Positions 1-64,000 of a stretch of DNA of 64,000 nucleotides are shown one piece after another. Position numbers and translations under genes: made by a program. The stretch lies in NCBI GenBank assembly GCA_035347995.1, contig DAOPQD010000006.1, positions 1,019-65,018 of the forward strand. Reading direction: 5' to 3'. Source of the DNA: Anaerolineae bacterium. Lineage in GTDB: Bacteria; Chloroflexota; Anaerolineae; B4-G1; SLSP01. How positions within the stretch are numbered: position 1 is the first letter of the stretch; every line of letters begins with the position of its first letter. The notes under the pieces were generated by a model. That model made no database searches. It was not told the DNA's origin and saw nothing but the letters and a program-made list of their open reading frames with translations.

Positions 1-179
1 GGCGCGCACACCCCGAGGTGGATCCGGCGGCCTGCACGGCCTACGGCGATACGCATTTCGACCGGTTGGCGCTGGAATGGGCGGGACATCCGGTGGCGGT
101 GTATCCCACCCCGCGCCTGGCGGCCCTCGCTGCCGAACGGGGGTGGCCGATTGTGGGGAGCCCCCAGCAGTCGGATTGA
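1..179 (+). CDS. 3' end of a gene truncated by the window edge (...WAGHPVAVYPTPRLAALAAERGWPIVGSPQQSD*); product unknown
   Basis: Open frame 3 runs from the window edge to TGA at 177-179. Not in the ORF track because it has no start in the window. Confidence 0.3.
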   Translation, partial: RAHPEVDPAACTAYGDTHFDRLALEWAGHPVAVYPTPRLAALAAERGWPIVGSPQQSD

Positions 180-221
180 GCTCTCTACGGCTCCCTCAGG
201 GATGAGGATGGATGGAAGCGC

Positions 222-905
222 TCACTTGCGGAACCAATAGCCTATGCCGTGCTCGGTGAGGATGTGCTGCGGATTGCGGGGGTCGTCCTCCAGTTTGGCG
301 CGCAGACGGCTGACATAGACTTTGAGGTAGTTGATCTCATCGGTGTACTCGCGGCCCCACACGCGGGCCAGCAGCGTCTCATGGGGCAACACCTGGCCGG
401 CGTTGCGCACCAGGTGGTACAGCAGCCGGTACTCGGTGGCGGTCAGCGGCACCGGTTCGCCGTGCCGCGTCACCTCCCGGCGGACAAAGTCCACGGCCAG
501 GTCGCCGCTGACGAAGGGCTTTTCGTGGGCGAGGGGCAGCGACTGTGCCCGACGCAACACGGCCCGCACCCGCGCCAGCAGCTCCAGGTGACTGAAGGGC
601 TTGGTGATGTAGTCGTCGGCCCCTAATTCCAGGCCCCGCACCTTGCTCAGTTCGTCGTCGTGGACCGTGAGCATGATCACCGGCACGTCGGAAAAGAGAC
701 GGATCTGTTCCAGGACCTGGAAGCCGCTCATGTCCGGCAATCCGACGTCCAGCAAGACCAGCGCCGGCCGTTCTCGTTCCAGCATGGTCAGCCCCTCCTC
801 GCCGTCAGACGCGGCGAGGATCTCCCAGTTCGACTGTTGCATGCCGAAGCTGACCGAGATCAGGCGCACGACGTCGGGCTCTTCATCCACGATCAGGATC
901 TTCAT
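222..905 (-). CDS. OmpR/PhoB-family response regulator (receiver domain + winged-helix DNA-binding domain)
   Basis: MKILIVDEEPD...D(54) receiver motifs. C-terminal ...TATEYRLLYHLVRNAGQVLPHETLL...GIGYWF winged helix. Overlaps the upstream kinase stop by 4 nt (operon). Confidence 0.9.
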   Translation of the reverse strand: MKILIVDEEPDVVRLISVSFGMQQSNWEILAASDGEEGLTMLERERPALVLLDVGLPDMSGFQVLEQIRLFSDVPVIMLTVHDDELSKVRGLELGADDYITKPFSHLELLARVRAVLRRAQSLPLAHEKPFVSGDLAVDFVRREVTRHGEPVPLTATEYRLLYHLVRNAGQVLPHETLLARVWGREYTDEINYLKVYVSRLRAKLEDDPRNPQHILTEHGIGYWFRK

Positions 906-2671
906 CCGTTAGCCCCTTTCAATGCCGGGAGGGCGAGGAAAAAAGTGCTTCCCCGCCTGGAGCTACTTTCCACCCAGACGTGCCCGCCGTGCAATTCCAC
1001 CAGCTGACGGGCGATGTAAAGCCCCAATCCCAGCCCCGCCTTCCCGGTGCCGTCGGGGATGACGTAGAAGCGCTGGAAGAGGTGCACTTGATGTTCCCGG
1101 GGGATGCCGGGGCCGTCGTCGGCGACGGCGATGAGCAGCTCGTCATTGCGGCGTTCCAGCGTGACCCGCACGTGCCCGCCCTTGGGGGTGAATTTGTGAG
1201 CGTTCGCCAGGAGATTGGTCAACGCCTGCTCGATGCGGCGACGGTCTACGTCGGCCCACACTGCCGCGTTCGGCAGCACGGTCTCCAGGTGCTGCTCTTT
1301 TTGCTGCATCAAAGGCGCGATGGCCATCACCGTCCGCTCCACGATGCGCCGCAGGTCGGTAGGCTGGGTGGCCAGCGTGACCTGTCCGGCCTCCAGGCGG
1401 GTGGACTCCAGGAGATCGGTGACCAGGGCTTCCAGGCGGTTGGTGTGATGGGTGATGGTCTCCAACAGTTCGGCCTGAACCGCCGGCGTGGCGTCGTGCA
1501 GGAGATCCACGGAGGTCTTGATGCAGGTTAGCGGCGTGCGCAGCTCGTGGGAGACGGCGGAGATGAAGCTGCGCTGCAATTGTTCCAGCCGCTGCAATTG
1601 TTGGACCTGGTCCCGTTCTCGCTGGTAGAGACGGGCGTTGCGGATGGCCAGCGCCGCCTCCTGAGCCAGGGCTTGCAGCAGCGAGAGGGCGCCCTCGTCG
1701 AATTGGGTGGCCGCGCGCTGTCCCACAAAAAGAAGGCCCAGGGGTTCGCCGTTCAACTGCAGGGAGGCGCCGGCATACGTACGGAGGTCCTCTCGGAACG
1801 GCAAATTGGGATACAGGCTGGTGTCGGAAATGACTTGAGGCTCGTCGCTGGCCAGGAGCGTGCGGAAGGGTTCTTCGGTCAGGGGCAATCGCAAACCGGC
1901 GTGCTGTCGCAGATCAATACCGCTGGCCGCGGCCGGCGAGAGCCGGGCGTCGCTTTCGTCGCGCAACAGGAGCACCGCCACGTCGCCGGCCAGCTGCTGA
2001 CGGGCAGCGTCGGTCACCGTGTGGAGGGTTTGCTCCAGGTCCAGGCTGGTGCTGAGTTGGCGCAGCAGCGAGTTCAGGGTGGAGAGGCGCGCGGTGAGCA
2101 CGCGTTCTTGTTCCGTCTCTGCGTGCTCGCGGCGGAGTTGTTCCAGCAGCAAAGCGCAGAGAACCGCGACTATCTGGAGCAACAGCAGTTTGGCTACTAC
2201 GATGTAGAGCGCCACCGGATTCCACAGGCCGGCCTGGTTGACGGTGCAGGCCCCGACGTAGATCAAGCCGACGACTAGCGTCACCAGAATCGTCGGCACC
2301 AGGTCCATATAGAAGGCCGCGCCGATGACATTGAAGACATAGAGGATGAAGAAGCCGGAATGATAACCGCCGGTGAGGTAGGTGGCCAGCGTGGCGACGA
2401 CAGTATCGAGGGCCAGAAAGTTGAGGGGACGCCGTAGCCAGCGGATTCGCCGGCTGGCAAAGAGCAGCACCAGGTTGTAAGTGCCCACTCCTATCACCAC
2501 GTAGAAAGGCGATACCAGCACTCCCTCATCCAGATAGTCGAAGAGCGACAGCACCGTGACCAGCAGCAGTGCCAGCCAGCGCAGGATCAAGAGCATCTGC
2601 CCCACCCAGCTCAAGTGGGAGAGCCGGTAGGCGGGCTCGTTCTGCACATTCCGATCGGCTTTTTTCTTCAT
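902..2671 (-). CDS. Sensor histidine kinase: multi-TM N-terminal domain, GAF, HisKA (SHELRTPL), HATPase_c
   Basis: Six or more hydrophobic helices in the first 180 aa. H-box ISAVSHELRTPLT. N/G1/G2 boxes (DDGPGIP, GLGLGLYI). Co-oriented with the response regulator at 222..905. Confidence 0.85.
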   Translation of the reverse strand: MKKKADRNVQNEPAYRLSHLSWVGQMLLILRWLALLLVTVLSLFDYLDEGVLVSPFYVVIGVGTYNLVLLFASRRIRWLRRPLNFLALDTVVATLATYLTGGYHSGFFILYVFNVIGAAFYMDLVPTILVTLVVGLIYVGACTVNQAGLWNPVALYIVVAKLLLLQIVAVLCALLLEQLRREHAETEQERVLTARLSTLNSLLRQLSTSLDLEQTLHTVTDAARQQLAGDVAVLLLRDESDARLSPAAASGIDLRQHAGLRLPLTEEPFRTLLASDEPQVISDTSLYPNLPFREDLRTYAGASLQLNGEPLGLLFVGQRAATQFDEGALSLLQALAQEAALAIRNARLYQRERDQVQQLQRLEQLQRSFISAVSHELRTPLTCIKTSVDLLHDATPAVQAELLETITHHTNRLEALVTDLLESTRLEAGQVTLATQPTDLRRIVERTVMAIAPLMQQKEQHLETVLPNAAVWADVDRRRIEQALTNLLANAHKFTPKGGHVRVTLERRNDELLIAVADDGPGIPREHQVHLFQRFYVIPDGTGKAGLGLGLYIARQLVELHGGHVWVESSSRRGSTFFLALPALKGANG

Positions 2672-2923
2672 GGTGCTCCCAATGCTTCAGCGTTTCCAGC
2701 GGGCAAAGGTTGCCTTCAGTGTTAATCTACCACCAAGGCTGGGAAACGCAACGCGCGGGCGCATGAGAATGCAACTGGTCGCCAGAGGTGATTGCGCAGG
2801 GCGCGATTTTGATGTACAATAATGGTGTCCGTAGGCCCACGAGGATCGTTTTCAGCGGGGAAGTGAGACATGCTGCTCTATCGGGAAGTGTTCCTGCGGT
2901 AACTACGGCCAACAGGTGAGGCT

Positions 2924-3907
2924 ATGTCAACTACGTGGATGAAAAAACTCGGCTTAGGGCTGATTTTGATGCTCAGTGTGGGCCTGGCCTGCCCTGCGGG
3001 CGGTGCGGCTCAGGCGGAGGAGCCATATCGCTATTTCGCCGAGACCGGGCACATCGTCCGCGGTCAGTTCCTGGAGTTCTTTGACAAGTACGGCGGGACG
3101 CGGATCTTTGGCTATCCCCTCACCGAGCCTTTTGTCGAGAATGGCCTTACCGTGCAGTATTTCCAGAACGCCCGTTTTGAGGCGCATCCCACCAATCCGG
3201 CGCCCTATCAGGTGCAATTGGGGCTGCTGGGGGTGGAATTGAAGTACGGGAGCGCGAGTGTCGCGCCGTCCTCCTCCAATTCGCGGTCACGGCACTATTT
3301 CCCTGAAACCGGGCACACCGTCTCCTATGCCTTCCTGGATTTCTTCAAGGCCAACGGCGGCATTGACGTCTTCGGCTATCCCATCACCGAGATGCACTAT
3401 GAGCGGGGCCGTATCGTGCAATACTTCCAGCGGCTGAAGATGGAATGGCATCCGGAGGACCGGATCACGCCCGTGCAGATCGGGAACTTGGGGCAACTGT
3501 ACCTGAACGCCTATCGCGACCGCATTCCGCCCGAAGCGCTGCGGGCAGTGGCCAACCCGACGCTGGGCAATATCACGCCGGAAGCGACGCCCATCGGCGG
3601 TCTGCAGGTCTCCCTGTCGTTGCGGTATTCGGTACTGGGCAAGGACACCGATCAGACCGTGTCGGCGCATGTCAAGACGGAGGACGGGCTGCCTCTCCCC
3701 AATGCGCAGGTCCGCGTCGAGGTGACCAATGCGGCGGGGAGGGTGCTGGGCTCCAGTCCGGTGGTGCTTACCGACGCGCGTGGTTTCGTCAAAGTGCCGC
3801 TGACGGTGACCGGCGGGCAGAATGGCGAACGGCTCTTCGTTCGGGCAACGGTGACCTCTGGCGGGGTGCAGGCGGGGGCCGAGGACGTGTTCTTGTTGTG
3901 GTGGTGA
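2924..3907 (+). CDS. Secreted protein with two LGFP-like repeats (F.ETGH.V...F..F....GG...FGYP.TE...QYFQ) and a C-terminal Ig-like/carboxypeptidase-regulatory-like domain
   Basis: Signal peptide MKKLGLGLILMLSVGLACPAGGAAQA. Two ~55-aa internal repeats visible by eye. Domain names are by recall only, no search was run. Confidence 0.55.
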   Translation: MSTTWMKKLGLGLILMLSVGLACPAGGAAQAEEPYRYFAETGHIVRGQFLEFFDKYGGTRIFGYPLTEPFVENGLTVQYFQNARFEAHPTNPAPYQVQLGLLGVELKYGSASVAPSSSNSRSRHYFPETGHTVSYAFLDFFKANGGIDVFGYPITEMHYERGRIVQYFQRLKMEWHPEDRITPVQIGNLGQLYLNAYRDRIPPEALRAVANPTLGNITPEATPIGGLQVSLSLRYSVLGKDTDQTVSAHVKTEDGLPLPNAQVRVEVTNAAGRVLGSSPVVLTDARGFVKVPLTVTGGQNGERLFVRATVTSGGVQAGAEDVFLLWW

Positions 3908-4020
3908 GCGCCGACCGCTGGCGTTACGGAGCATCGGCTTTGCGACCGCGTGGGGAATTCCTCACGCGGTTTTGTTTGCCTGTTTGCCGGGCGGAGGTGA
4001 ATTGAAAGGGGGGCAGGCAG

Positions 4021-4200
4021 CTATTCCTGGCCTTCTTCTGCATCGCCCGACAGCTTCAGGCGCTCCAACAGGTGTTGCAGCCAGGAGCGACGCTCAGGAG
4101 AATGTTGTGCCGGCTTCTGGACGCGGCGAAGGCGCGCGACAGCGTGGCGCAGCTTTTGCATTTTGACGACTTGTTCTTCGGTCTCTGGTTTCGTGGCCAT
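4021..4200 (-). CDS. Candidate small ORF (59 aa, MATKPETEEQVVKMQKLRHAVARLRRVQKPAQHSPERRSWLQHLLERLKLSGDAEEGQE), not in the ORF track (below length cutoff)
   Basis: ATG 10 nt downstream of the response-regulator stop on the same strand. Helical, charged composition. Coding status unproven. Confidence 0.25.
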   Translation of the reverse strand: MATKPETEEQVVKMQKLRHAVARLRRVQKPAQHSPERRSWLQHLLERLKLSGDAEEGQE

Positions 4201-4209
4201 GGGGCCTCT

Positions 4210-5040
4210 CTATTTGCCGGACTTTGCCGGCCCGGTTGAGGTGGAGGAAACATCGCTCAATGTGACGAACGTGTAGCCTACCCCGCGCACATTTTGGATG
4301 TAGAGCGGATGTTCGGGGTCCGGCTCGAGCTTGCTGCGCAGCCGGCGAATGTGGACGCGGATGATCGAGCGTGCGCCCCAGGGATCGGCCTCATAGCCCT
4401 GAGCGCAGCGTACCAGATCCTGCGGCGTACAGACCTGATCGGCGCGCTGCATCAGGCATTCGAGCAGTCGGAATTCCGTGGGCGTCAAGTCAATCCGCTG
4501 ATTCTTGAGTGTCACGAGGTGCTTGGCGCGATCTATGAGGACGCCGCTAATCTGCAGGAAACGTTCTTCCTCGGGCGCCTCGGGCTGTGGAATGGGCGTC
4601 TCGACGCTGGCCAGTTCCTGGACCGTGCGCTGCAGGCGTTCCAGCAACAGCCGCCGATGCCGTTCCTGGGCCAGCTCCGAAAGCCCTCGCCGCACCGTCG
4701 CCAGAATGTCCTCGACGGGACAGGGCTTGAGCAGATAATCGTAGGCGCCATTGCGCATGGCCTGAATGGCAGTTTCCAGCGTGCCGTAGCCGGTGATCAG
4801 AATCACGAGGGTTTCCGGGTTGATCTTGTGCAGCCTTTCCAGCACCTGCAGGCCGTTGAGGCCCGGCAGCCGCAGATCCAGGATCACGAGATCGAAAGTC
4901 TCTCCCTGCGCCAGGAGATTCAGCGCCTCTTCCCCTGACCCGGCGAGGGACACGTGAAAACTTTCCAGCCGCAACACTTCCCCGAGGGTGACCCGTTCGG
5001 CAGTTTCATCGTCCACGATCAGAATGTGCGCGTCGGCCAT
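4210..5040 (-). CDS. OmpR/PhoB-family response regulator
   Basis: MADAHILIVDDE... receiver domain plus C-terminal trans_reg_C (LTPTEFRLLECLMQRADQVCT...GVGYTF). Start overlaps the stop of the upstream hybrid kinase. Confidence 0.9.
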   Translation of the reverse strand: MADAHILIVDDETAERVTLGEVLRLESFHVSLAGSGEEALNLLAQGETFDLVILDLRLPGLNGLQVLERLHKINPETLVILITGYGTLETAIQAMRNGAYDYLLKPCPVEDILATVRRGLSELAQERHRRLLLERLQRTVQELASVETPIPQPEAPEEERFLQISGVLIDRAKHLVTLKNQRIDLTPTEFRLLECLMQRADQVCTPQDLVRCAQGYEADPWGARSIIRVHIRRLRSKLEPDPEHPLYIQNVRGVGYTFVTLSDVSSTSTGPAKSGK

Positions 5041-6665
5041 CAGTCTTCCTCTTCCTCCCGGTGTCGGGGCAGGCGCACGATGAAGGTGGCGCCCGCGCCG
5101 GGTGTGCTTTCAACTTCGATGGTGCCGCCATGACGTTCGACAATCCCATAACTGATTGCCAGGCCCAGGCCGGTGCCGGTGGTTTTGGTGGTGAAAAACG
5201 GCTCGAACAGGTGCTCGTAAGCCGTGGGGAGCAGGCCCGGCCCGTTGTCACGGAAGGCCGCGACCACCTGATCGCGCTCCGCGTGGTAGGCGGTGCCGAT
5301 CCATAGCTGCCCCCCGTTCTCGAGGGCTTCAATGGCGTTGATGATGATGTTCAGGAAAACTTGCGTGAGCTGACTGGCAAATCCCTGCACGGGGGGGAGC
5401 CCCGGTGCCAACCGCACCACCAGCTGAATGTTCGCCTGCTCCAGACGCTTGTTGGCGAAGGCCAGGGCGTCCTCCACCGCTCTGTTGAGGTTCACCTCCA
5501 TGGCGACGCCCGAAGCGGGACGGTAGAAATCCAGCATCCGCCGCACGATGCCCACCAGATGATTGACTTCCTGGCGGGCGACGCCGAGGTAGCGCTGCCG
5601 TTCCGCCTCGTCGAGGTTGGGGTGCGCGGCGAGATGCATACTGTTTTGCACGGTCTGCAGTGGATTGTTGATTTCATGGGCGATGGAGGCGGTCAACCTG
5701 CCGATCGCGGCCATCTTCTCGGCCTGGACCAGCTGGTTTTGGGAGCGCTGCAGGGCTTCGGCGAAGGCGGTCAGTTCGCCGTAGAGCCGCGCATTTTCCA
5801 CCGCCACCGAGACGCTCGAGGCAACCCGCTCCAGGATGGGCAGGCTTTGCGCGTCGAGTGTTTCGGGCTGGCCCACCACGGTGAGCAGACCGATGGGTTC
5901 ATCGTGCATGATCAGGGGGACGTACAGCAGGTCAAGCGGCGCGAGGCCCAGCACTTCCGACCAGAAGCCATCGGCGACGGCCGTTTGGAGCACGGAGCGC
6001 CGGTCGTGAAGGGCCTGCGCGGCCGCGCTCTGGGCCACGGGCGCGATGCGGCCTTCGAGCCACGCTCCTTCCGCTCCCCGCGAGGTACGCACGACCCATT
6101 CGCCGGCCTCATCGTCGTAGAGCACGATGGCGAGCATGACGGCTTTCACCAGCCGTTCCAGCCCCTCCAGCGCCGCCGTGAGCACCTGATCCAGGTCCAG
6201 GCTAGCCGACACGCGCCGGTTGATCTCGTCCAACGCCGCCAGCTCTTGATTGCGCTGCCGCAGCACCTGCTCCGTGCGCCGGATCCGCAGGACGGCGTTG
6301 AGGCGCGCCAGCAGTTCCTGAGCGTCGAAGGGCTTGGTGATGTAGTCATCGGCGCCCATCTCCAGGCCCAGGGCCTTGTTCCGCGATTCGCCGACGCCGG
6401 TGACCAACAACACCGAAATTTGATTCAGATCCGGATCCGCTTTGAGCTGTTCGAGGATGTGAAAGCCGTCCAATCCGGGCAGCATCACGTCGAGCAGCAC
6501 GGCATCTACGGGGTGCCCTGCCTGTTGCGTCGTGTGCAGTTGGGCCAGGCCCTCTTCGCCATTGGCAGCCACCAGCACGTCATAACGCTTCGTGGCCAGG
6601 ATTTCCTGGACGAGGGTGACGATAGCTGGATTATCATCCACAATCAGCACACGTGTCGCCGGCAT
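5040..6665 (-). CDS. Hybrid signalling protein: N-terminal receiver domain, GAF domain, HisKA, HATPase_c (response regulator / histidine kinase fusion)
   Basis: MPATRVLIVDDNP...D...K receiver. H-box IAHEINNPLQ. G-boxes (DNGPGL, GTGLGLAIS). ORF track starts at 6842, but the ATG at 6665 (MPATRV, preceded by GGAG) or 6701 is more plausible. Confidence 0.85.
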   Translation of the reverse strand: MPATRVLIVDDNPAIVTLVQEILATKRYDVLVAANGEEGLAQLHTTQQAGHPVDAVLLDVMLPGLDGFHILEQLKADPDLNQISVLLVTGVGESRNKALGLEMGADDYITKPFDAQELLARLNAVLRIRRTEQVLRQRNQELAALDEINRRVSASLDLDQVLTAALEGLERLVKAVMLAIVLYDDEAGEWVVRTSRGAEGAWLEGRIAPVAQSAAAQALHDRRSVLQTAVADGFWSEVLGLAPLDLLYVPLIMHDEPIGLLTVVGQPETLDAQSLPILERVASSVSVAVENARLYGELTAFAEALQRSQNQLVQAEKMAAIGRLTASIAHEINNPLQTVQNSMHLAAHPNLDEAERQRYLGVARQEVNHLVGIVRRMLDFYRPASGVAMEVNLNRAVEDALAFANKRLEQANIQLVVRLAPGLPPVQGFASQLTQVFLNIIINAIEALENGGQLWIGTAYHAERDQVVAAFRDNGPGLLPTAYEHLFEPFFTTKTTGTGLGLAISYGIVERHGGTIEVESTPGAGATFIVRLPRHREEEED

Positions 6666-6923
6666 GGGCTGCTCCGTCAGGTTTTTGCGCGGCAAGGACA
6701 TCTGACCGCGTTCCGAAGAAAAGTATAGCGTATTTTGCAAGCTTGTAAAATGTGGGTGATGACCCCCATGGCAAATGCCCTTTGCTCTTGCTGAGTTTCG
6801 GCTTTGTTGTATACTTATGAGCAGAAATGAGGCTCTGCTCACAGGTTTTTCCGCGCGTTACAGCCTGGTATGAGCCTCCCGCCCTTGCAAGGGACCCATT
6901 ATCTTTTACGAAGGAGACATACC

Positions 6924-8450
6924 ATGCGCTACCCTCGAGCTGCCGGCATTCTGTTGCATCCAACGTCTCTGCCTGGCCCTTATGGCATGGGTGGGATCGG
7001 TGAAGCGGCGTTTCAGTTCATAGATTTCCTTGTGGAAAGCGGGCAGACGCTGTGGCAAATCCTCCCCCTCGGCCCGACCGGTTATGGCGACTCCCCCTAT
7101 CAATGTTTCTCGGCCCTCGCGGGCAATCCTTACCTGATCAACCTGGATTGGCTGGCCGCGGAGGGAGACCTCGATCCGGCAGATCTGGCCGAGGCGCCGG
7201 CCTTCCCCGACGAGTGGGTGGACTACGGCCCGGTGATCTCCTTCAAGACGGCGCTGTTGCACCGCGCGGCGCGGCGTTTCCAGGAGCACGCTTCCCCGCA
7301 GCGCCGGGCGGATTTCGAGCAGTTCTGCGCTGAACAGGCCGACTGGCTGGAGGATTTCGCGCTCTTCATGGCGCTGAAGGAGTCTCACGGCGGGGCGGTC
7401 TGGAACACCTGGGAATGGGAACTCGCCTCGCGTCAGCCAGAGGCGCTGGCCTCCGGGCGCGAGCAGCTCGCCGAAGCCCTCCATGCGCACCGCTATTTCC
7501 AATATTGCTTCGATCGCCAATGGGCGCGGGTCAAGCGCTACGCCAACGAACGGGGTCTCAAGATTATCGGGGACATCCCCATCTTCGTCGCTTTCGACAG
7601 CGTGGACGTCTGGGCGCATCCCGAATACTTTATGCTGGATGAGGATCGCCTGCCCACGGTCGTCGCTGGCGTCCCGCCGGATTACTTCAGCCCTACCGGC
7701 CAGCTGTGGGGTAATCCCATTTACAATTGGAAGGCGCTGGCGAAGGAGGGCTATGGCTGGTGGATCGAGCGCGTTAAGCAGACGCTGCGCGCCGTGGACA
7801 TTATCCGCTTCGACCATTTTCGGGGTTTCGAGGCCTACTGGGAAGTCCCGGCGGGCGAGCCGACCGCCATCAACGGCAAATGGAAGAAGGGCCCGGGGCT
7901 GAAGTTCTTCACCGCGCTCAAGGCCGCTCTGGGGGAGTTGCCCCTCATCGCCGAGGACCTGGGCTTCATCACCCCCGAAGTTGCCGCGCTGCGCCGGGCG
8001 CTGGATCTGCCGGGGATGAAGATCTTGCAATTCGCCTTCTCCACCGACGCTTCCAACGCCTATCTGCCGCACAACTACGAACCTAACTACGCGGTGTATA
8101 CCGGCACGCACGATAACGACACGACGATGGGCTGGTATTGGAAGGTGGGCAAGGAGGAGCGGCAGATGCTGCAGCAATATCTGGGGCCTGTCGGCGAACC
8201 GATGAATTGGGCGCTGATCCGGTTGGCGTATCAATCGGTGGCGGATCTGGCGATCGTGCCGCTGCAGGACGTGCTTGGCCTGGGCAGTGAGGCGCGTATG
8301 AACACCCCCGCCAAACCCTCCGGCAACTGGGCCTGGCGCTTCCGGATGGAGGCCTTGCAACCTGAACACAAGACCCGCCTGCGCACCCTGGCGCTCACCT
8401 ACGGGCGCAAGGAACCCGAAGTCAAAAAGGCCATGCCTAGCTACATGTAG
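6924..8450 (+). CDS. malQ: 4-alpha-glucanotransferase (amylomaltase, GH77)
   Basis: MRYPRAAGILLHPTSLPGPYGMGGIGEAAF...LPLGPTGYGDSPYQCFSALAGNPYLI... is the canonical MalQ N-terminus. AAGGAG 7 nt upstream of the ATG at 6924. Confidence 0.9.
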   Translation: MRYPRAAGILLHPTSLPGPYGMGGIGEAAFQFIDFLVESGQTLWQILPLGPTGYGDSPYQCFSALAGNPYLINLDWLAAEGDLDPADLAEAPAFPDEWVDYGPVISFKTALLHRAARRFQEHASPQRRADFEQFCAEQADWLEDFALFMALKESHGGAVWNTWEWELASRQPEALASGREQLAEALHAHRYFQYCFDRQWARVKRYANERGLKIIGDIPIFVAFDSVDVWAHPEYFMLDEDRLPTVVAGVPPDYFSPTGQLWGNPIYNWKALAKEGYGWWIERVKQTLRAVDIIRFDHFRGFEAYWEVPAGEPTAINGKWKKGPGLKFFTALKAALGELPLIAEDLGFITPEVAALRRALDLPGMKILQFAFSTDASNAYLPHNYEPNYAVYTGTHDNDTTMGWYWKVGKEERQMLQQYLGPVGEPMNWALIRLAYQSVADLAIVPLQDVLGLGSEARMNTPAKPSGNWAWRFRMEALQPEHKTRLRTLALTYGRKEPEVKKAMPSYM

Positions 8451-8547
8451 GGAACTGAGCTCTCTATTTCAAACCCACGCAGGGGCGGCAGCAACCGTGA
8501 TTGCTGCCGCCCCTTTGATTGGCCTCTTTTCAGCGCCGGGCTGGCGG

Positions 8548-10983
8548 CTACGGCGCCGGCGCGTACAGCCAGCGGTACCACGCAAAATGTTGCACGATGC
8601 GGGTGACGTAAGTGCGGGTCTCCTCCAGGCTGATCAGCTCCACGAAGAGGTCACGATCGCCCCTCGCCGCTTCCCACCAACGGGCGGCGTTGCCCGGCCC
8701 GCCATTGTAAGCCGCGAGCGCGGGGTAGAGGTCCCCCTCGAAGCGCTCGCGCTGCTGCGCCAGATACCACGTGCCGAAGCGCACGCTCACGATCGGGCGG
8801 TAGAGATCGGCGGTCTGATAGTCGGGAGGCCAGTTGAGCGCCGCGGCGATTTCCGCGCCCGTCGAGGGGATGACCTGCATCAGCCCGCGCGCCGCTGCCC
8901 ATGAAGTCGCATAGCCCTCGAAGAGGCTTTCCTGCCGCAACAGGGCGTAGGTCGGCAAGAGCGGCAGCCCGAACTCCGCGGCGTCTGCAGCGACCAGCTC
9001 GCTGAAATAGGTAGGATAGATCAGGCAGCCCAGGAAGCGTGGCGCTTGTGTCAGATCGCCTGCCGGAGAGAGTTGCAAGACCGTGCTTGCGGCGGCGATG
9101 GAGGAGCGGTACAATCCCAACTCCTGGAAGATCAACGCCAGGTGATATTGCGCCAGCGCATCATCCCCATAGGCAGCGCGCAACCCATCGAGCTCGGTCC
9201 GCGCCTCGTCGTAGCGCTCGGCCCGCAGCAGGAGCGCCCCCAGCTCCAGGCGGGGATCAGCCAGCAGCTCCGCCGGCGGGACCCGGAGGACGGTGGGATC
9301 GGCGACTCCCAGCCAGGAGGCCAGCCATGGGAAGACGGCGTCCTGTTCGGCGGCCTCGCCGCAGGGGCGGGGATCTCCGGCGGGCGCCTCGAAGGGAGCG
9401 CGCCCGGCAAGCAGATCCGCCGCTCGCAAGCCGTAATAGCTCCATGGCGCCGACGCTGCCGTGCGGCTGAGGATTGCTGTGCCGGTCACGATTTCCCCGG
9501 CCTCGAGGGCCGTCTTGCCCAGCCAGAACTGTGCCGCCGGCGCCCGCTCGTCGGTGGGATACCAGCGCGTGAGTTCTTCCCAGGCCGCGGTCGCGCCGGG
9601 GCTGTCGCCGGCCTGATACCGCAGCAGCCCGGCGCGGAAACGGGCAGCCGGGGCGCCGTCGTCGTCGGGATACCGATCGGCGAGCTCCAGGTACGCGAGG
9701 GCCGCGGCTGGCAGGTCGCCGTCGCCCTCGAGCAACTGCGCCGCGCTCCACAGCGCTTCGGGCGCGCGGACATGATCGGGCAGGGACTCCGGCAGGGAGC
9801 GGTAGGCGGCGATGGCTTCGGGAAGCCGTCCCAGCGCGGCCAGCGCTCGCGCTTTGCCGATGACCGCGCTGCCCCAATAGGCGTCGTCGGGATGGGTGTC
9901 GAGCAGGATTTGGAATTCGTTGAGCGCCAGCTCGGGGCTGCCGGCCTCCAGGTATGCCATCCCGGCGAAGTAGTGCGCTTCGCCGGTGTGCGCTGCATCG
10001 GCGCGGACGTAGCGTCCCAGGGCCAGTACCGCAGCGGAATAGGATTGGGCGTAGTAGTTGATTTTTCCCCGCAGCAGCTCGTTGACGGGGACCTCGTTTT
10101 CCACCAGCCAGGCCAGCGCAGGATGGGAGAACGTGGCCTCTTCGGGGTAAGTGGTGATGAGATCGAGGTAGCGCCGCTGGGCCTCCGTGGCGTCGCCGAA
10201 GAGGCGCGCTGTTTCTGCCGCCTGATACATGATCCGCGCCCGGTACGCGGGGATGCGGGAGACGGCGAGGATGGCATCGTAGGTAGCCAGTGCTTCGGGA
10301 TAGGCCTGCAGCGCGCTGTAGGTGAGCGCGCGTTTTTCCTGGAGGAAAACCTGCCGATCCAACGCCGTAGCGAGGTCGAGCGCGGCATCGTAGGCCGTGA
10401 GGGCTTCGGTGTAGACCCCGCCGGCGAAGAGCGCATCGCCGAGCCATGGGTAGATGTAGGGCGCGAGTAGGGGAGCGGCGGTCAGCGCGCTGCGATAGTA
10501 GGGCGCGGCGGCCAGCGGGTCGCCATTGGCCGCGAGCGCGTCGGCGAGGAACAGCTGCAATTCCGCCTGGCGGGGATCCGCTGGCGGAAGGGTCGCCGTC
10601 AGGTCGCGGAGCAGGGGCAGTCCCTCGGCGGCCCGTCCCTGCGCGATCAGCGTCTTGCCAAAGCCCACCGCGGCGCGCAAGGCGTCATCCTGTGGAATAG
10701 AGGAGAGCGGCAACAACTGCCCATAAGCGGCGGCAGCGGTCTCCCAATCTCCCACGCGGTAGGCCTCTTCTGCCTGACTCAGCAGGACGGCTGGCTCCGG
10801 GGTGGGGGTGGGCGAAGGTGTCGGCGAGGGTGTGGGGAAGGGCGTCGGCGTGAGCGTCGCCGTGAGGGAGGGCGACGGGGCCATCGTGGCGGTCATGGGC
10901 GACGTTCCCGGTCCGCCGGCGGGGAGAAATGCGCTGCATCCTGCGAGCAGGAGCGCCATAAGCCAGAAAGAGAGACGTTTCAT
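8548..10983 (-). CDS. Lipoprotein with Pro/Thr-rich linker, TPR repeats and C-terminal lytic transglycosylase (SLT) domain
   Basis: Lipobox LLAGCSA. TPTPFPTPSPTPSPTPTPEP linker. C-terminal GLMQVIPSTG...AAYNGGPGNAARWW matches the SLT catalytic region. Confidence 0.8.
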   Translation of the reverse strand: MKRLSFWLMALLLAGCSAFLPAGGPGTSPMTATMAPSPSLTATLTPTPFPTPSPTPSPTPTPEPAVLLSQAEEAYRVGDWETAAAAYGQLLPLSSIPQDDALRAAVGFGKTLIAQGRAAEGLPLLRDLTATLPPADPRQAELQLFLADALAANGDPLAAAPYYRSALTAAPLLAPYIYPWLGDALFAGGVYTEALTAYDAALDLATALDRQVFLQEKRALTYSALQAYPEALATYDAILAVSRIPAYRARIMYQAAETARLFGDATEAQRRYLDLITTYPEEATFSHPALAWLVENEVPVNELLRGKINYYAQSYSAAVLALGRYVRADAAHTGEAHYFAGMAYLEAGSPELALNEFQILLDTHPDDAYWGSAVIGKARALAALGRLPEAIAAYRSLPESLPDHVRAPEALWSAAQLLEGDGDLPAAALAYLELADRYPDDDGAPAARFRAGLLRYQAGDSPGATAAWEELTRWYPTDERAPAAQFWLGKTALEAGEIVTGTAILSRTAASAPWSYYGLRAADLLAGRAPFEAPAGDPRPCGEAAEQDAVFPWLASWLGVADPTVLRVPPAELLADPRLELGALLLRAERYDEARTELDGLRAAYGDDALAQYHLALIFQELGLYRSSIAAASTVLQLSPAGDLTQAPRFLGCLIYPTYFSELVAADAAEFGLPLLPTYALLRQESLFEGYATSWAAARGLMQVIPSTGAEIAAALNWPPDYQTADLYRPIVSVRFGTWYLAQQRERFEGDLYPALAAYNGGPGNAARWWEAARGDRDLFVELISLEETRTYVTRIVQHFAWYRWLYAPAP

Positions 10984-11278
10984 GCGTCCATTATCGAAGA
11001 AAGCGGGGGGGTGTCAACTTCTGCGGCAGGCGCTGTAAAGGAGGTCTCTCATGCCTGTGTCAGGGGGGGATTCCGTCCTCGCCGACCGCCGCGAGTGAGG
11101 ATATTCATGTCAGCTGGTGCCCATTGGGCCCGGCTCTGGGGCAGGTGCTAGGCCAGCTCCAGCCGCTGATGAAGGGCCGCCTGGCGTTCATCCATCCGCT
11201 CGAAAAACTTGACGCCTTTTGTCATTGGCCCTATAATAAAAGTGGCGTTTCAATCTCAGCCGAAAGGAGTGGGGTCTC

Positions 11279-11479
11279 ATGAGCAAGAAGTACACGGTGA
11301 AGGCCGGCGACAGTCTGCGGAAGATTGCGAAGGAGCTGCTCGGCGATGCTGAGAAGTGGGAGGAGATCTATGCCGCCAATAAGGCGATCATCAAAGATCC
11401 GAACGTCATTCAGCCCGGGATGGAGCTGGAGATTCCAGAGGACAAGCCCAAAGTCAGTCTGATGGGCAAGACCAAATAA
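11279..11479 (+). CDS. Small LysM-domain protein (66 aa)
   Basis: YTVKAGDSLRKIAKELLGDAEKWEEIYAANKAIIKDPNVIQPGMELEIP is a LysM fold signature. Followed by a hairpin. Confidence 0.6.
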   Translation: MSKKYTVKAGDSLRKIAKELLGDAEKWEEIYAANKAIIKDPNVIQPGMELEIPEDKPKVSLMGKTK

Positions 11480-11495
11480 TCCGGCTGAAACTTTT

Positions 11496-11530
11496 GACAT
11501 CCGGCGAGGGGTTTTCTTTCGCCGGATGTC
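11496..11530 (+). terminator. Perfect 12-bp inverted repeat (GACATCCGGCGA...TCGCCGGATGTC) downstream of the LysM gene
   Basis: Seen directly. Loop ggggttttctt. No strong U-tract, so intrinsic-terminator function is uncertain. Confidence 0.4.
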
Positions 11531-11801
11531 GTTATGGGGGACTTGCGCAGCCTGGCGGAGGAGGAATCCCCCGGACAGAAGCCGACTGTTAAGAATAACG
11601 TGGGCACGTGGGCGCGTGTGGCAGAGGCTGCGACAACTCTCTACTCACAGCTCACGGCTCCTTATTTCGAAGGGGCATTTGCTTTGCCTGGCTTTCATGC
11701 TAAAACTAAGCGCGTGAGCCGGTCGCCGACGGGATGTGATCGCTCGCCGCAGGTCGCGTTTGCCTGGATCCTAAATTCACACAACGGGAGGTATCTCTGA
11801 C

Positions 11802-13127
11802 ATGGAAAAACCGCGCCCCAAACTTGATTTTCAGAAGACGTTCCTCATCGGTTTCGGTTTCTTTGGCATCAGCGTCATGTGGAAGCTCTACAACGACTAC
11901 GTGCCCATCTTCCTCCAGGCGGGCAATCCGCTCTTCGAGGGGACGACGAAGACCTCGGGCTTTGGACTCGGGCCGGGCCTCACTGGCCTCATCATGACCC
12001 TGGACAACATCGTGGCCCTCTTCCTCCTGCCGCTCATCGGCCTCTGGAGCGACCGCATCTGGTCGCCGAAACTGGGGGGACGCCGCAAGCCCTTCATCGT
12101 CACGCTCGCGCCGATCTCGATAATCGCTTTCATCCTCATTCCCTTCATCGTGCGGATGATTCCCCCCGAGCTCAACGGCATGACGGAGCAGCTGCGACAG
12201 CCGCTGGCGTTCTTCATCGTCGCTGTCGGCATCTTCATCACGACCATGGCCGGCTTCCGCACGCCGGTGATCTCGCTGATGCCCGATCTCACCCCCTCGC
12301 CGTTGCGAAGTCAGGCCAATGGCATCATCAACCTCATGGGGGGCCTGGGTGGCATCCTCATCACGCTGGTAGGGGCCTTCCTTTACAACGTAAGCATCAC
12401 CTTGCCTTTCATCGTCAGCGGGGTGTTGATGGTGTTGGCGGTGCTGATGCTGATTTTCTTCGTCAAAGAGCCGCGACAGCTGGGCGAGGCTGGCGAGGCG
12501 CGCGAGGAGGAAGGGGCTTTCGATGCGCTCAAGGGCGTGCGCCGCATCTCTCCGGCGGCGCGGAAAAGCCTGCTCCTGCTGATGCTTTCGATTTTCTTCT
12601 GGTTTGTGGGTTACAACGCCATCGAGACTTTCTTCACGTCTTACGGCGTCAACGTGTTGCACATCGCTGAGAACCAGGCGTCGCTGCTCTTCAGCATTTC
12701 CTTCATTGCCTTCGTTCTCTTCTCCATCCCCAGCGGCTACATCGCAGCGCGCATTGGCCGCAAACGCACCATCACGATAGGCCTGGGAGTCTTTGCCGGG
12801 CTGCTGCTCATGGGATTCCTCGTCCCCAACATGATCGTCATCGGCATCGCGCTGGCCCTGGGCGGCGTCGCCTGGAGCCTGGTGAATATCAACAGCCTGC
12901 CGATGGTCATTGACACGTCCGATAGCGACGCCAACATCGGCACCTTCACGGGATTGTATTATCTGGCTTCCCAGCTGGCGGCTATCGTCGGGCCGATTCT
13001 CAATGGGTATCTCATCGAGCATTTCAGGAACTACAACCTGGTCCTGCTGATGCCGGTGATTTTCTTCATCCTGGCGGCGTTCTCGATGCAGGGCGTCACG
13101 CGCGGGGAAGCGAAAGTCCACGCCTGA
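11802..13127 (+). CDS. MFS-family transporter (12 predicted TM helices)
   Basis: Hydrophobicity pattern and MFS-like loop motifs. Substrate unknown. Confidence 0.75.
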   Translation: MEKPRPKLDFQKTFLIGFGFFGISVMWKLYNDYVPIFLQAGNPLFEGTTKTSGFGLGPGLTGLIMTLDNIVALFLLPLIGLWSDRIWSPKLGGRRKPFIVTLAPISIIAFILIPFIVRMIPPELNGMTEQLRQPLAFFIVAVGIFITTMAGFRTPVISLMPDLTPSPLRSQANGIINLMGGLGGILITLVGAFLYNVSITLPFIVSGVLMVLAVLMLIFFVKEPRQLGEAGEAREEEGAFDALKGVRRISPAARKSLLLLMLSIFFWFVGYNAIETFFTSYGVNVLHIAENQASLLFSISFIAFVLFSIPSGYIAARIGRKRTITIGLGVFAGLLLMGFLVPNMIVIGIALALGGVAWSLVNINSLPMVIDTSDSDANIGTFTGLYYLASQLAAIVGPILNGYLIEHFRNYNLVLLMPVIFFILAAFSMQGVTRGEAKVHA

Positions 13128-13194
13128 TCACCCGCTCCTTTCCTTGCTTGGGGGCTTGGGGGAAGGGGTCGGTGAATTTTATTGGCTTATGTCA

Positions 13195-13217
13195 GGCTGG
13201 GGAGTTCATCCCCAGCC
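13195..13217 (+). terminator. Hairpin GGCTGGGGA-gttcat-CCCCAGCC followed by a T-rich tract, between convergent MFS and prmC genes
   Basis: Seen directly. Confidence 0.4.
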
Positions 13218-13272
13218 TGTGCATTTTGAATTTTTCACGCCTCTGCGGCGAAAATCTTTTTGCGCCGTCATC

Positions 13273-14124
13273 TCATCTTCCCCGCACCCACAAGACGCGA
13301 TCTTTGCCTGCCAGGTCCTGCAGGAGGCGGCATTCGGCGGCGGGAAAGGTCGCCCTGGCCAGCGCCAGCGCCGCGGCCCCCTGCTGCTCGCCGATCTCCA
13401 TCAGTAGCATCCCGCCGGGGCGCAGGCTCGCGGGCGCCTGCGCCAGCAAGCGCTGCACGGCATCGAGTCCCTCTTCCCCACCGAGGAGCGCCAGGGCCGG
13501 CTCCCGGCGCACGGAGACCGGCAACGTCTCCCACTCGCTCTCGGCGACGTAGGGCGGATTGCTGACGATGAGGTCTACCGGCTCCGGCAGCGGCGCGAGC
13601 AGATCCCCTTCCAGGAAGCGGATGCGTTCGGCGACGCCGTGCCGCGCCGCGTTCAGCCGCGCGACCTCCAGTGCTGCTGCCGAGAGGTCCACCGCGTAAC
13701 ACCGCGCCTGCGGCAGGTGCCGGGCGAGCGTCACGATGATGCAGCCCGATCCCGTCCCCACATCGGCAATGCGGGGAGCGGGGCCGGCGTGCGCGAGCGC
13801 CGTTTCCACGAGCAATTCGGTCTCCGGGCGGGGGATGAGCACGGCCGGCGTGACGGTGAACTCGAGGCCGAAGAACTCGATGTGGCCGGTGATGTAGGGC
13901 AGCGGCTCCCCGGCGGCGCGACGCTGTACCCAGCTGCGGTAGGTCGTCGCCGCCATCGGGGGCAGGGGCGCGTCGAGGTGCGCCAGCAGCGTGGCGCGGT
14001 TGCAGCCGAGGAGCGCCGTCAGCAGCAGCTCGGCTTCGAGGCGCGGCTGTTCTGTGACGGGCGCGAGCTGTTCCGTGGCCCATCGCCGCGCCGTCTCCAG
14101 GTCGCTCAGCGGCACCGTCTCCAT
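13273..14124 (-). CDS. prmC: Release-factor glutamine N5-methyltransferase PrmC/HemK
   Basis: ...YITGHIEFFGLEFTVTPAVLIPRPETE...DVGTGSGCI...VSNPPYV motifs. Start taken at METVPLSDL (14124). The ORF track extends to 14148. Confidence 0.85.
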   Translation of the reverse strand: METVPLSDLETARRWATEQLAPVTEQPRLEAELLLTALLGCNRATLLAHLDAPLPPMAATTYRSWVQRRAAGEPLPYITGHIEFFGLEFTVTPAVLIPRPETELLVETALAHAGPAPRIADVGTGSGCIIVTLARHLPQARCYAVDLSAAALEVARLNAARHGVAERIRFLEGDLLAPLPEPVDLIVSNPPYVAESEWETLPVSVRREPALALLGGEEGLDAVQRLLAQAPASLRPGGMLLMEIGEQQGAAALALARATFPAAECRLLQDLAGKDRVLWVRGR

Positions 14125-14160
14125 TTCTTTTATACTTCCCACGGTCACAATCTTTCATTA

Positions 14161-14483
14161 GTAACCGTTCAGCTACCAGCCAGGGAACGGCATAGATTTC
14201 CGGGTAATTGCTGGAAATTAAGAATTAAACTTGGTTATACGCATAATCTTTTACCTTCCCTGTCCCCTGGCTCCTTCCCCCCGCGCCGCGGGGGGAAGGA
14301 GAACTTTTTTTGTGGGGTTTTGCAGGCGGGCGCAGCCCGCCTGCAAAACCCTTTATTTTTTTCGCCCCCTCCCCAACGGCGCACACGCTGTTGGGGAGGG
14401 GGCTGGGGAAGGGGAAAAAGCTTCCAAGTCACAAAAGTTCATCCATCGCTGTCTGGCTGCCTGGCGCCAGGCTAAACAGCTAC
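14161..14483 (+). mobile_element. MITE-like triple-hairpin element, copy A (imperfect TIR GTAACCGTTCAGC / GCTAAACAGCTAC; three 12-17 bp GC-rich hairpins)
   Basis: Highly similar along its length (by eye) to 48118..48428 and to the reverse complement of 43755..44055. Non-coding. Confidence 0.6.
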
Positions 14484-14631
14484 GAGATTTGAAAGATTAC
14501 GACCATGAACAGTATAGATTCTCAGGTCCCAAATTTGGCCCGGTGGGATTTTGTGGGGGCGTCAGCGAAAAACGCTTTCTGGCGCACACACGCCAGGCAA
14601 TACGGGGCGCGATCCCCCGGCGCGGCGGGAA

Positions 14632-15528
14632 CTACCGCACGACGCCTGCGCGTCGCAGCTCTTCCAGCACCACGCGCTTGAGCGGCGTTGCCGTGCTCAG
14701 GCTGAGATAGCGTCCCCCGCGCGCGCTCACGGCCTGACGCAGGGCAGCCTGCCAGGCGGTGCGGCGCTCCTGGTACGCCGCGAGTGTCGCCCCATCCAGC
14801 GTCACATCACGGTGCGCGCCGCTTTCCACATCCACGAGGCGCAGCTCGCCCCGCAGCGTCGGCTCGAGCTCCTCCGGCGTGAGCAGGTGAAGCAGGACGA
14901 TTTCATGCCCGCGCGCGGCGAGTGTCGCCGCGCCGGACTCCAGCCCCGCCGCGTCGTAGCCGTCGGTGAGGAGCAGGATCAGCGCGGGACGCGGCGCGCG
15001 GTCTGCCAGACGCGCTCCCAGGTCCCGCAGCGCCGGTCCGAGCGCTGTCGCGCCGGCGGGATTGAGGAAGGCGAGCCACTCGCGCCATTCGCTCAGCCAT
15101 TCGCCGCCGGAATGCGGCCCCCAGAGCGGGACGGCGCTCTCCTGTTGCAGCCACATTCCCCGCAGCGCGTCGCCGCCGAGCAGGGCGATGCCGCCTAACG
15201 CCTCGGCGAGCGCGCGCGTCGCGGGCCAGCGGTCGCCCCAGCCCATCGAGGCGCTGCCGTCGAGGGCCACGATCACGGCGAGATCGGCTTCTTCTTCATA
15301 GAGCCGCACGTAGGCGCGATCGGAGCGCGCGTAGAGGTTCCAATCCACGCGGCGGGGGTCGTCGCCGGGGGTGTAGTCCCGAAAATCGGCGAATTCCAGC
15401 CCGGCGCCGCGCCGCGCGGAGCGACGTTCCCCCCAGGTGCCCCAGCCCTTGCGCCCGTGAACCACGAAGCGCAGCCGCGAGAGCCAGGTGAGGTCAGTCT
15501 GGGGAGGAGAAGCCGGGGCAGGGATCAT
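14632..15528 (-). CDS. DUF58 family protein (vWA-like partner of MoxR ATPases)
   Basis: RGAGLEFADFRDYTPGDDPRRVDWNLYARSDRAYVRLYEEE...VALDGSASM is the DUF58 signature. Immediately downstream of the moxR-like gene. Confidence 0.85.
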   Translation of the reverse strand: MIPAPASPPQTDLTWLSRLRFVVHGRKGWGTWGERRSARRGAGLEFADFRDYTPGDDPRRVDWNLYARSDRAYVRLYEEEADLAVIVALDGSASMGWGDRWPATRALAEALGGIALLGGDALRGMWLQQESAVPLWGPHSGGEWLSEWREWLAFLNPAGATALGPALRDLGARLADRAPRPALILLLTDGYDAAGLESGAATLAARGHEIVLLHLLTPEELEPTLRGELRLVDVESGAHRDVTLDGATLAAYQERRTAWQAALRQAVSARGGRYLSLSTATPLKRVVLEELRRAGVVR

Positions 15529-15574
15529 GTGGAATCACCGGTGAGGGGCGCGGTAGGACGGCACATCTCATCCC

Positions 15575-16555
<981 letters not shown>

Positions 16556-16560
16556 TTCAC

Positions 16561-16650
16561 CTCCGCAAGCGATAAAGCGAAAAGGCGATAAAGCGAAAAG
16601 GCGAATCACTTACGTTCGCACCTTTACACCTTCACACGTGGACGCCTTCA
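16561..16650. repeat. GAAAAGCG-rich short repeat element, intergenic copy (gcgataaagcgaaaaggcgataaagcgaaaaggcgaatcacttacgttcgcacc...)
   Basis: About 75% identical over ~50 nt to the in-frame copy at 31100..31200. See findings. Confidence 0.4.
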
Positions 16651-16700
16651 CGCCTTATGGCGTCTCCGGTGGCAAGCTGGGGCCGGGGAGTGCGCTTCTC

Positions 16701-17627
16701 TCAACATTCCCAGAGCCGGCAGAAGCTGCAGCGCCCCTCGGCGGTCGTGGGCTGCCCACAGACCGTGCACGGATGCAGAGCGGGCGCGTTCGCTGACTCG
16801 GCGAACAGCCCTCCGGCCCTGGCCTGCAGAAATTTCACGTAGAACTGTAGTTTGGTGCCGGGGGCGTCGTGCTCCATCTGCGTGAGGATCTCCTTGTAGT
16901 GCAGGCTGGTCGCGCCTTTGGCGTAGGGGCATTCTTCCTCAATGTAGTCAATCCCCCGCAGGAGCGCATACGCCGCTGTCTCGCGCTCGTAGAGGCGGCA
17001 GAAGGGCTTGACTTTGCGCGCCAGCCCCGCGTCGTCGGCGGGGAGCACGGGCCCCTGGCGTGCAAGGTAACCGGTCTCCCAGTGCAAGACGTTGCCGAAC
17101 AGGGTGGCGGCCTCATCGTCAAGGTTGTGGCCTGTGGCGAGGACGTCGTAGCCCAGCTCTAGCGCCAGGCGATTCATCTCGTGGCGTTTGACCAGGCCAC
17201 ATAGCGAGCAGGGGCGCGCTTCGCGGTGTCGGCGTGCCGCCAGTTGGGGGATGCTTTCCCCGTACTGCCGGGGCAGATCAACGATGGTGAGGCGCGTCCC
17301 CGGAAATTGCGTGGCACACTGCCCGGCAAAGGCTTCCGCCTTCATCCGCGACCGTGCGGAGTACGCCAGGCCGTCATCAATCCCCAGATCAATGTGCAGC
17401 CCATCGGCGTGATAGCCCAGGCGCAACAGCGCCTCCCACAGCGCGAGGCTGTCCTTCCCGCCGGAGACGGCGACGAGGACGCGCGCGTCGGGGCCGATCA
17501 TGCGATATTTGCGGAGGGCGCGGGCGGTGTGTTCGAGGAACCAGGCGTCGAAGTGTTCGGCGCACAGGGCGAGCTTGTGCTGTCGCAGGTTGATCACGGC
17601 CGGGGCGCCGCAGGTCCGACAGCGCAC
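16701..17627 (-). CDS. ttuA: tRNA 2-thiouridine synthetase TtuA (PP-loop ATPase with N- and C-terminal zinc fingers)
   Basis: MRCRTCGAP...LCAEHF... ; SGGKDS PP-loop; GHNLDDEA; C-terminal CTVCGQPTTAEGRCSFC. Near-collinear with Thermus TtuA from memory. Confidence 0.8.
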   Translation of the reverse strand: MRCRTCGAPAVINLRQHKLALCAEHFDAWFLEHTARALRKYRMIGPDARVLVAVSGGKDSLALWEALLRLGYHADGLHIDLGIDDGLAYSARSRMKAEAFAGQCATQFPGTRLTIVDLPRQYGESIPQLAARRHREARPCSLCGLVKRHEMNRLALELGYDVLATGHNLDDEAATLFGNVLHWETGYLARQGPVLPADDAGLARKVKPFCRLYERETAAYALLRGIDYIEEECPYAKGATSLHYKEILTQMEHDAPGTKLQFYVKFLQARAGGLFAESANAPALHPCTVCGQPTTAEGRCSFCRLWEC

Positions 17628-17629
17628 CT

Positions 17630-17818
17630 TCAGCCTCCGGAGACGACGGGGACGATTTTGACGCTGTCCTCGGGCGCGAGAGAGCGATCCTCGGTGAGCA
17701 GCTGGCCATTGCGAACGACCAGCACGCTTTCGGGCAGGATTTTGAGCTTTTTGAGCAGCTGCTGCACCGTCATCGTTTCGTCGAAGGTGAATTGTTTCTC
17801 GCGGTAGCTCACCTGCAT
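17630..17818 (-). CDS. ttuB: Ubiquitin-like sulfur-carrier protein (TtuB/ThiS/MoaD family) ending in Gly-Gly
   Basis: 62 aa, ...VKIVPVVSGG*. Located 3 nt upstream of ttuA on the same strand. Confidence 0.7.
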   Translation of the reverse strand: MQVSYREKQFTFDETMTVQQLLKKLKILPESVLVVRNGQLLTEDRSLAPEDSVKIVPVVSGG

Positions 17819-17884
17819 GGATTCGACCTCGTCTGCGGGTTAAAAAACGGGGGCTGAGCGCCCCCGAAAAACTGCGCTGGCGGC

Positions 17885-18559
17885 TCAGGCTTCGTTGTGG
17901 AAGCGCGCTTCGAGCTCATCGAGCATTTCTGCCGCCTCGACCAGCTTGTCGAGCGGATTTTGGTCGCCCGTGAAATAGCGATAATCGCAGGGCATAATGT
18001 CGAGCATTTTGACCAGCGTTTGGTGATGTTTGCCGACCGTTTCGGGCGAGGTGTCGTAATAGGCGGCGATTTTGGCCAGCGGCACATCGCGCAGGTTCAC
18101 TTTGCGCACGGTGTAATCGAGCGCGGCGGCCCAGGCTTCGGGTTTGGGGATGCTCAACGGCTCGGCGCCGAGGGTGATGCGGAATTCCATCCACATCTGG
18201 ATGGCGGCGCCGATGAGATCGAGGGGCAGTTGCGCCGCCTTCATCTTGGCGGTGAGCTGCTGCTCCACGGGGTCCATGCCGCTGGCGAAGAGCTGCTCGA
18301 CGCGGCCGGCGACGGGGGAGTTGGGTTCGAGGCGCAGGTAATTGGCGAGAGCGCGCAGCGCGCGGTCAAAATCCCCTATGCGGGCGAGCGTCTGGGCCAG
18401 GGTGAGGTGATAGTCAGCGCAATTGGGCGCGAGCTTGACGGCAGCCTGAAGCTGTTGGAGCGCTTCTTCCAGGTCCCAACGTTGATAGGCAGCGAGGGCT
18501 TCCTGGTAGAGGGCGTCGGCTTTCTTGCGATCGGCGGCTGAGGGCTGGGTCGGGCTCAT
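17885..18559 (-). CDS. Hypothetical protein with N-terminal TPR-like repeats
   Basis: ALYQEALAAYQRWDLEEALQQLQAAVKLAPNCADYHLTLAQTLARIGDFDRALRAL TPR pattern. C-terminal half unassigned. Confidence 0.55.
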   Translation of the reverse strand: MSPTQPSAADRKKADALYQEALAAYQRWDLEEALQQLQAAVKLAPNCADYHLTLAQTLARIGDFDRALRALANYLRLEPNSPVAGRVEQLFASGMDPVEQQLTAKMKAAQLPLDLIGAAIQMWMEFRITLGAEPLSIPKPEAWAAALDYTVRKVNLRDVPLAKIAAYYDTSPETVGKHHQTLVKMLDIMPCDYRYFTGDQNPLDKLVEAAEMLDELEARFHNEA

Positions 18560-18768
18560 GATATCCTCCGCATGGCGTATACCACTGGTATTGTCAACTT
18601 CTTGCGGGCCTTATTATAGCAGTTTCGGCAGAGCTGCCAAGCGCTCATGCAAGGACGGCTTTACATCCGTGCCAATCCAGGTATACTGCTTTTTTGCTCC
18701 TGGCCCACACGTCATTCTAGCTTCTGCAGCGCGGATTTAGGAGACAGCACTATTTTAACGAGGAGACC

Positions 18769-20484
18769 ATGGCAGTGAAGAGTCAGGTGAGATTGGCTGA
18801 GCCACGCAATAATGTGCAGATGACATTGCCCGATGGACGAACGTTTGAGGGCGGGGTGGGCACGCCGCTGGAAACTTTTTTTCAGGCCGCGTACCCCGAT
18901 CCACCCGCTCCGTTGCTCGCGGCGCTCGTGGATGGCAACCTGCGCGAGCTGAGCTGGCCTGTCAAGCGTGACTGTATGGCCTCACCGATTGACCTTTCGC
19001 AATCCGATGGCGTCCGCATCTACCGCCGCTCTCTCACCTTTTTAATGATCGCCGTCATGCGGCGCCTGTTTCCGGACGTCGAAGTTTTTGTGGATCACTC
19101 CCTGCCCTTTGGCGGCTACTTTTGCGAGACGCCGCAACATGCGCCGCTCACAGAGGAACAATTGCACGCCGTGATGGAGGAAATGCGACGGTTGGTCGAG
19201 CGCGATGTCCCCATCCAGCACGAGCACGTGCCGCTCGATGAGGTGCTTGAGATTTTCCGTTCCCGTAACGAGATGGACAAAGTCGCGCTGTTCCAGACTC
19301 CCCTCCGCAATTCCAAGGGCTATCTCAATCTGTACAACCTCGAGGGCTACCGCGATTATTTCCACGGGTACATGGCGCCTTCGACGGGTTACCTGCGCTA
19401 TTTCGATTTGCTGCGCTGGGGGGATGGTTTCATCCTGCAGTTCCCGCGGCGGCACAAGCCCCGGGAGCTGCTCGAGCCCCATCATTCGCCGCAATTGGTC
19501 ACGGTCTTCCGTGAGTACGGTCGCTGGCTGCGCCTGTTGGGCGTGGAAAATGTGAGCGAACTGAATGCCTCGATTGCCGAGGAGCGGATCCGCCAGATTG
19601 TGCTGGTCTCCGAAGCGCTGCATGAGCAACGCATCGCCGATATTGCCGGTCAGATTTGGGCGCGGCGCGGGGACGTGCGCGTGGTATTGATCGCCGGGCC
19701 GTCCTCGTCGGGCAAGACGACGTTTTCCCGGCGGCTGGCAGTGCAGTTGCTGGCGCGCGGGTTGCGTCCTTTCGCCCTGGAGCTCGACAATTATTTTGTG
19801 GATCGCGAGGCGACGCCGCGCGATGAGAACGGCGACTACGACTTCGAGGCGCTGGAAGCTGTGGACCTGGAGCTCTTCAATCAGCAGTTGCAGGCGATGT
19901 TGCGCGGCGAGGAAGTGCGGCTGCCGCGTTTTAACTTCAAGCTGGGGCGGCGCGAGGAAGGTAAGCGGGTCAAACTGGGACCTGAGCACATCATTATCGT
20001 GGAGGGCATTCACGGGCTCAATCCCCGGCTTGTGTACACCATCCCGTGGGAACGCACTTTTCGCATTTTTGTGTCGGCGCTCACGCAGCTCAACCTCGAT
20101 CGCCACAGCCGCGTGCCGACGACCGATACCCGGCTCATCCGCCGCCTGGTGCGGGATGCGCGTACGCGCGGTTATTCCGCTGCCGACACCCTGGCGCGTT
20201 GGGAGAGCGTCCGTCGCGGCGAGAAAAACTACATCTTCCCCAATCAGGAATACGCGGACGTGATGTTCAACTCGGCGCTGGTCTATGAACTGGCGGTCCT
20301 CAAGCCCTTTGTGGAGCCGCTGCTGCTGCAGGTGGATCCCCATTCCCCGGAGCGGGTGGAGACGAAGCGGCTGTTTGCTTTCCTGCAATGGTTCCAACCC
20401 ATTTCGGCGGACCTGGTGCCGGAGAATTCTATTTTGCGCGAGTTCATCGGCGGGCAGGCTTTGGAAGACTTTCATTGGGACTGA
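18769..20484 (+). CDS. Fusion of ThrRS-like N-terminal (TGS + N2) domain with a uridine-kinase/phosphoribulokinase-family P-loop kinase
   Basis: RRSLTFLMIAVMRRLFPDVEV...GGYFCE resembles the ThrRS N2 domain. LIAGPSSSGKTTFSRRLA is a Walker A in the UK/PRK family. Confidence 0.7.
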   Translation: MAVKSQVRLAEPRNNVQMTLPDGRTFEGGVGTPLETFFQAAYPDPPAPLLAALVDGNLRELSWPVKRDCMASPIDLSQSDGVRIYRRSLTFLMIAVMRRLFPDVEVFVDHSLPFGGYFCETPQHAPLTEEQLHAVMEEMRRLVERDVPIQHEHVPLDEVLEIFRSRNEMDKVALFQTPLRNSKGYLNLYNLEGYRDYFHGYMAPSTGYLRYFDLLRWGDGFILQFPRRHKPRELLEPHHSPQLVTVFREYGRWLRLLGVENVSELNASIAEERIRQIVLVSEALHEQRIADIAGQIWARRGDVRVVLIAGPSSSGKTTFSRRLAVQLLARGLRPFALELDNYFVDREATPRDENGDYDFEALEAVDLELFNQQLQAMLRGEEVRLPRFNFKLGRREEGKRVKLGPEHIIIVEGIHGLNPRLVYTIPWERTFRIFVSALTQLNLDRHSRVPTTDTRLIRRLVRDARTRGYSAADTLARWESVRRGEKNYIFPNQEYADVMFNSALVYELAVLKPFVEPLLLQVDPHSPERVETKRLFAFLQWFQPISADLVPENSILREFIGGQALEDFHWD

Positions 20485-20535
20485 CCACGAATGGGACCAC
20501 GAATGGGGCCACGAATGGGACCACGAATGGGATTG
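20482..20535 (+). repeat. Tandem 12-nt repeat (ACCACGAATGGG) x4 starting at the stop codon of the kinase gene
   Basis: Seen directly: tgaccacgaatgggaccacgaatggggccacgaatgggaccacgaatggga. Confidence 0.7.
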
Positions 20536-20542
20536 ATGCGGC

Positions 20543-22324
20543 GTGACTTCGACGACCTCTCTTCAAGACGATACCGTGCTCTCTGAATCCATCTCCGAGG
20601 AGCTGCCGCCGGCGGGGGAGCCCGCTGTGCGCCGTCCTCGCCATCACGTCCTCTGGCGCGTGGCCCTGATCCTGTTGGCGCTGGTGCTCTTTGTCGCCGC
20701 TGTGGCCGGGGCGGGATACGCCGGGCTGTATTACGGCGAGCGCGATCGGGAGGCGCAGCGGCAGGCGACGCTGGATGAGCATTATCAAAATGGCCTGGTG
20801 GCGCTCAACAACGGCGATTACGAGCGGGCGCGGGCGCATTTCCAGTATGTCTTGCGGCTGGATCCGGGGAACAGCCTCGCCGCGCAGGGCCTGGCCGAGG
20901 CCGAGGCGCGCCTGGTGGCGAAACCTACTCCCACCTCTGAGGCCGTGCAGTCGCTCACCGAAATTCTGTTCCAACAGGCTCAGAGCGCCTATACCGCGCA
21001 GAACTGGACCGAGGCTGCCAGCAGCCTCACTCAACTGCGGGCGCTGGATCGCGACTATCGCGCTGCGGAAGTGGAAGCCATGCTCTTCGACAGCCTCTAT
21101 AACGCGGGTATGGCTTTTCTGGAGCAGGAGCAGCTCGAAGAAGGAATCTTCTACCTGGATCAGGCCGTGGCCTTACGTCCGCTGGACGTGAACGCCGCCA
21201 ATCAGCGCTCGTTGGCAGCGCGGTATCGCTCGGCGTTGCGCTTCTGGGGCGTGGATTGGGAACGCGCGATTGCCGAACTGGAAGCGCTGCATGCGTCGGC
21301 GCCCGATTACCGGGACGTGTTCCAGCGGCTGTATGATGCCAGGGTGGAATACGGGAATTCTCTGGTGGAAGCAGGGGAGATGTGTCCGGCGGAAGCCGCG
21401 TACACCAAAGCCCTGCTCATGGTTTCCAGCGCGCAGGTGGAGGAAAAGCGCGCTCAGGCGGCGCAGGCCTGCTTGATTGCGACGCCGGTGCCGCAGGAGG
21501 GGGGCGCGCCCGTCCTCACCCCGCAGGCGATCCCCGGCTTCACCGTGGGACGGCTGGCCTATCCCGTTTACAACGCCACGACCGGCGTCTATGATCTCTA
21601 TGCGCTCTATGCCGACGGCAAAATCCTGCGTGTGGCGGAGAATGGGGATCAGCCCTGGTGGGAATGGTATACAGGGCGGGTCATTTACCGCGATCGGCTG
21701 AACAATGCGATCTCGATGGTGTTGCCGGAGGAGGGGGTGCCGCAGCAGCTCTATGCGCCGGATGGCCGGGCCTGGCCTACGCTTTCGCGCGATGGGCAGC
21801 GCATCGCCTTCGCCCTGGTAGACGCCAATGATGCCTGGAATATTTATATTGCGACCACTTATGGCGGGAGTGAGCCCCAGCGGCTGGGGCTGGGCTGGGC
21901 GCCGGCATGGGGGCCGACGGGACAGCTGGCCTACACCGGCTGTGATGACACCGGCTGCGGCATCATCGTGGACAATCCCGACGACGATCAGCCGGGGACG
22001 CGCCTGACCGCCAGCAGCGATGACACCGCTGCGAGCTGGGCGCCGGGCGGCAATCTGCTCGCCTACATGACCAACGTCACAGGGAACTGGGACATCATGT
22101 TGTTGAATACGAGCGGCGGCGTGGCGCAGTTGACCTACGAATCTTCCGATGAGGGATTGCCGGTGTGGGCGCCTGACGGCAGTGGCGTGGCCTTCATCAG
22201 CAACCGCGATGGCAAATGGGCCCTTTACCTCGTGGACCCCGAGGGCAAGAATCCTCGCCGCATCCTCGATCTGGGCATCGAAATGCCGGGTTGGCAGCAT
22301 CAGCGGCTCTCGTGGGCGCCTTGA
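20543..22324 (+). CDS. Membrane-anchored TPR-repeat protein with C-terminal TolB-like beta-propeller (PD40/WD40-like repeats)
   Basis: N-terminal TM helix. TPR region. Repeated DG..(I)AF.S.R.G.W.IY blades. GTG start at 20543. Confidence 0.7.
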   Translation: MTSTTSLQDDTVLSESISEELPPAGEPAVRRPRHHVLWRVALILLALVLFVAAVAGAGYAGLYYGERDREAQRQATLDEHYQNGLVALNNGDYERARAHFQYVLRLDPGNSLAAQGLAEAEARLVAKPTPTSEAVQSLTEILFQQAQSAYTAQNWTEAASSLTQLRALDRDYRAAEVEAMLFDSLYNAGMAFLEQEQLEEGIFYLDQAVALRPLDVNAANQRSLAARYRSALRFWGVDWERAIAELEALHASAPDYRDVFQRLYDARVEYGNSLVEAGEMCPAEAAYTKALLMVSSAQVEEKRAQAAQACLIATPVPQEGGAPVLTPQAIPGFTVGRLAYPVYNATTGVYDLYALYADGKILRVAENGDQPWWEWYTGRVIYRDRLNNAISMVLPEEGVPQQLYAPDGRAWPTLSRDGQRIAFALVDANDAWNIYIATTYGGSEPQRLGLGWAPAWGPTGQLAYTGCDDTGCGIIVDNPDDDQPGTRLTASSDDTAASWAPGGNLLAYMTNVTGNWDIMLLNTSGGVAQLTYESSDEGLPVWAPDGSGVAFISNRDGKWALYLVDPEGKNPRRILDLGIEMPGWQHQRLSWAP

Positions 22325-22358
22325 TGCGGGCAAGGTTTGGGGTATAATTGGTTGTAAG

Positions 22359-22433
22359 CGGGGCGTGGCGCAGTTTGGTCAGCGCGCGCGGTTTGGGTCC
22401 GCGAGGCCGTCGGTTCAAATCCGACCGCCCCGA
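22359..22433 (+). tRNA. tRNA-Pro (anticodon TGG)
   Basis: Hand-folded cloverleaf. Acceptor CGGGGCG/CGCCCCG. D-arm GCGC-AGTTTGGTCA-GCGC. Anticodon stem CGCGG/CCGCG with loop TTTGGGT. T-arm GTCGG-TTCAAAT-CCGAC. Discriminator A. No encoded CCA. Confidence 0.8.
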
Positions 22434-22439
22434 CAGCAA

Positions 22440-22470
22440 GCGCGAGGAACTTTTAGCTCCTCGCGCTTTG
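22440..22470 (+). terminator. Intrinsic terminator after tRNA-Pro (GCGCGAGGA-acttttagc-TCCTCGCGC + TTTG)
   Basis: Seen directly. Confidence 0.5.
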
Positions 22471-22774
22471 CGTTGATGACGTAACTGACCCGAAAACCGC
22501 AGGGGCAGCGCGAAGTTCTCCCCGTGCCCCCGGCGCGCGGCGATGAAGGGCCCCCTTAACGGCAGCGTTTTCTGATTCTCGATCATGCCCGGCGCGGAGG
22601 ACGCTGCCTGCCCGTTTTTGGCAAGTGGGTGTATAGTAGCCCTCATGCCGACCGGAATGATTTTCGCTATCCAACGCCGCGCGGCGGAGGAGAACTTCGC
22701 ATCACGGCGCTCTTTTCCCGCCGTTGATTGCTGCCTTGTGTGATTCGGGTATGATAGCTGTGGAGGAAGACGTC

Positions 22775-23650
22775 ATGCATACACTACGCGCCCTGCTCAA
22801 AACCATGCGTCCCAAACAGTGGACGAAGAATGGCTTCATCTTTGCTGCGCTCATCTTCGACAAAAAGATTTTTGAGCCGCCTTATTTCTGGCGGACGATG
22901 GCCGGCTTCATGCTGTTCAGCCTGGTCTCTGGCGTCGTCTACATCCTCAACGACCTGACCGACATCGAAAAAGATCGTCAGCATCCCCGCAAACGGCAGC
23001 GCCCCCTGGCTTCTGGCACGCTCTCGCCGCGGCTAGCGCTGGAATGCGCCATCGTCGTGGCCGTGCTCTCGCTGGCGGCGGCATTCTGGCTCTCTGTGAG
23101 CTTTGGCCTGATCCTCGCCGGCTATCTGGTGTTGCAGATCGCTTATTCGCTGTACTTCAAGAACGTCGTGCTGTTGGACATCATTGTCATTGCGGCGGGG
23201 TTCGTGTTGCGGGTGGCGGCAGGGGCGGCGTTGGTGGATGCGGAGAACTTCTCGCCGTGGTTGTACATCTGTACGACGCTGCTGGCCCTGTTCCTGGCGT
23301 TGGGCAAGCGCCGCGGCGAGTTGATGCTGCTCGGCGAGGAGGCCGGCAATCACCGCGAGAGCCTGCAATTCTACACCTGCGAGCTGTTGGATCAGCTCAT
23401 CAGCATGGTGACTTCCTCGACGTTGGTGGCGTACGCGCTGTACACCTTCTCCGCGCCGAACCTGCCCCAAAATCACGCGATGATGCTGACCGTGCCTTTC
23501 GTCATCTACGGGCTTTTCCGTTACCTGTATCTGGTTCATGCCGAGGGCATCACCCTGGCGCCGGATGAGGTGTTGCTGGTTGACCATCCGCTGCAGGCGG
23601 ATCTGGTGTTGTGGGCGGCGATGTCGGCAGGCATTTTGTATCTGGCGTAG
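22775..23650 (+). CDS. UbiA-family prenyltransferase (decaprenyl-phosphate phosphoribosyltransferase-like)
   Basis: ...ILNDLTDIEKDRQHPRKRQRPLASG Asp-rich UbiA motif. 8-9 TM helices. Start taken at MHTLRALL (22775). Confidence 0.7.
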   Translation: MHTLRALLKTMRPKQWTKNGFIFAALIFDKKIFEPPYFWRTMAGFMLFSLVSGVVYILNDLTDIEKDRQHPRKRQRPLASGTLSPRLALECAIVVAVLSLAAAFWLSVSFGLILAGYLVLQIAYSLYFKNVVLLDIIVIAAGFVLRVAAGAALVDAENFSPWLYICTTLLALFLALGKRRGELMLLGEEAGNHRESLQFYTCELLDQLISMVTSSTLVAYALYTFSAPNLPQNHAMMLTVPFVIYGLFRYLYLVHAEGITLAPDEVLLVDHPLQADLVLWAAMSAGILYLA

Positions 23651-23681
23651 GAGCTCGAAGAGGGGCCGGCGAGGAGTGGCA

Positions 23682-24605
23682 GTGGAAAGCAGCGCTCCCG
23701 GAAAAGTGATTCTGTGCGGGGAACATAGCGTGGTCTACGGCTATCCCGCGATGGCGGCGCCGGTGATGGGGGTACGCTGCCGGGCGTGGGTCGAAGCTGC
23801 CGCATCCGGCAGCGGCCTGTCGCTCGTTGCCGTGGACCTGGGCGAGCGCCTGGCTCTGCGGGCAGCGCCGCCCGATCAGCCGCTGGCGGCGCTGGCGCGT
23901 CTGGTGTTGGCGCACCTGGGCTGTGAGGAACCGGATGCCGTGCTCACCGTGCACTCCGACCTGCCCATCGCGGGGGGCTTGGGGAGTGGCGCGGCCGTCT
24001 CGGTGGCGGCGGCCCGCGCCCTTGCCGGCTTCCTGGGAGTGACGCTTTCCCCCGCAGCTCTCAGTGCCCTGGCTTACGAGGTGGAGAAACTCCATCACGG
24101 GACGCCTAGCGGCATTGATAACACCGTCATCGCCTGGGAGCGCCCCGTGTATTTCGTCAAGGGGCAGCCGCCTGAGGTGCTGGCGATCCCTGCGCCGTTG
24201 CGGTTGCTCATCGCCGATAGCGGCATTGGCGCCGTGACCCGCGAGGCGGTCGCGGCGGTGCGTCAACGCCGTGAGGCCCATCCCGCTTATTACGAGGCGC
24301 GGTTCGCGCAGATCGGCGCGCTCGTGTCGGCAGCGCGCGCCGCCTGGGAGCAGCAGGATCTGCCGACGTTGGGGCAGCTGTTGGATGCGAATCAGGCGCT
24401 CCTGGCAGAGATCGGCGTTTCTACGCCGCGACTGGAAGCGCTGATCACGGCGGCGCGGCAAGCCGGCGCCCTGGGGGCCAAACTCACCGGTTCGGGCATG
24501 GGGGGCAATATCATCGCTTTGGTGACGGCGGAAGGGATGCCTGCTGTAGCAGACGCCTTGCGAGTGGCGGGCGCCGTTCACGTGTGGCAGACGATCACGG
24601 AGTGA
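23682..24605 (+). CDS. mvk: Mevalonate kinase (GHMP kinase)
   Basis: SAPGKVILCGEHSVVYG N-terminal motif. GHMP ATP motif PIAGGLGSGAA. GTG start at 23682 lies 5 nt after AGGAG. The track ORF begins earlier, inside the upstream gene. Confidence 0.8.
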   Translation: MESSAPGKVILCGEHSVVYGYPAMAAPVMGVRCRAWVEAAASGSGLSLVAVDLGERLALRAAPPDQPLAALARLVLAHLGCEEPDAVLTVHSDLPIAGGLGSGAAVSVAAARALAGFLGVTLSPAALSALAYEVEKLHHGTPSGIDNTVIAWERPVYFVKGQPPEVLAIPAPLRLLIADSGIGAVTREAVAAVRQRREAHPAYYEARFAQIGALVSAARAAWEQQDLPTLGQLLDANQALLAEIGVSTPRLEALITAARQAGALGAKLTGSGMGGNIIALVTAEGMPAVADALRVAGAVHVWQTITE

Positions 24606-24606
24606 G

Positions 24607-24942
24607 GTGCTTATGGACGAGTTCATCCAGGTGATCACAACAACGACAGAAAAGGCGGAAGCGGAGCGCATTGCGCGCGCTTTGGTGGAGATGGGGCTTG
24701 CGGGGTGCGTTCAAATCATAGGGCCGATCCTCAGCATCTACCGCTGGCAGGGGACGATCGAAGAGGCGCCGGAGTGGTTGTGCCTGATTAAAACTTCCCG
24801 CGCCAACTATGCGGAGGTCGAGGCGACCCTTCGCTGCCTGCACTCCTACGAGACGCCGGAGATCTTGGCGGTTCCCATCGTGGCTGGCAGTACGGCTTAC
24901 TTGCGCTGGCTGGCGGCGGTGCTGGAAGCGCCTCGGGGATGA
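24607..24942 (+). CDS. cutA: Divalent-cation tolerance protein CutA
   Basis: ...CVQIIGPILSIYRWQGTIEEAPEWLCLIKT...SYETPEILAVPI is the CutA1 fold signature. Confidence 0.75.
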   Translation: MLMDEFIQVITTTTEKAEAERIARALVEMGLAGCVQIIGPILSIYRWQGTIEEAPEWLCLIKTSRANYAEVEATLRCLHSYETPEILAVPIVAGSTAYLRWLAAVLEAPRG

Positions 24943-25739
24943 GCGAAGAGCTGGTGTTTGTCAAACTGGGCGGATCGTTGATCACCGACAAGCGTCGGGA
25001 GTCCACGGTCCGCGCCGGCACCCTGCGGCTGCTGGCCGAGGAACTGCACGCGGTGCTGACGGCAAAGCCCGATTTGCGCCTGCTGTTGGGTCATGGTTCC
25101 GGCTCCTTCGGGCACTGGGAGGCCAGCCGTTACAACACCCGTGCGGGAGTGCGCACGCCTGCCGAGTGGCGCGGCTTCACCCAGGTGAGCGCCGCCGTTC
25201 TACGGCTCAATCGCATCGTCGTGGATACCTTCACGCGGGCCGATGTGCCGGTGTTGAGCCTGCAACCCTCCGCTTCGGCGGTCGCCGAAGACGGGCGCCT
25301 GGTCAGCCTGGCGTTGCTGCCGATCCAACGCGCTTTGGACGCCGGCCTCATCCCGTTAGTCTTCGGCGATGCGGTTTTTGACAGTGTGCGGGGCGGCACC
25401 ATCCTCTCGACCGAAGACATATTTTTCTATCTCACCCCCTTGTTGCGCCCTGCGCGGATTTTGCTCTTCGGAAATGCGCCGGGGGTGTTGGACGATCGTC
25501 GTGCGGTGATCCCGCTCATCACCCCCGGCACGTATGCGCAAGTCGAGCCGTTCTTGCGGGGCGCCGGAGGAGTGGATGTGACCGGCGGTATGGCGGACAA
25601 AGTCACGCACATGATGGCGCTGGTGCAGGCGGCGCCCGGCCTGAGCGTGCACATCCTCACCGGCATCGAAAGTGGCAACCTCACGCGCGCGCTGCTGGAA
25701 CCGGAGAGCCTCTCTGGGACGCACATCCGTGCTGATTGA
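24939..25739 (+). CDS. ipk: Isopentenyl phosphate kinase (amino-acid-kinase family)
   Basis: MSEELVFVKLGGSLITDK... ; ...LGHGSGSFGH... ; co-located with mevalonate kinase. Confidence 0.75.
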   Translation: MSEELVFVKLGGSLITDKRRESTVRAGTLRLLAEELHAVLTAKPDLRLLLGHGSGSFGHWEASRYNTRAGVRTPAEWRGFTQVSAAVLRLNRIVVDTFTRADVPVLSLQPSASAVAEDGRLVSLALLPIQRALDAGLIPLVFGDAVFDSVRGGTILSTEDIFFYLTPLLRPARILLFGNAPGVLDDRRAVIPLITPGTYAQVEPFLRGAGGVDVTGGMADKVTHMMALVQAAPGLSVHILTGIESGNLTRALLEPESLSGTHIRAD

Positions 25740-25917
25740 AAGATTCACTGAGCGGTGCGGGCTGATAGGAGGCATTTCCCATGCCCCCGTCTTCTTCTCC
25801 TCGCGTTGTACCGCCTCATGGGATTGTGGTTGAGATAGGCTGGATGGATGCTTTACCTTCTGTGTGCGAAATACAACGAGTAACGTTGTTTTTGATGCAA
25901 GAAACGCGAAGTGTCCG

Positions 25918-26757
25918 ATGATGTCCAACAAAAACCTCGGCTCAATGGGTGCGCGATTGCTCACGGCGTTGGTAGAAGAGAATCGTCAGGTTTTTTCAAT
26001 CGCCGATGCCCAGCGATATCTTAGCGCATATGCGGACAAACCTTATTCGTATGCAGCCGCAAATGAGCTCTTGCGCCGTCTGGGACGGGCCGGTTGGGTA
26101 GTGCGCCTGAGCGCCGGGCGCTATGCACTTGTCCCATTGACATCAGGCAACACCCTCACGCCGCAACTCAACCGCTATGTAATTGCCCGGGAGGTGTTGG
26201 GGAATGCACCCTACTATATCTCACATGAAAGCGCGATGGAAGTTCACAATCTGCTCACCCATCCTGTGGGACAAGTGCTGGTGACTACCCCCAGGCGTTT
26301 GGCATCGCGTGAGATTTTGGGGATACCTTATCGCTTCATCTATGCGCCCCCTGTTGGCATCTGGGGCAACGAGCTGCGATGGGTGACCCCTTATGAGCAG
26401 GTAATGGTCAGTGACCTTGAGAGGACCTTGCTTGATGGCCTCATGCGTACTGATCTGTGTGCTGGCATTGGACAGGTTGCTACGGCGCTCTGGATGCGCC
26501 ATGATGAGCTTGATGGGGAGAAATTGGCGGATTATGCTGAGCGGGCGCATCATCGTGCTGCTGCCCAACGCCTGGGTTATTTGCTGGAACTTTATGGATT
26601 AGGGACGCCGGATTTGGCAGCCAGGCTTCTGGGGCTGAGAGGAACAGCATACGCTCTCTTGGACCCATTGTTGCCGGATGAGGGTCCCTACCTCTCGCGT
26701 TGGCGTTTGCGCATCAACATCGAACCGGAAACATTACAAAGCAGCATTAGGACGTGA
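25918..26757 (+). CDS. AbiEi-family antitoxin / transcriptional regulator (type IV TA, COG5340-like)
   Basis: N-terminal wHTH-like region (LLTALVEENRQVFSIADAQRYL). Typical ~280 aa length. Directly followed by an AbiEii gene. Confidence 0.65.
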   Translation: MMSNKNLGSMGARLLTALVEENRQVFSIADAQRYLSAYADKPYSYAAANELLRRLGRAGWVVRLSAGRYALVPLTSGNTLTPQLNRYVIAREVLGNAPYYISHESAMEVHNLLTHPVGQVLVTTPRRLASREILGIPYRFIYAPPVGIWGNELRWVTPYEQVMVSDLERTLLDGLMRTDLCAGIGQVATALWMRHDELDGEKLADYAERAHHRAAAQRLGYLLELYGLGTPDLAARLLGLRGTAYALLDPLLPDEGPYLSRWRLRINIEPETLQSSIRT

Positions 26758-26760
26758 GAT

Positions 26761-27567
26761 ATGATACCTCCAGGCGAAGTGGCACGTCTTGCGCATCGAG
26801 CAAGAGTGAGCGATAAGACAATCGAAGCCGATTATGTGTTGACATGGACTTTATTGGCGCTGGCTAATTTATCCTTGCGTAACACTTTGGCGTTTAAAGG
26901 GGGCACCGCTCTCAAAAAGATGTATGTGCCAGATTATCGCTTCTCTGAGGACCTGGACTTCACAGTACTCGAAAAGATTTCCAATGCTGATTTGCTCGTC
27001 GAATTCGAGAAACTCTTTGTGTGGTTGCGCCGTGAGGTCAACCTCACGGTCGCGGTGCGCCGCCTGGAAATCCATGTAACGGGCAATCCGGCTCTGTATC
27101 TTAACTACATAGGCCCCTTGCAGGGTAATCTGGAAAGCCGATTTTTCAAGGTTGATTTCACTCATAATGAGCAAATCGTATTCCCCCTCTCTGAACTGCC
27201 GGTAAAATCTCCTTATAGCGATTGCCAGCAACGTTTGGAGACGCTGTGTGTTTATTCTCCCGAAGAAATCCTGGTCGAGAAACTCTGTGCATTGTTGGGG
27301 CGAACCGAACCACGCGACTTGTACGATATTCACTACATCTTTGAGCATGACCTGGCTGATATCGAAACCGTTTCCTACAAAATAGGTGACAAAATGGCTC
27401 TCAAGGGCTTGCAGCAAACTGCGTTGCGGGACGTTTTGGCGCGCAAGCATCATGCACTGGAGCGGCTATGGGAATTGCGATTGCGAGGGCAAATGCCGGA
27501 ATTGCCCTCCCTGGAAACCGTCATTCGTGAGACCGAGCGACATTTGCGACGGTGCGGGCTGATATGA
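26761..27567 (+). CDS. AbiEii/AbiGii-family nucleotidyltransferase toxin (DUF1814)
   Basis: ...LAFKGGTALKKMYVPDYRFSEDLDFTV... is the nucleotidyltransferase signature of the family. Confidence 0.75.
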   Translation: MIPPGEVARLAHRARVSDKTIEADYVLTWTLLALANLSLRNTLAFKGGTALKKMYVPDYRFSEDLDFTVLEKISNADLLVEFEKLFVWLRREVNLTVAVRRLEIHVTGNPALYLNYIGPLQGNLESRFFKVDFTHNEQIVFPLSELPVKSPYSDCQQRLETLCVYSPEEILVEKLCALLGRTEPRDLYDIHYIFEHDLADIETVSYKIGDKMALKGLQQTALRDVLARKHHALERLWELRLRGQMPELPSLETVIRETERHLRRCGLI

Positions 27568-29630
27568 AGCGCCTCTCGCGCTCCCGTCTCATCGTCCTCG
27601 CCCTGCTCCTCCTCGGTGCGGGGCTACGCCTGGCGGCGCTGGGCGATGTCCCGCCGGGCCTCTACCACGACGAAGCCTTCAACGGGCTGGACGCGCTCCG
27701 GGTCATAGAAGAGGGCGATTTTCCCCTCTATTTCCCCGCGAACAATGGCCGCGAGCCGTTGTTCATTTATCTCATCGCGGCCTCGGTGAGCGTGTTGGGA
27801 CGCTCGCCCCTGGCTGTGCGCCTGCCGTCCTTCTTTGTGGGCTTCCTCACCCTGGCCGCGACCTATGATCTGGCTCGCGTGCTCTTCAATCGCCGGGTGG
27901 GACGCTGGACGCTGGCGGTGCTGGCGGTGACCTTCTGGCACGTGCACCTGAGCCGGATGGGATTCCGCGCGGTGTTACTGCCGCTCTTCACGGCACTTTT
28001 CCTCGCGCAAGCGGCGCGGGGCGTGAAAAGGGGCCGCGCGCGGCACTGGCTCGCGGCGGGTGCACTTTACGGCGGGATGTGGTACACCTACATGGCGGCG
28101 CGCTTCACGCCGATCGCGTTGGGCGTGGTGTTGCTTGTGGCGCTGGCGACCCGGCGCCGCGAGGCGCTGACACATTGGCGCGGCGGGCTGTTGTTTTGCG
28201 CCGCGGCGCTGCTCGTGCTGGCCCCCCTTGGCGCGTACACCCTCCAACATCCCGACATCGTCCTGGCGCGCACCGGGCAGGTGACGATTTTCAGCCCGGA
28301 GATCAACGGCGGCGACCTGTGGGGCACTCTTCTGCGGCACGTCTGGAACACCGCCGCAATGTTCTTCATCCGGGGCGATCGGATCTGGCGGCACAACCTC
28401 GCCTGGCGTCCCGTGTGGGATCCGGCGTTGGGAGTAGCCTTCGTGGTGGGCGTGGGCGTGGCGTTGGGCGGCATTTTTAGCGCAGCGGCGCAGCGGCGCG
28501 GTGTGGGAGAGGGGAAGACTGGCGTACCCCCGTTCTCCTTTGCGATGATCTTGCTGTGGACGGCGGTGATGGTGTTGCCGACATTGCTCGCCGAAGATGC
28601 GCCGCACTTCCTCCGTGGGGTGGGGGTCTTGCCGACGGCGGCTTTGTTCCCGGCGTTGGGCCTGGCGTGGATCGAGTCACGAGTCGCCCCCCACCCATCA
28701 CCCATTACCCATCACCCATTACATTTTACGTTTCACGTCTCACGCATTCCGCAGTACGCAGCACGTCATACATCAATCATATTATTGTGCATTGGACTAT
28801 TTTTCACCACCCACGACTACTTCTTCACCTACGCGCACGCGCCGCTGGCGTATCACTGGCTGGAAGGCGGCGCGGTGGATCTGGCGGGCGCGCTGAACGC
28901 GGCGCGCGGCACGGGCTGGGATGGCGCGCGGATGTTGCATGGGCCGGACAACGGGCGGGTCCTGCTCGTGGACCGCGTCCTCTGGGAGTCGTGGGAGGCC
29001 TTGCCCTTCCTGGTGCCGGAAGAACGGGTGACGTTCTTGCCGTTGGAAACGCCGCCCGCGCTGGACCAGGGACTGACCTTTGCGGTGTGGCCCTACCGCG
29101 ACTGGCAGGCGGAGGTGTTCTCACTTATCGCACGCCCCGCCTATTTGAGCGTTCATTCCGGCCCGCAGGTGCAGGGGGACAAGGACCCGGCACCCTACAC
29201 GGCGGCGTTGCTCATCACGGCGGACTCACGCCCGCCTGTGCCGGAAGCCATCGCGCGCTTTGGCGAGGCGAACGGGGAAATTCTCCTGCGGGCGGCGCTG
29301 GTACGTCCAGACGTCGGGGGATCAACGGTACGGCTGTGGTGGGATTGCGTCACCCCGCTAGCGGCGGACTACACAGTTTACGTGCACTATCTGCGGGACG
29401 GGGAGCTGCTCACCCAACACGACATGCCGCCGGGGGAGGGACATCTGCCGACATCGCATTGGTCGCCGGGCGATCTCATCCTCGACGAGCATTTTCTGCC
29501 GGCGGTGATCCCCGATCCCGCGCGCGATACGCTCCGTGTGGGCTTTTATCGCAGCGATACCGGCGAACCCTTGGGAACGTGGATTGAGGTGGGAGTGATT
29601 GTGGAGAGCGATGAGGCGAAAAGGCGCTAA
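27552..29630 (+). CDS. GT-C fold glycosyltransferase, ArnT/PMT-like (GT39/GT83-type) with C-terminal extracytoplasmic domain
   Basis: ...YHDEAFNGLDALRV...NGREPLFIYLIAASVSV... resembles the ArnT/PMT N-terminal region. Multi-TM. Carries an in-frame low-GC insert at ~28681..28810. Confidence 0.7.
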   Translation: MRADMKRLSRSRLIVLALLLLGAGLRLAALGDVPPGLYHDEAFNGLDALRVIEEGDFPLYFPANNGREPLFIYLIAASVSVLGRSPLAVRLPSFFVGFLTLAATYDLARVLFNRRVGRWTLAVLAVTFWHVHLSRMGFRAVLLPLFTALFLAQAARGVKRGRARHWLAAGALYGGMWYTYMAARFTPIALGVVLLVALATRRREALTHWRGGLLFCAAALLVLAPLGAYTLQHPDIVLARTGQVTIFSPEINGGDLWGTLLRHVWNTAAMFFIRGDRIWRHNLAWRPVWDPALGVAFVVGVGVALGGIFSAAAQRRGVGEGKTGVPPFSFAMILLWTAVMVLPTLLAEDAPHFLRGVGVLPTAALFPALGLAWIESRVAPHPSPITHHPLHFTFHVSRIPQYAARHTSIILLCIGLFFTTHDYFFTYAHAPLAYHWLEGGAVDLAGALNAARGTGWDGARMLHGPDNGRVLLVDRVLWESWEALPFLVPEERVTFLPLETPPALDQGLTFAVWPYRDWQAEVFSLIARPAYLSVHSGPQVQGDKDPAPYTAALLITADSRPPVPEAIARFGEANGEILLRAALVRPDVGGSTVRLWWDCVTPLAADYTVYVHYLRDGELLTQHDMPPGEGHLPTSHWSPGDLILDEHFLPAVIPDPARDTLRVGFYRSDTGEPLGTWIEVGVIVESDEAKRR

Positions 29631-29700
29631 AGCGAAGAGACGTTCACTCGCTTTCTCGCTCACTCGATTTTTCGCTCAACCACTCAATGTGAAGCAGATG
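29615..29700. repeat. GAAAAGCG-rich repeat element forming a hairpin across the stop codon of the GT-C gene
   Basis: gcgaaaaggcgctaaagcgaagagacgttcactcgctttctcgctcactcgatttttcgc. The second half is the reverse complement of the element seen in-frame at 31455..31535. Confidence 0.4.
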
Positions 29701-30075
29701 TTGGACGGCGTGAAATTCCGGGTCGCCGGTGACGAGGGTGGCATTCAATTCCTGCGCCAGCACCGCGGCGAAGGCGTCGGCGTAAGACACGGGATAATGG
29801 GCTTTGAGATGGGCCACGCTCTGAATCTGCTCAAATGACGCAGGCACGAGCTGGATTGGCCCTTCTTTCAACGTGCTGATGAAATTCTGAACGCCTGCCA
29901 GGCCCTTCTCCCGCTCGATAACATACAGAACTTCTCCTACATCGATCTCGCTCATATAGATTTGACAACCCAGCGCTTGTGCCTGCTGTAAAAGCGCATG
30001 CACACGAAAATAGCCGGGTTGATGACGAATTTGGGCAATGATGGCAGATGAATCTAACACATACACGCGCGTCAT
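29644..30075 (-). CDS. vapC: PIN-domain toxin VapC
   Basis: VYVLDSSAIIA...TLVTGDPEF PIN acidic residues. Start at MTRVYVLD (30075) overlaps the vapB stop by 4 nt. Confidence 0.7.
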   Translation of the reverse strand: MTRVYVLDSSAIIAQIRHQPGYFRVHALLQQAQALGCQIYMSEIDVGEVLYVIEREKGLAGVQNFISTLKEGPIQLVPASFEQIQSVAHLKAHYPVSYADAFAAVLAQELNATLVTGDPEFHAVQHLLHIEWLSEKSSERESE

Positions 30076-30368
30076 GATTGGGGGTCGCTTTTGGGTTTGG
30101 AGGGCTCTTGCCACTGGCGGATTTTGGCTTCTTCGCGCTCATAATCTGCCCGCCGCTCTTGTAATAGAATATCGGTCCAGTTTACGCCATCCTCATCGGC
30201 GAACATGCCGTTTAGCGCGGCAACGAGATCGTCAGGCACCGGCACGATGGCGGTCACGTCGCCATAAGTTACAATTTGTACCCGTGTGCCCGGGTACAAG
30301 CCTCGGGCTTCCCGGATTTCTTTAGGTATCACGATAGCGCCTTTTGTGGATACAGTGACCGTTTTCAT
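30072..30368 (-). CDS. vapB: AbrB/SpoVT-family antitoxin VapB
   Basis: MKTVTVSTKGAIVIPKEIREARGLYPGTRVQIV is a swapped-hairpin beta-barrel. Upstream of and overlapping vapC. Confidence 0.65.
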   Translation of the reverse strand: MKTVTVSTKGAIVIPKEIREARGLYPGTRVQIVTYGDVTAIVPVPDDLVAALNGMFADEDGVNWTDILLQERRADYEREEAKIRQWQEPSKPKSDPQS

Positions 30369-30425
30369 CTTACCTGTTCCTTATTTTGTATAACGAATCT
30401 ATAAATAGAACTGAAATACGATCCA

Positions 30426-33400
30426 ATGTCAACATCCAGCTCTTCCCGCATGACGCATTCCGCATCGCGCCTTACGTTTTACGCATTTCTATTCCTCCTT
30501 CCCCTCCTTGCAGCCTTTCCGCTGTGGGGACCGGGGATGGTGAATACGCGCGGCGGCGGCGACAGCCCCTTTCTGCTGCAGCGCACGCTGGATATGGCCG
30601 AAAATCTGCGTCACGGCATTTTCCCCGCGCGCTGGATGGCGCACGCTGCCTATGACCTGGGATATCCGTTCTTCAATCATTACGCCGCGCTGCCCTTCTA
30701 CCTGAGCGGCGGTCTGACGGCGTTGGGCCTCTCACCCCTGCTGGCGATCCAGGCGACGCAGACGCTGGGCTTCCTCCTCGCCGCGCTGACGCTGGCCTTG
30801 TGGGCGCGGCGCGTCTACGGCAACCGATGGGCCACGCTGCTGGCGGTCGCGGCGTACACCTTCGCGCCATTCCATCTGGTGAACGTCTACGTGCGCGGCG
30901 ATTCGCTCTCCGAATTTTGGGCCTTCGTCTGGTATCCTCTCATCCTGTGGACGCTGGATCGCGTCGCCGAGCACCCCACGCTGCGCCGGGTCACCCTTGC
31001 TGCGCTGAGCTACGCTGCCCTGATCCTCACGCACAACGTCTCGGCGTTCATCTTCGCGCCGTTCGCGCTGTTGTATGCAGCAATTCAACGAGTTGGCGAG
31101 TCAACGCAGCAGCGAGAAGGCGAAAAGGCGGAAAAGCGAGAAGGCAAGTCAGCGAATCGCATTTCACGCAGCACGCAGTACGTAGTACGCCTTATCGCTC
31201 CTTTCCTCCTTGCCTTCCTTCTCACGGCCTGGTTCTGGATTCCCGCCATCGGCGAGACGGGCTACGGGCAGATGGGACCGGAGTTCACGGCGGGATATTT
31301 CCATTACAGCAACCACTTTCGCGGCCTGAACCTCGTACAGCGCACGTTCTTGTTTGACTATTCGGTCGCCGGCGACGCTGCCGCTGCTGGCCCTTTTGCG
31401 ATGGGAGGAGTGCAGGCGGCGCTGGCGCTGCTTGGCGCGGGCGCGTTGATTTGGCAAATCGGCGAGTCAGCGAAAAAGCGAGAAAGCGAGTCAGCGACTC
31501 ACATCTTACGCAGCACGCAGTACGCCTTCATCCTTTTCTCCCTGGGTCTCTCCACGTTCATGATCACCCCGCTCTCCGCGCCGTTGTGGGAACATCTGCC
31601 GCTGCTGGCGACCACCCAATTCCCCTGGCGCTTCCTCTCCGTGCAGGCGCTCTTCACGGCCATGGCGACGGCGGCGCTAGCAAATCGGCGGGAAGGCGAA
31701 AAAGCGGAGAAGCGAGAAAGCGACTCACGTTTCGCGCAGCACGCAGTCCCGGCCTTCCTGATTGTTTGCCTCGCGTTGGCTGCCCTCGGCGCGCTCCGTC
31801 CCGAACGCCTGCTCATCACCGCCGACGATGTGACATGGGACCCCCTGCTGCTCTACGAGGCGTTCACCGGCAACATCGGCACGACGATCCGCTATGAGTA
31901 TCTCCCGCGCGACGTGAAGCCGCGCCTGTATCTCTCCGAGGCGGTCGTAGATGGTGTGGACGCGGCGCAGCCCATCGCCGATGGCGGCGTGATGGCGACG
32001 GCGGTGCTCCTCGAGCGCCTCCCCGATCGCCAGACCTGGCAGCTCACGGCGGCCGGCGACGCTCCGGTGACGTTCCCCCTTATCTGGTGGCCGGGCTGGC
32101 AGGCGGAGGTGGACGGCGTCGTCGCCGACGCCTATCCCATGACCGGCTCCGGCCGGTTGACGGTGGACTTGCCGGCGGGGGAGCACACGGTCACGCTGCA
32201 GCTGCGCGCTACCCCGCTCCGCGCGGCGGCGGAGTGGATTTCGGCACTGACGGTCGTGGGGCTATGCGCGGTGTTTTTTCAGCACAGAGGTGTCGAGGCG
32301 CGAAGACGCAAAGAGCTGGCCGACTTTTTGAAAGCTGGCCTTGGATCCACAGGAGCGCTTTTGTCGGTGGCCGCGCTGGCAGTGATTCTCCCTGCCCTCT
32401 TCTCCCCCTCTTCCTCTCTCCCTTTCTCCCTCTCTCCTGCTCCCGCCACCTTCGACTTCATCCAAATGCCTTGGGCCACGCGCGGACCGGTCTATTTTGG
32501 CACGCCATGGCACGCGCAGTTGGGAACGGGCGATGCTGTGCTCACCGCCGTCGGCGCGCTGCCCCATGGGGTTTCCCCCGCTCAAATGCTCCCTGTCCCG
32601 CTGACGTGGGAGCTGCCCACCCCCAAGTCCATCACGGCTACCCTGCGTCTGGTTTCGCCGGCGGAGCCCCGTCATGGCGTCTCCTACGGCCTCGCGGAAA
32701 CGACGTTCACGCTGGCCGGGCAGGTCACGCCGACGCTGGAATTGCCGGCCGATCTCTCTCGCGGCCTGTATCTGCTCGAATTGCGCGTCTTCGGCATAGA
32801 TGGCGAGCTGCCGGCGCGCACGGCTACCGGCGCGGAGCGGGGCGCGCTCTACCTCGGTGCGGTGCGGGTGACGCAGGGACCTTCGCTGCCCGCGGACGCG
32901 CCTGTGCTGGCGCGCTTCCGCGATCTGACGCTGCACACCGTCGAAGTGCAGCCGCCCGATCCGACGACGTTGCGGCTGAAACTGCACTGGTCGCTGGCGC
33001 AGCGGACCCCGCGCAACTGGAGCCTCTCGCTGCGGCTGCTCGACGCGGACGGACGGCAGCTCAGTCAGGCGGATCTGCAGCCCGGCTACGGCTATTTGCC
33101 CACCACACTCTGGCAGGCGGGCGAGCTCGTCACGGATTACCCCACGCTCTCACTGCCGGAAGGGCTGGCCCCTGGCGACTACACGCTGCACGTGATTTCC
33201 TACCTCGAGGCGACGATGGAGACCGGCGGCGAGGTCGCGCTGCCCCTCGAGCTCACGGGGGTAACGGTGCGCGATCCGCGCGAACGCTGTTGCGAGTGGC
33301 AATACCGCGAGGAACAGACCCTGTGCGCGGCCGGCGGTGTGACTCTCATCAGCCTGGCGCTGCCGGAGGCGCATCCCGAAGGGGCGGCGCTGGAGTTCAC

Positions 33401-34100
33401 CGCCGAGTGGTACGCCGCCGCGCCCCCTTCCGCCGATCTGATCGCTCGCTGGGAGGCGCTGGATGCGGCGGGGAACGGCGTCGCGACGTGCGAGGGCCCC
33501 CTCGCGCCCGGCTCGCGCACCTCTGCGTGGCCTCGCTTCGCGTGGGTGCGCGCCCCGGTGACACTCGCACTCCCGCCGCTGCTGCCCGATGGCCCCTACA
33601 CGCTGCGTCTGACGCTGCTCGCAGAGGGCGCCATCACCCAGACCTGCGAGCTGGGCGCGCTGAACATCGTCCCACGCCCGCGCAGCTTCACCTTGCCCGC
33701 GCCGACCTATCCCCAACAGGCGGCCTTCGGCGGCGAGCTGCGCTTACTCGGCTACGACCTCAGCCGCGACGCCGACACGCTTCGGGTGACGCTGTGGTGG
33801 CAGGCGCAGACCGTTCCCGCGCGCGACTACAAGCGCTTCGTCCACGTGATTGCCCCCTCTGGGGACATTCTCGCGCAGGACGACGCCATGCCCCGCGCGT
33901 GGACCTATCCTACCAGCTGGTGGGCCGCCGGTGAAGTCGTGAGCGAGACGGTGACGTTGCCTGCGCCGCCCGGCGACTATCGCCTGGGCGTGGGCTGGTA
34001 TGACGGCGACACCGGCGTGACGTTGCCGGCGACCGCCGCCGACGGGACACCGTGGGCCGATAATCGCGTCCTGCTGAATGCTGCGGCGCCTTCGAAATAG
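30426..34100 (+). CDS. Large GT-C-like membrane glycosyltransferase-family protein (1224 aa) with four tandem ~110-aa C-terminal extracytoplasmic repeats
   Basis: Multi-TM N-terminal domain with GT-C-like loops. C-terminal repeats share the L.WW...DY....PTS.W..GE.V.D...L.LP....PGDY.L.VG.YD pattern also found once at the C-terminus of 27552..29630. Three in-frame repeat-element copies. Confidence 0.6.
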   Translation: MSTSSSSRMTHSASRLTFYAFLFLLPLLAAFPLWGPGMVNTRGGGDSPFLLQRTLDMAENLRHGIFPARWMAHAAYDLGYPFFNHYAALPFYLSGGLTALGLSPLLAIQATQTLGFLLAALTLALWARRVYGNRWATLLAVAAYTFAPFHLVNVYVRGDSLSEFWAFVWYPLILWTLDRVAEHPTLRRVTLAALSYAALILTHNVSAFIFAPFALLYAAIQRVGESTQQREGEKAEKREGKSANRISRSTQYVVRLIAPFLLAFLLTAWFWIPAIGETGYGQMGPEFTAGYFHYSNHFRGLNLVQRTFLFDYSVAGDAAAAGPFAMGGVQAALALLGAGALIWQIGESAKKRESESATHILRSTQYAFILFSLGLSTFMITPLSAPLWEHLPLLATTQFPWRFLSVQALFTAMATAALANRREGEKAEKRESDSRFAQHAVPAFLIVCLALAALGALRPERLLITADDVTWDPLLLYEAFTGNIGTTIRYEYLPRDVKPRLYLSEAVVDGVDAAQPIADGGVMATAVLLERLPDRQTWQLTAAGDAPVTFPLIWWPGWQAEVDGVVADAYPMTGSGRLTVDLPAGEHTVTLQLRATPLRAAAEWISALTVVGLCAVFFQHRGVEARRRKELADFLKAGLGSTGALLSVAALAVILPALFSPSSSLPFSLSPAPATFDFIQMPWATRGPVYFGTPWHAQLGTGDAVLTAVGALPHGVSPAQMLPVPLTWELPTPKSITATLRLVSPAEPRHGVSYGLAETTFTLAGQVTPTLELPADLSRGLYLLELRVFGIDGELPARTATGAERGALYLGAVRVTQGPSLPADAPVLARFRDLTLHTVEVQPPDPTTLRLKLHWSLAQRTPRNWSLSLRLLDADGRQLSQADLQPGYGYLPTTLWQAGELVTDYPTLSLPEGLAPGDYTLHVISYLEATMETGGEVALPLELTGVTVRDPRERCCEWQYREEQTLCAAGGVTLISLALPEAHPEGAALEFTAEWYAAAPPSADLIARWEALDAAGNGVATCEGPLAPGSRTSAWPRFAWVRAPVTLALPPLLPDGPYTLRLTLLAEGAITQTCELGALNIVPRPRSFTLPAPTYPQQAAFGGELRLLGYDLSRDADTLRVTLWWQAQTVPARDYKRFVHVIAPSGDILAQDDAMPRAWTYPTSWWAAGEVVSETVTLPAPPGDYRLGVGWYDGDTGVTLPATAADGTPWADNRVLLNAAAPSK

Positions 34101-34359
34101 CCGCTTTCAAGGGGGTGGTGTTGTCACCTGGGCTAATTACATTATAATTCTCGTCGAAGTGTTTTCTTGATGGGCGGGGCGAGGGACGTTCGCTCGGGCA
34201 TTTTATCCTTGCCAGGCATTATTTTATCTAACGCCGTTGGCTCCTTGCTTCTGTACTGATTCCTTTGCCAGGTGAAAGTCCCTCCTTGACCTCCTGACCT
34301 CCACGGTCAGGAGGCGTTCCCGCACCTTAACCGCTGTCTTTTCATTCAGGGAGGAACTT

Positions 34360-35205
34360 ATGATTCACATTGTCACAGACACCACGGCTTATCTGCCGCC
34401 CGCGATCCGTGAGGCATGGTCTATTCACACGGTGCCGCTCAAAGTCAACATGGGTGCGGGCCTGGCGGATCAGGATGAGGATGACCTCTCACTAGAGGTG
34501 TTTTATCAGCATCTGGCGCACGTGGAGACGGCGCCCACCACGAGTCAGCCCCCGCCTGGCGATTTTATGCGCCTCTACGAGGAGCTCACCTGCGATGGCG
34601 ACGAAGTGCTCTCCATCCACATCTCGGAAGCGTTGAGCGGGACGGTGCGCGTGGCGCAGATGGCGGCCCAGGAAGTGGCGCCTGAGCGGATCACCGTCAT
34701 TGATTCCCAGGCGACGACCTGTGTGTTGGCGCTGATGGTTCACCAGGCGACAAAAGTGCTGGCAGCCGGCGGTTCGCGTGCTGAGGCCGCCGCCGTTGTG
34801 GAGCAGATGACCCACAGCTTTGCCGGCGTGTTCCTGGTAGAAACTCTGGATTATCTGCAAAAAGGGGGGCGCATCAATGGCGCGGCGAAGTTGCTGGGAA
34901 ACGTGCTGCACCTGCGTCCTATCCTCTACCTCAACGACGGCAAGATTGATCCGCTGACGGTGGCGCGTACCCGGAAGCGGGGTCTGGAGCAGGTGCTCGT
35001 CGAGGTGCAGAAGCGGGTGGGGAACGTGCCGGTCTATGCGGCGGTCACGCACATCCAATGCGCGGAGGACGCCCACGCTTTTGGTGAGCAGGTGCGCCAG
35101 GAATTGCAGTGCGTGGATTTCTTCCTGCACGAAACCGGACCGGTGATCGGCTCGCACGTTGGGCCGGGCTTCCTCGGCCTGGGAGTGTGCCCGGTCGTGC
35201 AGTAG
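34360..35205 (+). CDS. DegV-family (fatty-acid-binding EDD fold) protein
   Basis: MIHIVTDTTAYLP N-terminus and overall DegV length and pattern. Confidence 0.8.
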   Translation: MIHIVTDTTAYLPPAIREAWSIHTVPLKVNMGAGLADQDEDDLSLEVFYQHLAHVETAPTTSQPPPGDFMRLYEELTCDGDEVLSIHISEALSGTVRVAQMAAQEVAPERITVIDSQATTCVLALMVHQATKVLAAGGSRAEAAAVVEQMTHSFAGVFLVETLDYLQKGGRINGAAKLLGNVLHLRPILYLNDGKIDPLTVARTRKRGLEQVLVEVQKRVGNVPVYAAVTHIQCAEDAHAFGEQVRQELQCVDFFLHETGPVIGSHVGPGFLGLGVCPVVQ

Positions 35206-35337
35206 CTCTGTGAGGGGAGCAGTAAGGTGAGCGGAGATTTCCGCTCACCGTGTTTTGTTGCCTCAATGTATAACGACGCTGAATCGCAACGGGCGCGTGG
35301 CCGGGCGCTGTTGTGCATTCCATGTCAGGAGAGGGTC

Positions 35338-36663
35338 ATGCCCGAAGCTACTTTTCACTTTCCGCCGAATTTCAAATGGGGGGTCGCCACGGCCGCGCAT
35401 CAGGTCGAGGGCAACAACACCAACAATCAATGGTGGGCCTGGGAACAACAGGAGGGGCGCATCAAAGGGGGCCACACTTCCGGGCGCGCCTGCGATTGGT
35501 GGGAAGCGGCGGAGGCCGACTTCGACCGTGCAGCGGCCATGGGCCTGAACGCGCTGCGCCTTTCCATCGAGTGGAGCCGGGTGGAGCCGGAACCGGGACG
35601 CTTTGATAACGCTGCCCTGGAGCGCTACCGCGAGATGCTGAAGGGCCTGCAACAGCGCGGCCTGGAGCCGATGGTGACGCTGCATCACTTCTCCAATCCG
35701 CTGTGGCTGGAGCAGCAGGGCGGCTGGCTCAACAAGGACACGCGCGCGCATTTCGTCCGTTACGTCGAGCGGGTGGTCAAGGCGCTCGGCGATCAGGTGA
35801 CGTTGTGGTGCACCATCAACGAGCCCAACGTTTACGCCGTGATGAGCTATCTCTATGGGACGTTTCCGCCCGGTCGGCGTGATTTTGGAGCGACCCGCAT
35901 CGTGCTGCAAACCCTGCTGCAGGCTCACGCCGAGGCCTATCGTGCCATTCACCGCCTTCAACCCAACGCCAAGGTGGGATTGGCGCACAATTTGCGCTTT
36001 TTTGATCCCGCTAACCCGCACTCGTTTCTGGACCGGTCGGTGGCCAAGATCCTGGATCGGGGTTTCAATCGTTCCGTGCTCGATGCGGTGTGGAAAGGGC
36101 GGTGGGTCCTGCCCATCGGTTTTGGCTCGGCCTGGTCGTTGCGTCACACGCTGGACTGGATCGGCCTGAACTATTACACGCGCGATCTGGTCGCTTTCGA
36201 TAGCGGCGCCAGGGAGGCGCTGTTCAGCCGTACGCTCCATGCCCCCGACGCGGAGCTGCTCGACGGCGGGTACGGCGAGCTCTACCCGGAGGGGTTGCGG
36301 CGCGCGATCAAGCGCTTGTGGCAGATGCGCTTGCCGATCTACATCACCGAAAATGGCATTCCCGATAGCGACGACGATCAACGGCCGGCCGCGTTGCTGT
36401 TGCACTTACACCAACTGTGGAAGATTTTGCAGAACAACATTCCTGTGCGGGGCTATTATCACTGGACGTTGGTGGACAATTTCGAGTGGGCGGAGGGCTG
36501 GACGTTGCGCTTCGGCCTGATCGAAATGGATCCCGCGACCGGCGTGCGCACGCCGCGCCCCAGTGCGGACCTCTACACGGCCATCGCGCGCGGCAATGCC
36601 CTCACGCCGGCGTTGATTGACGCCTATGCGCCGCAGTTGCGCCCGGTCTTGTTGCCGGAGTGA
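35338..36663 (+). CDS. GH1 beta-glucosidase
   Basis: FPPNFKWGVATAAHQVEGN...; TLHHFSNPLWL; ...YITENGI catalytic nucleophile motif. Start at MPEATF (35338) after AGGAGAGGG. Confidence 0.85.
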   Translation: MPEATFHFPPNFKWGVATAAHQVEGNNTNNQWWAWEQQEGRIKGGHTSGRACDWWEAAEADFDRAAAMGLNALRLSIEWSRVEPEPGRFDNAALERYREMLKGLQQRGLEPMVTLHHFSNPLWLEQQGGWLNKDTRAHFVRYVERVVKALGDQVTLWCTINEPNVYAVMSYLYGTFPPGRRDFGATRIVLQTLLQAHAEAYRAIHRLQPNAKVGLAHNLRFFDPANPHSFLDRSVAKILDRGFNRSVLDAVWKGRWVLPIGFGSAWSLRHTLDWIGLNYYTRDLVAFDSGAREALFSRTLHAPDAELLDGGYGELYPEGLRRAIKRLWQMRLPIYITENGIPDSDDDQRPAALLLHLHQLWKILQNNIPVRGYYHWTLVDNFEWAEGWTLRFGLIEMDPATGVRTPRPSADLYTAIARGNALTPALIDAYAPQLRPVLLPE

Positions 36664-36673
36664 CCTCAGTCAG

Positions 36674-37735
36674 ATGAAAACTGCCGATCTTGACTATGAT
36701 CTTCCTGCGGAGCTCATCGCGCAGCAGGCGGTGGAGCCCCGGGACAGCTCGCGGCTGCTCGTCATTCACCGCGACACCGGTGCGCTGGAACATCGCGGCT
36801 TCCGGGAGCTGGGGGACTACCTTCATCCCGGCGATTTGCTCATCGCCAATGAGAGCCGCGTCATCCCGGCGCGGCTGTTTGGGCGGAAGACGCCCGGCGG
36901 CGGCAAAGTCGAAATTCTGCTGCTGCGGAATCTCGGCGCGGCTCGTTGGCGGGCGCTCGTGGGTGGAGCGCGCACGCGCGTGGGAAGCCACATGCAGCTG
37001 CTGCGAGGCGAAGAACCTCTCGCGCTCTACGCTGAAGTGGAGGCGAGCGGGGAACGCGGCGAGCGCACGGTGGTGTTCTCTGAGCCCATCGAGCCGTATC
37101 TCGACAGCATCGGGCAAATGCCCTTGCCGCCGTACATTCATCAGGCCCTGGACGACCCGGAGCGCTATCAGACGGTGTATTCGCGCACGCTGGGCAGCGC
37201 TGCCGCGCCGACGGCGGGATTGCATTTCACGCCGGAGCTGCTGCTCGCCTTGCGGGATCAGGGGGTGCAGCTGGCCTTCGTCACCTTGCATGTGGGGCTG
37301 GATACGTTCCGTCCGATCACGGAGGACTCCATCGAAGGGCATACCATCCACAGCGAATGGGCGACCCTCACGCCAGAAGTCGCCGCGCAGATCAATCAGA
37401 CGAAGGTGATGGGCGGGCGGGTCATCGCCGTGGGCACGACTTCGATGCGGGTGTTGGAGACCGCGGCGCGCGAGGGACTGCTGCAGACACCCGCGGAGGG
37501 GTGTCCGTGGCGCACGGTGGCGCCTTTCGAGGGCTTCACCCGGCTTTACATCACGCCTGGATTTCAATTCCGGGTAGTGGACGCGCTGATCACCAATTTT
37601 CACTTGCCGCGCAGTACCCTCCTGGCGTTGGTGATGGCCTTTGCGGGCGTCGAGCTCATCCGTAAAGCCTACGCCGAAGCCATCCGTGAGCGTTATCGCT
37701 TCTTCTCCTTGGGTGACGCTACGCTGATCCTCTAA
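36674..37735 (+). CDS. queA: S-adenosylmethionine:tRNA ribosyltransferase-isomerase
   Basis: MKTADLDYDLPAELIAQQAVEPRDSSRLLV...GDLLIANESRVIPARL is the canonical QueA N-terminus. Confidence 0.9.
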   Translation: MKTADLDYDLPAELIAQQAVEPRDSSRLLVIHRDTGALEHRGFRELGDYLHPGDLLIANESRVIPARLFGRKTPGGGKVEILLLRNLGAARWRALVGGARTRVGSHMQLLRGEEPLALYAEVEASGERGERTVVFSEPIEPYLDSIGQMPLPPYIHQALDDPERYQTVYSRTLGSAAAPTAGLHFTPELLLALRDQGVQLAFVTLHVGLDTFRPITEDSIEGHTIHSEWATLTPEVAAQINQTKVMGGRVIAVGTTSMRVLETAAREGLLQTPAEGCPWRTVAPFEGFTRLYITPGFQFRVVDALITNFHLPRSTLLALVMAFAGVELIRKAYAEAIRERYRFFSLGDATLIL

Positions 37736-37833
37736 CCGGCGGGCTTGCCTGTAACGCGCTCGGGGCTGCCGGCGGCATGTGAGAATTGCCCTGGTCTTGA
37801 AGCGTGCCTCCCTTTCGTCCTTTCGTGGCGTGT

Positions 37834-37861
37834 TTGACTTTTGAATGGACGAGGCTATAAT
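37834..37861 (+). promoter_or_regulatory. Sigma-70-like promoter upstream of rpoC (TTGACT - 16 nt - TATAAT)
   Basis: Seen directly. Leaves a ~125-nt 5' leader before the rpoC start. Confidence 0.4.
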
Positions 37862-37989
37862 ATTTATTCGCCTATGCTAGCGGGAAGAGGTTTGATCGGG
37901 GAAGCGCTGAGGATTCCGTAGGAATTCTCGGACGCTTCTTTTGTGCTGTATGGCTCAGGCCATATTCTTTGAAGGTCGTTTGAGACCAT

Positions 37990-40900
37990 GTGGGGGAAAT
38001 GATGAATAGGGACGAAGTTGTGACCGAAGCGCGTACCTTCAAGATGTTGCGTATCAACCTGGCTTCGCCGGAAGCCATCCTTTCCTGGTCCTATGGGGAG
38101 GTAACCAAACCGGAAACCATCAACTACCGCCGTTTGCGTCCCGAAAAAGATGGGCTGTTCTGTGAAGCGATTTTTGGCCCGACCCGCGATTATCAATGTT
38201 ATTGCGGCAAATACAAGGGCATTCGCTACCGGGGCATCATCTGCGACAAGTGTAATGTGGAAGTCACCCGTTCAGCGGTGCGCCGTGAACGCATGGGGCA
38301 CATTGTGCTCGCCGCGCCGGTAGCGCATATCTGGTACACCCGGCGCATCCCCAGCCATTTGAGCATTTTGCTCGACATCAGCAAGCGTAACCTCGACCGC
38401 GTGCTCTACTTCGCGCAGTACATCATCACCCATGTGGACGAAGAGGCCCGTCAACGGGCGCTCAAACGCCTGGAAGAGCGTGAGAAGCAGGGCATCAGCA
38501 CGCTGGACAAGGCGGCGCAGTCCATGAGCGCCGATCTGGACGAGCAGCTGGCTCACTACCAGGAACAACAGGAACTGCAAGCGCGCGCTCTGCGGGAAAT
38601 GCTGGAAGAGGAGCGCGATGCCCGGGCGGATGCGATTTCTAAGGAGGCCCAGCGCTTGCAGCGACGGCTGGAAAGCCTGATGGATCGCGAAGCTCCAGAG
38701 ACGCTGATTTTTGAGATTACGGACACGGTCATCGTGGAAGCGGGGGAAATCGTCCGCCGCAGTCATTACGCCGCCCTGACCATGGTTGCCCAGGAAGCGC
38801 TCGATGAGCTCGAACATGAAATTCGTGAGCGGGAGCAGGCTCCCGTGAGAACGCCGGACGCGGAGGCGGAGACGCTGGCCGCCGGCATTCAGGACAAGCT
38901 GACGCAGATCCGCGAGGAGCTGCAGGCCAAGACGCTCACGGTGCGCACCCGTTACGACGCGGACCGCGAGGAGCTGCTGAGCCTGGCGCCGCTTCAATTC
39001 CTCAACGAAGCGCGCTACCGCGAGCTGCGGCAGAAGTGGGGACAGGTCTTCAAAGCGGGCATGGGAGCCGAGGCCGTCTACGAGCTGCTGGGGCGGCTCG
39101 ACCTGGAGGCGCTCTCGGAGGAACTGTGGCAAGAGGTGCGGACCGGGCGTTCTGCTCAGCGCCGCAAGAAGGCGACCCGTCGCCTGCGCGTGGTGGAAGC
39201 GCTCCGCAAGAGCCACAATCGCCCCGAATGGATGATTCTGACGGTGCTGCCGGTGTTGCCGCCGGAATTGCGCCCGATGGTGCAGCTCGATGGCGGGCGT
39301 TTTGCCACCTCCGACCTCAACGATCTGTATCGCCGCGTCATCAACCGCAACAACCGCCTGCGCCGATTGCTCGATCTTGGCGCCCCGGAAGTGATCATCC
39401 ATAACGAGAAACGCATGTTGCAGGAGGCCGTGGACAGCCTCATTGACAACAGTCAGCGCGGCAAGGCCATGAGCCGCCGCGGACGGCGCCAGCTCAAGTC
39501 GTTGAGCGATTTGCTCAAGGGGAAGAAGGGCCGGTTCCGCCGCAACCTGCTGGGTAAGCGCGTGGACTATTCTGGCCGTTCCGTCATCGTCGTTGGGCCG
39601 CATCTCAAGATGCATCAGTGCGGTCTGCCTAAGACGATGGCGCTGGAACTGTACCGTCCGTTCGTGATTCAGCGCCTGGTGGATTACAACTATGCGGCGA
39701 ACGTCAAAGCGGCCAAGCGGCTGATCGAGCGGCAGCGGCCCGAGGTGTGGGAAGTGCTGGAGGAGGTCATCGGCGACCGCCCCGTGCTGCTCAACCGTGC
39801 GCCGACGTTGCATCGCCTCGGCATTCAGGCTTTCGAGCCGATCCTCATCGAGGGCAAGGCGATCCAGCTCCACCCGCTCGTGTGCGCGGCTTTCAACGCT
39901 GACTTCGACGGTGATCAGATGGCGGTGCACATTCCACTGTCCCGCAAGGCGGTGGAAGAGGCCCGCAAGCTGATGCTCGCCTCGCGCAACATTCTGAAGC
40001 CCGCCGACGGACAGCCCATCATCGGTCCCTCCAAGGACATGTGCATGGGCATTTACTACCTCACCATGGACGGGCGCCCGACGGAGGAGCCCCCGCGCTT
40101 CTACACGGACCTCGATGAGGTCGAGACGGCGTATGTGTTGGGTAAGGTGACCCTGCACACGCCGATTTTGGTGGCGCAGGTGTACGAGGGGCGCCCGGCG
40201 CCTGCCGAGCCGATCGCGACGACGGTGGGACGCGCGCTGTTCAACCGGATCGTGCCCGATCCGATGCGCTTCATCAACCGACCGCTGAGCAAGAATGATC
40301 TCAACAACGAAATCGCGCGGTGCTACCGCCTGTTGGGCCCGGAAGTCACGGTGCAGTTTGCCGATGACATCAAGGCGTTGGGCTTCTACTATGCGACCCT
40401 CTCCGGCGTGACCATTTCGGTCTACGATTTGACGATTCCTGAGTCGCGGGAGGCGATCATGGAGGCCGCGTCGCAGGAGGTGGCCGAGATCGAACGGCAG
40501 TACCGGCGCGGCCTGTTGACCGAGGACGAGGAGTACAACCGCGTCATCCAGATTTGGACGCGCGTGCGCGAGGATGTGTCGCGGGCGGTTTCGGACTCCC
40601 TCGACCCCTACGGCCCCATCGCGGTGATGGCGAAGTCTGGCGCTTCCAAGGGCGGTTTCGCGCCGATCGCGCAGCTTTCGGGGATGCGCGGTTTGATGGC
40701 CGACCCCTCCGGGCGCATCATCCCGTTGCCGATCCGCTCCAACCTGCGCGAGGGCCTGACGGCGCTGGAGTACTTCATCTCCACGCACGGTTCGCGGAAG
40801 GGTCTGTCGGATACCGCGCTCCGCACGGCTGACGCGGGGTATCTCACCCGCCGGTTGGTGGACACGGCGCAGGATGTGATCATCAACGCTACGGACTGTC

Positions 40901-42300
40901 ACACTCGCCGTGGCTTGTGGATTCGTGATCGCAAGGAAGAGCGCGTCGCCGATCAGACGTTTGGCGAACGCCTTGTCGGGCGTATGGCCGCGGCGCCGGT
41001 CGTTGATCCCCAGACAGGCGAGATCATCGTGCAACGGAATCAGGAGCTCGATGAGGAGCGGGTGGAACGGTTGGTCCGTGCGGGCATCACGGACGTGTTT
41101 GTCCGCTCGCCGATGACGTGCGAGATGGATTTTGGCATCTGCGCCATGTGTTACGGGCGCGATTTGGGCCGGGGCTCGCTGGTGCACATCGGGACGGCGG
41201 TCGGTATCATCGCGGCGCAGTCCATCGGTGAACCGGGCACGCAGTTGACGCTGCGGACATTCCACACCGGCGGGACGGCCTCTTCCGGCGGTGACATCAC
41301 CAGCGGTCTGCCGCGCGTGGAAGAGCTGTTGGAAGCCCGCCGTATGCCGAAAGGCGAGGCGGAGATCTCCGATATTGCCGGCATCGTGCACATCGTCCGT
41401 GAGGGCGATGCTCTGAAGGTCATCGTGACCCATGCGCAGCTGAAGAACGCCGTCCACGAGATCCCCGAGGATTGGGAGCTGCTGGTGGAAGACGCTGACG
41501 AGGTCAAACTGGGGCAGCTGTTGGCGCGCGGCGAGACCGAAGAGATTCGCGCCAAGGCCAGCGGCCACATCAGCCTGGAAGGTCGCACGCTCACGTTGAG
41601 CTACGAGGTGAAGGACGAGCGCGAGTATGCCATGGCGCCCTCGGTGCGCCTGCTGGTGACGGAAGGGCAGAAGGTCGAAGCGGGCGAGCAGCTGTGTGAG
41701 GGGGTGCTGAATCCGCACCGGATCCTGCAGGTTCAGGGCCGCGAGGCCGTGCAGCGCTATCTGCTGCGCGAAGTGCAGGAAGTATACCGCCGACAGGGGC
41801 CGGTCATCAATGACAAGCACTTCGAGATCATCATCCGCAAGATGCTCAGCAAGGTGATGGTGACTGAATCGGGCAGCACGGAGTTCTTGCCGGGCGACCT
41901 GGTGGATCGGGTCCGTTATGAGAAGAAGAACCGCGAGATCGTGGATCAGGGCGGGCAGCCGGCGCGCGCGCGGCAGGTGCTGTTGGGCATCACCAAGGCG
42001 GCGTTGGCGACGGATTCCTTCCTCTCGGCGGCGTCGTTCCAGCACACCATCAAGGTTTTGTCGAACGCCGCGGTGCAGGGCGATGAGGATCCGCTCTACG
42101 GTTTGAAGGAGAATGTCATCATCGGTAAGCTGATCCCCGCCGGCACGGGATATCGCGGCGATGTGGAAGGTTCTGATGGCCCGATTGATGAGTATGAAGG
42201 CGTGGCCATCGAGAAAGAGCTCCCCAAAGGGACGTTGCTCAGCGATGAGGAAGAGGAGCCAGACTCGTTCCTGCTTACGGATCTGCAGCGACCCTTCTGA
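37990..42300 (+). CDS. rpoC: DNA-directed RNA polymerase subunit beta'
   Basis: Zinc-binding CYCGKYKGIRYRGIICDKC. NADFDGD catalytic motif. Full-length collinearity with beta' by recall. Confidence 0.95.
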   Translation: MGEMMNRDEVVTEARTFKMLRINLASPEAILSWSYGEVTKPETINYRRLRPEKDGLFCEAIFGPTRDYQCYCGKYKGIRYRGIICDKCNVEVTRSAVRRERMGHIVLAAPVAHIWYTRRIPSHLSILLDISKRNLDRVLYFAQYIITHVDEEARQRALKRLEEREKQGISTLDKAAQSMSADLDEQLAHYQEQQELQARALREMLEEERDARADAISKEAQRLQRRLESLMDREAPETLIFEITDTVIVEAGEIVRRSHYAALTMVAQEALDELEHEIREREQAPVRTPDAEAETLAAGIQDKLTQIREELQAKTLTVRTRYDADREELLSLAPLQFLNEARYRELRQKWGQVFKAGMGAEAVYELLGRLDLEALSEELWQEVRTGRSAQRRKKATRRLRVVEALRKSHNRPEWMILTVLPVLPPELRPMVQLDGGRFATSDLNDLYRRVINRNNRLRRLLDLGAPEVIIHNEKRMLQEAVDSLIDNSQRGKAMSRRGRRQLKSLSDLLKGKKGRFRRNLLGKRVDYSGRSVIVVGPHLKMHQCGLPKTMALELYRPFVIQRLVDYNYAANVKAAKRLIERQRPEVWEVLEEVIGDRPVLLNRAPTLHRLGIQAFEPILIEGKAIQLHPLVCAAFNADFDGDQMAVHIPLSRKAVEEARKLMLASRNILKPADGQPIIGPSKDMCMGIYYLTMDGRPTEEPPRFYTDLDEVETAYVLGKVTLHTPILVAQVYEGRPAPAEPIATTVGRALFNRIVPDPMRFINRPLSKNDLNNEIARCYRLLGPEVTVQFADDIKALGFYYATLSGVTISVYDLTIPESREAIMEAASQEVAEIERQYRRGLLTEDEEYNRVIQIWTRVREDVSRAVSDSLDPYGPIAVMAKSGASKGGFAPIAQLSGMRGLMADPSGRIIPLPIRSNLREGLTALEYFISTHGSRKGLSDTALRTADAGYLTRRLVDTAQDVIINATDCHTRRGLWIRDRKEERVADQTFGERLVGRMAAAPVVDPQTGEIIVQRNQELDEERVERLVRAGITDVFVRSPMTCEMDFGICAMCYGRDLGRGSLVHIGTAVGIIAAQSIGEPGTQLTLRTFHTGGTASSGGDITSGLPRVEELLEARRMPKGEAEISDIAGIVHIVREGDALKVIVTHAQLKNAVHEIPEDWELLVEDADEVKLGQLLARGETEEIRAKASGHISLEGRTLTLSYEVKDEREYAMAPSVRLLVTEGQKVEAGEQLCEGVLNPHRILQVQGREAVQRYLLREVQEVYRRQGPVINDKHFEIIIRKMLSKVMVTESGSTEFLPGDLVDRVRYEKKNREIVDQGGQPARARQVLLGITKAALATDSFLSAASFQHTIKVLSNAAVQGDEDPLYGLKENVIIGKLIPAGTGYRGDVEGSDGPIDEYEGVAIEKELPKGTLLSDEEEEPDSFLLTDLQRPF

Positions 42301-42345
42301 GAGGGCGCGGCGCGCATCGCGTCGGGCCACGAGACGAGGTTCCAA

Positions 42346-42373
42346 GGGGCAACATCCCATGTTGCCCCTTTTT
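42346..42373 (+). terminator. Intrinsic terminator after rpoC (GGGGCAACAT-ccc-ATGTTGCCCC + TTTTT)
   Basis: Seen directly. Confidence 0.7.
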
Positions 42374-42419
42374 GCAACCCCGCGACCTGCCGTGCGTATT
42401 AGAAACGAGGGACAAAGGC

Positions 42420-43031
42420 GTGACCGAGCAAGAGTGGATCACTGCAGCCATGCACGGAGATGAACTGGCGATCAGCTGGTTGGTGGAGACTTACCAACCG
42501 GCGGTGTATGGCTTGTGTTACCGCATGTTGGGTACCTCCACCGAGGCTGAAGATGCCGCGCAGGATGTGTTGGTGAAAGCCGTGATGAGCCTGCACACTT
42601 TTGATGTGGAGCGGCCCTTCAAGCCGTGGGTGCTGCGCATCGCCGCAAACTTTTGCACGGATCGCCTGCGGCGCCGCCGTCCCGAAGTCTCCCTGGACGG
42701 GATGGGGGAGGACGGCGCCTGGGAATGGCAGGCGGGGACGGATCCCAGCCCGGAGCGGCAGTTAGAGGAGCGCGAGCGGCAACACGCGGTACAGGCGCTG
42801 CTGGAGACCCTCGCGCCGGTGGATCGCCTGGTGGTGACGTTGTTTTACTGGCAGGATTTGTCGTATGAGGAGATCGCTGCTGTGACGCATTTGAGCGTCT
42901 CGGCGGTGAAATCGCGGCTGTTCCGGGCGCGGCGCGCGCTGGCTGAATGTTGGGCGCAGACCCAGGGGGAGGAGAGCAGCCGCTGGAATACTGGAATGCG
43001 GGAGGCGCATGATGTGGGACATGCACAGTGA
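42420..43031 (+). CDS. ECF-family RNA polymerase sigma factor (sigma-70 regions 2 and 4)
   Basis: ...AVYGLCYRMLGTSTEAEDAAQDVLVKA... region 2. ...LSYEEIAAVTHLSVSAVKSRLFRARRAL region 4. GTG start at 42420 lies 7 nt after GAGGGA. Confidence 0.85.
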   Translation: MTEQEWITAAMHGDELAISWLVETYQPAVYGLCYRMLGTSTEAEDAAQDVLVKAVMSLHTFDVERPFKPWVLRIAANFCTDRLRRRRPEVSLDGMGEDGAWEWQAGTDPSPERQLEERERQHAVQALLETLAPVDRLVVTLFYWQDLSYEEIAAVTHLSVSAVKSRLFRARRALAECWAQTQGEESSRWNTGMREAHDVGHAQ

Positions 43032-43545
43032 GGGATGGTGGATCAAGGTACTGGATGGCGAGTTGACCTCGGAAGAACAGGCTGATTGGGAGCAGCACCT
43101 GCGCGACTGCGCGCGTTGCCGTGCGGATTGGGAAGCCCTGGCCCGGCTGGACACGGCGTTGCGTCGGGCGCTGCTGCCCGCCCCGCCGGTGGGTCTGGCG
43201 CTCAAGACCACGGCGCAGGCGGCGGCCAGCTACCGACGGCGGCGGTCGTGGCTGCTGCTGGGGGTGGTGGCGTTGACGGTGTTGCTCGGCGCGGCGGGTA
43301 TGGTGGCCTTGGGGATAGCGTACTGGGACTTCAACCGCATTCTCGCCGTGATGCTGTTCTCCAGGGAAGTGCTGTTCGAGGCCTTGATCCAGACGTTGGT
43401 GGGGCTGATGGCGGCAGGGCACTCCTTCTCGCTGTTGGCGCTGGCACTGGCGGCAGCGTTGCTGGCCCTGTTCATGCCCCATGGCGTGCTGGCCACGATC
43501 ACCATGGTGATGCTGCGGCGGCAGCGTGAAGCGATCTCGGCATAA
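43009..43545 (+). CDS. Anti-sigma factor (zf-HC2 type, HLRDCARCRADWEAL) with transmembrane segments
   Basis: H-x3-C-x2-C motif. Overlaps the sigma gene's 3' end. Hydrophobic C-terminal half. Confidence 0.7.
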   Translation: MMWDMHSEGWWIKVLDGELTSEEQADWEQHLRDCARCRADWEALARLDTALRRALLPAPPVGLALKTTAQAAASYRRRRSWLLLGVVALTVLLGAAGMVALGIAYWDFNRILAVMLFSREVLFEALIQTLVGLMAAGHSFSLLALALAAALLALFMPHGVLATITMVMLRRQREAISA

Positions 43546-43754
43546 GTGGGTGACGACATTTTGTTCGTGGAATTCTGACGGAGGCGCCGGTTGGAGGAAA
43601 AAGTGGCTGGCTTTAGCGCGGAGAGGATCTGCACGAAAAATCCGTGCGCCGGCGACGCAAGCGGGCGTCGGCGCAACTTTGAGCGCTTCAGAACGTAGAA
43701 GTAAGAAGGAGACGCCATGTGTTGGCGCACATCATCCAAGGATGAAAATGTGCG

Positions 43755-44055
43755 GTAACTGTTCAGCCTGGCGTCAGGTAGCTAGACGGCGATGGATGAA
43801 CCTTTGTGAACTGTAGCTTTTGCCCCACCCCCTGCCCCCTCCCCAACGGCGTCTGCGCCGTTGGGGAGGGGGAGAAAAAAATTGGGGCTTTGCAGGCGGG
43901 CGTAGCCCGCCTGCAAAGCCCCACAAAAAAAGTTCCCCTTCCCCCCGCGCTGCGCGGGGGGAAGGGGCCAGGGGATAGGGGGCAAAAGTTGATTCTCAAT
44001 CTTCAGCAATCACCAGGAAATCTTGCGTTTTTTAGTCAGTGGCTGAACAGTTACC
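43755..44055 (-). mobile_element. MITE-like triple-hairpin element, copy B (perfect 13-bp TIR GTAACTGTTCAGC / GCTGAACAGTTAC)
   Basis: Reverse complement aligns along its length with copies at 14161..14483 and 48118..48428. Interrupts a family-2 leader repeat. Confidence 0.6.
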
Positions 44056-44434
44056 CTGTGAGCCATAGCCCGTGAGCAGAGGCTGCAACAGCTCACCGCT
44101 GCGGCTGGGGATGGAATCCCCAGCCTGACAGGAGCCAACCGCGCTGAAGCGCGTTGTTTGAGGACGTAACAGCCCCGGGGGCCAGGAATTTCTCATCTGA
44201 TTCGTGAAATTCGTGTTCATTCGGGGCCATTTTTGCAGGAGACGCCAGGTGCTGGCGCACCTCATCCAAGGCTGAAAATGTGAGTCGTGAGCAGCGACGG
44301 CGACGGCTTACGGGTTCGACACGAGCCACCCACGCTGAAGCGCGTTGTTTGAGAGCGTAGCAGCCCGGGGGTAAGAAATTTCTGATCTGATTCGTGAAAT
44401 TCGTGCCCATTCGGGGCCATTTTCGAAGGAGGTA
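44056..44434 (+). repeat. Family-2 conserved leader repeat, one and a half tandem units, ending in AAGGAGG RBS of the downstream gene (a further fragment at 43706..43754 lies left of the MITE)
   Basis: Shares the blocks GCTGAAGCGCGTTGTTTGAG, TTCTGATCYGATTCGTGAAATYCGTG and GCCATTTT with the reverse complements of 50669..50910 and 54809..54975. The CCCGGAATTCATTCCGGG hairpin of copies b and c is reduced here to a cattcgggg remnant. Confidence 0.5.
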
Positions 44435-44437
44435 GTG

Positions 44438-45646
44438 ATGTTGAAGCGCGTGATTTTCGCAAGTATGGCGGCTTTGTTGCTGCTGACAGCAGCGTCCCCC
44501 GTCTGGGCCGCACAGGGAGGGACGGGCGGGGTTCATTTCGGACCCTACACTCTGGCGCCGGGCGATAGCATCACCGGCGACCTGGTGGTTTTCGGGCCGG
44601 TGACGTTGGGCCAGGGGTCGAGCCTTACCGGCGATCTGACCACTTTTGGCGCATTGGAGATACGTGAAGAGGCCACCGTCCGTGGCGACGTCGCGGTGTT
44701 CGGCGCGGCGGATATCGCCGGAACGGTGGAGGGTGACGTCTTCTCCGCCGGGGAGTTGCGTTTGGGCAGCACGGCGCACATCCAGGGCGATGTGTCCTCA
44801 ACGGGGGCAGTGGTCCAGGAGGAGGGCGCGGTCGTCGAGGGTGAAATCCAGAAGGTGGAGCGCATTCAGGGTTTCAACTGGAATTACCGGTTTGGACCGA
44901 GCATGTTTGATAATGGCGATGGGCCGGAGCCACCCATCAGCGGGACGCAACCTTCACAGCCGCTATGGCTGCAGGCGCTGTGGAAAGTGGTGCGCAGTGT
45001 GTTGACAATTGTGGTGTTGGGGCTGTTCGCGCTTTTCTTCGTGAGCCTCTGGCCTCAACACGTAGGGCGTGTGGCGGAGACGATCATGAATGTGCCGCTG
45101 CCCGCGTTTGGAGTGGGGCTGTTGGTCTTCATCGGCGCGGCCTTGGTGCTGCTGATCCTGGTGATCACTATCTGCCTGAGCCCGTTGGCGGTGGTCGGCG
45201 CTCTCATCGTGGGCGTGGGGGCGGCGTTGGGATGGGTGGCGCTGGGCTCGGTGCTCGGCGAGCGCGTGCTGCACGGGATTTTCAAGGTGGAGCAGGCATC
45301 GCCTGTGGCGACGGCCGTGCTGGGCACTGTCTTGCTCACGATATTGGCGGTGCTCGTGCAGGTGACGTGGGACTGGCTGCCCCTCATCTTGATCTGGCCG
45401 TTGATCGCGCTGGGGGTCGGTGCGGTCACGCTGACGCAGTTTGGGACGCGGCCCTATGCGGCGACGGGTGCGGCGCTCCCGCCCGCGGCGCCGCCGGCAA
45501 TCCCTTCGCGCCGCCCCGTCGCGCCGGTCAGCCCGGCTTCGCCGGCGCCGGCTCCCGTCGCACCGGCAGCGCCTGAGGCACCTGAGGTACCTGAGGCACC
45601 TGACGCAGAGGTTCTGCCCTCACCTTTGGGCGAGGATGCTCCCTGA
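44438..45646 (+). CDS. Membrane protein with signal peptide, beta-helical bactofilin/DUF4097-like repeat domain, 4-5 TM helices and Pro/Ala-rich C-terminus
   Basis: Repeats of G(D/E)(L/V).V.G.V pattern (ITGDLVVFGPVTLGQGSSLTGDLTTFGALEIREEATVRGDVAVFG...). Immediately downstream of the ECF sigma / anti-sigma pair. Confidence 0.6.
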   Translation: MLKRVIFASMAALLLLTAASPVWAAQGGTGGVHFGPYTLAPGDSITGDLVVFGPVTLGQGSSLTGDLTTFGALEIREEATVRGDVAVFGAADIAGTVEGDVFSAGELRLGSTAHIQGDVSSTGAVVQEEGAVVEGEIQKVERIQGFNWNYRFGPSMFDNGDGPEPPISGTQPSQPLWLQALWKVVRSVLTIVVLGLFALFFVSLWPQHVGRVAETIMNVPLPAFGVGLLVFIGAALVLLILVITICLSPLAVVGALIVGVGAALGWVALGSVLGERVLHGIFKVEQASPVATAVLGTVLLTILAVLVQVTWDWLPLILIWPLIALGVGAVTLTQFGTRPYAATGAALPPAAPPAIPSRRPVAPVSPASPAPAPVAPAAPEAPEVPEAPDAEVLPSPLGEDAP

Positions 45647-45729
45647 GATAAACGGTGGATAACGGACAAGAGACGGCGCCGGGGGAATGTCCCTTCGGCG
45701 CCGTCTCGTTTGGTGATGAAGCGCTATGG

Positions 45730-47382
45730 CTATGCCACACCCGCCGCGACGAAGGCGGCGTTGACGATGGCGCGCGCTTCTTCCTGAATCTGGCGCAGGT
45801 GTTCCGGCCCGCGGAAGCTTTCGGCGTAAATCTTATAGACGTCCTCGGTGCCGGAGGGACGGGCGGCAAACCACCCCTGCGCGGTGACGACCTTCAGCCC
45901 GCCGATGGGGGCGTTGTTCCCCGGCGCGCGGGTGAGCTTGGCGAGGATGGGGTCGCCTGCCAGCGTCTCCGCCTGCACCAGCTCCGGCGAGAGGTCCTTC
46001 AGGACAGCGCGTTGAGGCGCGGAGGCGGGCGCGTCAATGCGCTCGTAGCAGGGGCTGCCGAACAGGGCTTCCAGGTCGCGGTAGTGTTCACCCGGATCCT
46101 TGCCGGTGACGGCGGTGATCTCCGCCGCCAGCAGGTCGAGGATGATGCCGTCTTTGTCGGTCGTCCAGACGGTGCCATCCTGCCGCAGGAACGAGGCGCC
46201 GGCGCTCTCTTCCCCGCCGAAGCCAAAGGAGCCGTCTACCAGCCCTTCGACGAACCACTTGAAGCCGACGGGGGTCTCGCACAGGCGCCGCCTGAGATGC
46301 GCGGCGACGCGATCAATCATGGAGCTGGAGACGAGGGTCTTGCCGATGGCCGCGTCGGGGCGCCAGCCAGGGCGATGCTGGAACAGATAGGAGATGGCGA
46401 CGGCGAGGTAGTGATTGGGGTTCAGCAGGCCCGCGCTGGGCGTGACGATGCCATGCCGGTCGTAGTCGGGGTCGTTGGCGAAGGCGATGTCGAAGCGGTC
46501 TTTGAGGCTGATGAGGCTCGCCATGGCGTAAGGCGAGGAGCAATCCATGCGGATCTTGCCGTCCCAATCCACGGTCATGAAGGCGAAGGTGGGATCCACA
46601 TAGGGATTGACGATTTCCAGGTTCAGCCGATAGGTTTCGGCGATGCGGGGCCAGAAGGCAATGCCCGCTCCGCCCAGGGGGTCCACGCCGATTTTCAGGC
46701 CGGCGGCCGCGATGGCCTCCATGGCCACGACGTTGCGCAGGTCTTCCACGTAGGGCGTGATGTAATCATACGGATGGGTCGTTTCCGCCTTGAGGGCGCG
46801 TTCGAAGGGCATACGGCGCACGGCGTGCAGCCCATCGGCGATGATGGCATTGGCGCGCGCCTGGATGAGGCCCGTGATTTCGGGGTCCGCCGGCCCGCCG
46901 CTGGGCGGATTGTACTTGAAGCCGCCATCGGTGGGCGGATTGTGCGATGGTGTGATGACCACCCCGTCCGCGAGGAGCCCCGGATGGGCCCGGTTGAAGC
47001 TGAGAATGGCGTGGGAGATGACGGGGGTGGGGGTGTAGCCCAATCCTTCCTGAAACATGATGTCGAGGCCGTTGGCGGCGAAGACTTCGACGGCGGAAAT
47101 GAAGGCGGGTTCGGAGAGGGCGTGCGTGTCCATGCCGATGAAGAGCGGCCCGGTGATGCCTTGTGTCTGCCGGTACTCGGCGATCGCCTGGCTGATCGCC
47201 AGCACGTGGTCTTCATTGAAGCTGTGTTTGAAGGAAATGCCGCGATGGCCCGACGTGCCGAAAGCGACCCGTTCCAACGGCTCAGCGGGATCGGGATGAT
47301 AGGCGTAATACGCCGCTACCAGTCGCGGGATATTGGCGAGCATGTCGGGGGGCGCCGGTTTTCCTGCTAGCGGATGTGCCAT
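45730..47382 (-). CDS. pgm: Phosphoglucomutase (alpha-D-glucose phosphate-specific)
   Basis: GTSGHRG active-site serine loop. ...[15 protein letters not shown].... Collinear with E. coli Pgm by recall. Confidence 0.9.
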
Positions 47383-47425
47383 GATGCTGTTCTCCTTTCA
47401 TGTGATGATGGCGGGTGACCTTCAG

Positions 47426-48082
47426 TCAGTTCTCCTCCGTGCGGGGGCGATACAGTCCGGCGGGATTGACGACGAGCATTCCCGCCCGATAGCTGAGGGG
47501 ATCCACCGGTTCCAGCCGCGCCGCCATTTCCGGGGTGAGGAGGGGGATCGGTTTGAGGCGATAGAAGCGCTGTTCGATGATGGCGACGCCGCGCTCATCC
47601 CACATCCAGGGGATGGAATCGAAGCGGCTCAGGTCGAAGAGGCGGGTGTAGGCGCGGAGGGTTTTCTTTCCATTGACGTTGAAATAGGCCTCGAAGTAGG
47701 AGAGCACGAGTTCGCGGGGGGTGCGGTAGATCGGTTCGCGGTAGCGCAATCCCACGAAGTTGGACTTGGCCACGGCACCGAAACAGCCCTGCTCCTTGAA
47801 GAGGGCGAGCACGTGATCGTCGTCCGTCCCCGGTTCAGGCATCATATCGAGGAGCAAGGGGGGATAGCCCAGGCGGCGCAGCGCGGTGGCGGCGAAGAGG
47901 CCACCGTCGAGGCAGTGGGCAATACGATCGCGCATCACATGCAGCGGACAGCGGGTCCGTTCCTCCGCACTGTAGGGCGTCGCATCCAGATATGCCTGGA
48001 TGGCGGCGGGGCTGTGGAGGCCACGAAAGATTTGCAATTCTTCAGGCGTGAGCCGGGCTTCAAATTGGGCCAAGCTGTCCAT
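47426..48082 (-). CDS. Hypothetical protein
   Basis: ORF with consistent GC-rich codon usage. Start taken at MDSLAQ (48082), because the longer track ORF runs into the MITE copy. Confidence 0.5.
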   Translation of the reverse strand: MDSLAQFEARLTPEELQIFRGLHSPAAIQAYLDATPYSAEERTRCPLHVMRDRIAHCLDGGLFAATALRRLGYPPLLLDMMPEPGTDDDHVLALFKEQGCFGAVAKSNFVGLRYREPIYRTPRELVLSYFEAYFNVNGKKTLRAYTRLFDLSRFDSIPWMWDERGVAIIEQRFYRLKPIPLLTPEMAARLEPVDPLSYRAGMLVVNPAGLYRPRTEEN

Positions 48083-48117
48083 ACGTTTGCTATTTTTCAC
48101 ATAGTGGAAGTCTTTTT

Positions 48118-48428
48118 GTAACTGTTCAGCCACCAACTAAGAAACGGCATAGATTTTCGAGCAATTGCTGAAGATTGAGAATTAAATCCTGTTATACACA
48201 CAATTTCTTGCCCCCTATCCCCTGCCCCCGCGCTACGGGGGCAGGGGAACTTTTTTTTGTGGGGTTTTGCAGGCGGGCGCCGCCCGCCTGCAAAACCCCT
48301 TATTTTTCTCCCCCTCTCCAGCCGCATATGCGTCGCTGGGGAGGGGGCAGAGGGTGGAGCGAAAGCTACGGATTACAAAGGTTCGTTCATTGTCATCTGG
48401 GTAGTTGGCGCCAGGCGGAGCAGTTACC
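48118..48428 (+). mobile_element. MITE-like triple-hairpin element, copy C (TIR GTAACTGTTCAGCC / GGAGCAGTTACC)
   Basis: Aligns with copies A and B. Hairpin 1 differs in stem sequence (CCTGCCCCC vs CCTTCCCCCC) with compensating changes on the other arm. Confidence 0.6.
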
Positions 48429-48542
48429 TTTTTCTTATTGTATCATGGCCGCCCGCTCGCGCAATTGGCCGTTCTGCGTCGCGTCATAGCGCCAGGAGGG
48501 GACATTTTCCGTCCGGCGGAGGCGCTGGGGAAAAAGGCGGAC

Positions 48543-48752
48543 TCACTCGTGCTTCCCGAAATACTTGAAGAAGAGCTCTTGGGAGAGCCGGGCGCCTTCG
48601 GGTGTGACCTCCACGGACGCCGATTGCCCGTGGGGGTCGCCGATGTAGCCTTTCTGGTGCAGCCGATCCATGGCCTGCCAATTCAACCCTTTCCAGGCGT
48701 GAACGCCGTATTGGTCGCGCGAGGTCGTGAGATAGAGCAGCGCCAGGATCAT
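48543..48752 (-). CDS. Small hypothetical protein (69 aa) whose 5' region is disrupted or extended by a 74-bp direct duplication (see findings)
   Basis: MILALLYLTTSRDQYGVHAWKG.... An upstream ATG at 48856 opens a 32-codon frame (MEYDADKVDEMILALLYHATG...) that terminates inside the duplication. Confidence 0.4.
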   Translation of the reverse strand: MILALLYLTTSRDQYGVHAWKGLNWQAMDRLHQKGYIGDPHGQSASVEVTPEGARLSQELFFKYFGKHE

Positions 48753-49120
48753 CTCGTCTACTTTGTCCCACTTGCGGCGTGATGTTGAGGAATGCCCGTC
48801 GCGTGATAGAGCAGCGCCAGGATCATCTCGTCTACTTTGTCTGCGTCGTATTCCATTGCGCTCTCCTTGTGTGAGGTAAAAGCATCGTCGGTGACGCTTT
48901 TATTTGCCCTGGCGGCTCGCCACTGGACGCCGGCCCTTGAGCCATGAGGGCGCGCGGCGGCTGTCTGCAGGCTCGCTTATGGGCAGAGCGCGCCGGGTGC
49001 TTCGGGGACCATTATCCTCATTTTGGGTGGGAAGGCAAACCCACAGGGTCTGTCGGACTGACCCGGACAGACCCTGTGGGATGGCGCAGCGGAGACGCTG
49101 CTGCCGTGCCGCGCCTGGCG

Positions 49121-50629
49121 TCAGGTGGAATTTCGCAGCACCAGCGGCAGGTAAAGCCAGGAGGAAACTTCGCGATATTCGTAGGCGCCGATGTCGGGGC
49201 GCGCATTGCGGGGATGGTTCTCCAGGTCCACAGTCGGGGCGCCCTCAGCGCTGCCGGCGTTGATCGCCGGGCTGCCCGTCTGCAGGTGATAGTCGCCCGT
49301 CTCGCCCCAGGCCGGGCGCACGAAGCGCGGGTCGCCGCAGGCGTTCCCCTCGCCCAGGGAGGCGATGTTTTCACAGGTGAAGGCCGTCTCGCCGTGGGTC
49401 AGGAGGGTCGTGTTCTGTGGCAGGTAGAAGAGGTTGTGGTCGGCCATCACGGTGCTCGCTGGGTTGATGTAGAGGGGACAGTCGGACCCGCGCCCGCTGA
49501 AGACCGTGTTGCGCAGCGTCAGCTGCACCGGCACGGGATTGTCGTACTGCACGTACAGGAGATAGTTCTGCCCCACGTAGTCATCCACGGTGACGTTGAC
49601 GATCTCGAAATGGGCGTTCGCTTGCTCCACCTGGTCAATGACGATGGCGGCCCAGGGCGTCGTTTCGGCGTTGCCGTCGCCGCGGCCATAGATGAGGGTG
49701 TTCTCCACACGGCTGCCGTCGGCCCAGACCTTCACCCCATCGCAGGAGTTGTTGGCGACAACGCAACGGCGGATGGTGGTGTTGGCGGCCTTGGAGTCCA
49801 GCCCGTCGCCGTAGTTGTGCTCGGCGACGGTGTCTTCAATCAGGATGGGGCCCTGGGCCGGCTCGATGCCGAAACCGTCGGGGCGGTCGTAGGGGCGGGT
49901 GGAGCCGTCGCCGCCCTGATAATAGTGGCCGCTCCAGGAAAGGGAGCAGCCGCGGATGGTGACGTTGCGCCAGCCGCCGTGCTCCCCCGCCGGCCCGCCC
50001 AACGCGCCGAAGCCGGCGTACTCGATGCGACAGTTGAGGATTTGCAGGTCGTCCACATCCTGGATGTTCATCCCGAATTCATCCACATGGTGGATGGTGA
50101 GGTCTTGCAGAACGATGTGGGCAGAGGGCGCGCCCAGGATTTCTACCCCCTCGCGGAACCACAGCGCCTCGCCGGTAGCCTGATCGTCGTGGGTGATCTC
50201 CAGGTTCTGGATGCGGACGTACTGGATGCCGGACAGGTTGATGGCGGTGAGCAGGTTATCGCGCCCGGCCAGGACGGGGCGGTGGCCCTCCTCGCCCTGG
50301 ATGGTGATCCAGGCGGAGGCAGTGCCGGAGGGCGGGGTGAGGATGTCGGCGTCGTACTCGCTCAAGGTGTAACGCCCGTCGAGGATGATGAGCGTATCGC
50401 CGGGGGCCAGTTGGCGGGAGCCGTAGCCGGGGGTGGCCCAGGGCTGCTCGCGGCTGCCGGGATGGGCGTTGTCGCCGTTCGGAGCGACGTAGAACGTGTG
50501 GCCACCGGTCACGACGGTCGCCTCCTCAGGCGTCGGCGGCGAGGCAGCGGTCGGTGCGGGCGGAGTGGAGAAGGTGCAGGCAAGGAGCAGGGGGAGGGTC
50601 AGAGCCGCGAAAAAACATCGAATTCGCAT
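49121..50629 (-). CDS. Secreted right-handed parallel beta-helix protein ending in ...LYLPLVLRNST
   Basis: Signal peptide MRIRCFFAALTLPLLLAC. Beta-helix repeats (...IQNLEITHDD..., NCRIEYAGFG..., IRGCSLSWSGH...). GAGGAGG RBS 6 nt before the ATG at 50629. Confidence 0.75.
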   Translation of the reverse strand: MRIRCFFAALTLPLLLACTFSTPPAPTAASPPTPEEATVVTGGHTFYVAPNGDNAHPGSREQPWATPGYGSRQLAPGDTLIILDGRYTLSEYDADILTPPSGTASAWITIQGEEGHRPVLAGRDNLLTAINLSGIQYVRIQNLEITHDDQATGEALWFREGVEILGAPSAHIVLQDLTIHHVDEFGMNIQDVDDLQILNCRIEYAGFGALGGPAGEHGGWRNVTIRGCSLSWSGHYYQGGDGSTRPYDRPDGFGIEPAQGPILIEDTVAEHNYGDGLDSKAANTTIRRCVVANNSCDGVKVWADGSRVENTLIYGRGDGNAETTPWAAIVIDQVEQANAHFEIVNVTVDDYVGQNYLLYVQYDNPVPVQLTLRNTVFSGRGSDCPLYINPASTVMADHNLFYLPQNTTLLTHGETAFTCENIASLGEGNACGDPRFVRPAWGETGDYHLQTGSPAINAGSAEGAPTVDLENHPRNARPDIGAYEYREVSSWLYLPLVLRNST

Positions 50630-50668
50630 GAGGGCCTCCTCGAAAATCAGCAAATCGGCAAATCTCAA

Positions 50669-50910
50669 AATTACTTGCGTGGCAAATGTAACGCGAACTT
50701 CAGGCCGCTCTCAGGCCGTCCCGAATGAATTCCGGGTCTGCCATGTGAGGCCCGCTGAAGCAGGCTTCCAAACAACGCGCTTCAGCGCGGTTGGCTCGTG
50801 TCGGGCTGAGGATGGAATCCCCAGCCGCCCCGTGAGCCGTCGCTGTCGCTGCTCACGACGCACATTTTCATGCTTGCGGGGTGTGCGCCCGCACATGGCG
50901 TCACCTGCCC
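50669..50910 (-). repeat. Family-2 conserved leader repeat upstream of the beta-helix gene (copy b)
   Basis: Reverse complement contains GCTGAAGCGCGTTGTTTG, the CCCGGAATTCATTCGGG hairpin and the GAGGAGG RBS, as in copies a and c. Confidence 0.5.
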
Positions 50911-50964
50911 TCATCCCTCCTCTGCAAAAGGAGGGATGAGGGCACAAAAGGGGGGAAGACCAGG

Positions 50965-51237
50965 TCAATAGTTTCTCAACACCAGCGGCAGGTAGACGCC
51001 GTATCCGCCGCCGCACCAATAGCCCAGGCAGCCCTTATAGGTCGTGCTGAAGCCACTGCCGATGGCCGTCTGACCGACGGTGAAGTTGACGGCATAGTGA
51101 GCCGAACTGGCCGCTCCCCCGCTGCCGGTCAGCGGGGTGAACCAGTCCAGGCGGTAGTTGGGGGAAGACATCGCCAGGGCGCGGCCGGCCAGGAGGAACA
51201 GGACAGCCAGAGTCAGCAGAATTGCTATCCGTTTCAT
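50965..51237 (-). CDS. Small secreted Gly-rich protein (90 aa) ending in ...VYLPLVLRNY
   Basis: Signal peptide MKRIAILLTLAVLFLLAGRALA. C-terminal tail shared with two neighbours. Confidence 0.6.
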   Translation of the reverse strand: MKRIAILLTLAVLFLLAGRALAMSSPNYRLDWFTPLTGSGGAASSAHYAVNFTVGQTAIGSGFSTTYKGCLGYWCGGGYGVYLPLVLRNY

Positions 51238-51252
51238 GGCCCACCTCCTATG

Positions 51253-52410
51253 TCACTCCACCAAGCGCACAAACATGTGCCCCAGGCGAATCTCATTGGC
51301 AGAGCCATCGCCCTCAAAATGCAATGAAAAGCGCGCGAAGAGTGGTCCATAAATGTCGACGGGCGAGGCAGCTGTACACGTCTGGCAGGTCCAGGTTGTG
51401 CTGGATACGTCGGTAGTGAAACTGCAGAGGCGTTGGTTTGTGCCATTAGTTCTTACATATTCAACATCAACCTGGGTGATTTTATCGTCAAGGTGTGTGT
51501 CAGCCATAGAATAACAGAAGTGGAATTCCGAGAACTTGACGCGCGTGCCAAACAGGTAGGCTACTACATCCACCGGCAGGAGGGCTGTGCAGTCATCTGC
51601 CCCCGCGGAATAAAGCGCAACCCACCCGAATTGAGTAGAATGGACAATCTTCAAATCGCCGTCGCCGCTTGCATCTCCTGGCACAATGTTCAGAGGGCTG
51701 ACGTTCCAGTCTGTGTCGGCGGTGCTCTTGATGACGCCGGTGCCGCTGGCCATCAGGGACACGCCGGTGGTGCTATGACCGTGTACCCCACTCCCAGCCT
51801 CGCTCCAACCGCGCACTCCTTCACCGCTAAGACTGTACCCGTATACCCCTCTGCCACTGCCATTGTTTTGCACAACCAGAAGTGTGCCGGAACTATTATC
51901 TATGATATTCGCCCCCGGCTTCAGGCTGAAGGCGTATGGCACGGGATAGATAGGCTGGCGGGGGCTCATTTCTGTGTCGGTTCCCACCTGGACACCCAGG
52001 TAAAGCTGCTGACCATTAACCACGGAGGACGAGCAGGGGATAGAGGTGGAAAACAGCCCGTTGCTCACCTGCAGGGATGGCGGCGTGACCTGACATAGGA
52101 TGCTACCTCCTGATCCGGTTTCGTATATGCGCAGGGAGACGTTGTTAAAAGTCCCGTTGAGCGGGTTGCCGCTGGCGTCTGTCAGCCGGCCCTGGATGGG
52201 GATATAAGAGCCCACGGCGGCGATCCCCACTTCGCCTTCCGGTTGCACCTCTCCCTCCGGCGGGGGGGCCTGCGCCTGGCTCAGGCCGGCGGTCAGGGTC
52301 ATGCTCAGCAGCGCGACCAGAATGCCGATAAAGAACCGTTGCCGTTTCATTCTGCACCTCCATATCTGAGTTTTGGATAGAATGGTTTGGAAAACGTATT
52401 CTAGTTTCAC
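51253..52410 (-). CDS. Secreted hypothetical protein (385 aa, Gly/Ser/Thr-rich), no YLPLVLRN tail
   Basis: Signal peptide MKRQRFFIGILVALLSMTLTAGLSQA. Sits between two tail-bearing genes on the same strand. Confidence 0.6.
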   Translation of the reverse strand: MKLEYVFQTILSKTQIWRCRMKRQRFFIGILVALLSMTLTAGLSQAQAPPPEGEVQPEGEVGIAAVGSYIPIQGRLTDASGNPLNGTFNNVSLRIYETGSGGSILCQVTPPSLQVSNGLFSTSIPCSSSVVNGQQLYLGVQVGTDTEMSPRQPIYPVPYAFSLKPGANIIDNSSGTLLVVQNNGSGRGVYGYSLSGEGVRGWSEAGSGVHGHSTTGVSLMASGTGVIKSTADTDWNVSPLNIVPGDASGDGDLKIVHSTQFGWVALYSAGADDCTALLPVDVVAYLFGTRVKFSEFHFCYSMADTHLDDKITQVDVEYVRTNGTNQRLCSFTTDVSSTTWTCQTCTAASPVDIYGPLFARFSLHFEGDGSANEIRLGHMFVRLVE

Positions 52411-52624
52411 CGCACACCTCCTGAAGATTCTTCACTACGAAGGATATCAAGGGCAAAAGAACTCACCTTCCCATCTGCACCCCCTTTTTCCACCACAAGG
52501 GACAGAGTTTTTCCCCTTCGCCCTGCTATCCCTGATACACATTCTGGTCCCGCTGCGTTTGTACCAGGAGGGGGCAGGGGGGAAATCCGCGCCAACCCGC
52601 GCCCCTGCTCCCCATCTCCTTTGC

Positions 52625-54808
52625 TCAGTAGTTCCGTAACACCAGCGGCAGGTACAGGTAGACGAATCTCCCCTCGTCCGCCCCGACGTCGGGTGACGGG
52701 CCGATAGGCCGGGGGTCGCCGTCTATGTCCCGCCTGACCCAGGTCAGCAGCAGGGCGTGGTCAGCGGCGTTGGAGCCGAACCGGAGATGATAGTCGGGCA
52801 ACAGCCTCGCCGGGCCGGACACTTCGTTCGTGCTGGTGACCCCCGGGCTGTAGTTGCTTTCGTTGCCCTCGAACAACGTATAATCGGCCGTGACCGTGCT
52901 GGTAGGCGACGCAGTGTTGGTGATGCCCACCGTCTGACTCACGATGAGGTTGTTGTACAGGAGCACCTTGCTATTGCCGCCGACATACACTCCGACCCCA
53001 TCGCCGCTCAGGTTGGCGACGAGGGTGTTGTGCGCCATTCGCCCTCTGATGAGCCCACTGTTGACAATCGCCACGCCGCTGCCGGTGGCGCTGACCGCGT
53101 TGCGCGCGATGATGTTGTTGGTCAGCGTGAAGACGTGGCACGAAGCTACCCGCACCCCGCCACCGTTGCCAGTTGTGGCGCCGCTGGCCTGATTATCCAG
53201 GATGGTGTTGCCTTCCAGCCACGGCCTGGCGCCCGAGAGCGCAAAGCCGCCGCCGAAACCTGTGCCCCCGTAACTGGTGGTGTTGCTGAGGACCTCGTTG
53301 CCGACGAAGCGGGGCGTGCCTCCCCGGACATCGACCCCGCCTCCTGCGCCCCAGCCCTCAGGAGCAGAGTTGGCGACGTTCTGGGCGATGCGGTTATCCT
53401 GAACCAGGACCACGCTCCTCGAGATCGCCATCCCGCCGCCCCAGCCCCAGCCGCCCCCCGCGCCCAGCACGGCCATGTTGTCGGTGATGATGTTCTCCTC
53501 GAGCAATCCGCCCCCGCCGTTGACGTAGAAGCCGCCGCCGTAGCCGGGGGTCTTGGACGAGGCGATATTATCGAACACCCGATTAGCCATCACCGTGGCG
53601 TAGCAGTCGTCCAGATAGAGGCCGCCGCCGTTGCCGTCAGCGACGTAACTGGCGCGGTTGTCATCGGCCACCACGTTCCCGCTCACCTCCGCTGCGGCAG
53701 ATAGGTTGTGCAGATACATCCCCCCACCCAGGCCGCGTTGGTCCAGCAAGGTGGCGACGTTGCCATAGACCCGGTTGTCGCGGATGACGGCCAGCGGGCC
53801 GTCGAAGAAAATGCCGCCGCCGCGGCTGAAGAGTCCCGGATCGGCCGTACCCTTGAGAGCGACATTGCCCTGGATCAGGTTGCGCTCTATCGTCACCGCC
53901 CTGTCCGAGTCTACGAAGATGCCGCCGCCGTGGGCCATCATATCTTGGCCGGCGACGTTGCGCAGGAGGCGATTGTCGGCAAGGACAGGGCTGCCGCCGA
54001 TCACGGCGATCCCGCCGCCGTTGCCCGCCGAGTGACCGGCGCGGTTGGTCTGGAGGGTATTGGAGAGCACCTGGGGGGAAGCATTCTCCAGATAGATGCC
54101 GCCTCCCCACCCCACGTTGCCGTCGTCGGCCACGTTGTTGGCGATGAGGTTGTTGCTGATGACGGCAGTGGCCGGAGCGTTGACCAGGTAGAGGCCCCCG
54201 CCGCGCCCATAGCCGGTGCAGGCTGCCGTCATGCAACCGTAGTTGCCGGTGATGATGTTATTGGCGATGAGGGGGGCCGCATTCCGCGCCGCGATGCCGC
54301 CGCCGTGGTTGGGGCCGTCCGCCGCGCCGCCCGCATTGCCGCCGGTGATGGTGAAACAGTCAATCGTGGGACTGGACTTGGTGATGCTGATGACCCGTGA
54401 GGTTCCGCTCCCGTCTAGAACCACGTTCTCCGGGTTACAGGCGGTGGGGGCCCAGACCCAATCTGTTCCCACAGGGTTGGGATGAGCCTGCCACGCGCCA
54501 TCCAACGTGACTGTCTTGGTGACGACGATGGGCCCATAAAAGGCGGAGGGCCCGGCGATGTCATCCCGGTCGGCCACACAGATCGTCTCGCCGGCCGATG
54601 CCCACTTCAGGGCGTACTGGATGGATTTACACGGGTTATTGGGGTTGCTGCAGGTATTTTCAGGGCTGTTGTTGCCGCCGTTGACCACATAGCGGTTGCA
54701 CGGCACGGCAGCCTGCGCCTGGATAACGGGGCCCTTCAACGCGAGCACCAACAGGAGCGCCAGTCCCAGGCCAATTCCGATAGCTACCAGTAAACGTAGG
54801 GTACGCAT
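52625..54808 (-). CDS. Secreted right-handed parallel beta-helix repeat protein (727 aa) ending in ...LYLPLVLRNY
   Basis: Signal peptide or N-terminal TM. Many ~22-aa beta-helix coils (G.I...N.I..N..GGGIY...). GAGGAGG RBS. Confidence 0.75.
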   Translation of the reverse strand: MRTLRLLVAIGIGLGLALLLVLALKGPVIQAQAAVPCNRYVVNGGNNSPENTCSNPNNPCKSIQYALKWASAGETICVADRDDIAGPSAFYGPIVVTKTVTLDGAWQAHPNPVGTDWVWAPTACNPENVVLDGSGTSRVISITKSSPTIDCFTITGGNAGGAADGPNHGGGIAARNAAPLIANNIITGNYGCMTAACTGYGRGGGLYLVNAPATAVISNNLIANNVADDGNVGWGGGIYLENASPQVLSNTLQTNRAGHSAGNGGGIAVIGGSPVLADNRLLRNVAGQDMMAHGGGIFVDSDRAVTIERNLIQGNVALKGTADPGLFSRGGGIFFDGPLAVIRDNRVYGNVATLLDQRGLGGGMYLHNLSAAAEVSGNVVADDNRASYVADGNGGGLYLDDCYATVMANRVFDNIASSKTPGYGGGFYVNGGGGLLEENIITDNMAVLGAGGGWGWGGGMAISRSVVLVQDNRIAQNVANSAPEGWGAGGGVDVRGGTPRFVGNEVLSNTTSYGGTGFGGGFALSGARPWLEGNTILDNQASGATTGNGGGVRVASCHVFTLTNNIIARNAVSATGSGVAIVNSGLIRGRMAHNTLVANLSGDGVGVYVGGNSKVLLYNNLIVSQTVGITNTASPTSTVTADYTLFEGNESNYSPGVTSTNEVSGPARLLPDYHLRFGSNAADHALLLTWVRRDIDGDPRPIGPSPDVGADEGRFVYLYLPLVLRNY

Positions 54809-54975
54809 CTTGTCCTCCTCTTCTAAAATAAAAATGGCTCACAGAGAAACACGGATTTCACGGATCAGAAAAGGTAATGCAAACTTCCGGCTGCTCTCAA
54901 GCCGCCCCGGAATGAATTCCGGGTCTGCTACGTCAAGCGCGCTGAAGCGGACTCCTCAAACAATACGCTCTTTGG
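54809..54975 (-). repeat. Family-2 conserved leader repeat upstream of the 727-aa beta-helix gene (copy c)
   Basis: Reverse complement closely matches copy b over ~100 nt (hairpin CCCGGAATTCATTCCGGG, CTGATCCGTGAAATCCGTG, GCCATTTT, GAGGAGG). Confidence 0.5.
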
Positions 54976-55035
54976 TAGATTGCAGGTCAGTGAGGGGGGC
55001 ACAATCCGACAGCTACATCGGTGGATACGGGGTGG

Positions 55036-55200
55036 CTGGATGCTGGATACTGGATGCTGGATACTGGATACTGGATGCTGGATGCTGGATGCTGGATACT
55101 GGATGCTGGATGCTGGATACTGGATGCTGGATACTGGATGCTGGATGCTGGATGCTGGATACTGGATGCTGGATGCTGGAGGCTGGAGGCTGGATACTGG
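55036..55200. repeat. Heptanucleotide microsatellite (TGGATRC)n, ~23 units
   Basis: ctggatgctggatactggatgctgg... seen directly. Intergenic, ~230 bp upstream of the beta-helix gene start. Confidence 0.8.
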
Positions 55201-55420
55201 CCGTCACTCATTACCCATCACCTATCACTCCCTCCCCCATTACCATCTGCGGTGAGTCCTGGCACAATTTCATTATAGCACGCTTTTTTAGCTGGCGCGC
55301 ATAGAATTTCCTGGCGAGTGCCGCGGCCGCGAGCCTGAGAGCGCCAGGAAACGGCCTCCGCGCGCCGCAACGGCCTCAAGGATGGAGTTGCCTCATCGCG
55401 CTGGCGGGGTGAACGCTTCC

Positions 55421-56209
55421 TCACAAATCGGCTTCTATGCCCTGGGTAATGCAGGCGACAAGACGCAATAATTTATCCATGATGTGCTCTGCATGAATAT
55501 TCCCTTCATGTTTTGCCTGGCTCAGGCGGTCCGATACCACACTTACCCAGCTGCATTTCAGCCCCAGCCTCCTTCCGACTGTAAAAAAGGCTGATGATTC
55601 CATCTCGATCGTGAGGACTCCCAAGTCCCGCAGACGCTCGATCAGATGCGCTTCTTCCCGATACAGAGCCTCCGTCCCAAATGAAAGTCCTATGGTATGG
55701 GCCTCATTTTGTTGCGTCAGGTGGCGGTGAAGCAGCGCCGTCAAGCCGAAATCGGCGACGGCTGGATATTCGATCGGCGCGTAGTATCTCGAGACGCCGT
55801 CGCCTCGGATAGCCCCTTCGAGCAGGATCGTATCTCCGATCTGGAGAGTGTCTTGGAGCGCGCCTCCCAACCCCAGCCCAATCACATACTGGATTCCGCA
55901 AGCGGCTAATTGCTCCAACGAGTTGGCAATTCTTGCCCCGCCATACGACGGAAAATGAATTGCAAAACGCTTTCCGCTCTTGGTGACACACCGCTGCACC
56001 GGCGTGGTGCTGTAGGGCCACTTAAAGGCCGGGTCAATTTGGGGAAGCGTTTCGACTACCTGCCGAAAGAGACCAGAACTGAAGAGGACTAAACACGTCT
56101 TCCCAAGGTCCGCATTTTCTGGATCAAAGCCATGATAGAGGAAATCCTCTCGAGGGGTGACATAGCAGGCATCGCCAGTCCAAATATCATCACAAAAGAT
56201 TGAGTCCAT
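55421..56209 (-). CDS. Nucleoside phosphorylase family protein (PNP/UDP_1 fold; MTA/SAH-nucleosidase or futalosine-hydrolase-like)
   Basis: ...GLGLGGALQDTLQIGDTIL... and ...LTIEMESSAFF... fold motifs. Confidence 0.65.
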   Translation of the reverse strand: MDSIFCDDIWTGDACYVTPREDFLYHGFDPENADLGKTCLVLFSSGLFRQVVETLPQIDPAFKWPYSTTPVQRCVTKSGKRFAIHFPSYGGARIANSLEQLAACGIQYVIGLGLGGALQDTLQIGDTILLEGAIRGDGVSRYYAPIEYPAVADFGLTALLHRHLTQQNEAHTIGLSFGTEALYREEAHLIERLRDLGVLTIEMESSAFFTVGRRLGLKCSWVSVVSDRLSQAKHEGNIHAEHIMDKLLRLVACITQGIEADL

Positions 56210-56707
56210 ATTTCATTCCCTTCAGGGAGACGCTGTTGTCTACAGCAGCCGCAGTGTGAAAAGCGCGCACGGCGCATCATGCTGACGTGATTCTTCCACG
56301 GCTTGGTGGAGAGGCCATTTTGTTTCGCAGGGCTTCACAGAAAGCGCTGATTTCATCCGGCGGGACCGCCTCACTCTCTGAAACTTTAATCAGGGCAAAA
56401 CTTTTGCTACCCTTTAAGTCGTTCGTCAGACCTTGCGGTTTGGCGAAAACATGAAAATGAATGTGATGGAAATGCTCTGCCTCCGCAAAACAAGAGACAT
56501 ATTCTTTTTCACATTCTCTCCTCCCTTGCTGGACAAGATGAACGCATCGGAAATGAGAAAACGCTGCTGTGACAGGGGAAATTAAATTTATTTACCATGG
56601 GGCGCGCAGAGATTCTTTACAAGATGCCCCCTTGCGGATGACCTGCTGCTCGCGCGGTCAGCTGCAGGGGGCATCCGTCCGTCAGCCTGCCTGGCTATGA
56701 CAGGGGC

Positions 56708-57811
56708 TTATCCCTTCGCTGGCAGCGTCGTGACGCGCTCCCCCCGAATGTAAGCCTCCAGGTTCTCGCGCGCCTCGTCGTCGGTGAATTGCACCGGTGG
56801 TGATTTCATGAAATAGGCCGAAGGTTCCACGATCGCGCCGCTCAAGCCGCGATCCAGCGCCAGTTTTGCCGTGCGGATGGCATCAATGATGACGCCGGCA
56901 CTGTTGGGGCTGTCCCACACCTCCAGTTTGACCTCCAGGTTGAGCGGGACATTGCCGAAAGTCGTGCCTTCCATGCGGATGTGGCACCATTTACGATCCT
57001 GCAGCCACGGCACGTGATCGCTGGGCCCCACATGAATGTTCTCCGCGCCCAGATCGTAGGGAATCTGGCTGGTGACGGCGTTGGTCTTGGAGATCTTCTT
57101 TGATTCCAGCCGTTCGCGCTCTAGCATGTTGAGGAAGTCGGTGTTGCCGCCGAAGTTGAGCTGATAAGTGCGGTCAATCTGCACGCCGCGATCCACGAAG
57201 AGCCGCGTGAGCACCCGATGCAGGATCGTCGCGCCCAGCTGGCTTTTCACATCGTCGCCGATGACAGGCAAGCCCCGCTCGGCGAACCGCCGCTGCCAGT
57301 ACCCCTCGCGCGCGATAAAGACCGGAATGCCATTGACAAAAGCGCAACCGGCGTCCAGAATTTGCTCCACGTACCACTTGGTCGCCATCTCGCTGCCCAC
57401 CGGCAGGAAGTTGACCACCACCTCGGTCCGGGTATCCTGCAAAATGCCGCGAATGTCGGCCGTAGGGCCGGGCGCTTTCTGGATGACCTGGGACAGATAC
57501 TTGCCCAGGCTGTCGTGCGTCATGCCTCGATACACCGGGACGTTGAGGTACGGCACCTCGGCGAACCGGTAAGTGTTGTTCGGCGGGGCGAAAATCGCCT
57601 CGGACAGATCCTTGCCTACCTTGTTCACGTCAATGTCGAAAGCCGCCGTAAATTCGATGTCCCGCACGTGATAGGGGCCGAGGCGAGCGTGCATCAATCC
57701 CGGAATAAAGGCATCTTCCGGCGCGTTCTGATAGAAGTGAACCCCTTGCACCAGCGCTGAAGCGCAATTGCCAATGCCGATGACCGCAACCCGGATTTTC
57801 CGTTCACTCAT
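56708..57811 (-). CDS. myo-Inositol-1-phosphate synthase
   Basis: [23 protein letters not shown] Rossmann N-terminus. ...NGIPVFIA... and overall archaeal/bacterial MIPS pattern. Confidence 0.85.
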
Positions 57812-58087
57812 GTCCTATTGATCTCCTTGAAAAAATGACTTGACTTGTAATCCGACGCTCGTTGCCTTTGGGGGAGCAAGCCGTCGGTGAGACTCCCTGG
57901 TGGGGACCCGCTGGGGATGGCCCACGAGGACTATAGCACGGTTCGTAACGCTGTCAAGAAATCGCCCAGCAGCAAGGCATAGTACTTAGGTACTATTCCC
58001 CTATGGTTATAACTGTGTTAAAATTTAGTCAGAATTCTCATTCCAGGCACATATGTTCGGTAAGAAATAAGTTTATCAGGGGGTGCT

Positions 58088-60040
58088 ATGATGGGCAAGA
58101 CGCGGTTTCAACGAGTTGTAGCGCTGTTTTTGGTTATCTTCACTCTAACTTTCGCTTTATCAGGCAGCACGCTACGTGTGACCTCCTCACGGATCGCGGT
58201 TATCGTGCGGGGCGCCACCCTGGAAAGCGCCGCTGTCGCAGTCGCTCAGAACGGCGGGCGGGTGCTGGAGAGCTATCCCATGATTAACGCTGTTTTGGCC
58301 GACATTCCCGTCGCCGCCGGCAATGCTCTCACCGCGGCTGGGGGCGTTGAGGGCGTGTTCCCCAATCACACCGTCGAGGCCGCGGGCGGGCCGATAAGAG
58401 AGGAAGTGGAATTTGCCGAAGCCGTGGGGGCGGCGGACGTGTGGGCCGAGGGCCATCTCGGTCAGGGCGTCACCGTTGCTTTCCTGGACACCGGCATCGA
58501 ACCGCGTTTTGCCAGCCTGCGGCATGGAGCCAATGGGAATCGGCGTATCCTGGCGTACTACGACGCCATCGGCAATAGGCTTTATAAGGAGCCGCATCTG
58601 ATGCAATCGCCGGGCGACCCGAACGGGCACGGCACGCACGTCGCGGGCATTGTCGCCAACAGCACCTACGAACCGCGAAAGGACGCCTATCTGGGCCTGG
58701 CGCCGGCGGTGAACCTGGTGGCGGTGCGTGCCCTGAATGCCGACGGCTCGGGTACTTACGCCGATGTGTTGCGCGGCATTCAGTGGGTCATTGACAACAA
58801 GGACGTTTACAACATCCGCGTGCTCAACATCTCCATGTATGCCCAGTCCCTTGCTCCCTATTGGGCGGACCCCTTCTGTCTGGCCACGATGGCGGCCTGG
58901 AATGCGGGCATCACAGTTGTGGTGAGCGCGGGGAATGGCGGGCCTACGCCGATGAGCATCGGCGTGCCGGGCAACACTCCCTATGTCATCACCGTTGGCG
59001 CTTTCACGGATAATTACACTCCCTCCGATTTCGGCGATGACTACATTCCAGAATTCTCCGCTACGGGGCCCACGCTGGACGCCTTCGTCAAACCGGATGT
59101 GGTCGCGCCCGGTGCGCACATCGTCTCGCTGGCGCGCCATGACACCTATCTGGCCCAGCAGTATCCCGAGAACCGCATCGTCCCCTTCTATTTCAAGACT
59201 GCCGGAACCTCGATGTCGGCGGCGATGGTCTCCGGCGCGGCGGCGTTGATGCTCAGCGCGCATCCGGAATTGACCCCCGATCAGGTGAAGTATCGCCTGA
59301 CGCTCACGGCGCGACCGCAGTTCAGCGAGTACACCGGGGAAGCGGCGTACAGCATCTGGGAGCAGGGCGCCGGGCGCATTTGGATCCCCGATGCCGTCCA
59401 CACGACCATTCAGGGCGTCGCCAATCGCGGCATGGACCTGGCGGCCGACCTCGCGGGCGCAATCCACTATCAGGGCAAGACGGCGTACGATCCAGCAACA
59501 GAGCAGTTCCACATTTTGGGCTATGACACCTGGGCTGGCGGCTACGAGACCTGGGCTGGCGGCTATGAGACCTGGGCTGGCGGTTACGAGACCTGGGCTG
59601 GTGGCACCACTAACTGGTCGGGTGACTTCAATGACTGGGTGGCTGCTTACCAGAGTTGGAGCGATGGCTGGAACGCCTGGGCAGGTGGTTACGAGACGTG
59701 GGCCGGTGGCTACGAGACGTGGGCTGGCGGCTACGAGACGTGGGCTGGCGGCTACGAGACCTGGGCCGGTGGCTATGAAACCTGGGCTGGCGGCTACGAG
59801 ACGTGGGCTGGCGGTTATGAGACGTGGGCTGGCGGCTACGCGACCTGGGCTGGCGGTTATGAGACGTGGGCTGGCGGCTACGAAACCTGGGCTGGTGGCT
59901 ATGAAACCTGGGCTGGTGGCTATGAAACGTGGGCCGGTGCTATCGGAGATCCGACCTGGGCGGCAGCTTTCGTCAACTTGCAGAATGTTCCTGGCAGTAC
60001 CGCCACGGTGGGAGTCAACTGGGTGAATTTTACTGAATAG
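58088..60040 (+). CDS. Secreted subtilisin-like (S8) serine peptidase with C-terminal array of ~17 heptapeptide (ETWAGGY) repeats
   Basis: Signal peptide. Asp (AFLDTGIEP), His (HGTHVAGIV), Ser (GTSMSAAMVSGAAAL) catalytic triad. Repeat array at 59518..59945. Confidence 0.85.
   Translation: MMGKTRFQRVVALFLVIFTLTFALSGSTLRVTSSRIAVIVRGATLESAAVAVAQNGGRVLESYPMINAVLADIPVAAGNALTAAGGVEGVFPNHTVEAAGGPIREEVEFAEAVGAADVWAEGHLGQGVTVAFLDTGIEPRFASLRHGANGNRRILAYYDAIGNRLYKEPHLMQSPGDPNGHGTHVAGIVANSTYEPRKDAYLGLAPAVNLVAVRALNADGSGTYADVLRGIQWVIDNKDVYNIRVLNISMYAQSLAPYWADPFCLATMAAWNAGITVVVSAGNGGPTPMSIGVPGNTPYVITVGAFTDNYTPSDFGDDYIPEFSATGPTLDAFVKPDVVAPGAHIVSLARHDTYLAQQYPENRIVPFYFKTAGTSMSAAMVSGAAALMLSAHPELTPDQVKYRLTLTARPQFSEYTGEAAYSIWEQGAGRIWIPDAVHTTIQGVANRGMDLAADLAGAIHYQGKTAYDPATEQFHILGYDTWAGGYETWAGGYETWAGGYETWAGGTTNWSGDFNDWVAAYQSWSDGWNAWAGGYETWAGGYETWAGGYETWAGGYETWAGGYETWAGGYETWAGGYETWAGGYATWAGGYETWAGGYETWAGGYETWAGGYETWAGAIGDPTWAAAFVNLQNVPGSTATVGVNWVNFTE
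59518..59945 (+). repeat. In-frame 21-nt tandem repeat (ACCTGGGCTGGCGGCTACGAG), ~17 near-perfect units in two blocks
   Basis: Seen directly. Encodes (ETWAGGY)n within the S8 peptidase. Confidence 0.85.
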
Positions 60041-60117
60041 ATTTTAATCGCCTATTCAAAGACAAACAGGCGGGGGGCTAACCCCCGCCTGTTGTTCTGC
60101 TGTGACACAAGATGATG

Positions 60118-63100
60118 TCAGCGCGCAGTTTCGTGCTCGAGTTGGGCCAACGCCGCTTCTGTCTCTTGTAGATCCGCTGCCGCGCCGAGATGTGCGAAGA
60201 TTTGCCGGGCGCGTAGAAGCTCATCATGTGCTTGTTGTGTAGATTCGCAATCCAGATAGAACCGTGCGCTCCAGTAGCGACTGTGGGCCTCGTCAACGAT
60301 CGCTCCGCTTTTATGAAATAGCCGGAGGCTTTCCTCAATGTGCGTTCTTGCGTTTTGAGTGTCACCTCTTGCCTGAGCGAGACGGGCAAGGAGCATTTCG
60401 CAGCGTCCCTTTTCTACAGCGATTTCGGCTTCATCCCTGGTAAAGGCCTGCAGCAGGTCGTAGCTGGTTTGGGCGGCTTCCCGCGCAACTTCCAGATATC
60501 CCTGCTCCAGGCCGAGCCATCCGCGCAAAAATTGTGTGTTTACCAGCTCCAACTGTCCCCGCGCGCCTGTCTCTCTATACAGGCTGATAGCAGCGTTGAG
60601 ATGTTGCGCACTTTTGTTCCACTGCTTGCGCAGCAAATACACACGCCCGAGATTGCGATGCGCCTGCGCCAGATGATAGGGATTGGCGAGCTGTTGAGCC
60701 AGCTTCAAATCCCACAGTAGATGACGCTCAGCTTCGTCCCATTGCCCCAGATCGGTATAGAGCACACCCAGGTTGGTGTAAGCAATAGTGGTTCCCTCGA
60801 TGTCTCCGATCCGTTCGACGATCTCCAGACAGCGGTGGTAACTGCTGAGGGCTTTTTCCCAATCCCCTTGATTCTTTTGCAGGATGCCTAAATTGTTTAA
60901 CGGCCGCGCCATGCCGACCACATCGCCTACCTGCTCCAGGAGTTCCAGCGACTTCTGGACTGCCGCTGTGGCTTTCTCCAGGTCGCCCTGGGCGTAGTAC
61001 ACCGCTCCCAAACGGTTGAAGATAGCGGAAAGCGGCCCGTACAGCTGGTGTTGCCCGGCGAGCTGGGCCGCCTGTTCCAGCCAGCGTTGCGCCGTCGTGA
61101 CATCCCCCTGCCGCAAAGAGAGCCATCCCAGCTCCGAGTCGAGCTGCGCCTCCACTTTGGGGAGGGGATGCGGCGCCAGGCGGAGCTGCGCCAGCCCCTG
61201 CCGCAGCCAGATCTCTGCTTCCTGCTGATTGCCCTTTTTGTGCCATACCTGCCCCAACTTCAGCATCACTTCGGCCGCGTCTTCCTGAAAACCTTCGGTC
61301 GGGCTTTCCAGGGCGGCCCGATAACAGGCGATCGCTTCCTCATAATTGCCAACATGCTGGTTGATGTCGCCCAGGCCGATGTTGGCCTGCCGACGTTCCA
61401 CAGCATAGGTCTCGATATGCTGCGCCAACTGCAGGGCACGGCTGTAATAGTCCAGCGCTTCCCGGTTGGCAAAGCGCTGACGGGCGCGATCCCCTGCCAG
61501 CAGCAGATACTTGAGCGCTTTGCTGCGCTCACCGGCGCGATCGTAGTGCAGGGCGAGCACCTCCACGTGCGGCGCCAGATCCGCCGCGTACAGCTGCTCG
61601 ATTGCCTCGGCGATGTTGCGATGGAGCAGGGGCCGCTGGCTCCGCAGCAGGCTGCTGTAGATCGTCTCCTGGGTCAAAATGTGGCGGAACGCATAGACTT
61701 TCTCTTCGCCTTCATGCCGCTCGACGAGCAGTCCCATCTCCGTGAGCCGCTCTAGCGCCGGCAAGACGTTGGCGCTGCCCTGCTGCCGTCGCCGGACCTC
61801 GTTGAGCAGGCTGGCGGAAAATTGCAGGCCGATGACGGCCGCATCGCGCAAGAGGTTCCGCAGGTCTTCAGGTAACCGATCCACACGCGCCATCATCAAC
61901 CCGCGCAGGGTGGTGGGGATTTCCAGCGTTTCAGTGTTGATGAGGGGACTGACTTCCCATTGACCGTTGGCTGCGTGGACCAGCTGGCGCTCGATGAGCG
62001 TGCGCACGAATTCTTCGATGTAGAAGGGATTGCCCTCGGCGTGGCGCAGGAGCAATTGGATCATCGCTTCGGGCAGCTCACGGACGTTGATCAGATTCTC
62101 AAGCAAGGCGCGGCTGTCTTCATTCGACAGCGGGCTGACGTTGATTTCCGTCACCAGGAGGCCTGTTGCGGCCTCGCCTGCCGCGGCCCAGCTGAGCGGC
62201 TTTTCCGGCTGTGGGCGGGTGATCACGCACAACAGCACGGGCAACTCCCGGGTCAGCGAGACGAGCGCGTTCAACATGTCATGCGAGAGATCGTCGGCCC
62301 AGTGGAAATCCTCCAAAATCAGAATGAGCGGGCATTCCGCGCTGAGGGTCACGGCCCATTCGCGCATTGCCAGCAAAGTCAGTTTTTTGATCTGTTCCGG
62401 CTCCAATTCCCGCAGGGCGGAATGTTCAGTTGCCGCGGTCCGCACGCCCAGAATGGCGCGCAGGTGCGGTCGGAGGTCCGGCGAGACGTACCGCTCCACC
62501 TCCGCCAGGCCACCGGGCAGGGCGCGCAGCGCGTTTTGGAGCAGGGAACGGAAAATCCCGTAGCCCGTGCCCTGCGCATAGGGCAGCCCCCGTCCCTGGA
62601 AGACGTTGGCCTGATTTGGGGATAGCGCGCTGAGCCATTCGGCCACCAGCCGTGTCTTGCCGATGCCGGCCTCGCCGCGGATGATAACGATCCCCCCTGT
62701 GTGCTGTTCGAGGAGCGCCGTGCGCACCTTTGCCAGCTGCTCGAGCTCGGCGGCGTGTCCCAGGAAGACGGGGCGCACGCCGGCCAGACCCCGCACTGCG
62801 AGCGGAATCGCGCGCTCGCTCAGCAGATCGTAGAGGGGAAGCGGCGTGTCCAGCCCGCGAATCGTCATCTCGCCAAGGGCCTGGTAGTTGAACAGCGCTT
62901 GCGTCTGCTGATATACCCGCTCGCTGACCAGAATGTGGCCCGGCAGCGCGTGAGATTCCAGCCGCGCGGCGAGGTTCACGGTCTCGCCGATGACGGTGTA
63001 GGCGGCCTGCGTCTCCGTCCCTAAAACGCCGGCGACGGCCAGCCCGCAGTTGATGCCAATTCGGATTTGAATGGGGGCGCCCAGGCGGGTCTGAGCGATG

Positions 63101-63651
63101 GGGGCAAATTCGGCGATGGCGCGTTGCATGTCGAGCGCGGTGCGCACGGCGAGCTCGGCGTCATTCTCGTGGGCTACCGGCGCGCCGAAGACGGCCATCA
63201 AGCCGTCGCCGGTAAATTTATCCACCAGGCCGTCGTAGTGGTGGACGGAAGCCACCATCAAGCCCAAAAAGTCGTTGATGAGCTTGAACACCGATTCGGC
63301 ATCGAGGGAGGCCGAGAGATGCGTGAAATCGACCGCGTCCACAAACAACACGGTGATCTCGCGGCGTTCACTCCGCAGCCCTTCGGGGGTGTGCAACAGG
63401 CTGTTGGCCACCACGCGGGGCAGGAAGCGTTGCAGACGTTGGAGGGCCTCTTCCGCATTGCCCACTGAGGCAGCCGGTAGAAGGTCTTCTTCTGGCAAGC
63501 GCAGCAGTGCGCCGCAACTGTTGCAATAGCGCGCGCCGGGTGGATTGAGATGTCCGCAACGTAGACAGCGCTGACTCGCTGCGGCCGCTGCTTGCTCTTC
63601 TGTTGAAGAAACCGTATTCATACCTGAAAGCTCTCGCTGAACTCCCCACAT
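60118..63651 (-). CDS. Multidomain signalling protein: zinc ribbon, class III adenylate/guanylate cyclase domain, AAA/STAND NTPase, TPR repeats
   Basis: CLRCGHLNPPGARYCNSCG. Cyclase core ...ITVLFVDAVDFTHLS...FTGDGLMAVFG.... Walker A GEAGIGKTRL. C-terminal TPRs. Start uncertain (GTG 63693 or ATG 63651). Confidence 0.8.
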   Translation of the reverse strand: MWGVQRELSGMNTVSSTEEQAAAAASQRCLRCGHLNPPGARYCNSCGALLRLPEEDLLPAASVGNAEEALQRLQRFLPRVVANSLLHTPEGLRSERREITVLFVDAVDFTHLSASLDAESVFKLINDFLGLMVASVHHYDGLVDKFTGDGLMAVFGAPVAHENDAELAVRTALDMQRAIAEFAPIAQTRLGAPIQIRIGINCGLAVAGVLGTETQAAYTVIGETVNLAARLESHALPGHILVSERVYQQTQALFNYQALGEMTIRGLDTPLPLYDLLSERAIPLAVRGLAGVRPVFLGHAAELEQLAKVRTALLEQHTGGIVIIRGEAGIGKTRLVAEWLSALSPNQANVFQGRGLPYAQGTGYGIFRSLLQNALRALPGGLAEVERYVSPDLRPHLRAILGVRTAATEHSALRELEPEQIKKLTLLAMREWAVTLSAECPLILILEDFHWADDLSHDMLNALVSLTRELPVLLCVITRPQPEKPLSWAAAGEAATGLLVTEINVSPLSNEDSRALLENLINVRELPEAMIQLLLRHAEGNPFYIEEFVRTLIERQLVHAANGQWEVSPLINTETLEIPTTLRGLMMARVDRLPEDLRNLLRDAAVIGLQFSASLLNEVRRRQQGSANVLPALERLTEMGLLVERHEGEEKVYAFRHILTQETIYSSLLRSQRPLLHRNIAEAIEQLYAADLAPHVEVLALHYDRAGERSKALKYLLLAGDRARQRFANREALDYYSRALQLAQHIETYAVERRQANIGLGDINQHVGNYEEAIACYRAALESPTEGFQEDAAEVMLKLGQVWHKKGNQQEAEIWLRQGLAQLRLAPHPLPKVEAQLDSELGWLSLRQGDVTTAQRWLEQAAQLAGQHQLYGPLSAIFNRLGAVYYAQGDLEKATAAVQKSLELLEQVGDVVGMARPLNNLGILQKNQGDWEKALSSYHRCLEIVERIGDIEGTTIAYTNLGVLYTDLGQWDEAERHLLWDLKLAQQLANPYHLAQAHRNLGRVYLLRKQWNKSAQHLNAAISLYRETGARGQLELVNTQFLRGWLGLEQGYLEVAREAAQTSYDLLQAFTRDEAEIAVEKGRCEMLLARLAQARGDTQNARTHIEESLRLFHKSGAIVDEAHSRYWSARFYLDCESTQQAHDELLRARQIFAHLGAAADLQETEAALAQLEHETAR

Positions 63652-63862
63652 GTTAGCATTCCCTAGTGTACCATCCTTTTGGGCTTTTGTCACGTTGGAA
63701 TGGATGGCGTTCGGGCGAGAAATGGTAAGGAATCGGTTTTGGGTGATGGTTTGACAAAGCGGATGTTCAAGGCATACTTAGAGAGTCGGCATGTTCTTCG
63801 GGCACACCATCGAGAATGGCGTGGGAACATGTGAACATCACATCCTCGTGGAATCGTGGGGC

Positions 63863-64000
63863 ATGCAAGTTCTATTCACGGTGGTCTTACCGGTGTTCCT
63901 CGTTTCCGGGCTGGTGGCCCTGTTGCAGCCGCGCCTGCGGCTCAACGGCGATGCCCTGGCGCGGACGAGCATGCTCGTTTTCGTGCCGGCGATGACTTTG
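63863..64000 (+). CDS. 5' end of a membrane transporter gene (auxin-efflux-carrier/AEC-family-like N-terminus), truncated by the window edge
   Basis: MQVLFTVVLPVFLVSGLVALLQPRLRLNGDALARTSMLVFVPAMTL is a hydrophobic N-terminus typical of AEC permeases. Confidence 0.35.
   Translation, partial: MQVLFTVVLPVFLVSGLVALLQPRLRLNGDALARTSMLVFVPAMTL

Follow-up and report, generated by a model that had tools for sequence, protein, structure and literature searches.

The window analysed here is a stretch of 64,000 nucleotides from an Anaerolineae bacterium. Its plus strand carries at 30426..34100 the gene for a GT-C-fold membrane glycosyltransferase (PTPS_related/YfhO-like) of 1224 aa with C-terminal extracytoplasmic domains, as assigned from the ORF, Pfam, AF2 and Foldseek. 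The Pfam matches of the product (PF10131/PF09586) are weak and fall under the curated cut-offs. Its AF2 model (pTM 0.83) matches STT3/PglB, Pmt4, EmbB, DPY19 and AftB in Foldseek with probabilities of 0.99-1.00, and a GGGDSPF motif is invariant in the orthologue alignment. On the predicted structure the protein qualifies as a GT-C enzyme: it has the membrane fold, and its first external loop bears a conserved acidic motif. It has 845 homologues, those named being from Anaerolineae/Chloroflexota. The ORF is intact despite three modules of repeated DNA within it.

These modules lie on the plus strand at 31112..31179 (copy 1; wider limits 31095-31195), 31454..31521 (copy 2; 31445-31530) and 31680..31747 (copy 3; 31672-31760). 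All three belong to repeat family D5, copy 1 with an nhmmer E value of 8.5e-19. Copy 1 consists of the units GCGAGAAG GCGAAAAG GCGGAAAA GCGAGAAG GCAAGTCA GCGAATCG, then CATTTCA CGCAGCA CGCAGTA CGTAGTA, and encodes REGEKAEKREGKSANRISRSTQYVV in the loop preceding the TM helix at about 245-281. Copy 2 reads GCAAATCG GCGAGTCA GCGAAAAA GCGAGAAA GCGAGTCA GCGACTCA, then CATCTTA CGCAGCA CGCAGTA, and copy 3 reads GCAAATCG GCGGGAAG GCGAAAAA GCGGAGAA GCGAGAAA GCGACTCA, then CGTTTCG CGCAGCA CGCAGTC. The copies are in register over 68 nt, with pairwise matches of 53/68, 50/68 and 55/68 (74-81% identity). The 64 kb contain three exact matches to the 13-mer CGCAGCACGCAGT, all of them in the three copies; at <=2 mismatches it has 11 matches, against 3.9 +/- 2.1 in shuffles, none of which reached 11.

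The sequences and translations quoted in the initial annotation were found in the window as given. It had taken the copies for DNA repeats rather than paralogous protein segments, and this reading is borne out by their codon phases: copies 1 and 2 share one phase and copy 3 is one phase off. The 13-nt anchor common to all accordingly yields RSTQY (phase 0) in the first two copies and AQHAV (phase 1) in the third. Because the anchor is read in two phases, the likeness of the copies lies at the DNA level, not at the protein level. The accompanying claim that every copy encodes (I/L)(S/L)RSTQY holds for copies 1 and 2 and fails for copy 3, where the same DNA one phase off gives SRFAQHAV; a peptide conserved in a single frame, as in Rickettsia RPEs, is therefore lacking among the three copies. 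Their sense frames are all stop-free (9/9) and their antisense frames are not. The copies are thus shown to be of common descent as DNA, with translation in more than one frame.

Each module is laid out as 8-nt GCGAnnnn units, a junction and 7-nt CGCAGYA units. TRF reports period 8 at 31112-31145 and 31462-31501 and period 7 at 31165-31190, and repeat family D3 has an 8-nt spacing. A census of the window at a strict threshold counted 2 period-7 and 6 period-8 tracts against about 0 in shuffles, and at a relaxed threshold 5 and 10 against 0.9 and 0.65, with none at the control periods 4, 10, 11 and 13. The units in the window are degenerate, no two adjacent ones being identical, and they follow each other head to tail at fixed periods as in a compound imperfect microsatellite. 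As a tandem repeat compounded of two unit sizes, 8 nt and 7 nt, the module is a kind of sequence unlike RPE or Correia elements. Rfam covariance models run over the whole window gave a tRNA (22359-22433) as the sole match at gathering score and no family for the module, and a promoter and terminator scan of 29400-31900 found nothing above shuffles.

The palindromic nature proposed in the initial annotation, by likeness to RPE and Correia elements, was not supported on closer analysis. RNA folds of copies 1-3 gave z = -1.03, +0.18 and -0.17 against 200 dinucleotide shuffles, which does not support a hairpin; over all copies z ranged from -1.5 to +0.8, none better than shuffles, and an RNA or DNA hairpin reading was dropped on these grounds. 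Left/right complementarity was exceptional in copy 1 only (13/15, against 0/166 background windows) and not in copies 2 and 3. The purine-rich block was also considered as an inverted copy of the downstream TM-coding sequence; with support from copy 1 alone, this was not adopted. An inverted-repeat scan found no terminal inverted repeats common to the copies, only weak, copy-specific pairs. On reading the flanks no target duplication was seen, the boundaries being fuzzy and the ends made of repeat units.

A small palindromic, non-autonomous transposon of MITE/RPE type, mobilised by a transposase and in frame by chance, would be compatible with the dispersal of copies over unrelated loci and into another genome and gene, with the palindromic block pair at 29607-29690 and with the weak terminal complementarity of copy 1 (15 nt, 87%) and copy 3 (18 nt, 72%). 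Also in its favour, another lineage of the gene family has GC-rich hairpin elements in frame at the same loops, with strain-level presence or absence. This explanation is nevertheless distinctly unlikely in view of the folds, the want of shared terminal inverted repeats, the fact that reading of the flanks revealed no target duplication, and the absence of a transposase nearby. The right flank that makes copy 1 alone exceptional is conserved TM-coding sequence. Moreover, copies differ by whole 7- or 8-nt units, orthologous ones included, which is the behaviour of a microsatellite and not of cut-and-paste transposition. What does resemble RPEs, as had been suggested, is that the module is tolerated in frame at permissive sites.

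The inter-anchor length of the loops that hold the modules was compared among 117 homologues. Medians were 29 aa for loop 1 (IQR 28-30), 35 aa for loop 2 and 38 aa for loop 3, versus 49, 47 and 47 aa here, so that all three query loops exceed the homologue median by 9-20 aa (n = 117). Since these loops are short and tightly sized among the homologues, most of which lack the segments, the segments are insertions, which is what the orthologue comparison proposed in the initial annotation was meant to decide. As with RPEs, they are inserted in frame into an ORF and absent from orthologues. The start of the following TM helix had been counted as part of the repeat; it is host sequence instead, being conserved in insert-free orthologues. 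The three loops are probably cytoplasmic, judging from the AF2 model, the GT-C fold, the position of the C-terminal beta domain and the positive-inside rule, which was applied to insert-free orthologues. Ancient structural repeats, that is, paralogous linker-plus-TM segments conserved for their function, would agree with the closest relatives having inserts at these three loops too. They are refuted because the same DNA is read in two frames and because most homologues lack the segments, and the existence of non-coding copies and the 15 tract codon changes reported below, all of them non-synonymous, also speak against them; we give this reading practically no chance.

Related tracts occur elsewhere in the same gene and in its surroundings. 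A heptamer tract on the plus strand at 30443..30482 (GCATGAC GCATTCC GCATCGC GCCTTAC GTTTTAC; families D7 and D8, period census) encodes the cytoplasmic N-terminal tail; the corresponding position in a sister species (L013) is (CACGTTT)3, and orthologue N-termini are likewise repeat-encoded. An 8-nt tract of CCCTCTCT-like units at 32390..32448 (plus strand; TRF, period census) encodes LFSPSSSLPFSLSPAP after the TM helix at about 641-659, and in the P0060 cluster indels are concentrated in this linker. The adjacent PMT_2 (ArnT-like) GT-C gene (27552-29630) has a plus-strand heptamer tract at 28681..28771 (families D7 and D8; TRF; period census) with the units CCATCAC CCATTAC x2, NTTTCAC x3, GCAGTAC GCAGCAC. 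The copy expected inside this gene is thus present as a tract, but only the heptamer block is shared and the nhmmer match is weak (E = 0.65). Orthologous PMT_2 loops in three other genomes (L002, L003, L013) carry compound tracts too. Three other TM-rich proteins of the window are without tracts.

Two further copies lie at least partly outside genes. At 29607..29690 (no strand assigned; families D3 and I16; TRF; nhmmer), a palindromic pair of octamer blocks, GCGAAAAG-type and then CTCGCTTT-type, lies where the convergent PMT_2 and PIN genes have their 3' ends. nhmmer matches 29608-29677 on both strands (E = 1.5e-3 and 9e-3), and the fold of the pair has -32.1 kcal/mol (z = -1.5). An intergenic copy had been placed here (29615..29700); a related copy is indeed there, but the site is not simply intergenic, as two convergent ORFs run into it and terminate inside. 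The non-coding copy at 16560..16660 (no strand assigned; family D3; TRF; nhmmer E = 1.5e-4 at 16569-16611) is composed of (GCGATAAA GCGAAAAG)2 GCGAATCA, then CACGCCTT-type octamers. It adjoins, upstream, the RBS and ATG of a minus-strand MoxR-type AAA ATPase gene (start 16555) and lies in its 5'UTR. Alignment and nhmmer support both sites, in keeping with the original view of a family with non-coding copies. The window also holds a pure (GCTGGAT)24 array.

The syntenic locus of the sister species, with 75-82% nucleotide identity, has (GCGANNNA)7-9 followed by 7-8 heptamers at the corresponding N-terminus and the three loops, in tracts with perfect runs of up to 5 units. Unit counts differ from those of the window at all three loops, as is usual for microsatellites of related genomes, loop 2 having three more octamers and three more heptamers, and the heptamer spectra of the two genomes are specific to each. 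Protein-level conservation in orthologues had been named as the outcome that would contradict insertion; in the sister species the inserts are co-located but are of the same DNA family with other unit numbers, which does not amount to conservation as protein. When the copy-1 peptide was searched against 1.84 billion representatives, the single match was the sister orthologue (P0272). Sharing of 9-mers was 0.10-0.21 for orthologous module pairs between window and sister species, 0.09-0.28 for non-orthologous cross-genome pairs, 0.24-0.40 within the sister locus and 0.13-0.29 within the window. By this measure the modules of the two genomes retain no orthology signal. Because similarity within the window is not clearly above that across genomes, homogenisation is better shown for the sister species than for this genome. 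This comparison, together with that within the species below, shows that modules were already present in the ancestor common to this and the sister species, and that whole units have since been gained and lost and substitutions accumulated, heedless of the encoded amino acids.

A junction pattern of 22 specified bases, which fits all three copies, was found at one further place in 596 Gb of genomes (L005), where the copy (nhmmer E = 1e-9) is in frame in a DUF2298/GT-C ORF; in the metagenome collection its sole match was a contig of the same species (L006). Through this junction the copies share non-periodic sequence beyond the repeated motif, as members of a dispersed family do. Another genome (L002) has a compound module, (AAAGTCR)n-(ACGAATY)n-(CCGTCTA)n, at three loops of the two GT-C genes. 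The protein hit P0178, from a search with synthetic repeat peptides, led to another GT-C gene with three heptamer tracts; otherwise these searches returned only short, probably spurious ORFs and gave no ranking of host protein families. One hit (P0121 in L007) was set aside as unrelated, since it has TUTase/PAP-associated and gag-aspartyl-protease genes as neighbours and seems to be eukaryotic. Every in-gene case found was in a GT-C gene, nine such genes in six genomes. For Chloroflexi or Anaerolineae, the literature searched gave no specific account of repeats with 7- or 8-nt units. Judged on these sequences, the repeat family appears to recur in such glycosyltransferase genes across Anaerolineae, and the apparent restriction of in-gene cases to GT-C genes, which is not obviously expected from pure neutrality, hints at function or targeting.

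An independent origin at each loop was also considered, with slippage creating tracts de novo from a locally favoured motif or mutation bias and no copying between sites. Different motifs do occupy the same loops in different lineages, and tracts evolve by unit turnover, both as this explanation would have it. It is nonetheless highly unlikely given the non-periodic junction GCGAnTCnCnTnTnnCGCAGCACGCAGT (22 fixed bases), which is present three times here and once in a gene of another genome and is essentially unique in the 596 Gb, and given the three-part module of L002, which is co-linear at three sites.

Within the species, the window was compared with the assemblies L001 (GCA_035374885.1; 99.4%) and L006 (98.8%). 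Tract lengths are identical in all three, with no indels, and no copying event among them was caught. Mismatches between the window and L006 number 20/533 in tracts versus 48/5297 outside, a 4.3-fold enrichment (P = 1.5e-6). Codon changes comprise 0 synonymous and 15 non-synonymous in tracts, and 26 and 15 outside (P = 1e-5). With substitutions concentrated in the tracts and all non-synonymous there, the encoded amino acids show no constraint. Copy 2 is hypervariable in this comparison, with 10 tract substitutions (8 within 31 nt) that include an in-frame TAA in L006. L001 has a 100-N gap exactly at copy 3, and among homologues from metagenomes several gene calls break at such loops, as in L008 and, in another case, with 416-aa fragments.

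Glycosyltransferases are classic targets of switching by simple sequence repeats. The contingency loci of Haemophilus, Neisseria and Campylobacter have non-triplet tandem repeats inside glycosyltransferase ORFs (PMC2651432). If the tracts described here were of this kind, they would be kept in surface-glycosylation genes and their slippage would act as an on/off switch by phase variation. Units of 7 and 8 nt do shift the frame, the hosts are glycosyltransferases in every in-gene case, perfect runs of 3-5 units exist in the sister species and L008, and the stop within copy 2 of L006 and the split gene calls also count in favour. However, a contingency tract is made of perfect repeats and differs in length from one close strain to another, whereas the units in the window are degenerate, with no identical neighbours, and slippage should therefore be rare; no perfect, polymorphic tract was seen among the three assemblies. 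The L006 stop is a substitution and not a slip, the tracts are spread along the gene rather than near its 5' end, and split calls can also stem from errors of assembly or sequencing in repeats, L001 having N gaps there. We consider phase variation unlikely.

The explanation that we hold to be probable is a dispersed, compound, microsatellite-like module that is tolerated as an in-frame neutral spacer and evolves by unit slippage and exchange between copies. The module would be a run of GCGAnnnn octamers, a junction (GCGAmTCAC...) and a run of heptamers (CGCAGYA, CGTTTCA and similar), drawn from a repertoire of the Anaerolineae lineage, with copies in non-coding DNA and, in frame, in the cytoplasmic tail and cytoplasmic inter-TM loops of GT-C genes. 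Exchange between tracts by ectopic recombination, gene conversion or template switching may account for the spread and mutual likeness of the copies, and slipped-strand mispairing for the drift in tract length. Copies surviving in genes would be those in which the purine-rich strand is the sense strand, stop-free in any sense frame, the total length is a multiple of 3, and the loop is one where a flexible charged linker does no harm. Since 7 + 8 = 15, a slip in the octamer block could be offset by one in the heptamer block, the stretch between them then being read in another stop-free frame, as may be the case for copy 3 versus copies 1 and 2. The encoded peptides would thus be neutral spacers rather than functional motifs. 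An intact ORF with long perfect non-triplet runs, of which the sister species and L008 have examples, would be expected to bear a load of frameshifts, and this counts against the neutral-spacer reading.

Some features of the module have parallels in other bacteria. The cyanobacterial STRR (Mazel et al. 1990) are reportedly dispersed heptanucleotide arrays. The Nostoc SDR (Elhai et al. 2008, cited in PMC3116915) are said to be very small dispersed elements without a transposase, located inside conserved genes and nested in heptamer arrays; they are reportedly units of 21-27 nt with defined ends, whereas the module is made of tandem units. Other heptanucleotide arrays (Xanthomonas GGGAATC, Nostoc GGGGAYT) vary in unit number and lie near gene ends, sometimes over stop codons; each has a single motif, and most lie between genes, with few in coding sequence, where they are under-represented (PMC4692102), unlike the module with its co-linear octamer and heptamer blocks, conserved junction and in-frame copies within ORFs. 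RPEs are small dispersed repeats found between genes and in frame in unrelated ORFs, where they add a peptide at fold-compatible sites (MITE review, PMC10969869). The module is similarly dispersed, with non-coding and in-frame copies. It differs in consisting of about 70-120 nt of tandem 8-/7-nt units where RPEs are about 100-150 bp, palindromic and conserved in peptide, and in having no significant hairpin, several reading frames and a unit number that varies between species; it is also from Chloroflexota rather than Rickettsia, with GT-C genes as the only in-gene hosts seen. Correia and other bacterial MITEs resemble the module in being dispersed, short and non-autonomous and in sometimes overlapping the end of a gene or its coding sequence (PMC10969869). 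Terminal inverted repeats and target-site duplications are what defines a MITE; the module showed no consistent inverted repeats and, on reading of its flanks, no duplication, and Correia elements lack the internal tandem units of the module.

The locus extends the in-frame repeat tolerance of the RPE type to free-living Chloroflexota, with another kind of element whose unit size is not a multiple of three. Here microsatellite dynamics can be followed in a concrete example as they build and rebuild coding sequence, one protein using the same DNA in different frames. In practice, such tracts break assemblies, split gene calls and inflate apparent divergence. Anaerolineae hosts are filamentous bacteria abundant in activated sludge. 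If it held genome-wide, the association with GT-C genes, apparently exclusive, would suggest that variability of the cell envelope is regulated. A bolder and rather unlikely extension is that 8+7-nt cassettes are class-wide in Anaerolineae, prefer GT-C tails and loops, are kept alike within a genome by active copying and are frame-self-correcting through their paired unit sizes, so that slippage could reversibly switch or retune surface-glycosylation enzymes with the ORF preserved. If true, this cassette system would be programmed variability of a kind not described before, in a phylum that is free-living and non-pathogenic.

The 1224-aa ORF at 30426–34100 (+), encoding a GT-C protein, contains three 68-nt copies of a repeat module, which the repeat search placed in register: copy 1 at 31112–31179, copy 2 at 31454–31521 and copy 3 at 31680–31747. 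They match pairwise at 53/68, 50/68 and 55/68 positions, and each holds one of the only three occurrences of the 13-mer CGCAGCACGCAGT in the window. Each copy is a compound tandem repeat in which five or six 8-nt units beginning GCG or GCA (GCGAGAAG, GCGAAAAG, GCGAGTCA and similar) lead through a junction (GCGAmTCAC...) to two to four 7-nt units (CGCAGCA, CGCAGTA, CGTAGTA). TRF called arrays of period 8 and period 7 at the copies, and the 8-nt register was also found in the repeat search. In a period census of the window, 2 tracts of period 7 and 6 of period 8 passed a strict threshold (about 0 in shuffles); under a relaxed threshold there were 5 (0.9 shuffled) and 10 (0.65 shuffled) respectively, and zero tracts of period 4, 10, 11 or 13. 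Enrichment in the window is specific to periods 7 and 8. The shared anchor is read in codon phase 0 in copies 1 and 2 (RSTQY) and in phase 1 in copy 3 (AQHAV), and copies 2 and 3 align at 81% across their full length yet are translated in different frames; no copy contains a stop codon in any sense frame. Because aligned DNA is read in different frames, an origin as paralogous protein repeats is ruled out. The similarity resides in the DNA, as the initial annotation had argued in finding the copies more alike than paralogous protein segments; the sequences and translations that it quoted were correct on re-reading, and the three-copy repeat is a genuine feature.

Pfam gave only weak PTPS_related/YfhO matches for the host protein, under curated cut-offs. 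Its AlphaFold model (pTM 0.83) matched STT3/PglB, Pmt4, EmbB, DPY19 and AftB, which identifies the fold as GT-C. In GT-C enzymes generally, the beta-rich domain is extracytoplasmic. If the beta-rich domain past residue 460 is taken to be so by analogy, helices 433–456, 357–379 and 245–281 would run from inside to outside, which would place the three insert-bearing loops (about 223–245, 344–365 and 420–432) and the N-tail in the cytoplasm. Insert-free orthologues have short Arg/Lys-rich loops at the insert positions, in agreement with the positive-inside rule. Loop lengths in 117 homologues were measured from one conserved anchor to the next: loop 1 measures 49 aa in this gene against a median of 29 aa (IQR 28–30), loop 2 47 aa against 35 aa (IQR 35–41) and loop 3 47 aa against 38 aa (minimum 34). 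With all three loops longer than the median, the orthologue alignment that had been proposed as a check shows the segments to be insertions. In the few long-loop homologues the peptides are of low complexity and repeat every 7 or 8 residues (TFHVSRF, IANRKSQ, ESANxE and similar). The start of a TM helix had been counted as part of the element; the helix downstream of copy 1 is conserved in orthologues without the insert and is therefore host sequence.

The module works like the Rickettsia palindromic elements (RPEs), the classic in-frame small repeats (PMC10969869), yet what was found separates it from them and from Neisseria Correia elements. RNA folding signal in the copies was no better than in dinucleotide shuffles, and an inverted-repeat scan found no terminal inverted repeats common to the copies, so the proposed palindromic nature is not supported. 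The left block was exceptionally complementary to the downstream flank in copy 1 alone (13/15; 0/166 background windows), and a reading of the flanks of the copies showed no target duplication. The module had no family match in Rfam, and a literature search found no description of these 8-/7-nt modules in Chloroflexota. Heptamer repeats are over-represented in some bacteria, where most of them lie between genes and coding sequence is depleted in them (PMC4692102); Chloroflexus aurantiacus tops the bacterial entries in the short-unit satellite table of a prokaryote survey (PMC6749651).

Related tracts occur elsewhere in the window. A profile of the three copies matched 16569–16611 (E = 1.5e-4) and both strands of 29608–29677. 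Of the two intergenic copies initially annotated, that at 16560–16660 is indeed non-coding and immediately precedes the start region (RBS and ATG) of a MoxR-type ATPase gene on the minus strand; that at 29607–29690 is a palindromic octamer-block pair at the junction of the PMT_2 (ArnT-like) and PIN genes, whose convergent ORFs both extend into it. The copy reported within the PMT_2 gene corresponds to a tract at 28681–28771, which consists of heptamers. Further tracts lie at 30443–30482, encoding the N-terminal tail of the host protein, and at 32390–32448. Heptamers alone form a pure (GCTGGAT)24 array at 55022–55207, within a near-perfect (GCTGGAT/GCTGGAT-A)24 array followed by CCATYAC-type heptamers (55008–55250). 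The array, with ATG in many units, lies in the spacer between two minus-strand genes, upstream of a beta-helix protein gene (52625–54808) and downstream of a PNP_UDP_1 gene (55421–56209). A tandem array of another period, about 20 units of 21 nt (GGCTACGAGACCTGGGCTGGC) at 59519–59934, encodes a heptapeptide repeat in the C-terminal part of a subtilase (Peptidase_S8) gene (58088–60040).

The two GT-C genes are flanked or interrupted by two toxin-antitoxin modules (25864–27567 and 29644–30368), with AbiEi/AbiEii upstream and a PIN/MazE-AbrB pair separating PMT_2 from the YfhO-like gene. In L002 and L003, two other GT-C loci, PMT_2 and the YfhO-like gene lie next to each other or overlap; the PIN/MazE-AbrB pair is present in the sister-species locus L013. 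A roughly 330-nt intergenic cassette, present at 14158–14483, 43754–43980 (inverted) and 48115–48428, comprises a conserved AT-rich 98-nt stretch, then three consecutive GC-rich hairpins with T/A runs between them (e.g. GGGGTTTTGCAGGCGGGCGCAGCCCGCCTGCAAAACCCC), and looks like a bidirectional multi-terminator or MITE-like module. Inverted repeats of 40–80 nt, 84–90% complementary (44101–44431 versus 50764–50908), surround a block of about 6.5 kb; a 68-nt direct repeat (44174–44241 and 44364–44431) is also among these bracketing repeats, which had no Rfam match. The genes of the block have a GC3 of 0.62–0.65 against about 0.78; the segment may have been acquired or may be invertible.

A 22-base junction pattern fitting all three copies was found at one place in 596 Gb of genomes, L005, a locus of another Anaerolineae MAG with the in-frame tract (GCGAATCR)5-CGTATTA-(CGCAGCA CGCAGTA CACAGTA...)10. 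Its host ORF (at least 1771 aa, running off the locus) matches DUF2298 strongly and Glyco_transf_22 weakly, below threshold; this giant ORF also holds two more in-frame tracts of 8- and 7-nt period (1568–1628 and 1767–1840) and a duplicated GEPQGEPQPTGGLPLQAAA segment. Arrays of (CACGTTT)n type, which show up in short ORF calls as FTFHVSR repeats (proteins P0130–P0217; loci L008 and L009), occur in several phyla: a single Desulfococcaceae genome (HSG8) has many, and Poribacteria and Verrucomicrobia also have some. This suggests that the heptamer motif is far wider in distribution than Anaerolineae.

L013 shares the gene order PMT_2-PIN-MazE-GT-C-DegV-GH1; its GT-C protein is 69% identical and its DNA 75–82% identical to the window. 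Modules of the family seen in the window occupy the corresponding N-terminus and three loops but are longer and cleaner, with 7–9 octamers followed by 7–8 heptamers and perfect runs of up to five units. At loop 2 the two loci differ by 45 nt, made up of three octamers and three heptamers. The window has the unit spectrum X-CGCAGCA-CGCAGTA at all three loci; L013 has CGTTTCA...CGCATTA and lacks CGCAGCA. Orthologous modules share 0.10–0.21 of 9-mers, no more than non-orthologous cross-genome pairs (0.09–0.28); modules within L013 share 0.24–0.40. The modules thus predate the species split, and unit turnover, probably with some inter-locus exchange, has erased their orthology signal. The L002 orthologue (63% protein identity) has a different three-part module, (AAAGTCR)n-(ACGAATY)n-(CCGTCTA)n, co-linear at three loops of two GT-C genes, and in-frame (CACGTTT)n or (CACGCCT)n tracts occur in three GT-C genes of L003 and one of L008. 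In the P0060 cluster, another lineage of the family (strains at least 93% identical), indels are restricted to the loops that carry inserts in the window, so that these loops are general hot spots for small-element insertion. These indels are GC-rich hairpin elements, such as a hairpin-containing 75-nt insert (CCCCTCTCCTGACC-tcc-GGTCAGGAGAGGGG) in frame in loop 3 of a single strain (L010 2145–2390 compared with L011/L012). A 27-aa proline-rich linker is missing from another strain, and five members of that cluster are 416-aa C-terminal fragments beginning directly past the linker. The hairpins of the loop inserts in L010 and L011 are similar to those of the 330-nt cassette.

The same-species activated-sludge contig L006 (ENA UPSM01013683), the sole match of the junction pattern in metagenome contigs, is 98.8% identical to the window with zero indels. 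Its mismatches concentrate in the tracts, with a 4.3-fold enrichment (20/533 versus 48/5297, P = 1.5e-6). All 15 codon changes inside the tracts are non-synonymous, whereas outside them 26 are synonymous and 15 non-synonymous (P = 1e-5). Ten changes fall in the tract of copy 2, eight of them within 31 nt, in a pattern resembling unit replacement. One of the ten introduces an in-frame TAA (window-equivalent 31468; GE*ARKRKGGKAS), which could reflect a pseudogene, stop-codon readthrough or assembly error. In L001 (GCA_035374885.1, a public MAG of the same species, 99.4% identical) the enrichment is absent, but one of its 100-N scaffold gaps (4061–4161 and 9980–10079) falls exactly at copy 3, the other near window 37608–37662; the host protein is therefore in the database only as a partial 381-aa fragment (P0001). 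A phase-variation role for the tracts would fit the finding that all in-gene cases found are in GT-C genes (9 genes in 6 genomes), the lack of such tracts in three other TM-rich window proteins (a histidine kinase, a bactofilin-domain protein and an unassigned ORF) and the perfect non-triplet runs in relatives; it is nevertheless improbable, as the window tracts are degenerate and invariant in length across three assemblies.

The module would be passed on vertically over short spans and would alter fast through unit slippage and exchange between copies. Since 7 + 8 = 15, paired slips in the octamer and heptamer blocks would restore the frame, and the phase offset of copy 3 relative to copies 1 and 2 may stem from such slips. 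Its in-frame state could be explained by selection under three conditions: the sense strand is purine-rich and free of stops, the full length comes to 3n, and the loop is permissive. The best-supported reading is that of a compound, dispersed microsatellite-like module whose in-frame copies are tolerated as unconstrained spacers in cytoplasmic loops.

Follow-up and report, generated by a model that had tools for sequence, protein, structure and literature searches.

A modular repeat abutting Shine-Dalgarno sequences in digester Anaerolineae is probably a dispersed, non-autonomous family carried in 5' untranslated regions

The sequence shared by the leaders of three genes in a 64-kb stretch of Anaerolineae DNA (the window) is a dispersed repeat that stands at the Shine-Dalgarno (SD) sequence of about 100 unrelated genes, and it therefore appears to be a genomic hitch-hiker, not the signature of the neighbouring sigma factor. 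The preferred reading, to which a probability of roughly 0.7 is given, is that of a lineage-specific, non-autonomous dispersed repeat composed of optional modules, which is inserted or copied at the SD in one polarity and carried in 5' UTRs. Copies are gained and lost at gene starts between close relatives.

Copies in the window and the modular structure of the family

An earlier note, made from the letters of the window alone, described ordered sequence blocks shared by the regions upstream of the genes at 44438(+), 50629(-) and 54808(-). The blocks are present: one modular sequence occurs four times 5' of these genes, each time in the orientation of the gene that follows (Table 1), and the similarity of the copies is far above chance (E = 1e-10 to 1e-57 among copies in single-sequence nhmmer searches). 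The working SD is found at the 3' end of the copies and reads GAAGGAGG for 44438 and GAGGAGG for both 50629 and 54808.

The tandem duplication placed at 44056..44434 was confirmed as two units, A1 and A2, arranged head to tail, and its anatomy was corrected since A1 begins at 43712 and is split by a MITE, sisters of which occupy 14158-14483 and 48115-48428 in the window. The first module of A1 and its left junction are also present in the related locus L134 (related loci are given L numbers throughout). The remainder of A1 comprises a GTGAGC..GCTCAC hairpin, a GGCTGGGGA-TGGAA-TCCCCAGCC hairpin and a CGCGCTGAAGCGCG+TTGTTTG hairpin, and closes with a short 3' module ending CCATTTTT. The long 3' variant in copy B contains a TTCA-loop hairpin, a CCCGGAATTCATTCGGG hairpin and TTTGCYGA short repeats, and this copy is flanked by a decayed SD copy, CAGGTG (50907-50902), and by the working SD AGGAGG (50640-50635). 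Copy C consists of a module-3 remnant, a TTCA-loop hairpin, a perfect CCCGGAATTCATTCCGGG hairpin and CTGATCCGTGAAATCCGTG...GAGCCATTTT; at its site, position 54830/54831, the relative L067 has an extra unit of 341 nt. The heptamer tract next to copy C is the same kind of 7-/8-nt repeat as that inside other units. The window alone holds 4-5 loci of the family.

Table 1. Positions of the repeat copies, their junctions and the neighbouring signals in the window
Feature	Coordinates	Strand	Basis or context
ECF-type autoregulatory promoter TGCAAC-N16-CGTATT, outside the element	42373..42400	+	5' of the sigma gene
Second GCAAC-N16-CGTA motif, just 5' of the array and outside it	43672..43699	+	in the 3' remnant of a deleted SDR gene
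Upstream SD-core copy AAGGAG, left flank of the array	43706..43711	+	sequence; AGGAG-type left junction also at other solo copies
Copy A1, 5' module M1 (ACGCCATGTGTTGGCGCAC...GAAAATGTGCG)	43712..43754	+	alignment, nhmmer
Nested MITE (repeat family 1) splitting A1, 300 nt	43755..44054	+	perfect 14-bp terminal inverted repeats GTAACTGTTCAGCC
Copy A1, remainder	44055..44234	+	alignment, nhmmer, HMM mapping
Inter-unit junction GCAGGAG, an SD-core copy between A1 and A2	44235..44241	+	sequence
Copy A2, head to tail with A1, lacking the GGCTGGGGA hairpin module	44242..44424	+	alignment, nhmmer, HMM mapping
Working SD GAAGGAGG of the bactofilin-domain gene (ATG 44438)	44425..44432	+	sequence
Copy B, full unit with long 3' variant	50641..50901	-	sequence, nhmmer, HMM mapping
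Copy C, 5'-truncated, 3' modules only	54831..54975	-	sequence, nhmmer, HMM mapping
Heptamer short tandem repeat (ATCCAGC/ATCCAGT)n	55008..55228	-	between the TGCTATAAT extended -10-like box (55280-55272) and copy C
Diverged family member at a fourth locus, previously unlisted	16567..16663	-	GGAG/ACGCCAT, GTGAAGG heptamers, TTCGCYTT 8-mers, SD, ATG (16555)
Isolated hairpin module GGCTGGGGATGAACTCCCCAGCCTGACATAAGCCAA (GGCTGGGGA..TCCCCAGCC), previously unlisted	13182..13217	-	3' of a prmC-like gene

The modules of the family are a 5' module starting ACGCCATGTGC, three to four short GC-rich hairpins, 7-/8-nt short tandem repeats and a 3' module, which is one of two alternatives and ends (C/T)ATTTTC. 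The 3' module is the best-conserved part of the unit and reaches right to the SD; ahead of the ATG, the last 48 nt consist of ...CATTCGGGGCCATTTTCGAAGGAG or ...CTGATCTCTATTTTCGAGGAG and then a variable spacer of 4-9 nt. An identical 12-mer, TTTTCGAAGGAG, is common to approximately 60 % of terminal copies and occurs nowhere else in the window, which indicates that the RBS-proximal bases were often brought in or homogenised and are not native. GGAG-N5-ATG is seen at the 5' end of about 60 % of copies, and the 3' end is followed by an SD core. The possibility that this 5' ATG opens a short coding ORF was considered and rejected: many copies have AGG, CTG or GTG in its place, the stop codons are not the same, and most changes are non-synonymous. 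In the aligned copies the frame from the 5' ATG ends at the TGA in GCCTGACA or the TAG in GACGTAGCAG, well before the gene start.

Units are arranged head to tail in tandem arrays at 17 sites, and the composite in which the MITE lies between M1 and the rest of the unit (the MITE-bearing subfamily) was found at 20 distinct sites, so whole units are copied, the nested passenger included. In terms of ends, the element differs from its passenger: the end-versus-end local score of A2, B, L014 and A1 was not above that of shuffled sequences, whereas the nested MITE matched at 14 of 14 positions. In 0.93 Mb of related loci no autonomous parent, sought as a repeat longer than 1 kb with the element's ends, and no partner transposase or recombinase came to light; the repeats longer than 600 nt there were element arrays only, and two scans of viral contigs gave no match to the element patterns. 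The family is small, non-coding and multi-copy with filled and empty alleles, like a classical MITE.

Abundance and gene context

An exact 18-mer of the element, GCTGAAGCGCGTTGTTTG, gave 9 matches in 185,579 species genomes, all of them in one related Anaerolineae MAG, and, in metagenomes of digesters and sludge, 133 element matches that correspond to about 90 distinct copies. The hosts are uncultured digester and sludge Anaerolineae related to the window organism. HMM mapping over the 0.93 Mb of related loci recognised 99 distinct sites; since these loci were gathered via the one 18-mer, with flanks of up to 10 kb around the matches being read, copies without the 18-mer are under-sampled in this number.

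The element has the same orientation as the downstream gene at 81 of 92 sites (p = 1.3e-14). Gene calls were required to show GC3 > GC1 > GC2, and several of the remaining "convergent" calls are errors of the gene caller. An SD with an open ORF lies within 75 nt of the element end at about 71 of 96 sites, and at 59 sites a called start codon is no more than 40 nt away. The fixed orientation and the leader or intercistronic position ending at the SD, as proposed for the window, thus hold genome-wide.

The downstream genes show no common function. Ten that were sampled (Upp, PurA, TldD, Mrp, SpoU, ABC ATPase, ABC permease, patatin, Cys/Met PLP enzyme and DegV) represent ten unrelated Pfam families. 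The suggestion that the element precedes genes for secreted or membrane proteins is borne out for the window, where all three proteins have signal-peptide-like N-termini, but elsewhere cytoplasmic housekeeping genes follow.

On the upstream side, divergent genes are at a median distance of 207 nt and a co-oriented gene ends no more than 60 nt before the element at 21 sites, which fits a promoterless element riding existing transcripts. A mobile cassette of promoter and RBS, of the REP2/CREN or PMP type discussed below, would explain the same positions differently: the element would bring a promoter for an unrecognised sigma factor or activator and place some 100 genes under one global signal. 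The closest described repeats, Neisseria REP2 and the PMP families, do exactly so (PMC3184786, PMC3488235), the conservation of the 3' module up to the SD would suit such a role, and a promoter of its own would be useful at those 21 sites. This explanation is nevertheless quite unlikely. Consensus scans detected no sigma-70-like promoter in the window copies, so the shared promoter of the earlier note was not upheld, and canonical -35/-10 boxes stand just 5' of several copies (L011, L126 and L040). In addition, orthologous genes in sister species carry different 3' modules (L018/L113 versus L061; L020 versus L039), and copies occur at a site without a gene behind it (34081, see below).

The sigma factor locus and RNA structure

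The element was also proposed to be the regulon signature of the adjacent ECF sigma factor, acting as a structured cis-regulatory leader RNA (riboswitch, attenuator or sRNA target) in the control of secreted and membrane proteins. The array at 43706 does come 3' of the sigma/anti-sigma pair, as described, and the N-termini of the three window proteins agree with this idea. The promoter evidence and the comparison with relatives do not. L134, L136 and L138 retain the -35 and -10 boxes of the sigma promoter, at variable spacing, and the second motif, 5' of the array, is confined to the window's own clade; a search inside the copies for the ECF motif (-35 (G)CAAC, -10 CGTA, spacer of 16-17 nt) found none. 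In relatives at 66-69 % protein identity the orthologous sigma, anti-sigma, SDR and bactofilin genes are present with a spacer of only 37-45 nt, and the element is missing there. The copy before the bactofilin gene would be transcribed from the ECF-controlled sigma operon upstream.

As for RNA structure, the hairpins of the earlier note are individually present, and some features favour a functional leader. The 5-bp CGCGC hairpin with its U-run (CGCGC-TGAA-GCGCG+UUGUUUG) was the sole match of a terminator scan and scores as weakly terminator-like, and one G-C to A-T compensatory change was seen in the CCCGGAAT/ATTCCGGG hairpin of L095. The predicted fold of A2, however, does not exceed shuffled sequences in stability (z = 0.15), and that of copy B exceeds them only mildly (z = -1.9). 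At the gathering threshold only a tRNA passed the Rfam search of the whole window, and with E up to 10 the region 43500-44500 gave only chance miRNA-type matches to the MITE hairpins. Among 43 distinct copies and 4 helices, 1 compensatory cell in 885 was counted, which is within the range of shuffles, the copies being too similar for this to exclude structure; RNAalifold predicted just 6 invariant pairs in these 43 copies. The hairpin covariation that the earlier note had asked of a structured leader was not seen above the level of shuffles. Moreover, the modules are optional and the hairpin loop is flipped, reading TGGAA in 43 copies and TTCCA in 11. Together with the unrelated housekeeping genes behind the element and its empty alleles, these observations make a leader RNA marking the ECF sigma regulon highly improbable.

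Filled and empty sites, possible modes of spread and known repeats

Filled and empty alleles were found at five sites, two of them with nearly identical flanks, and the core AGG(A/G)G flanks the insert on both sides at all five filled sites. The flanking duplication may be target sequence, 3-7 nt long, or an AGGAG that the element brought along. The window is empty at 34081/34111, where L014, L046 and L131 are filled. The insertion site at 34081 is an SD-like AAGGGGG with no gene behind, which points to the target sequence and not to selection for gene adjacency. The site of copy B is filled in the window and empty in L130 and L132, which read GAGGGAAGGAGGTCGTCATG. The bactofilin site is empty in L136-L138 and holds one unit of 120 nt in L134, and two units and the MITE in the window. 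The SD-to-ATG spacing is kept in these two naive-empty comparisons, that of the bactofilin gene being equal to the spacing in element-free relatives. The remaining pairs, L094 versus L077 and L047 versus L106, have flanks 98.5-98.7 % identical, and in both the "empty" allele already has a mini-element; the L047/L106 change is a segment replacement that looks like inter-copy recombination, not a clean insertion.

These alleles bear on how the family spreads. On the preferred reading, the element probably integrates at the SD motif itself, or is copied there via short-homology recombination or template switching, and the RBS of the gene would be regenerated in a U-rich context, so that the insertion would be tolerated. 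The regenerated site could be struck again, giving head-to-tail arrays such as A1-A2. The element would be transcribed within the 5' UTR or intercistronic RNA from any promoter upstream, and effects on expression would be secondary, the candidates being the weak terminator-like hairpin, the 5' pseudo-RBS with its AUG and the 5' stem-loops. More tentatively, the family may be a novel type of mobile element, non-autonomous and with no terminal inverted repeats, which homes to the SD (AGGAG) in one polarity and regenerates its site. Homing to the SD, if true, would account for the position at gene starts, the tandem arrays and the tolerance of the host. The mobiliser would then be an unseen recombinase, site-specific or RNA-guided, or a polar mode of copying, the latter being considered because the units vary at their 5' ends while keeping a fixed 3' end. 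Copies truncated in this way are not expected from simple cut-and-paste.

The family might also have no dedicated mobility at all, in which case recombination, gene conversion, slippage and template switching between copies sharing the ...ATTTTCGAAGGAG end would both spread and remodel the family, and selection would purge copies outside co-oriented 5' UTRs. Much of the variation is of this kind: the copies are mosaic and circularly ambiguous, the 7-/8-nt repeats vary in copy number, different 3' variants are found at orthologous genes, truncation at the 5' end with a fixed 3' end is common, inverted hairpin loops are what template switching typically produces, and the L047/L106 replacement has been described above. 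As the whole explanation it is unlikely. Naive empty sites and the element have just about 7 nt (AAGGAGG) in common, which is not enough for RecA-type exchange at either side, and each of the roughly 99 sites before unrelated genes needs a first insertion. Furthermore, one copy lies at the geneless SD-like site, so selection alone does not explain the position.

RBS-carrying or RBS-abutting repeats before unrelated genes, such as REP2 and mobile promoters, are already known. On the best reading, the closest known things to the present family appear to be Neisseria REP2 and the "putative mobile promoters" (PMPs). REP2 lacks terminal inverted repeats, has two stem-loops, a promoter, an RBS and an ATG, and lies immediately upstream of ORFs (PMC3184786); REP2/CREN (Parkhill 2000; Morelle 2003; review Delihas 2011) numbers about 25 copies, with a demonstrated promoter and a coherent contact-induced regulon (PMC3184786). 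With REP2/CREN and the Borrelia IR the family shares dispersal, a length of at least 120-150 bp, the lack of terminal inverted repeats, internal stem-loops, RBS/ATG-like sequences and a co-oriented position directly 5' of unrelated ORFs, where it forms the 5' UTR (PMC3184786). Unlike REP2, to which it is likened by description, it occupies some 100 or more sites, has no recognisable promoter and no functional coherence, and adds optional modules, head-to-tail arrays, nested MITEs and short-tandem-repeat tracts.

PMPs are defined as at least 50 nt with at least 80 % identity upstream of non-homologous CDSs, with families of up to 93 members and conservation that spans -5 to -120 relative to unrelated CDSs (Matus-Garcia et al. 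2012; PMC3488235). The present family falls within this operational definition, its conservation starting a few bases before the start codon. PMPs are, however, a descriptive class without a mechanism, and the present family shows, in addition, tandem arrays, a duplicated SD core and filled as well as empty alleles. The text of the PMP paper mentions Chloroflexota 0 times (PMC3488235). The mycobacterial interspersed repetitive units, MIRU (Supply 1997; PMC3184786), are likewise intercistronic, part of polycistronic mRNA, in one orientation, variable in tandem number and found at filled and empty sites with short direct repeats; they differ in being 40-100 bp long, with small ORFs overlapping the flanking stop and start codons. 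The 5' AUG frame of the present family stops inside the unit and its peptide is not conserved.

With repeats of the BOX, BIME, ERIC, Correia or MITE type the family has in common that it is small, non-coding, multi-copy, intergenic, modular (as in boxA-boxB(n)-boxC), able to form hairpins and co-transcribed with neighbouring genes. Terminal inverted repeats and a TA duplication are features of Correia and ERIC elements, and REP/BIME sequences are mostly 3' of genes. To our knowledge, none of these repeats has been described as standing against the SD with a single polarity at the majority of its sites. The family's polarity, its hairpins and its lack of terminal inverted repeats are shared with integron attC sites and with derivatives of IS200/IS605 (PATE) and IS110 (bridge RNA), with no identity being claimed. 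A search of the literature for SD-targeting MITEs or repeats of Anaerolineae returned nothing specific.

For the Anaerolineae abundant in digesters, the element, matches to which are found at contig ends and beside runs of N, fragments assemblies and adds a hairpin-rich leader of 0.1-0.9 kb to many housekeeping genes. It can also mislead the inference of motifs and regulons, as it did in the sigma-regulon reading of this locus. As the family is abundant, polymorphic between near-identical strains and bordered by the SD core on both sides, it is a good natural system for the study of RBS targeting by repeats.

Anatomy and distribution of the repeat

The ordered blocks that the earlier note had described, in gene orientation, upstream of 44438(+), 50629(-) and 54808(-) were confirmed by alignment, and single-sequence nhmmer among the window copies gave copy-versus-copy E values of 1e-10 to 1e-57. 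The proposed anatomy of three leaders held for the blocks themselves and needed correction elsewhere: copy A1 is interrupted by a MITE of 300 nt whose 14-bp terminal inverted repeats (GTAACTGTTCAGCC) are perfect, copy C has no 5' modules and extra family members exist. The identities guessed for the flanking genes agreed with the annotation (rpoC, a SigW-like ECF sigma factor, a zf-HC2 anti-sigma factor, a bactofilin-domain protein, a Pel9A-like beta-helix protein and a 727-aa beta-helix protein).

Repeat copies and members of the MITE family located in the window
Feature	Position	Strand	Remark
Copy A1, 5' module	43712-43754	+	alignment
Copy A1, remainder	44055-44234	+	alignment
Copy A2	44242-44424	+	head to tail after A1
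Copy B	50901-50641	-	
Copy C	54975-54831	-	without 5' modules
Diverged family member	16663-16567	-	
Isolated hairpin module	13217-13182	-	
MITE (~300 nt, 14-bp terminal inverted repeats)	14158-14483		
MITE, same family	43755-44054		nested in A1
MITE, same family	48115-48428		

Between the 90-aa gene and copy B there is a perfect 13-bp inverted repeat (CCCTCATCCCTCC/GGAGGGATGAGGG, 50942-50930/50920-50908, minus strand), which is kept in relatives without B and is thus part of the locus, not of the element. The genes 49121-50629(-), 50965-51237(-) and 52625-54808(-) encode secreted proteins of unequal length with a common C-terminal tail, (V/L)YLPLVLRN(Y/ST)*, whose underlying 30-nt DNA is conserved (repeat family D15 of the window). 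The tail may serve in sorting or anchoring; one of the three proteins carries a "choice-of-anchor Q" domain (NCBIfam).

The host is an uncultured member of the Anaerolineae from anaerobic digesters, represented by assembly GCA_035417005.1 and also found in ENA and JGI assemblies. The search probe was GCTGAAGCGCGTTGTTTG, the 18-mer with the highest conservation in the element. In GTDB contigs (one genome per species) it gave 9 matches spread over 8 contigs that all belong to one related MAG, the remaining matches being unrelated and due to chance, and viral contigs gave zero matches to the element. Metagenomes yielded 109 stretches with 133 element matches, corresponding to about 90 distinct copies after 96 % de-duplication. 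Mapping with HMMs of the element core and of each of the two 3' variants located 172 arrays at 99 distinct sites in 0.93 Mb of related loci. Element copies coincide with N runs and contig ends (L015, L017, L018, L009; MAG Gw_SlDig_bin_283), and short-read assembly of these genomes evidently breaks or collapses at the repeat.

The units form head-to-tail arrays at 17 sites, and comparison of their ends revealed no terminal inverted repeats. Modules are optional: a 24-nt GGCTGGGGA..TCCCCAGCCT hairpin is either present or precisely absent, the 7- and 8-nt repeat tracts differ in length among copies, and many copies are truncated at the 5' side with an intact 3' end. Different 3' variants precede orthologous genes of sister species. 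A subfamily with the MITE nested at an identical position was found at 20 sites, which indicates that whole units were propagated, passenger included. The MITEs themselves contain long GC-rich hairpins, two or three in number, each with an A or T run behind it, and these give strong terminator-like scores on the minus strand, and the element-MITE composite has itself spread to these 20 sites.

Other short repeats were observed in the window. Three copies of a ~70-nt repeat (31095-31195, 31445-31530, 31679-31747), of the TTCGCTGA/ACGCAGT type seen in the 3' tracts of the element but antisense, lie in frame within ORF 30426-34100 (+), a large multi-pass membrane protein, where they encode hydrophilic loops (...GESTQQREGEKAEKREGKSANRISRSTQY...) and recall the Rickettsia palindromic elements in coding regions. 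Long intergenic 7-nt tandem repeats, (ATCCAGC/ATCCAGT)n and CCATCAC/CCATTAC, with 8-nt repeats (55008-55228; also 28681-28771, 29607-29675 and 30443-30482) resemble the cyanobacterial heptamer short tandemly repeated sequences (STRR). At least 14 copies of a 21-nt periodic repeat (family D1, 59498-59980) inside ORF 58088-60040 probably represent a repetitive protein segment.

Polarity and filled and empty alleles

The element was co-oriented with the downstream gene at 81 of the 92 sites with a callable gene (binomial p = 1.3e-14), and the called start lay no more than 40 nt from the array end at 59 sites. Independently of the gene caller, an SD with an open frame was present within 75 nt at 71/96 sites; many apparent exceptions were early-ending HMM hits or gene-call errors. 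The outcome that the earlier note had named as refuting its reading, copies in both orientations or not preferentially upstream of genes, was thus not observed for the family. The last 48 nt upstream of the start codon read ...CATTCGGGGCCATTTTCGAAGGAG-N4-9-ATG in the short 3' variant and ...CTGATCTCTATTTTCGAGGAG-N4-9-ATG in the long one. An identical TTTTCGAAGGAG is common to ~60 % of copies, and the RBS-proximal 8-mer may be native or brought in by the element; ATTTTCNNAGGAG has no further occurrence in the 64-kb window. The genes that follow the element have no relation to one another (Upp, Mrp/NUBPL, SpoU methylase, TldD, ABC ATPase, ABC permease, PurA, patatin, Cys/Met PLP enzyme, DegV), and the reading as a secreted-protein or ECF regulon fails.

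Filled and empty alleles were recovered at five sites, by comparing the window with relatives or relatives with each other. At 34081/34111 the window carries the empty allele (...GCCGCTTTCAAGG|GGGTGGTG), and three relatives of 89-95 % identity (L014, L046, L131) contain a 277-283 nt unit (...TTTTCCAGGAG|ACGCCGTGTGC...CTCTATTCTCGGAGG|GGGG); the SD-like sequence at this site has no gene behind it. Copy B (GAGGGCAGGTG|ACGCC...GATTTTCG|AGGAGGCCCTCATG) is missing in L130 and L132, where the empty allele reads GAGGGAAGGAGGTCGTCATG. L094 and L077, with flanks 98.7 % identical, differ by a 396-nt unit including the nested MITE. The 588-nt difference between L047 and L106 (flanks 98.5 % identical) is a segment replacement, not a clean insertion.

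The fifth site precedes the bactofilin gene. In the relatives L136-L138 (66-69 % protein identity), rpoC is followed by the sigma, anti-sigma, SDR and bactofilin genes in this order, with an element-free SDR-bactofilin spacer of only 37-45 nt (...AGAAAAGGAGATGGTCATG). The 88 % relative L134 carries a single 120-nt unit exactly at the left junction of the window; in the window, two units and the MITE together span 727 nt, and the SDR gene has been lost. This short-chain dehydrogenase gene (~320 aa) is kept between anti-sigma and bactofilin in sister strains and all relatives; its last ~55 nt survive at 43651-43704 (window 43545-43650 compared with L025, L087 and L134).

An AGG(A/G)G core flanks the insert on both sides in every filled allele, and the SD-to-ATG spacing is the same in filled and naive empty alleles in both comparisons of this kind. 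The element is thus a repeat of fixed polarity whose presence varies among relatives, with its end at the SD and an SD core on either flank.

Leader, promoter and sigma-factor readings

The structured leader RNA suggested by the earlier note found no support: no Rfam family matched the element, and only 1/885 cells was compensatory, with no measure above shuffles, in a covariation test of low power because the copies are young. Pairing was kept in 95.9 % of cells (43 distinct copies, four helices), and the hairpins are maintained through sequence identity. Folding of A2 was no better than that of shuffled sequences (z = 0.15) and that of B slightly better (z = -1.9). The hairpin loops are found either way round (TGGAA in 43 copies, TTCCA in 11; TGAA in 94, TTCA in 2). 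Such behaviour is that of a palindrome at the DNA level and speaks against an RNA function specific to the loop. The CGCGC-TGAA-GCGCG+TTGTTTG module scored as a weak terminator-like site.

A shared promoter was likewise not borne out, as the scan detected a sigma-70-type promoter in no window copy. At 21 sites a co-oriented upstream gene ends within 60 nt of the array, the median distance to divergent upstream genes is 207 nt, and canonical promoters are readable directly 5' of several copies (e.g. L011, L126, L040), all of which fits an element transcribed from outside.

Upstream of the sigma gene lie a terminator and, after it, TGCAAC-N16-CGTATT (42373-42400). Both hexamers are conserved in L134, L136 and L138 with a variable spacer, a good footprint of a putative autoregulated ECF promoter. 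No motif of this type is present in the element, contrary to its proposed role as the regulon signature. A second GCAAC-N16-CGTA, restricted to the window's own clade, lies just 5' of the array (43672-43699), within what is left of the 3' end of the deleted SDR gene. Given these two motifs, the bactofilin gene is probably under ECF control, via operon membership or the 43672-43699 motif; the repeat was inserted downstream of this control region, ahead of the SD, and does not constitute a signature of the sigma factor. A third GCAAC-N16-CGTAT (26675-26648, minus strand) lies ~80 nt upstream of the small gene 26221-26568 (-), a candidate further target of the sigma factor.

Relation to known repeats and proposed mode of spread

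The terminal inverted repeats that define a classical MITE are absent, and the element likewise failed the defining tests for a curated leader RNA and for an ECF promoter. Its nearest known counterparts are Neisseria REP2/CREN and the Borrelia IR repeats, which have stem-loops and no terminal inverted repeats and carry promoter, RBS and ATG directly upstream of ORFs (PMC3184786), together with the putative mobile promoters, a descriptive class (PMC3488235). With MIRUs it has in common the position inside operons, the polarity and the tandem variation. The element fits the operational definition of a putative mobile promoter or REP2-like repeat, apart from the promoter, of which none was detectable.

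No partner catalysing the spread was found among the repeats in 0.93 Mb of related loci. Recombination or template switching among copies clearly plays a part in it. Most likely, the element integrates or is copied at AGGAG and a working RBS is regenerated in a U-rich context, so that the insertion is tolerated; SD-homing as such is a further possibility. Renewed use of the regenerated site would give rise to arrays, and the element would travel as a passive part of 5' UTRs or intercistronic RNA.

Follow-up and report, generated by a model that had tools for sequence, protein, structure and literature searches.

What does a secreted protease do with twenty tandem copies of a Trp-rich heptapeptide at its C-terminal end, and is such an array a working part of the enzyme or the trace of a recent accident in the DNA? 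This question is raised by an S8 peptidase gene in a 64,000-nt stretch of an Anaerolineae contig (DAOPQD010000006.1; hereafter the window). The original prediction, made from the sequence of the window, described an S8 protease with about 17 near-identical in-frame heptad repeats at 59518-59945, and its outline holds: the ORF at 58088-60040 (+) matches PF00082 and contains the repeat, the coordinates are right to within ~10 nt, and the 17 units correspond to 13 exact TWAGGYE heptads plus 4 near-copies, within a total of 20 in-register units. The gene and its parts are laid out as follows (window coordinates).

58088-60040, + strand: complete S8 subtilase gene, 650 aa, stop codon at 60038-60040 (ORF list, PF00082)
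58088-58186, + strand: putative signal peptide or signal anchor, aa 1-33 (basic start, hydrophobic VVALFLVIFTLTFAL, then SGS)
58187-58447, + strand: probable I9-type N-propeptide, aa 34-120 (AF2 model, structural matches to unprocessed pro-subtilases)
58460-59314, + strand: Peptidase_S8 catalytic domain, aa 125-409 (PF00082; closest solved structure ProN-Tk-SP, 3AFG)
58487-58489, 58628-58630, 58934-58936 and 59210-59212, + strand: codons of the catalytic residues D134, H181, N283 and S375
59465-59527, + strand: pre-array beta-hairpin, HYQGKTAYDPATEQFHILGYD (AF2 strands 465-468 and 473-476; Kelch-blade profile match)
59528-59947, + strand: Trp-heptad array, 20 in-register units, aa 481-620 (Tandem Repeats Finder and translation; Trp at position 2)
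59591-59674, + strand: degenerate central element of the array, TWAGGTT NWSGDFN DWVAAYQ SWSDGWN
59822-59842, + strand: single YA unit of the array, TWAGGYA
59948-60037, + strand: conserved C-terminal tail with acidic end, DPTWAAAFVNLQNVPGSTATVGVNWVNFTE

The PF00082 (Peptidase_S8) match covers aa 125-409 (Pfam search, E 4.5e-47, 161 bits vs. a 21.8-bit cut-off), and D134 (in DTG), H181 (HGTH), the oxyanion N283 and S375 (GTSMS) occur in subtilase order and are invariant across an 82-sequence alignment. The AF2 core is a confident subtilisin fold, with Foldseek E-values of 1e-26 to 1e-17 against 3AFG and pro-subtilisins for the catalytic part only. Toward the N-terminus, AF2 places a helix at aa 3-24, and the composition of aa 1-33 reads as a signal peptide or signal anchor. 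Residues 34-120 are probably an I9-type N-propeptide: AF2 confidently models a beta-alpha-beta-beta-alpha-beta succession (strands at 35-42, 58-63, 68-74 and 87-92, helices at 45-54 and 75-82), the best structural matches are unprocessed pro-subtilases, and the Pfam family Inhibitor_I9 gave a weak match only in one relative (P0058, E 0.095). For the propeptide and catalytic part together, the best match is Tk-SP (TKSP) from Thermococcus kodakarensis (3AFG; sequence E 2.4e-48, Foldseek E 1e-26, ~30% identity), likewise a secreted subtilase, in which an N-propeptide precedes and an extension follows the catalytic domain. The extension of Tk-SP, however, comprises a Ca-binding beta-jelly roll and, after it, a C-propeptide that can be removed (PMC12474785) and is free of Trp heptads, and the window protein past residue ~481 does not align to it.

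Tandem Repeats Finder reports the array at 59519-59934 (period 21, 19.8 copies, score 397). Exact TWAGGYE accounts for 13 of the 20 units, the remainder being the near-copies AWAGGYE, TWAGGYA, TWAGGTT and TWAGAIG and three degenerate units (NWSGDFN, DWVAAYQ and SWSDGWN), for an overall composition of 26% Gly and 27% aromatic residues. The central element occupies the same place in all clade members, and the YA unit stands fifth from the array end, a position that is constant in every clade orthologue and in both allele types described below; many distant homologues carry an analogous small-residue unit near the array end. On the N-terminal side, the final 7 residues of the hairpin keep the register of the array and can be read as a degenerate "unit 0", and a family profile of this segment matched Kelch-blade hairpins in the PDB (8pjy, E 2.5e-5). 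On the C-terminal side, the tail recurs in homologues with the pattern GDPxW...NLxNxP...VxINxWV, and relatives with a hexapeptide form of the repeat finish in NxWVxQE. Shadow ORFs over the array, in other frames or on the other strand, were dismissed as by-products of the GC-rich repeat.

As the original prediction had suspected, the array corresponds to no described domain. Residues 481-650 matched no curated family (Pfam, NCBIfam and PADLOC return S8 matches only), profile searches with seven variant relatives found nothing beyond S8, comparison of the repeat with PDB sequences gave no match at E < 0.03 and only chance-level ones above it (antibody CDR, GGY-rich low-complexity), and literature searches by peptide motif or topic found no description. 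PF12779 (WXXGXW repeat), likewise a short Trp/Gly repeat, is not the same family: it has no Pfam match in the window protein, and against a hexapeptide-type relative it stays below its 18-bit cut-off (E 0.044, 14.3 bits). Profile searches of the PDB returned a weak similarity to a heptad beta-roll (3ULT, E 1.6e-4), resting on Gly periodicity, and a weaker one to UspA1 (3NTN, E 0.031). Both 3ULT, an ice-recrystallisation-inhibition protein of Lolium, and the YadA/UspA1 heads are left-handed beta-rolls of seven-residue period in which, as in the array, Gly occupies the turn and is preceded two positions earlier by a small residue, but these families lack the Trp, the likeness is one of periodicity only, and AF2 builds no roll here; neither this likeness nor the Kelch-blade match establishes homology for the array. 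Over residues 479-650, the full-length AF2 model (82-sequence alignment) has pLDDT ~25, and the C-terminal 191 aa submitted as a single sequence remain mostly below 50; because AF2 left the array unmodelled, a fold search on it is not meaningful. We also rejected a RiPP precursor (no tailoring enzyme in the neighbourhoods whose genes were examined), an RTX-like T1SS substrate (the N-terminal signal is Sec-type, and the window protein has only one acidic residue per unit) and an anti-phage S8/STAND system (the PADLOC matches are generic domains, and the protease is apparently exported). The repeat is an undescribed, uncatalogued C-terminal domain of subtilases.

This domain is conserved throughout Anaerolineae and related Chloroflexota. 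Arrays of 9-66 units occur in all 120 closest homologues (Anaerolineae/Thermoflexales), each with Trp in its modal unit (120/120) and with the consensus [STGA]-W-[AS]-[GD]-[GS]-[YF]-x, which condenses to [ST]-W-[AS]-G-G-[YF]-x; a W-x-G-G-x-T-N-W-S-G motif is present in 86 of the 120, and W-[AS]-G-G is the sole family-wide invariant. More distant relatives carry hexapeptide versions, so that the period is 6 or 7, and the spacing from Tyr to Trp differs between the two versions. Turn positions are restricted to G, N, D or S (DG or NG in the hexapeptide relatives), and position 6 is Pro, Arg or Met in some lineages. Long-form homologues (830-1130 aa) alternate two conserved Cys contexts, SWADxCG... 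and ...CxQWV, spaced 56-86 residues apart in most of them, a sequence pattern that suggests disulfide-stapled fold-backs. In two homologues (P0181 and P0182), the array is located between the propeptide and the catalytic domain. An exhaustive search with 50% clustering yielded 212 representatives at E <= 1e-10, with further matches set aside as unrelated heptads (YadA-like heads; eukaryotic or spurious W-heptads such as ETWDVRH and DEPWLAE). A word-indexed search with the repeat alone as query returned only 6 fragments, all of the same family. ETWAGGY-like arrays are present in related proteases, and homology searches found none on enzymes other than S8 peptidases.

The evolution of the array bears directly on the original prediction of units almost identical at the DNA level and recently expanded. 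The first part of that description goes too far: compared in pairs, the 13 perfect units are on average 2.64 substitutions apart over 21 nt, all of them synonymous, only 3 of 78 pairs are identical in DNA, and exact direct repeats reach at most 37 nt. Between orthologues (79-83% identity), dN is 0.005-0.008 in the array vs. 0.10-0.13 in the S8 core, with dS saturated equally in both, which places the constraint on the array at ~20 times that on the catalytic core; within the perfect units, dN is zero against 40-52 synonymous differences counted. With synonymous sites scrambled and saturated and almost no amino-acid change, purifying selection therefore maintains the identity of the peptide. 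The order of the special units (the central TTNWSG element, the single YA unit and the terminal unit) is kept across species, and N/D-variant units hold the same positions in both YD alleles. Recent expansion does not fit this pattern of saturated synonymous sites, low array dN and conserved order. Repeat number does vary among relatives, as had been expected (18, 19, 20, 21 and 22 units, plus one case of 9), with counts that cluster tightly (20, 20, 20, 20, 21, 22, 18); the window protein and that of a 98%-identical strain have 20 units each despite one unit gain and one loss between them. Such changes remain in frame because the unit is 21 nt long. We rejected a phase-variable contingency repeat on the same grounds, as units differ by a mean of 2.6 nt and their count is nearly constant across species. 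The array domain is widespread, under extreme purifying selection, built of position-specific units and subject to slow gain and loss of whole units.

These observations also dispose of the view that the array is a recent slippage expansion or an assembly artefact with no protein-level function. Whole units are gained and lost between strains, several contigs end within the array, and the 9-unit form, found in one MAG, lacks exactly 231 nt and may reflect an assembly collapse. However, the identical 20-unit, 650-aa protein (P0288) is assembled on 5 contigs from three sources (NCBI, JGI and ENA), the peptide is perfectly conserved over scrambled synonymous sites, and the architecture is common to species and the array to all 120 homologues, so that this view is for practical purposes refuted.

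The features on the 3' side of the protease are as follows.

60118-63693, - strand: convergent neighbour, 1191 aa, with zinc-ribbon, class III cyclase, AAA_16 and TPR domains (Pfam)
60065-60093, no strand assigned: GC-rich hairpin between the convergent genes (terminator scan: 12-pair stem, 9 GC pairs)
59500-60868, no strand assigned: allelic cassette of array, tail, terminator and last ~240 codons of the neighbour (TPR end)

The neighbour carries zinc-ribbon, Guanylate_cyc, AAA_16, TPR_12, TPR_MalT and related Pfam domains, with no HTH, and the hairpin between the two genes is likely a bidirectional terminator. In 46 of 50 loci, with protease identities as low as 47%, an orthologue of this gene lies 51-326 nt past the protease stop. 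The locus had been taken for an accessory neighbourhood; across the class its 3' neighbour is conserved, and the upstream flank is the only side that varies between strains. In other phyla, the hexapeptide-repeat relatives adjoin CHASE4 or Reg_prop/Y_Y_Y hybrid kinases, or RR-GGDEF-EAL proteins. The cassette (~1.5 kb) exists as two old haplotypes, YE-type (as in the window) and YD-type, in otherwise near-identical strains, whose flanks are 97-100% identical; independent samples yielded two assemblies of each haplotype. A second mosaic boundary likewise falls in the TPR 3' region. In YD-type arrays, position 5 is G, N, D or S. Cassette dN/dS is 0.1-0.2, giving no sign of positive selection. Heptad mismatch predicts divergence of the TPR C-terminus with the rest of both proteins controlled (0/2000 permutations, uncorrected for phylogeny or linkage), and since the two gene ends abut, one neutral recombination import would cover both the array and the TPR end. 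As signs that peptide and receptor vary together, the clean cassette, the second boundary and the mismatch signal are alike confounded by physical linkage. Together, strong selection in hundreds of proteases and a signalling gene almost always tail-to-tail identify the repeat as a working protein module, not a fresh product of DNA slippage.

As to what the module does, we tentatively favour, at a probability of roughly 0.4, a folded repeat scaffold of strands and tight turns by which the enzyme is targeted or anchored. The array would form the C-terminal domain of a Sec-exported subtilase with an N-propeptide, each heptad contributing a short strand (Y/F-x-S/T-W-A) and then a tight two-residue turn (GG). 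The heptads would stack into an elongated scaffold with a fixed place for each unit, beginning at the Kelch-like hairpin, closed by the conserved ~30-aa tail, and exposing Trp (and Tyr) side chains at regular intervals. Non-catalytic and remaining on the enzyme, it might target or anchor it to a periodic partner, for which glycans of the envelope or sheath and insoluble polymeric substrates would be candidates; the carbohydrate- or surface-binding stalk first proposed is, in this putative form, the most economical reading. That the heptads fold into strand and turn, that the domain binds a partner and that the mature enzyme keeps it are inferences from several lines of evidence: the array is universal in the 120 closest homologues, constrained, and fixed in its unit places; caps flank it, with the hairpin before and the tail after; its turn residues suit beta-turns, and the long forms have paired Cys; and the profile similarity to 3ULT and UspA1, though weak, is accompanied by tight unit counts. 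DG and NG are classic two-residue hairpin-turn sequences. Bacterial ice-nucleation arrays offer a parallel, being long and uniform in their short units, with Gly-Tyr turns, aromatic ladders and a uniformity thought to serve a periodic ligand, but they differ in their 16-residue unit and protein context and have no sequence similarity to the array. Against the scaffold, its confinement to S8 peptidases is unusual for a portable binding module, P0181 and P0182 carry the array between propeptide and catalytic domain, and the variation in Tyr-to-Trp spacing and position 6 among lineages makes a single regular fold not obvious. AF2 confidence over the array is also low, and AF2 ordinarily over-predicts beta-solenoids on perfect repeats (PMC11795689). 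Finally, anchoring leaves the conserved signalling neighbour and the shared allelic cassette unexplained.

Those two features leave room for a signalling role, in which the subtilase would excise its own heptapeptides (or tail) after export as a multi-copy peptide signal for the neighbouring sensor. In Chloroflexota the peptide would be re-imported and read in the cytosol by the TPR end of the cyclase-AAA-TPR protein; in hexapeptide-bearing Proteobacteria and Acidobacteriota the reader would be a periplasmic sensor kinase. The logic would resemble RRNPP/ComRS quorum sensing, with the YE and YD cassettes as pherotype-like specificity alleles. RRNPP/ComRS systems are peptide-TPR quorum sensors, and agr/comQXP loci form pherotype cassettes. 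The locus resembles them in setting a short aromatic peptide-coding sequence beside a TPR-containing cytosolic sensor and in a polymorphic cassette that extends from the peptide region into the sensor. It differs from them in that the putative precursor forms the tail of a 650-aa protease and not a small pro-peptide, and in that the sensor is a STAND-type cyclase without HTH. Yeast alpha-factor and other fungal repeat-peptide precursors are multi-copy and processed by Kex2/subtilases; they too present many tandem identical copies under purifying selection and involve an S8-family protease, but they have spacers or recognition sites and are separate from the protease, whereas the window array is free of spacers and fused to the enzyme. 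The convergent gene in 46 of 50 loci, the kinases and RR-GGDEF-EAL proteins beside hexapeptide relatives, haplotypes confined to exactly the array, the tail and the C-terminal ~240 aa of the TPR protein, the further mosaic boundary near the TPR 3' end, and the permutation result with its uncorrected phylogeny and linkage are all consistent with such a role, as are the absence of an AF2 fold in the array and unit peptides that are identical within an allele type and all switch from E to D together between types. The closest solved homologue, Tk-SP, moreover has a roomy, Trp-accepting S1 pocket (PMC12474785). Nevertheless, we consider peptide signalling unlikely: position-specific units, central element, caps and Cys pairs indicate a folded structure, YD-type arrays are not uniform at position 5, the abutting gene ends allow a single neutral import, cassette dN/dS does not indicate positive selection, no peptide transporter lies nearby, the receptor lacks an HTH domain, and cleavage of the array is purely hypothetical.

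Somewhat less probable again is a C-terminal propeptide or pseudo-substrate, with array and tail autoprocessed away at maturation as in Tk-SP. Its aromatic units would fill or shield the substrate cleft beforehand, delaying activation or aiding export, and the released peptides would have no further role. A Trp-ending propeptide inhibits the S1 pocket of Tk-SP more strongly (PMC12474785), and the confinement to S8 peptidases, the low AF2 confidence and the position of the array in P0181 and P0182, at the propeptide/catalytic junction where cleavage normally occurs, point the same way. Yet propeptides usually evolve faster than catalytic domains, and here the array is ~20 times more constrained than the core; arrays of 40-66 units with conserved Cys pairs also seem excessive for a removable inhibitor. 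A disordered aromatic "sticker" tail, in which Trp/Tyr and Gly-rich spacers would mediate multivalent, low-specificity adhesion or self-association with no fixed structure, would be modelled on GW/FG-type repeats and low-complexity aromatic-rich segments. The pLDDT of ~25, the Gly and aromatic content, the lone invariance of W-[AS]-G-G and the tolerance of either period agree with it. We nonetheless hold it distinctly improbable, as a disordered aromatic tail on a subtilase would be a prime substrate for that same enzyme, and a fuzzy linker would not be expected to have seven fully conserved positions, units specific to their place, caps and Cys pairs.

These findings mean that a large branch of the well-studied subtilases carries an uncatalogued C-terminal domain of perfect heptads, in a lineage, Anaerolineae, that is abundant in the sampled anaerobic digesters and sediments. 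The array also shows concerted repeat evolution in nature with unusual clarity: selection preserves the peptide, synonymous sites drift, and the whole array switches residue between allele types. The class-wide cyclase-AAA-TPR linkage and the shared recombining cassette suggest that the repeat takes part in signalling and not only in anchoring, which, if true, would offer a concrete, testable way into cell-cell or envelope signalling in a phylum that is almost unexplored in this respect; should the excised heptapeptides themselves be the signal, this would be an undescribed architecture of peptide cell-cell signalling in filamentous Chloroflexota. Even under the more ordinary anchoring role, the repeat merits a family definition and a solved structure.

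The heptad array lies towards the C-terminal end of an S8 subtilase, whose domain order and downstream neighbour are listed here.

Features of the subtilase gene and its convergent neighbour
58088-60040, + strand: S8 subtilase ORF, 650 aa (ORF listing)
N-terminus of the subtilase, + strand: signal-like hydrophobic segment, the start of the protein's domain order
After that segment, + strand: beta-alpha-beta-beta-alpha-beta unit typical of subtilase N-propeptides (AlphaFold2 model)
aa 125-409, + strand: Peptidase_S8 domain (Pfam, E 4.5e-47)
aa 460-480, + strand: beta-hairpin directly before the array
aa 481-620 (nt 59528-59947), + strand: heptad array, 20 units in a single register
After the array, + strand: C-terminal tail, 30 aa
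60065-60093: GC-rich hairpin between protease and cyclase genes, likely terminator
60118-63693, - strand: zinc-ribbon/class III cyclase (Guanylate_cyc)/AAA_16/TPR gene (Pfam), convergent, 3' of the protease gene

The S8 catalytic residues (D134, H181, N283 and S375) are all intact. Tandem Repeats Finder placed 19.8 copies of period 21 at 59519-59934, which together with the ORF translation bears out the repeat and coordinates of the original prediction. Exact TWAGGYE accounts for 13 of the 20 units, the remainder being AWAGGYE, TWAGGYA, TWAGGTT, TWAGAIG and a degenerate trio (NWSGDFN DWVAAYQ SWSDGWN). The array is reproducible, since five public contigs carry an identical protein. Searches of the window protein with Pfam, NCBIfam and PADLOC matched the S8 domain only, sequence searches of the repeat against the PDB gave no significant match, and literature searches by peptide motif did not find the repeat. 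The nearest solved protein, ProN-Tk-SP (3AFG), matches only over the propeptide and catalytic part; sequence matches to the catalytic domain also include Vpr, an S8 peptidase solved as a fibril (PDB 8jmw).

The array is characteristic of a protein family, not peculiar to this locus. Each of the 120 best homologues, which come from MAGs of Anaerolineae, Thermoflexales and other Chloroflexota and are usually annotated 'AprX' or 'S8 peptidase', has an array of 9-66 in-register heptads with the consensus [STGA]-W-[AS]-[GD]-[GS]-[YF]-x. Trp is present in the modal unit of each (42 distinct modal units), and the proteins fall into a short class (median 15 units) and a long class (830-1130 aa, median 46.5 units). 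With the array and tail as query, an exhaustive HMMER search returned 212 cluster representatives at E <= 1e-10, and every full-length protein with a genuine W-[AS]-G-G array was an S8 peptidase. In two homologues, P0181 and P0182, the array sits between the N-propeptide and the catalytic domain; these are 813-aa lipoprotein-type S8 peptidases with 8 W-heptads each (locus L093, 8001-10442), with an unrelated C-terminal region giving a weak GH115_C-like match, and with type IV pilin-like (N_methyl) genes and a response regulator upstream. In Gammaproteobacteria and Acidobacteriota, more remote S8 relatives (40-44% identity) have arrays of hexapeptides (GYLWTN, GFVWSD, GFAWAD), as do some Thermoflexia (GMTWAD, GLSWAD); hexapeptide-type proteins have a related ...NxWV tail with acidic residues at the end, and the genes of the gammaproteobacterial and acidobacterial ones often lie among tandem S8 paralogues.

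We next consider whether the repeat is young, as the original prediction held from its near-identical units. Pairwise comparison of the window's perfect units gives 2.64 differences per 21 nt on average, each one synonymous, with only 3/78 pairs identical. Against five orthologues of 79-83% identity (Nei-Gojobori), the array has dN 0.005-0.008 and dS 1.5-3.2, and its perfect units alone have dN 0 (40-52 synonymous differences) with saturated dS. The S8 catalytic core has dN 0.10-0.13 and dS 1.0-1.8, so no part of the protein is more constrained than the repeat. Orthologue species also share one architecture: [3-5 units] TWAGGTT NWSGxFN DWVxAYQ SWSDGWN AWAGGYE [4-6 units] TWAGGYA [4 units] TWAGAIG. 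Given these synonymous-only differences, rates and shared order, recent expansion fails as an account, and an array that is either an artefact or newly expanded is highly improbable. The predicted slippage-driven length variation fared better: the gene and its orthologues have 18, 20, 20, 20, 21 and 22 units (19-21 within the 90% cluster), and one MAG (L004) lacks exactly 11 (231 nt), which may be an assembly collapse. Compared with a 98%-identical strain, array dS is 0.23-0.31, exceeding the remainder of the gene two- to threefold, and off-diagonal unit matches reveal one unit gained and one lost. The total is 20 in both, so slippage-type turnover is real, yet held in check.

Within the 90% cluster the array occurs as two types, the window's YE (TWAGGYE) and YD, in which D replaces every E, with G, N, D or S at position 5; their tails differ, and each type occurs on both N-terminal backgrounds, so that all four combinations exist. 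For each of the loci L091 (YE) and L089 (YD), two independent samples yielded the same assembly. Their flanks match at 97-100% identity on either side (dS 0.04, dN 0.003), and the ~1.5 kb enclosed by the flanks falls to 57-90% (L091 6296-7872; ~59500-60868 in the window). This cassette comprises the array, the tail (dS 2.5, dN 0.32), the terminator and ~240 codons at the end of the TPR protein encoded by the cyclase gene (dS 2.4, dN 0.50 from aa 1041 to the end), at a dN/dS of only 0.1-0.2. It represents two old haplotypes, saturated at synonymous sites, in otherwise 97-100% identical strains. Over the last ~140 residues, the YD-allele TPR end is 36-50% identical to the window's, and that of a different species is closer (64-82%). 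In a second strain pair, L003/L004, a mosaic boundary lies ~545 nt inside the 3' end of the cyclase gene: VKOR, the protease gene and those last ~545 nt are 92-96% identical (L003 4844-8572), and the remaining locus is 98-100% identical.

Strain variability was also seen upstream of the PNP/Ino1 genes, where L091 1-1755 and L089 are unrelated DNA (~45-50% identity) despite near-identical strains. L091's version includes a Pel9A-like beta-helix gene, and the region is the counterpart of the window's YLPLVLRN-tail gene area. There, three minus-strand ORFs (52625-54838, 50965-51252 and 49121-50710), two of them right-handed beta-helix (PF13229) proteins, end in YLPLVLRN(Y/ST), and P0126, a partial W-repeat S8 relative, ends similarly (...YRQRLPVVQR); such tails are a possible C-terminal sorting tag, so far uncharacterised, in these Chloroflexota. 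In the interval that separates the start of the 737-aa beta-helix gene (52625-54838) from a PNP_UDP_1-like gene (minus strand, 55421-56209), a tandem heptanucleotide repeat (GCTGGAT/ACTGGAT, 55035-55200, 23.7 copies, 90% matches) may represent a promoter-region repeat of variable length.

We now turn to what the array may do, beginning with its structure. AlphaFold2 modelled the catalytic part confidently, with pLDDT ~25 for residues 479-650, and modelling the C-terminal region alone, as a single sequence, was also poor; this low confidence is notable because AlphaFold2 is apt to predict beta-solenoids too readily when given perfect repeats (PMC11795689). A defined structure is nevertheless favoured, indirectly, by several sequence features. 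The array is capped by a conserved hairpin before it (profile match to Kelch-blade hairpins, E 2.5e-5) and a conserved tail after it, and individual units have position-specific identities. The heptad's two turn positions are only G, N, D or S (DG or NG in hexapeptide forms), all classic two-residue hairpin turns, and the family profile weakly resembles, in its periodicity, the heptad beta-roll 3ULT (E 1.6e-4). Long forms (P0005-P0104) have 37-66 units in two or three super-repeats, bracketed by alternating conserved Cys contexts (SWADxCG... / ...CxQWVxGF) spaced 56-86 residues apart in most, which suggests disulfide-stapled fold-back loops of ~10 heptads each. We prefer, at a probability of about 40%, a folded strand-turn scaffold that would target or anchor the protease; a disordered aromatic sticker tail seems improbable.

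Two other readings rank between these. As a multi-copy peptide signal borne by the protease, it would be read by the neighbouring sensor, a tentative and rather unlikely option. A cyclase-gene orthologue lies 51-326 nt past the protease stop in 46/50 Chloroflexota loci with enough flank, an adjacency kept down to 47% protease identity, and within 2-4 kb in 3 more; upstream genes vary. Heptad mismatch also predicts lower TPR-end identity once the remainder of the two proteins is accounted for (0/2000 permutations; 903 locus pairs, phylogeny and linkage uncorrected). Hexapeptide-type genes in other phyla (L065, L066, L071, L072, L077, L082, L083 and L085, from Gammaproteobacteria and Acidobacteriota) adjoin CHASE4 or Reg_prop/Y_Y_Y hybrid sensor kinases, or RR-PAS-GGDEF-EAL proteins. 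Somewhat more doubtful is a removable C-propeptide or pseudo-substrate by analogy with Tk-SP, which has an S1 pocket that admits Trp (PMC12474785). The finding is real and outranks a slippage-prone repeat in interest: the array is a repeat domain under strong selection, not described before, and a large branch of subtilases is defined by it.
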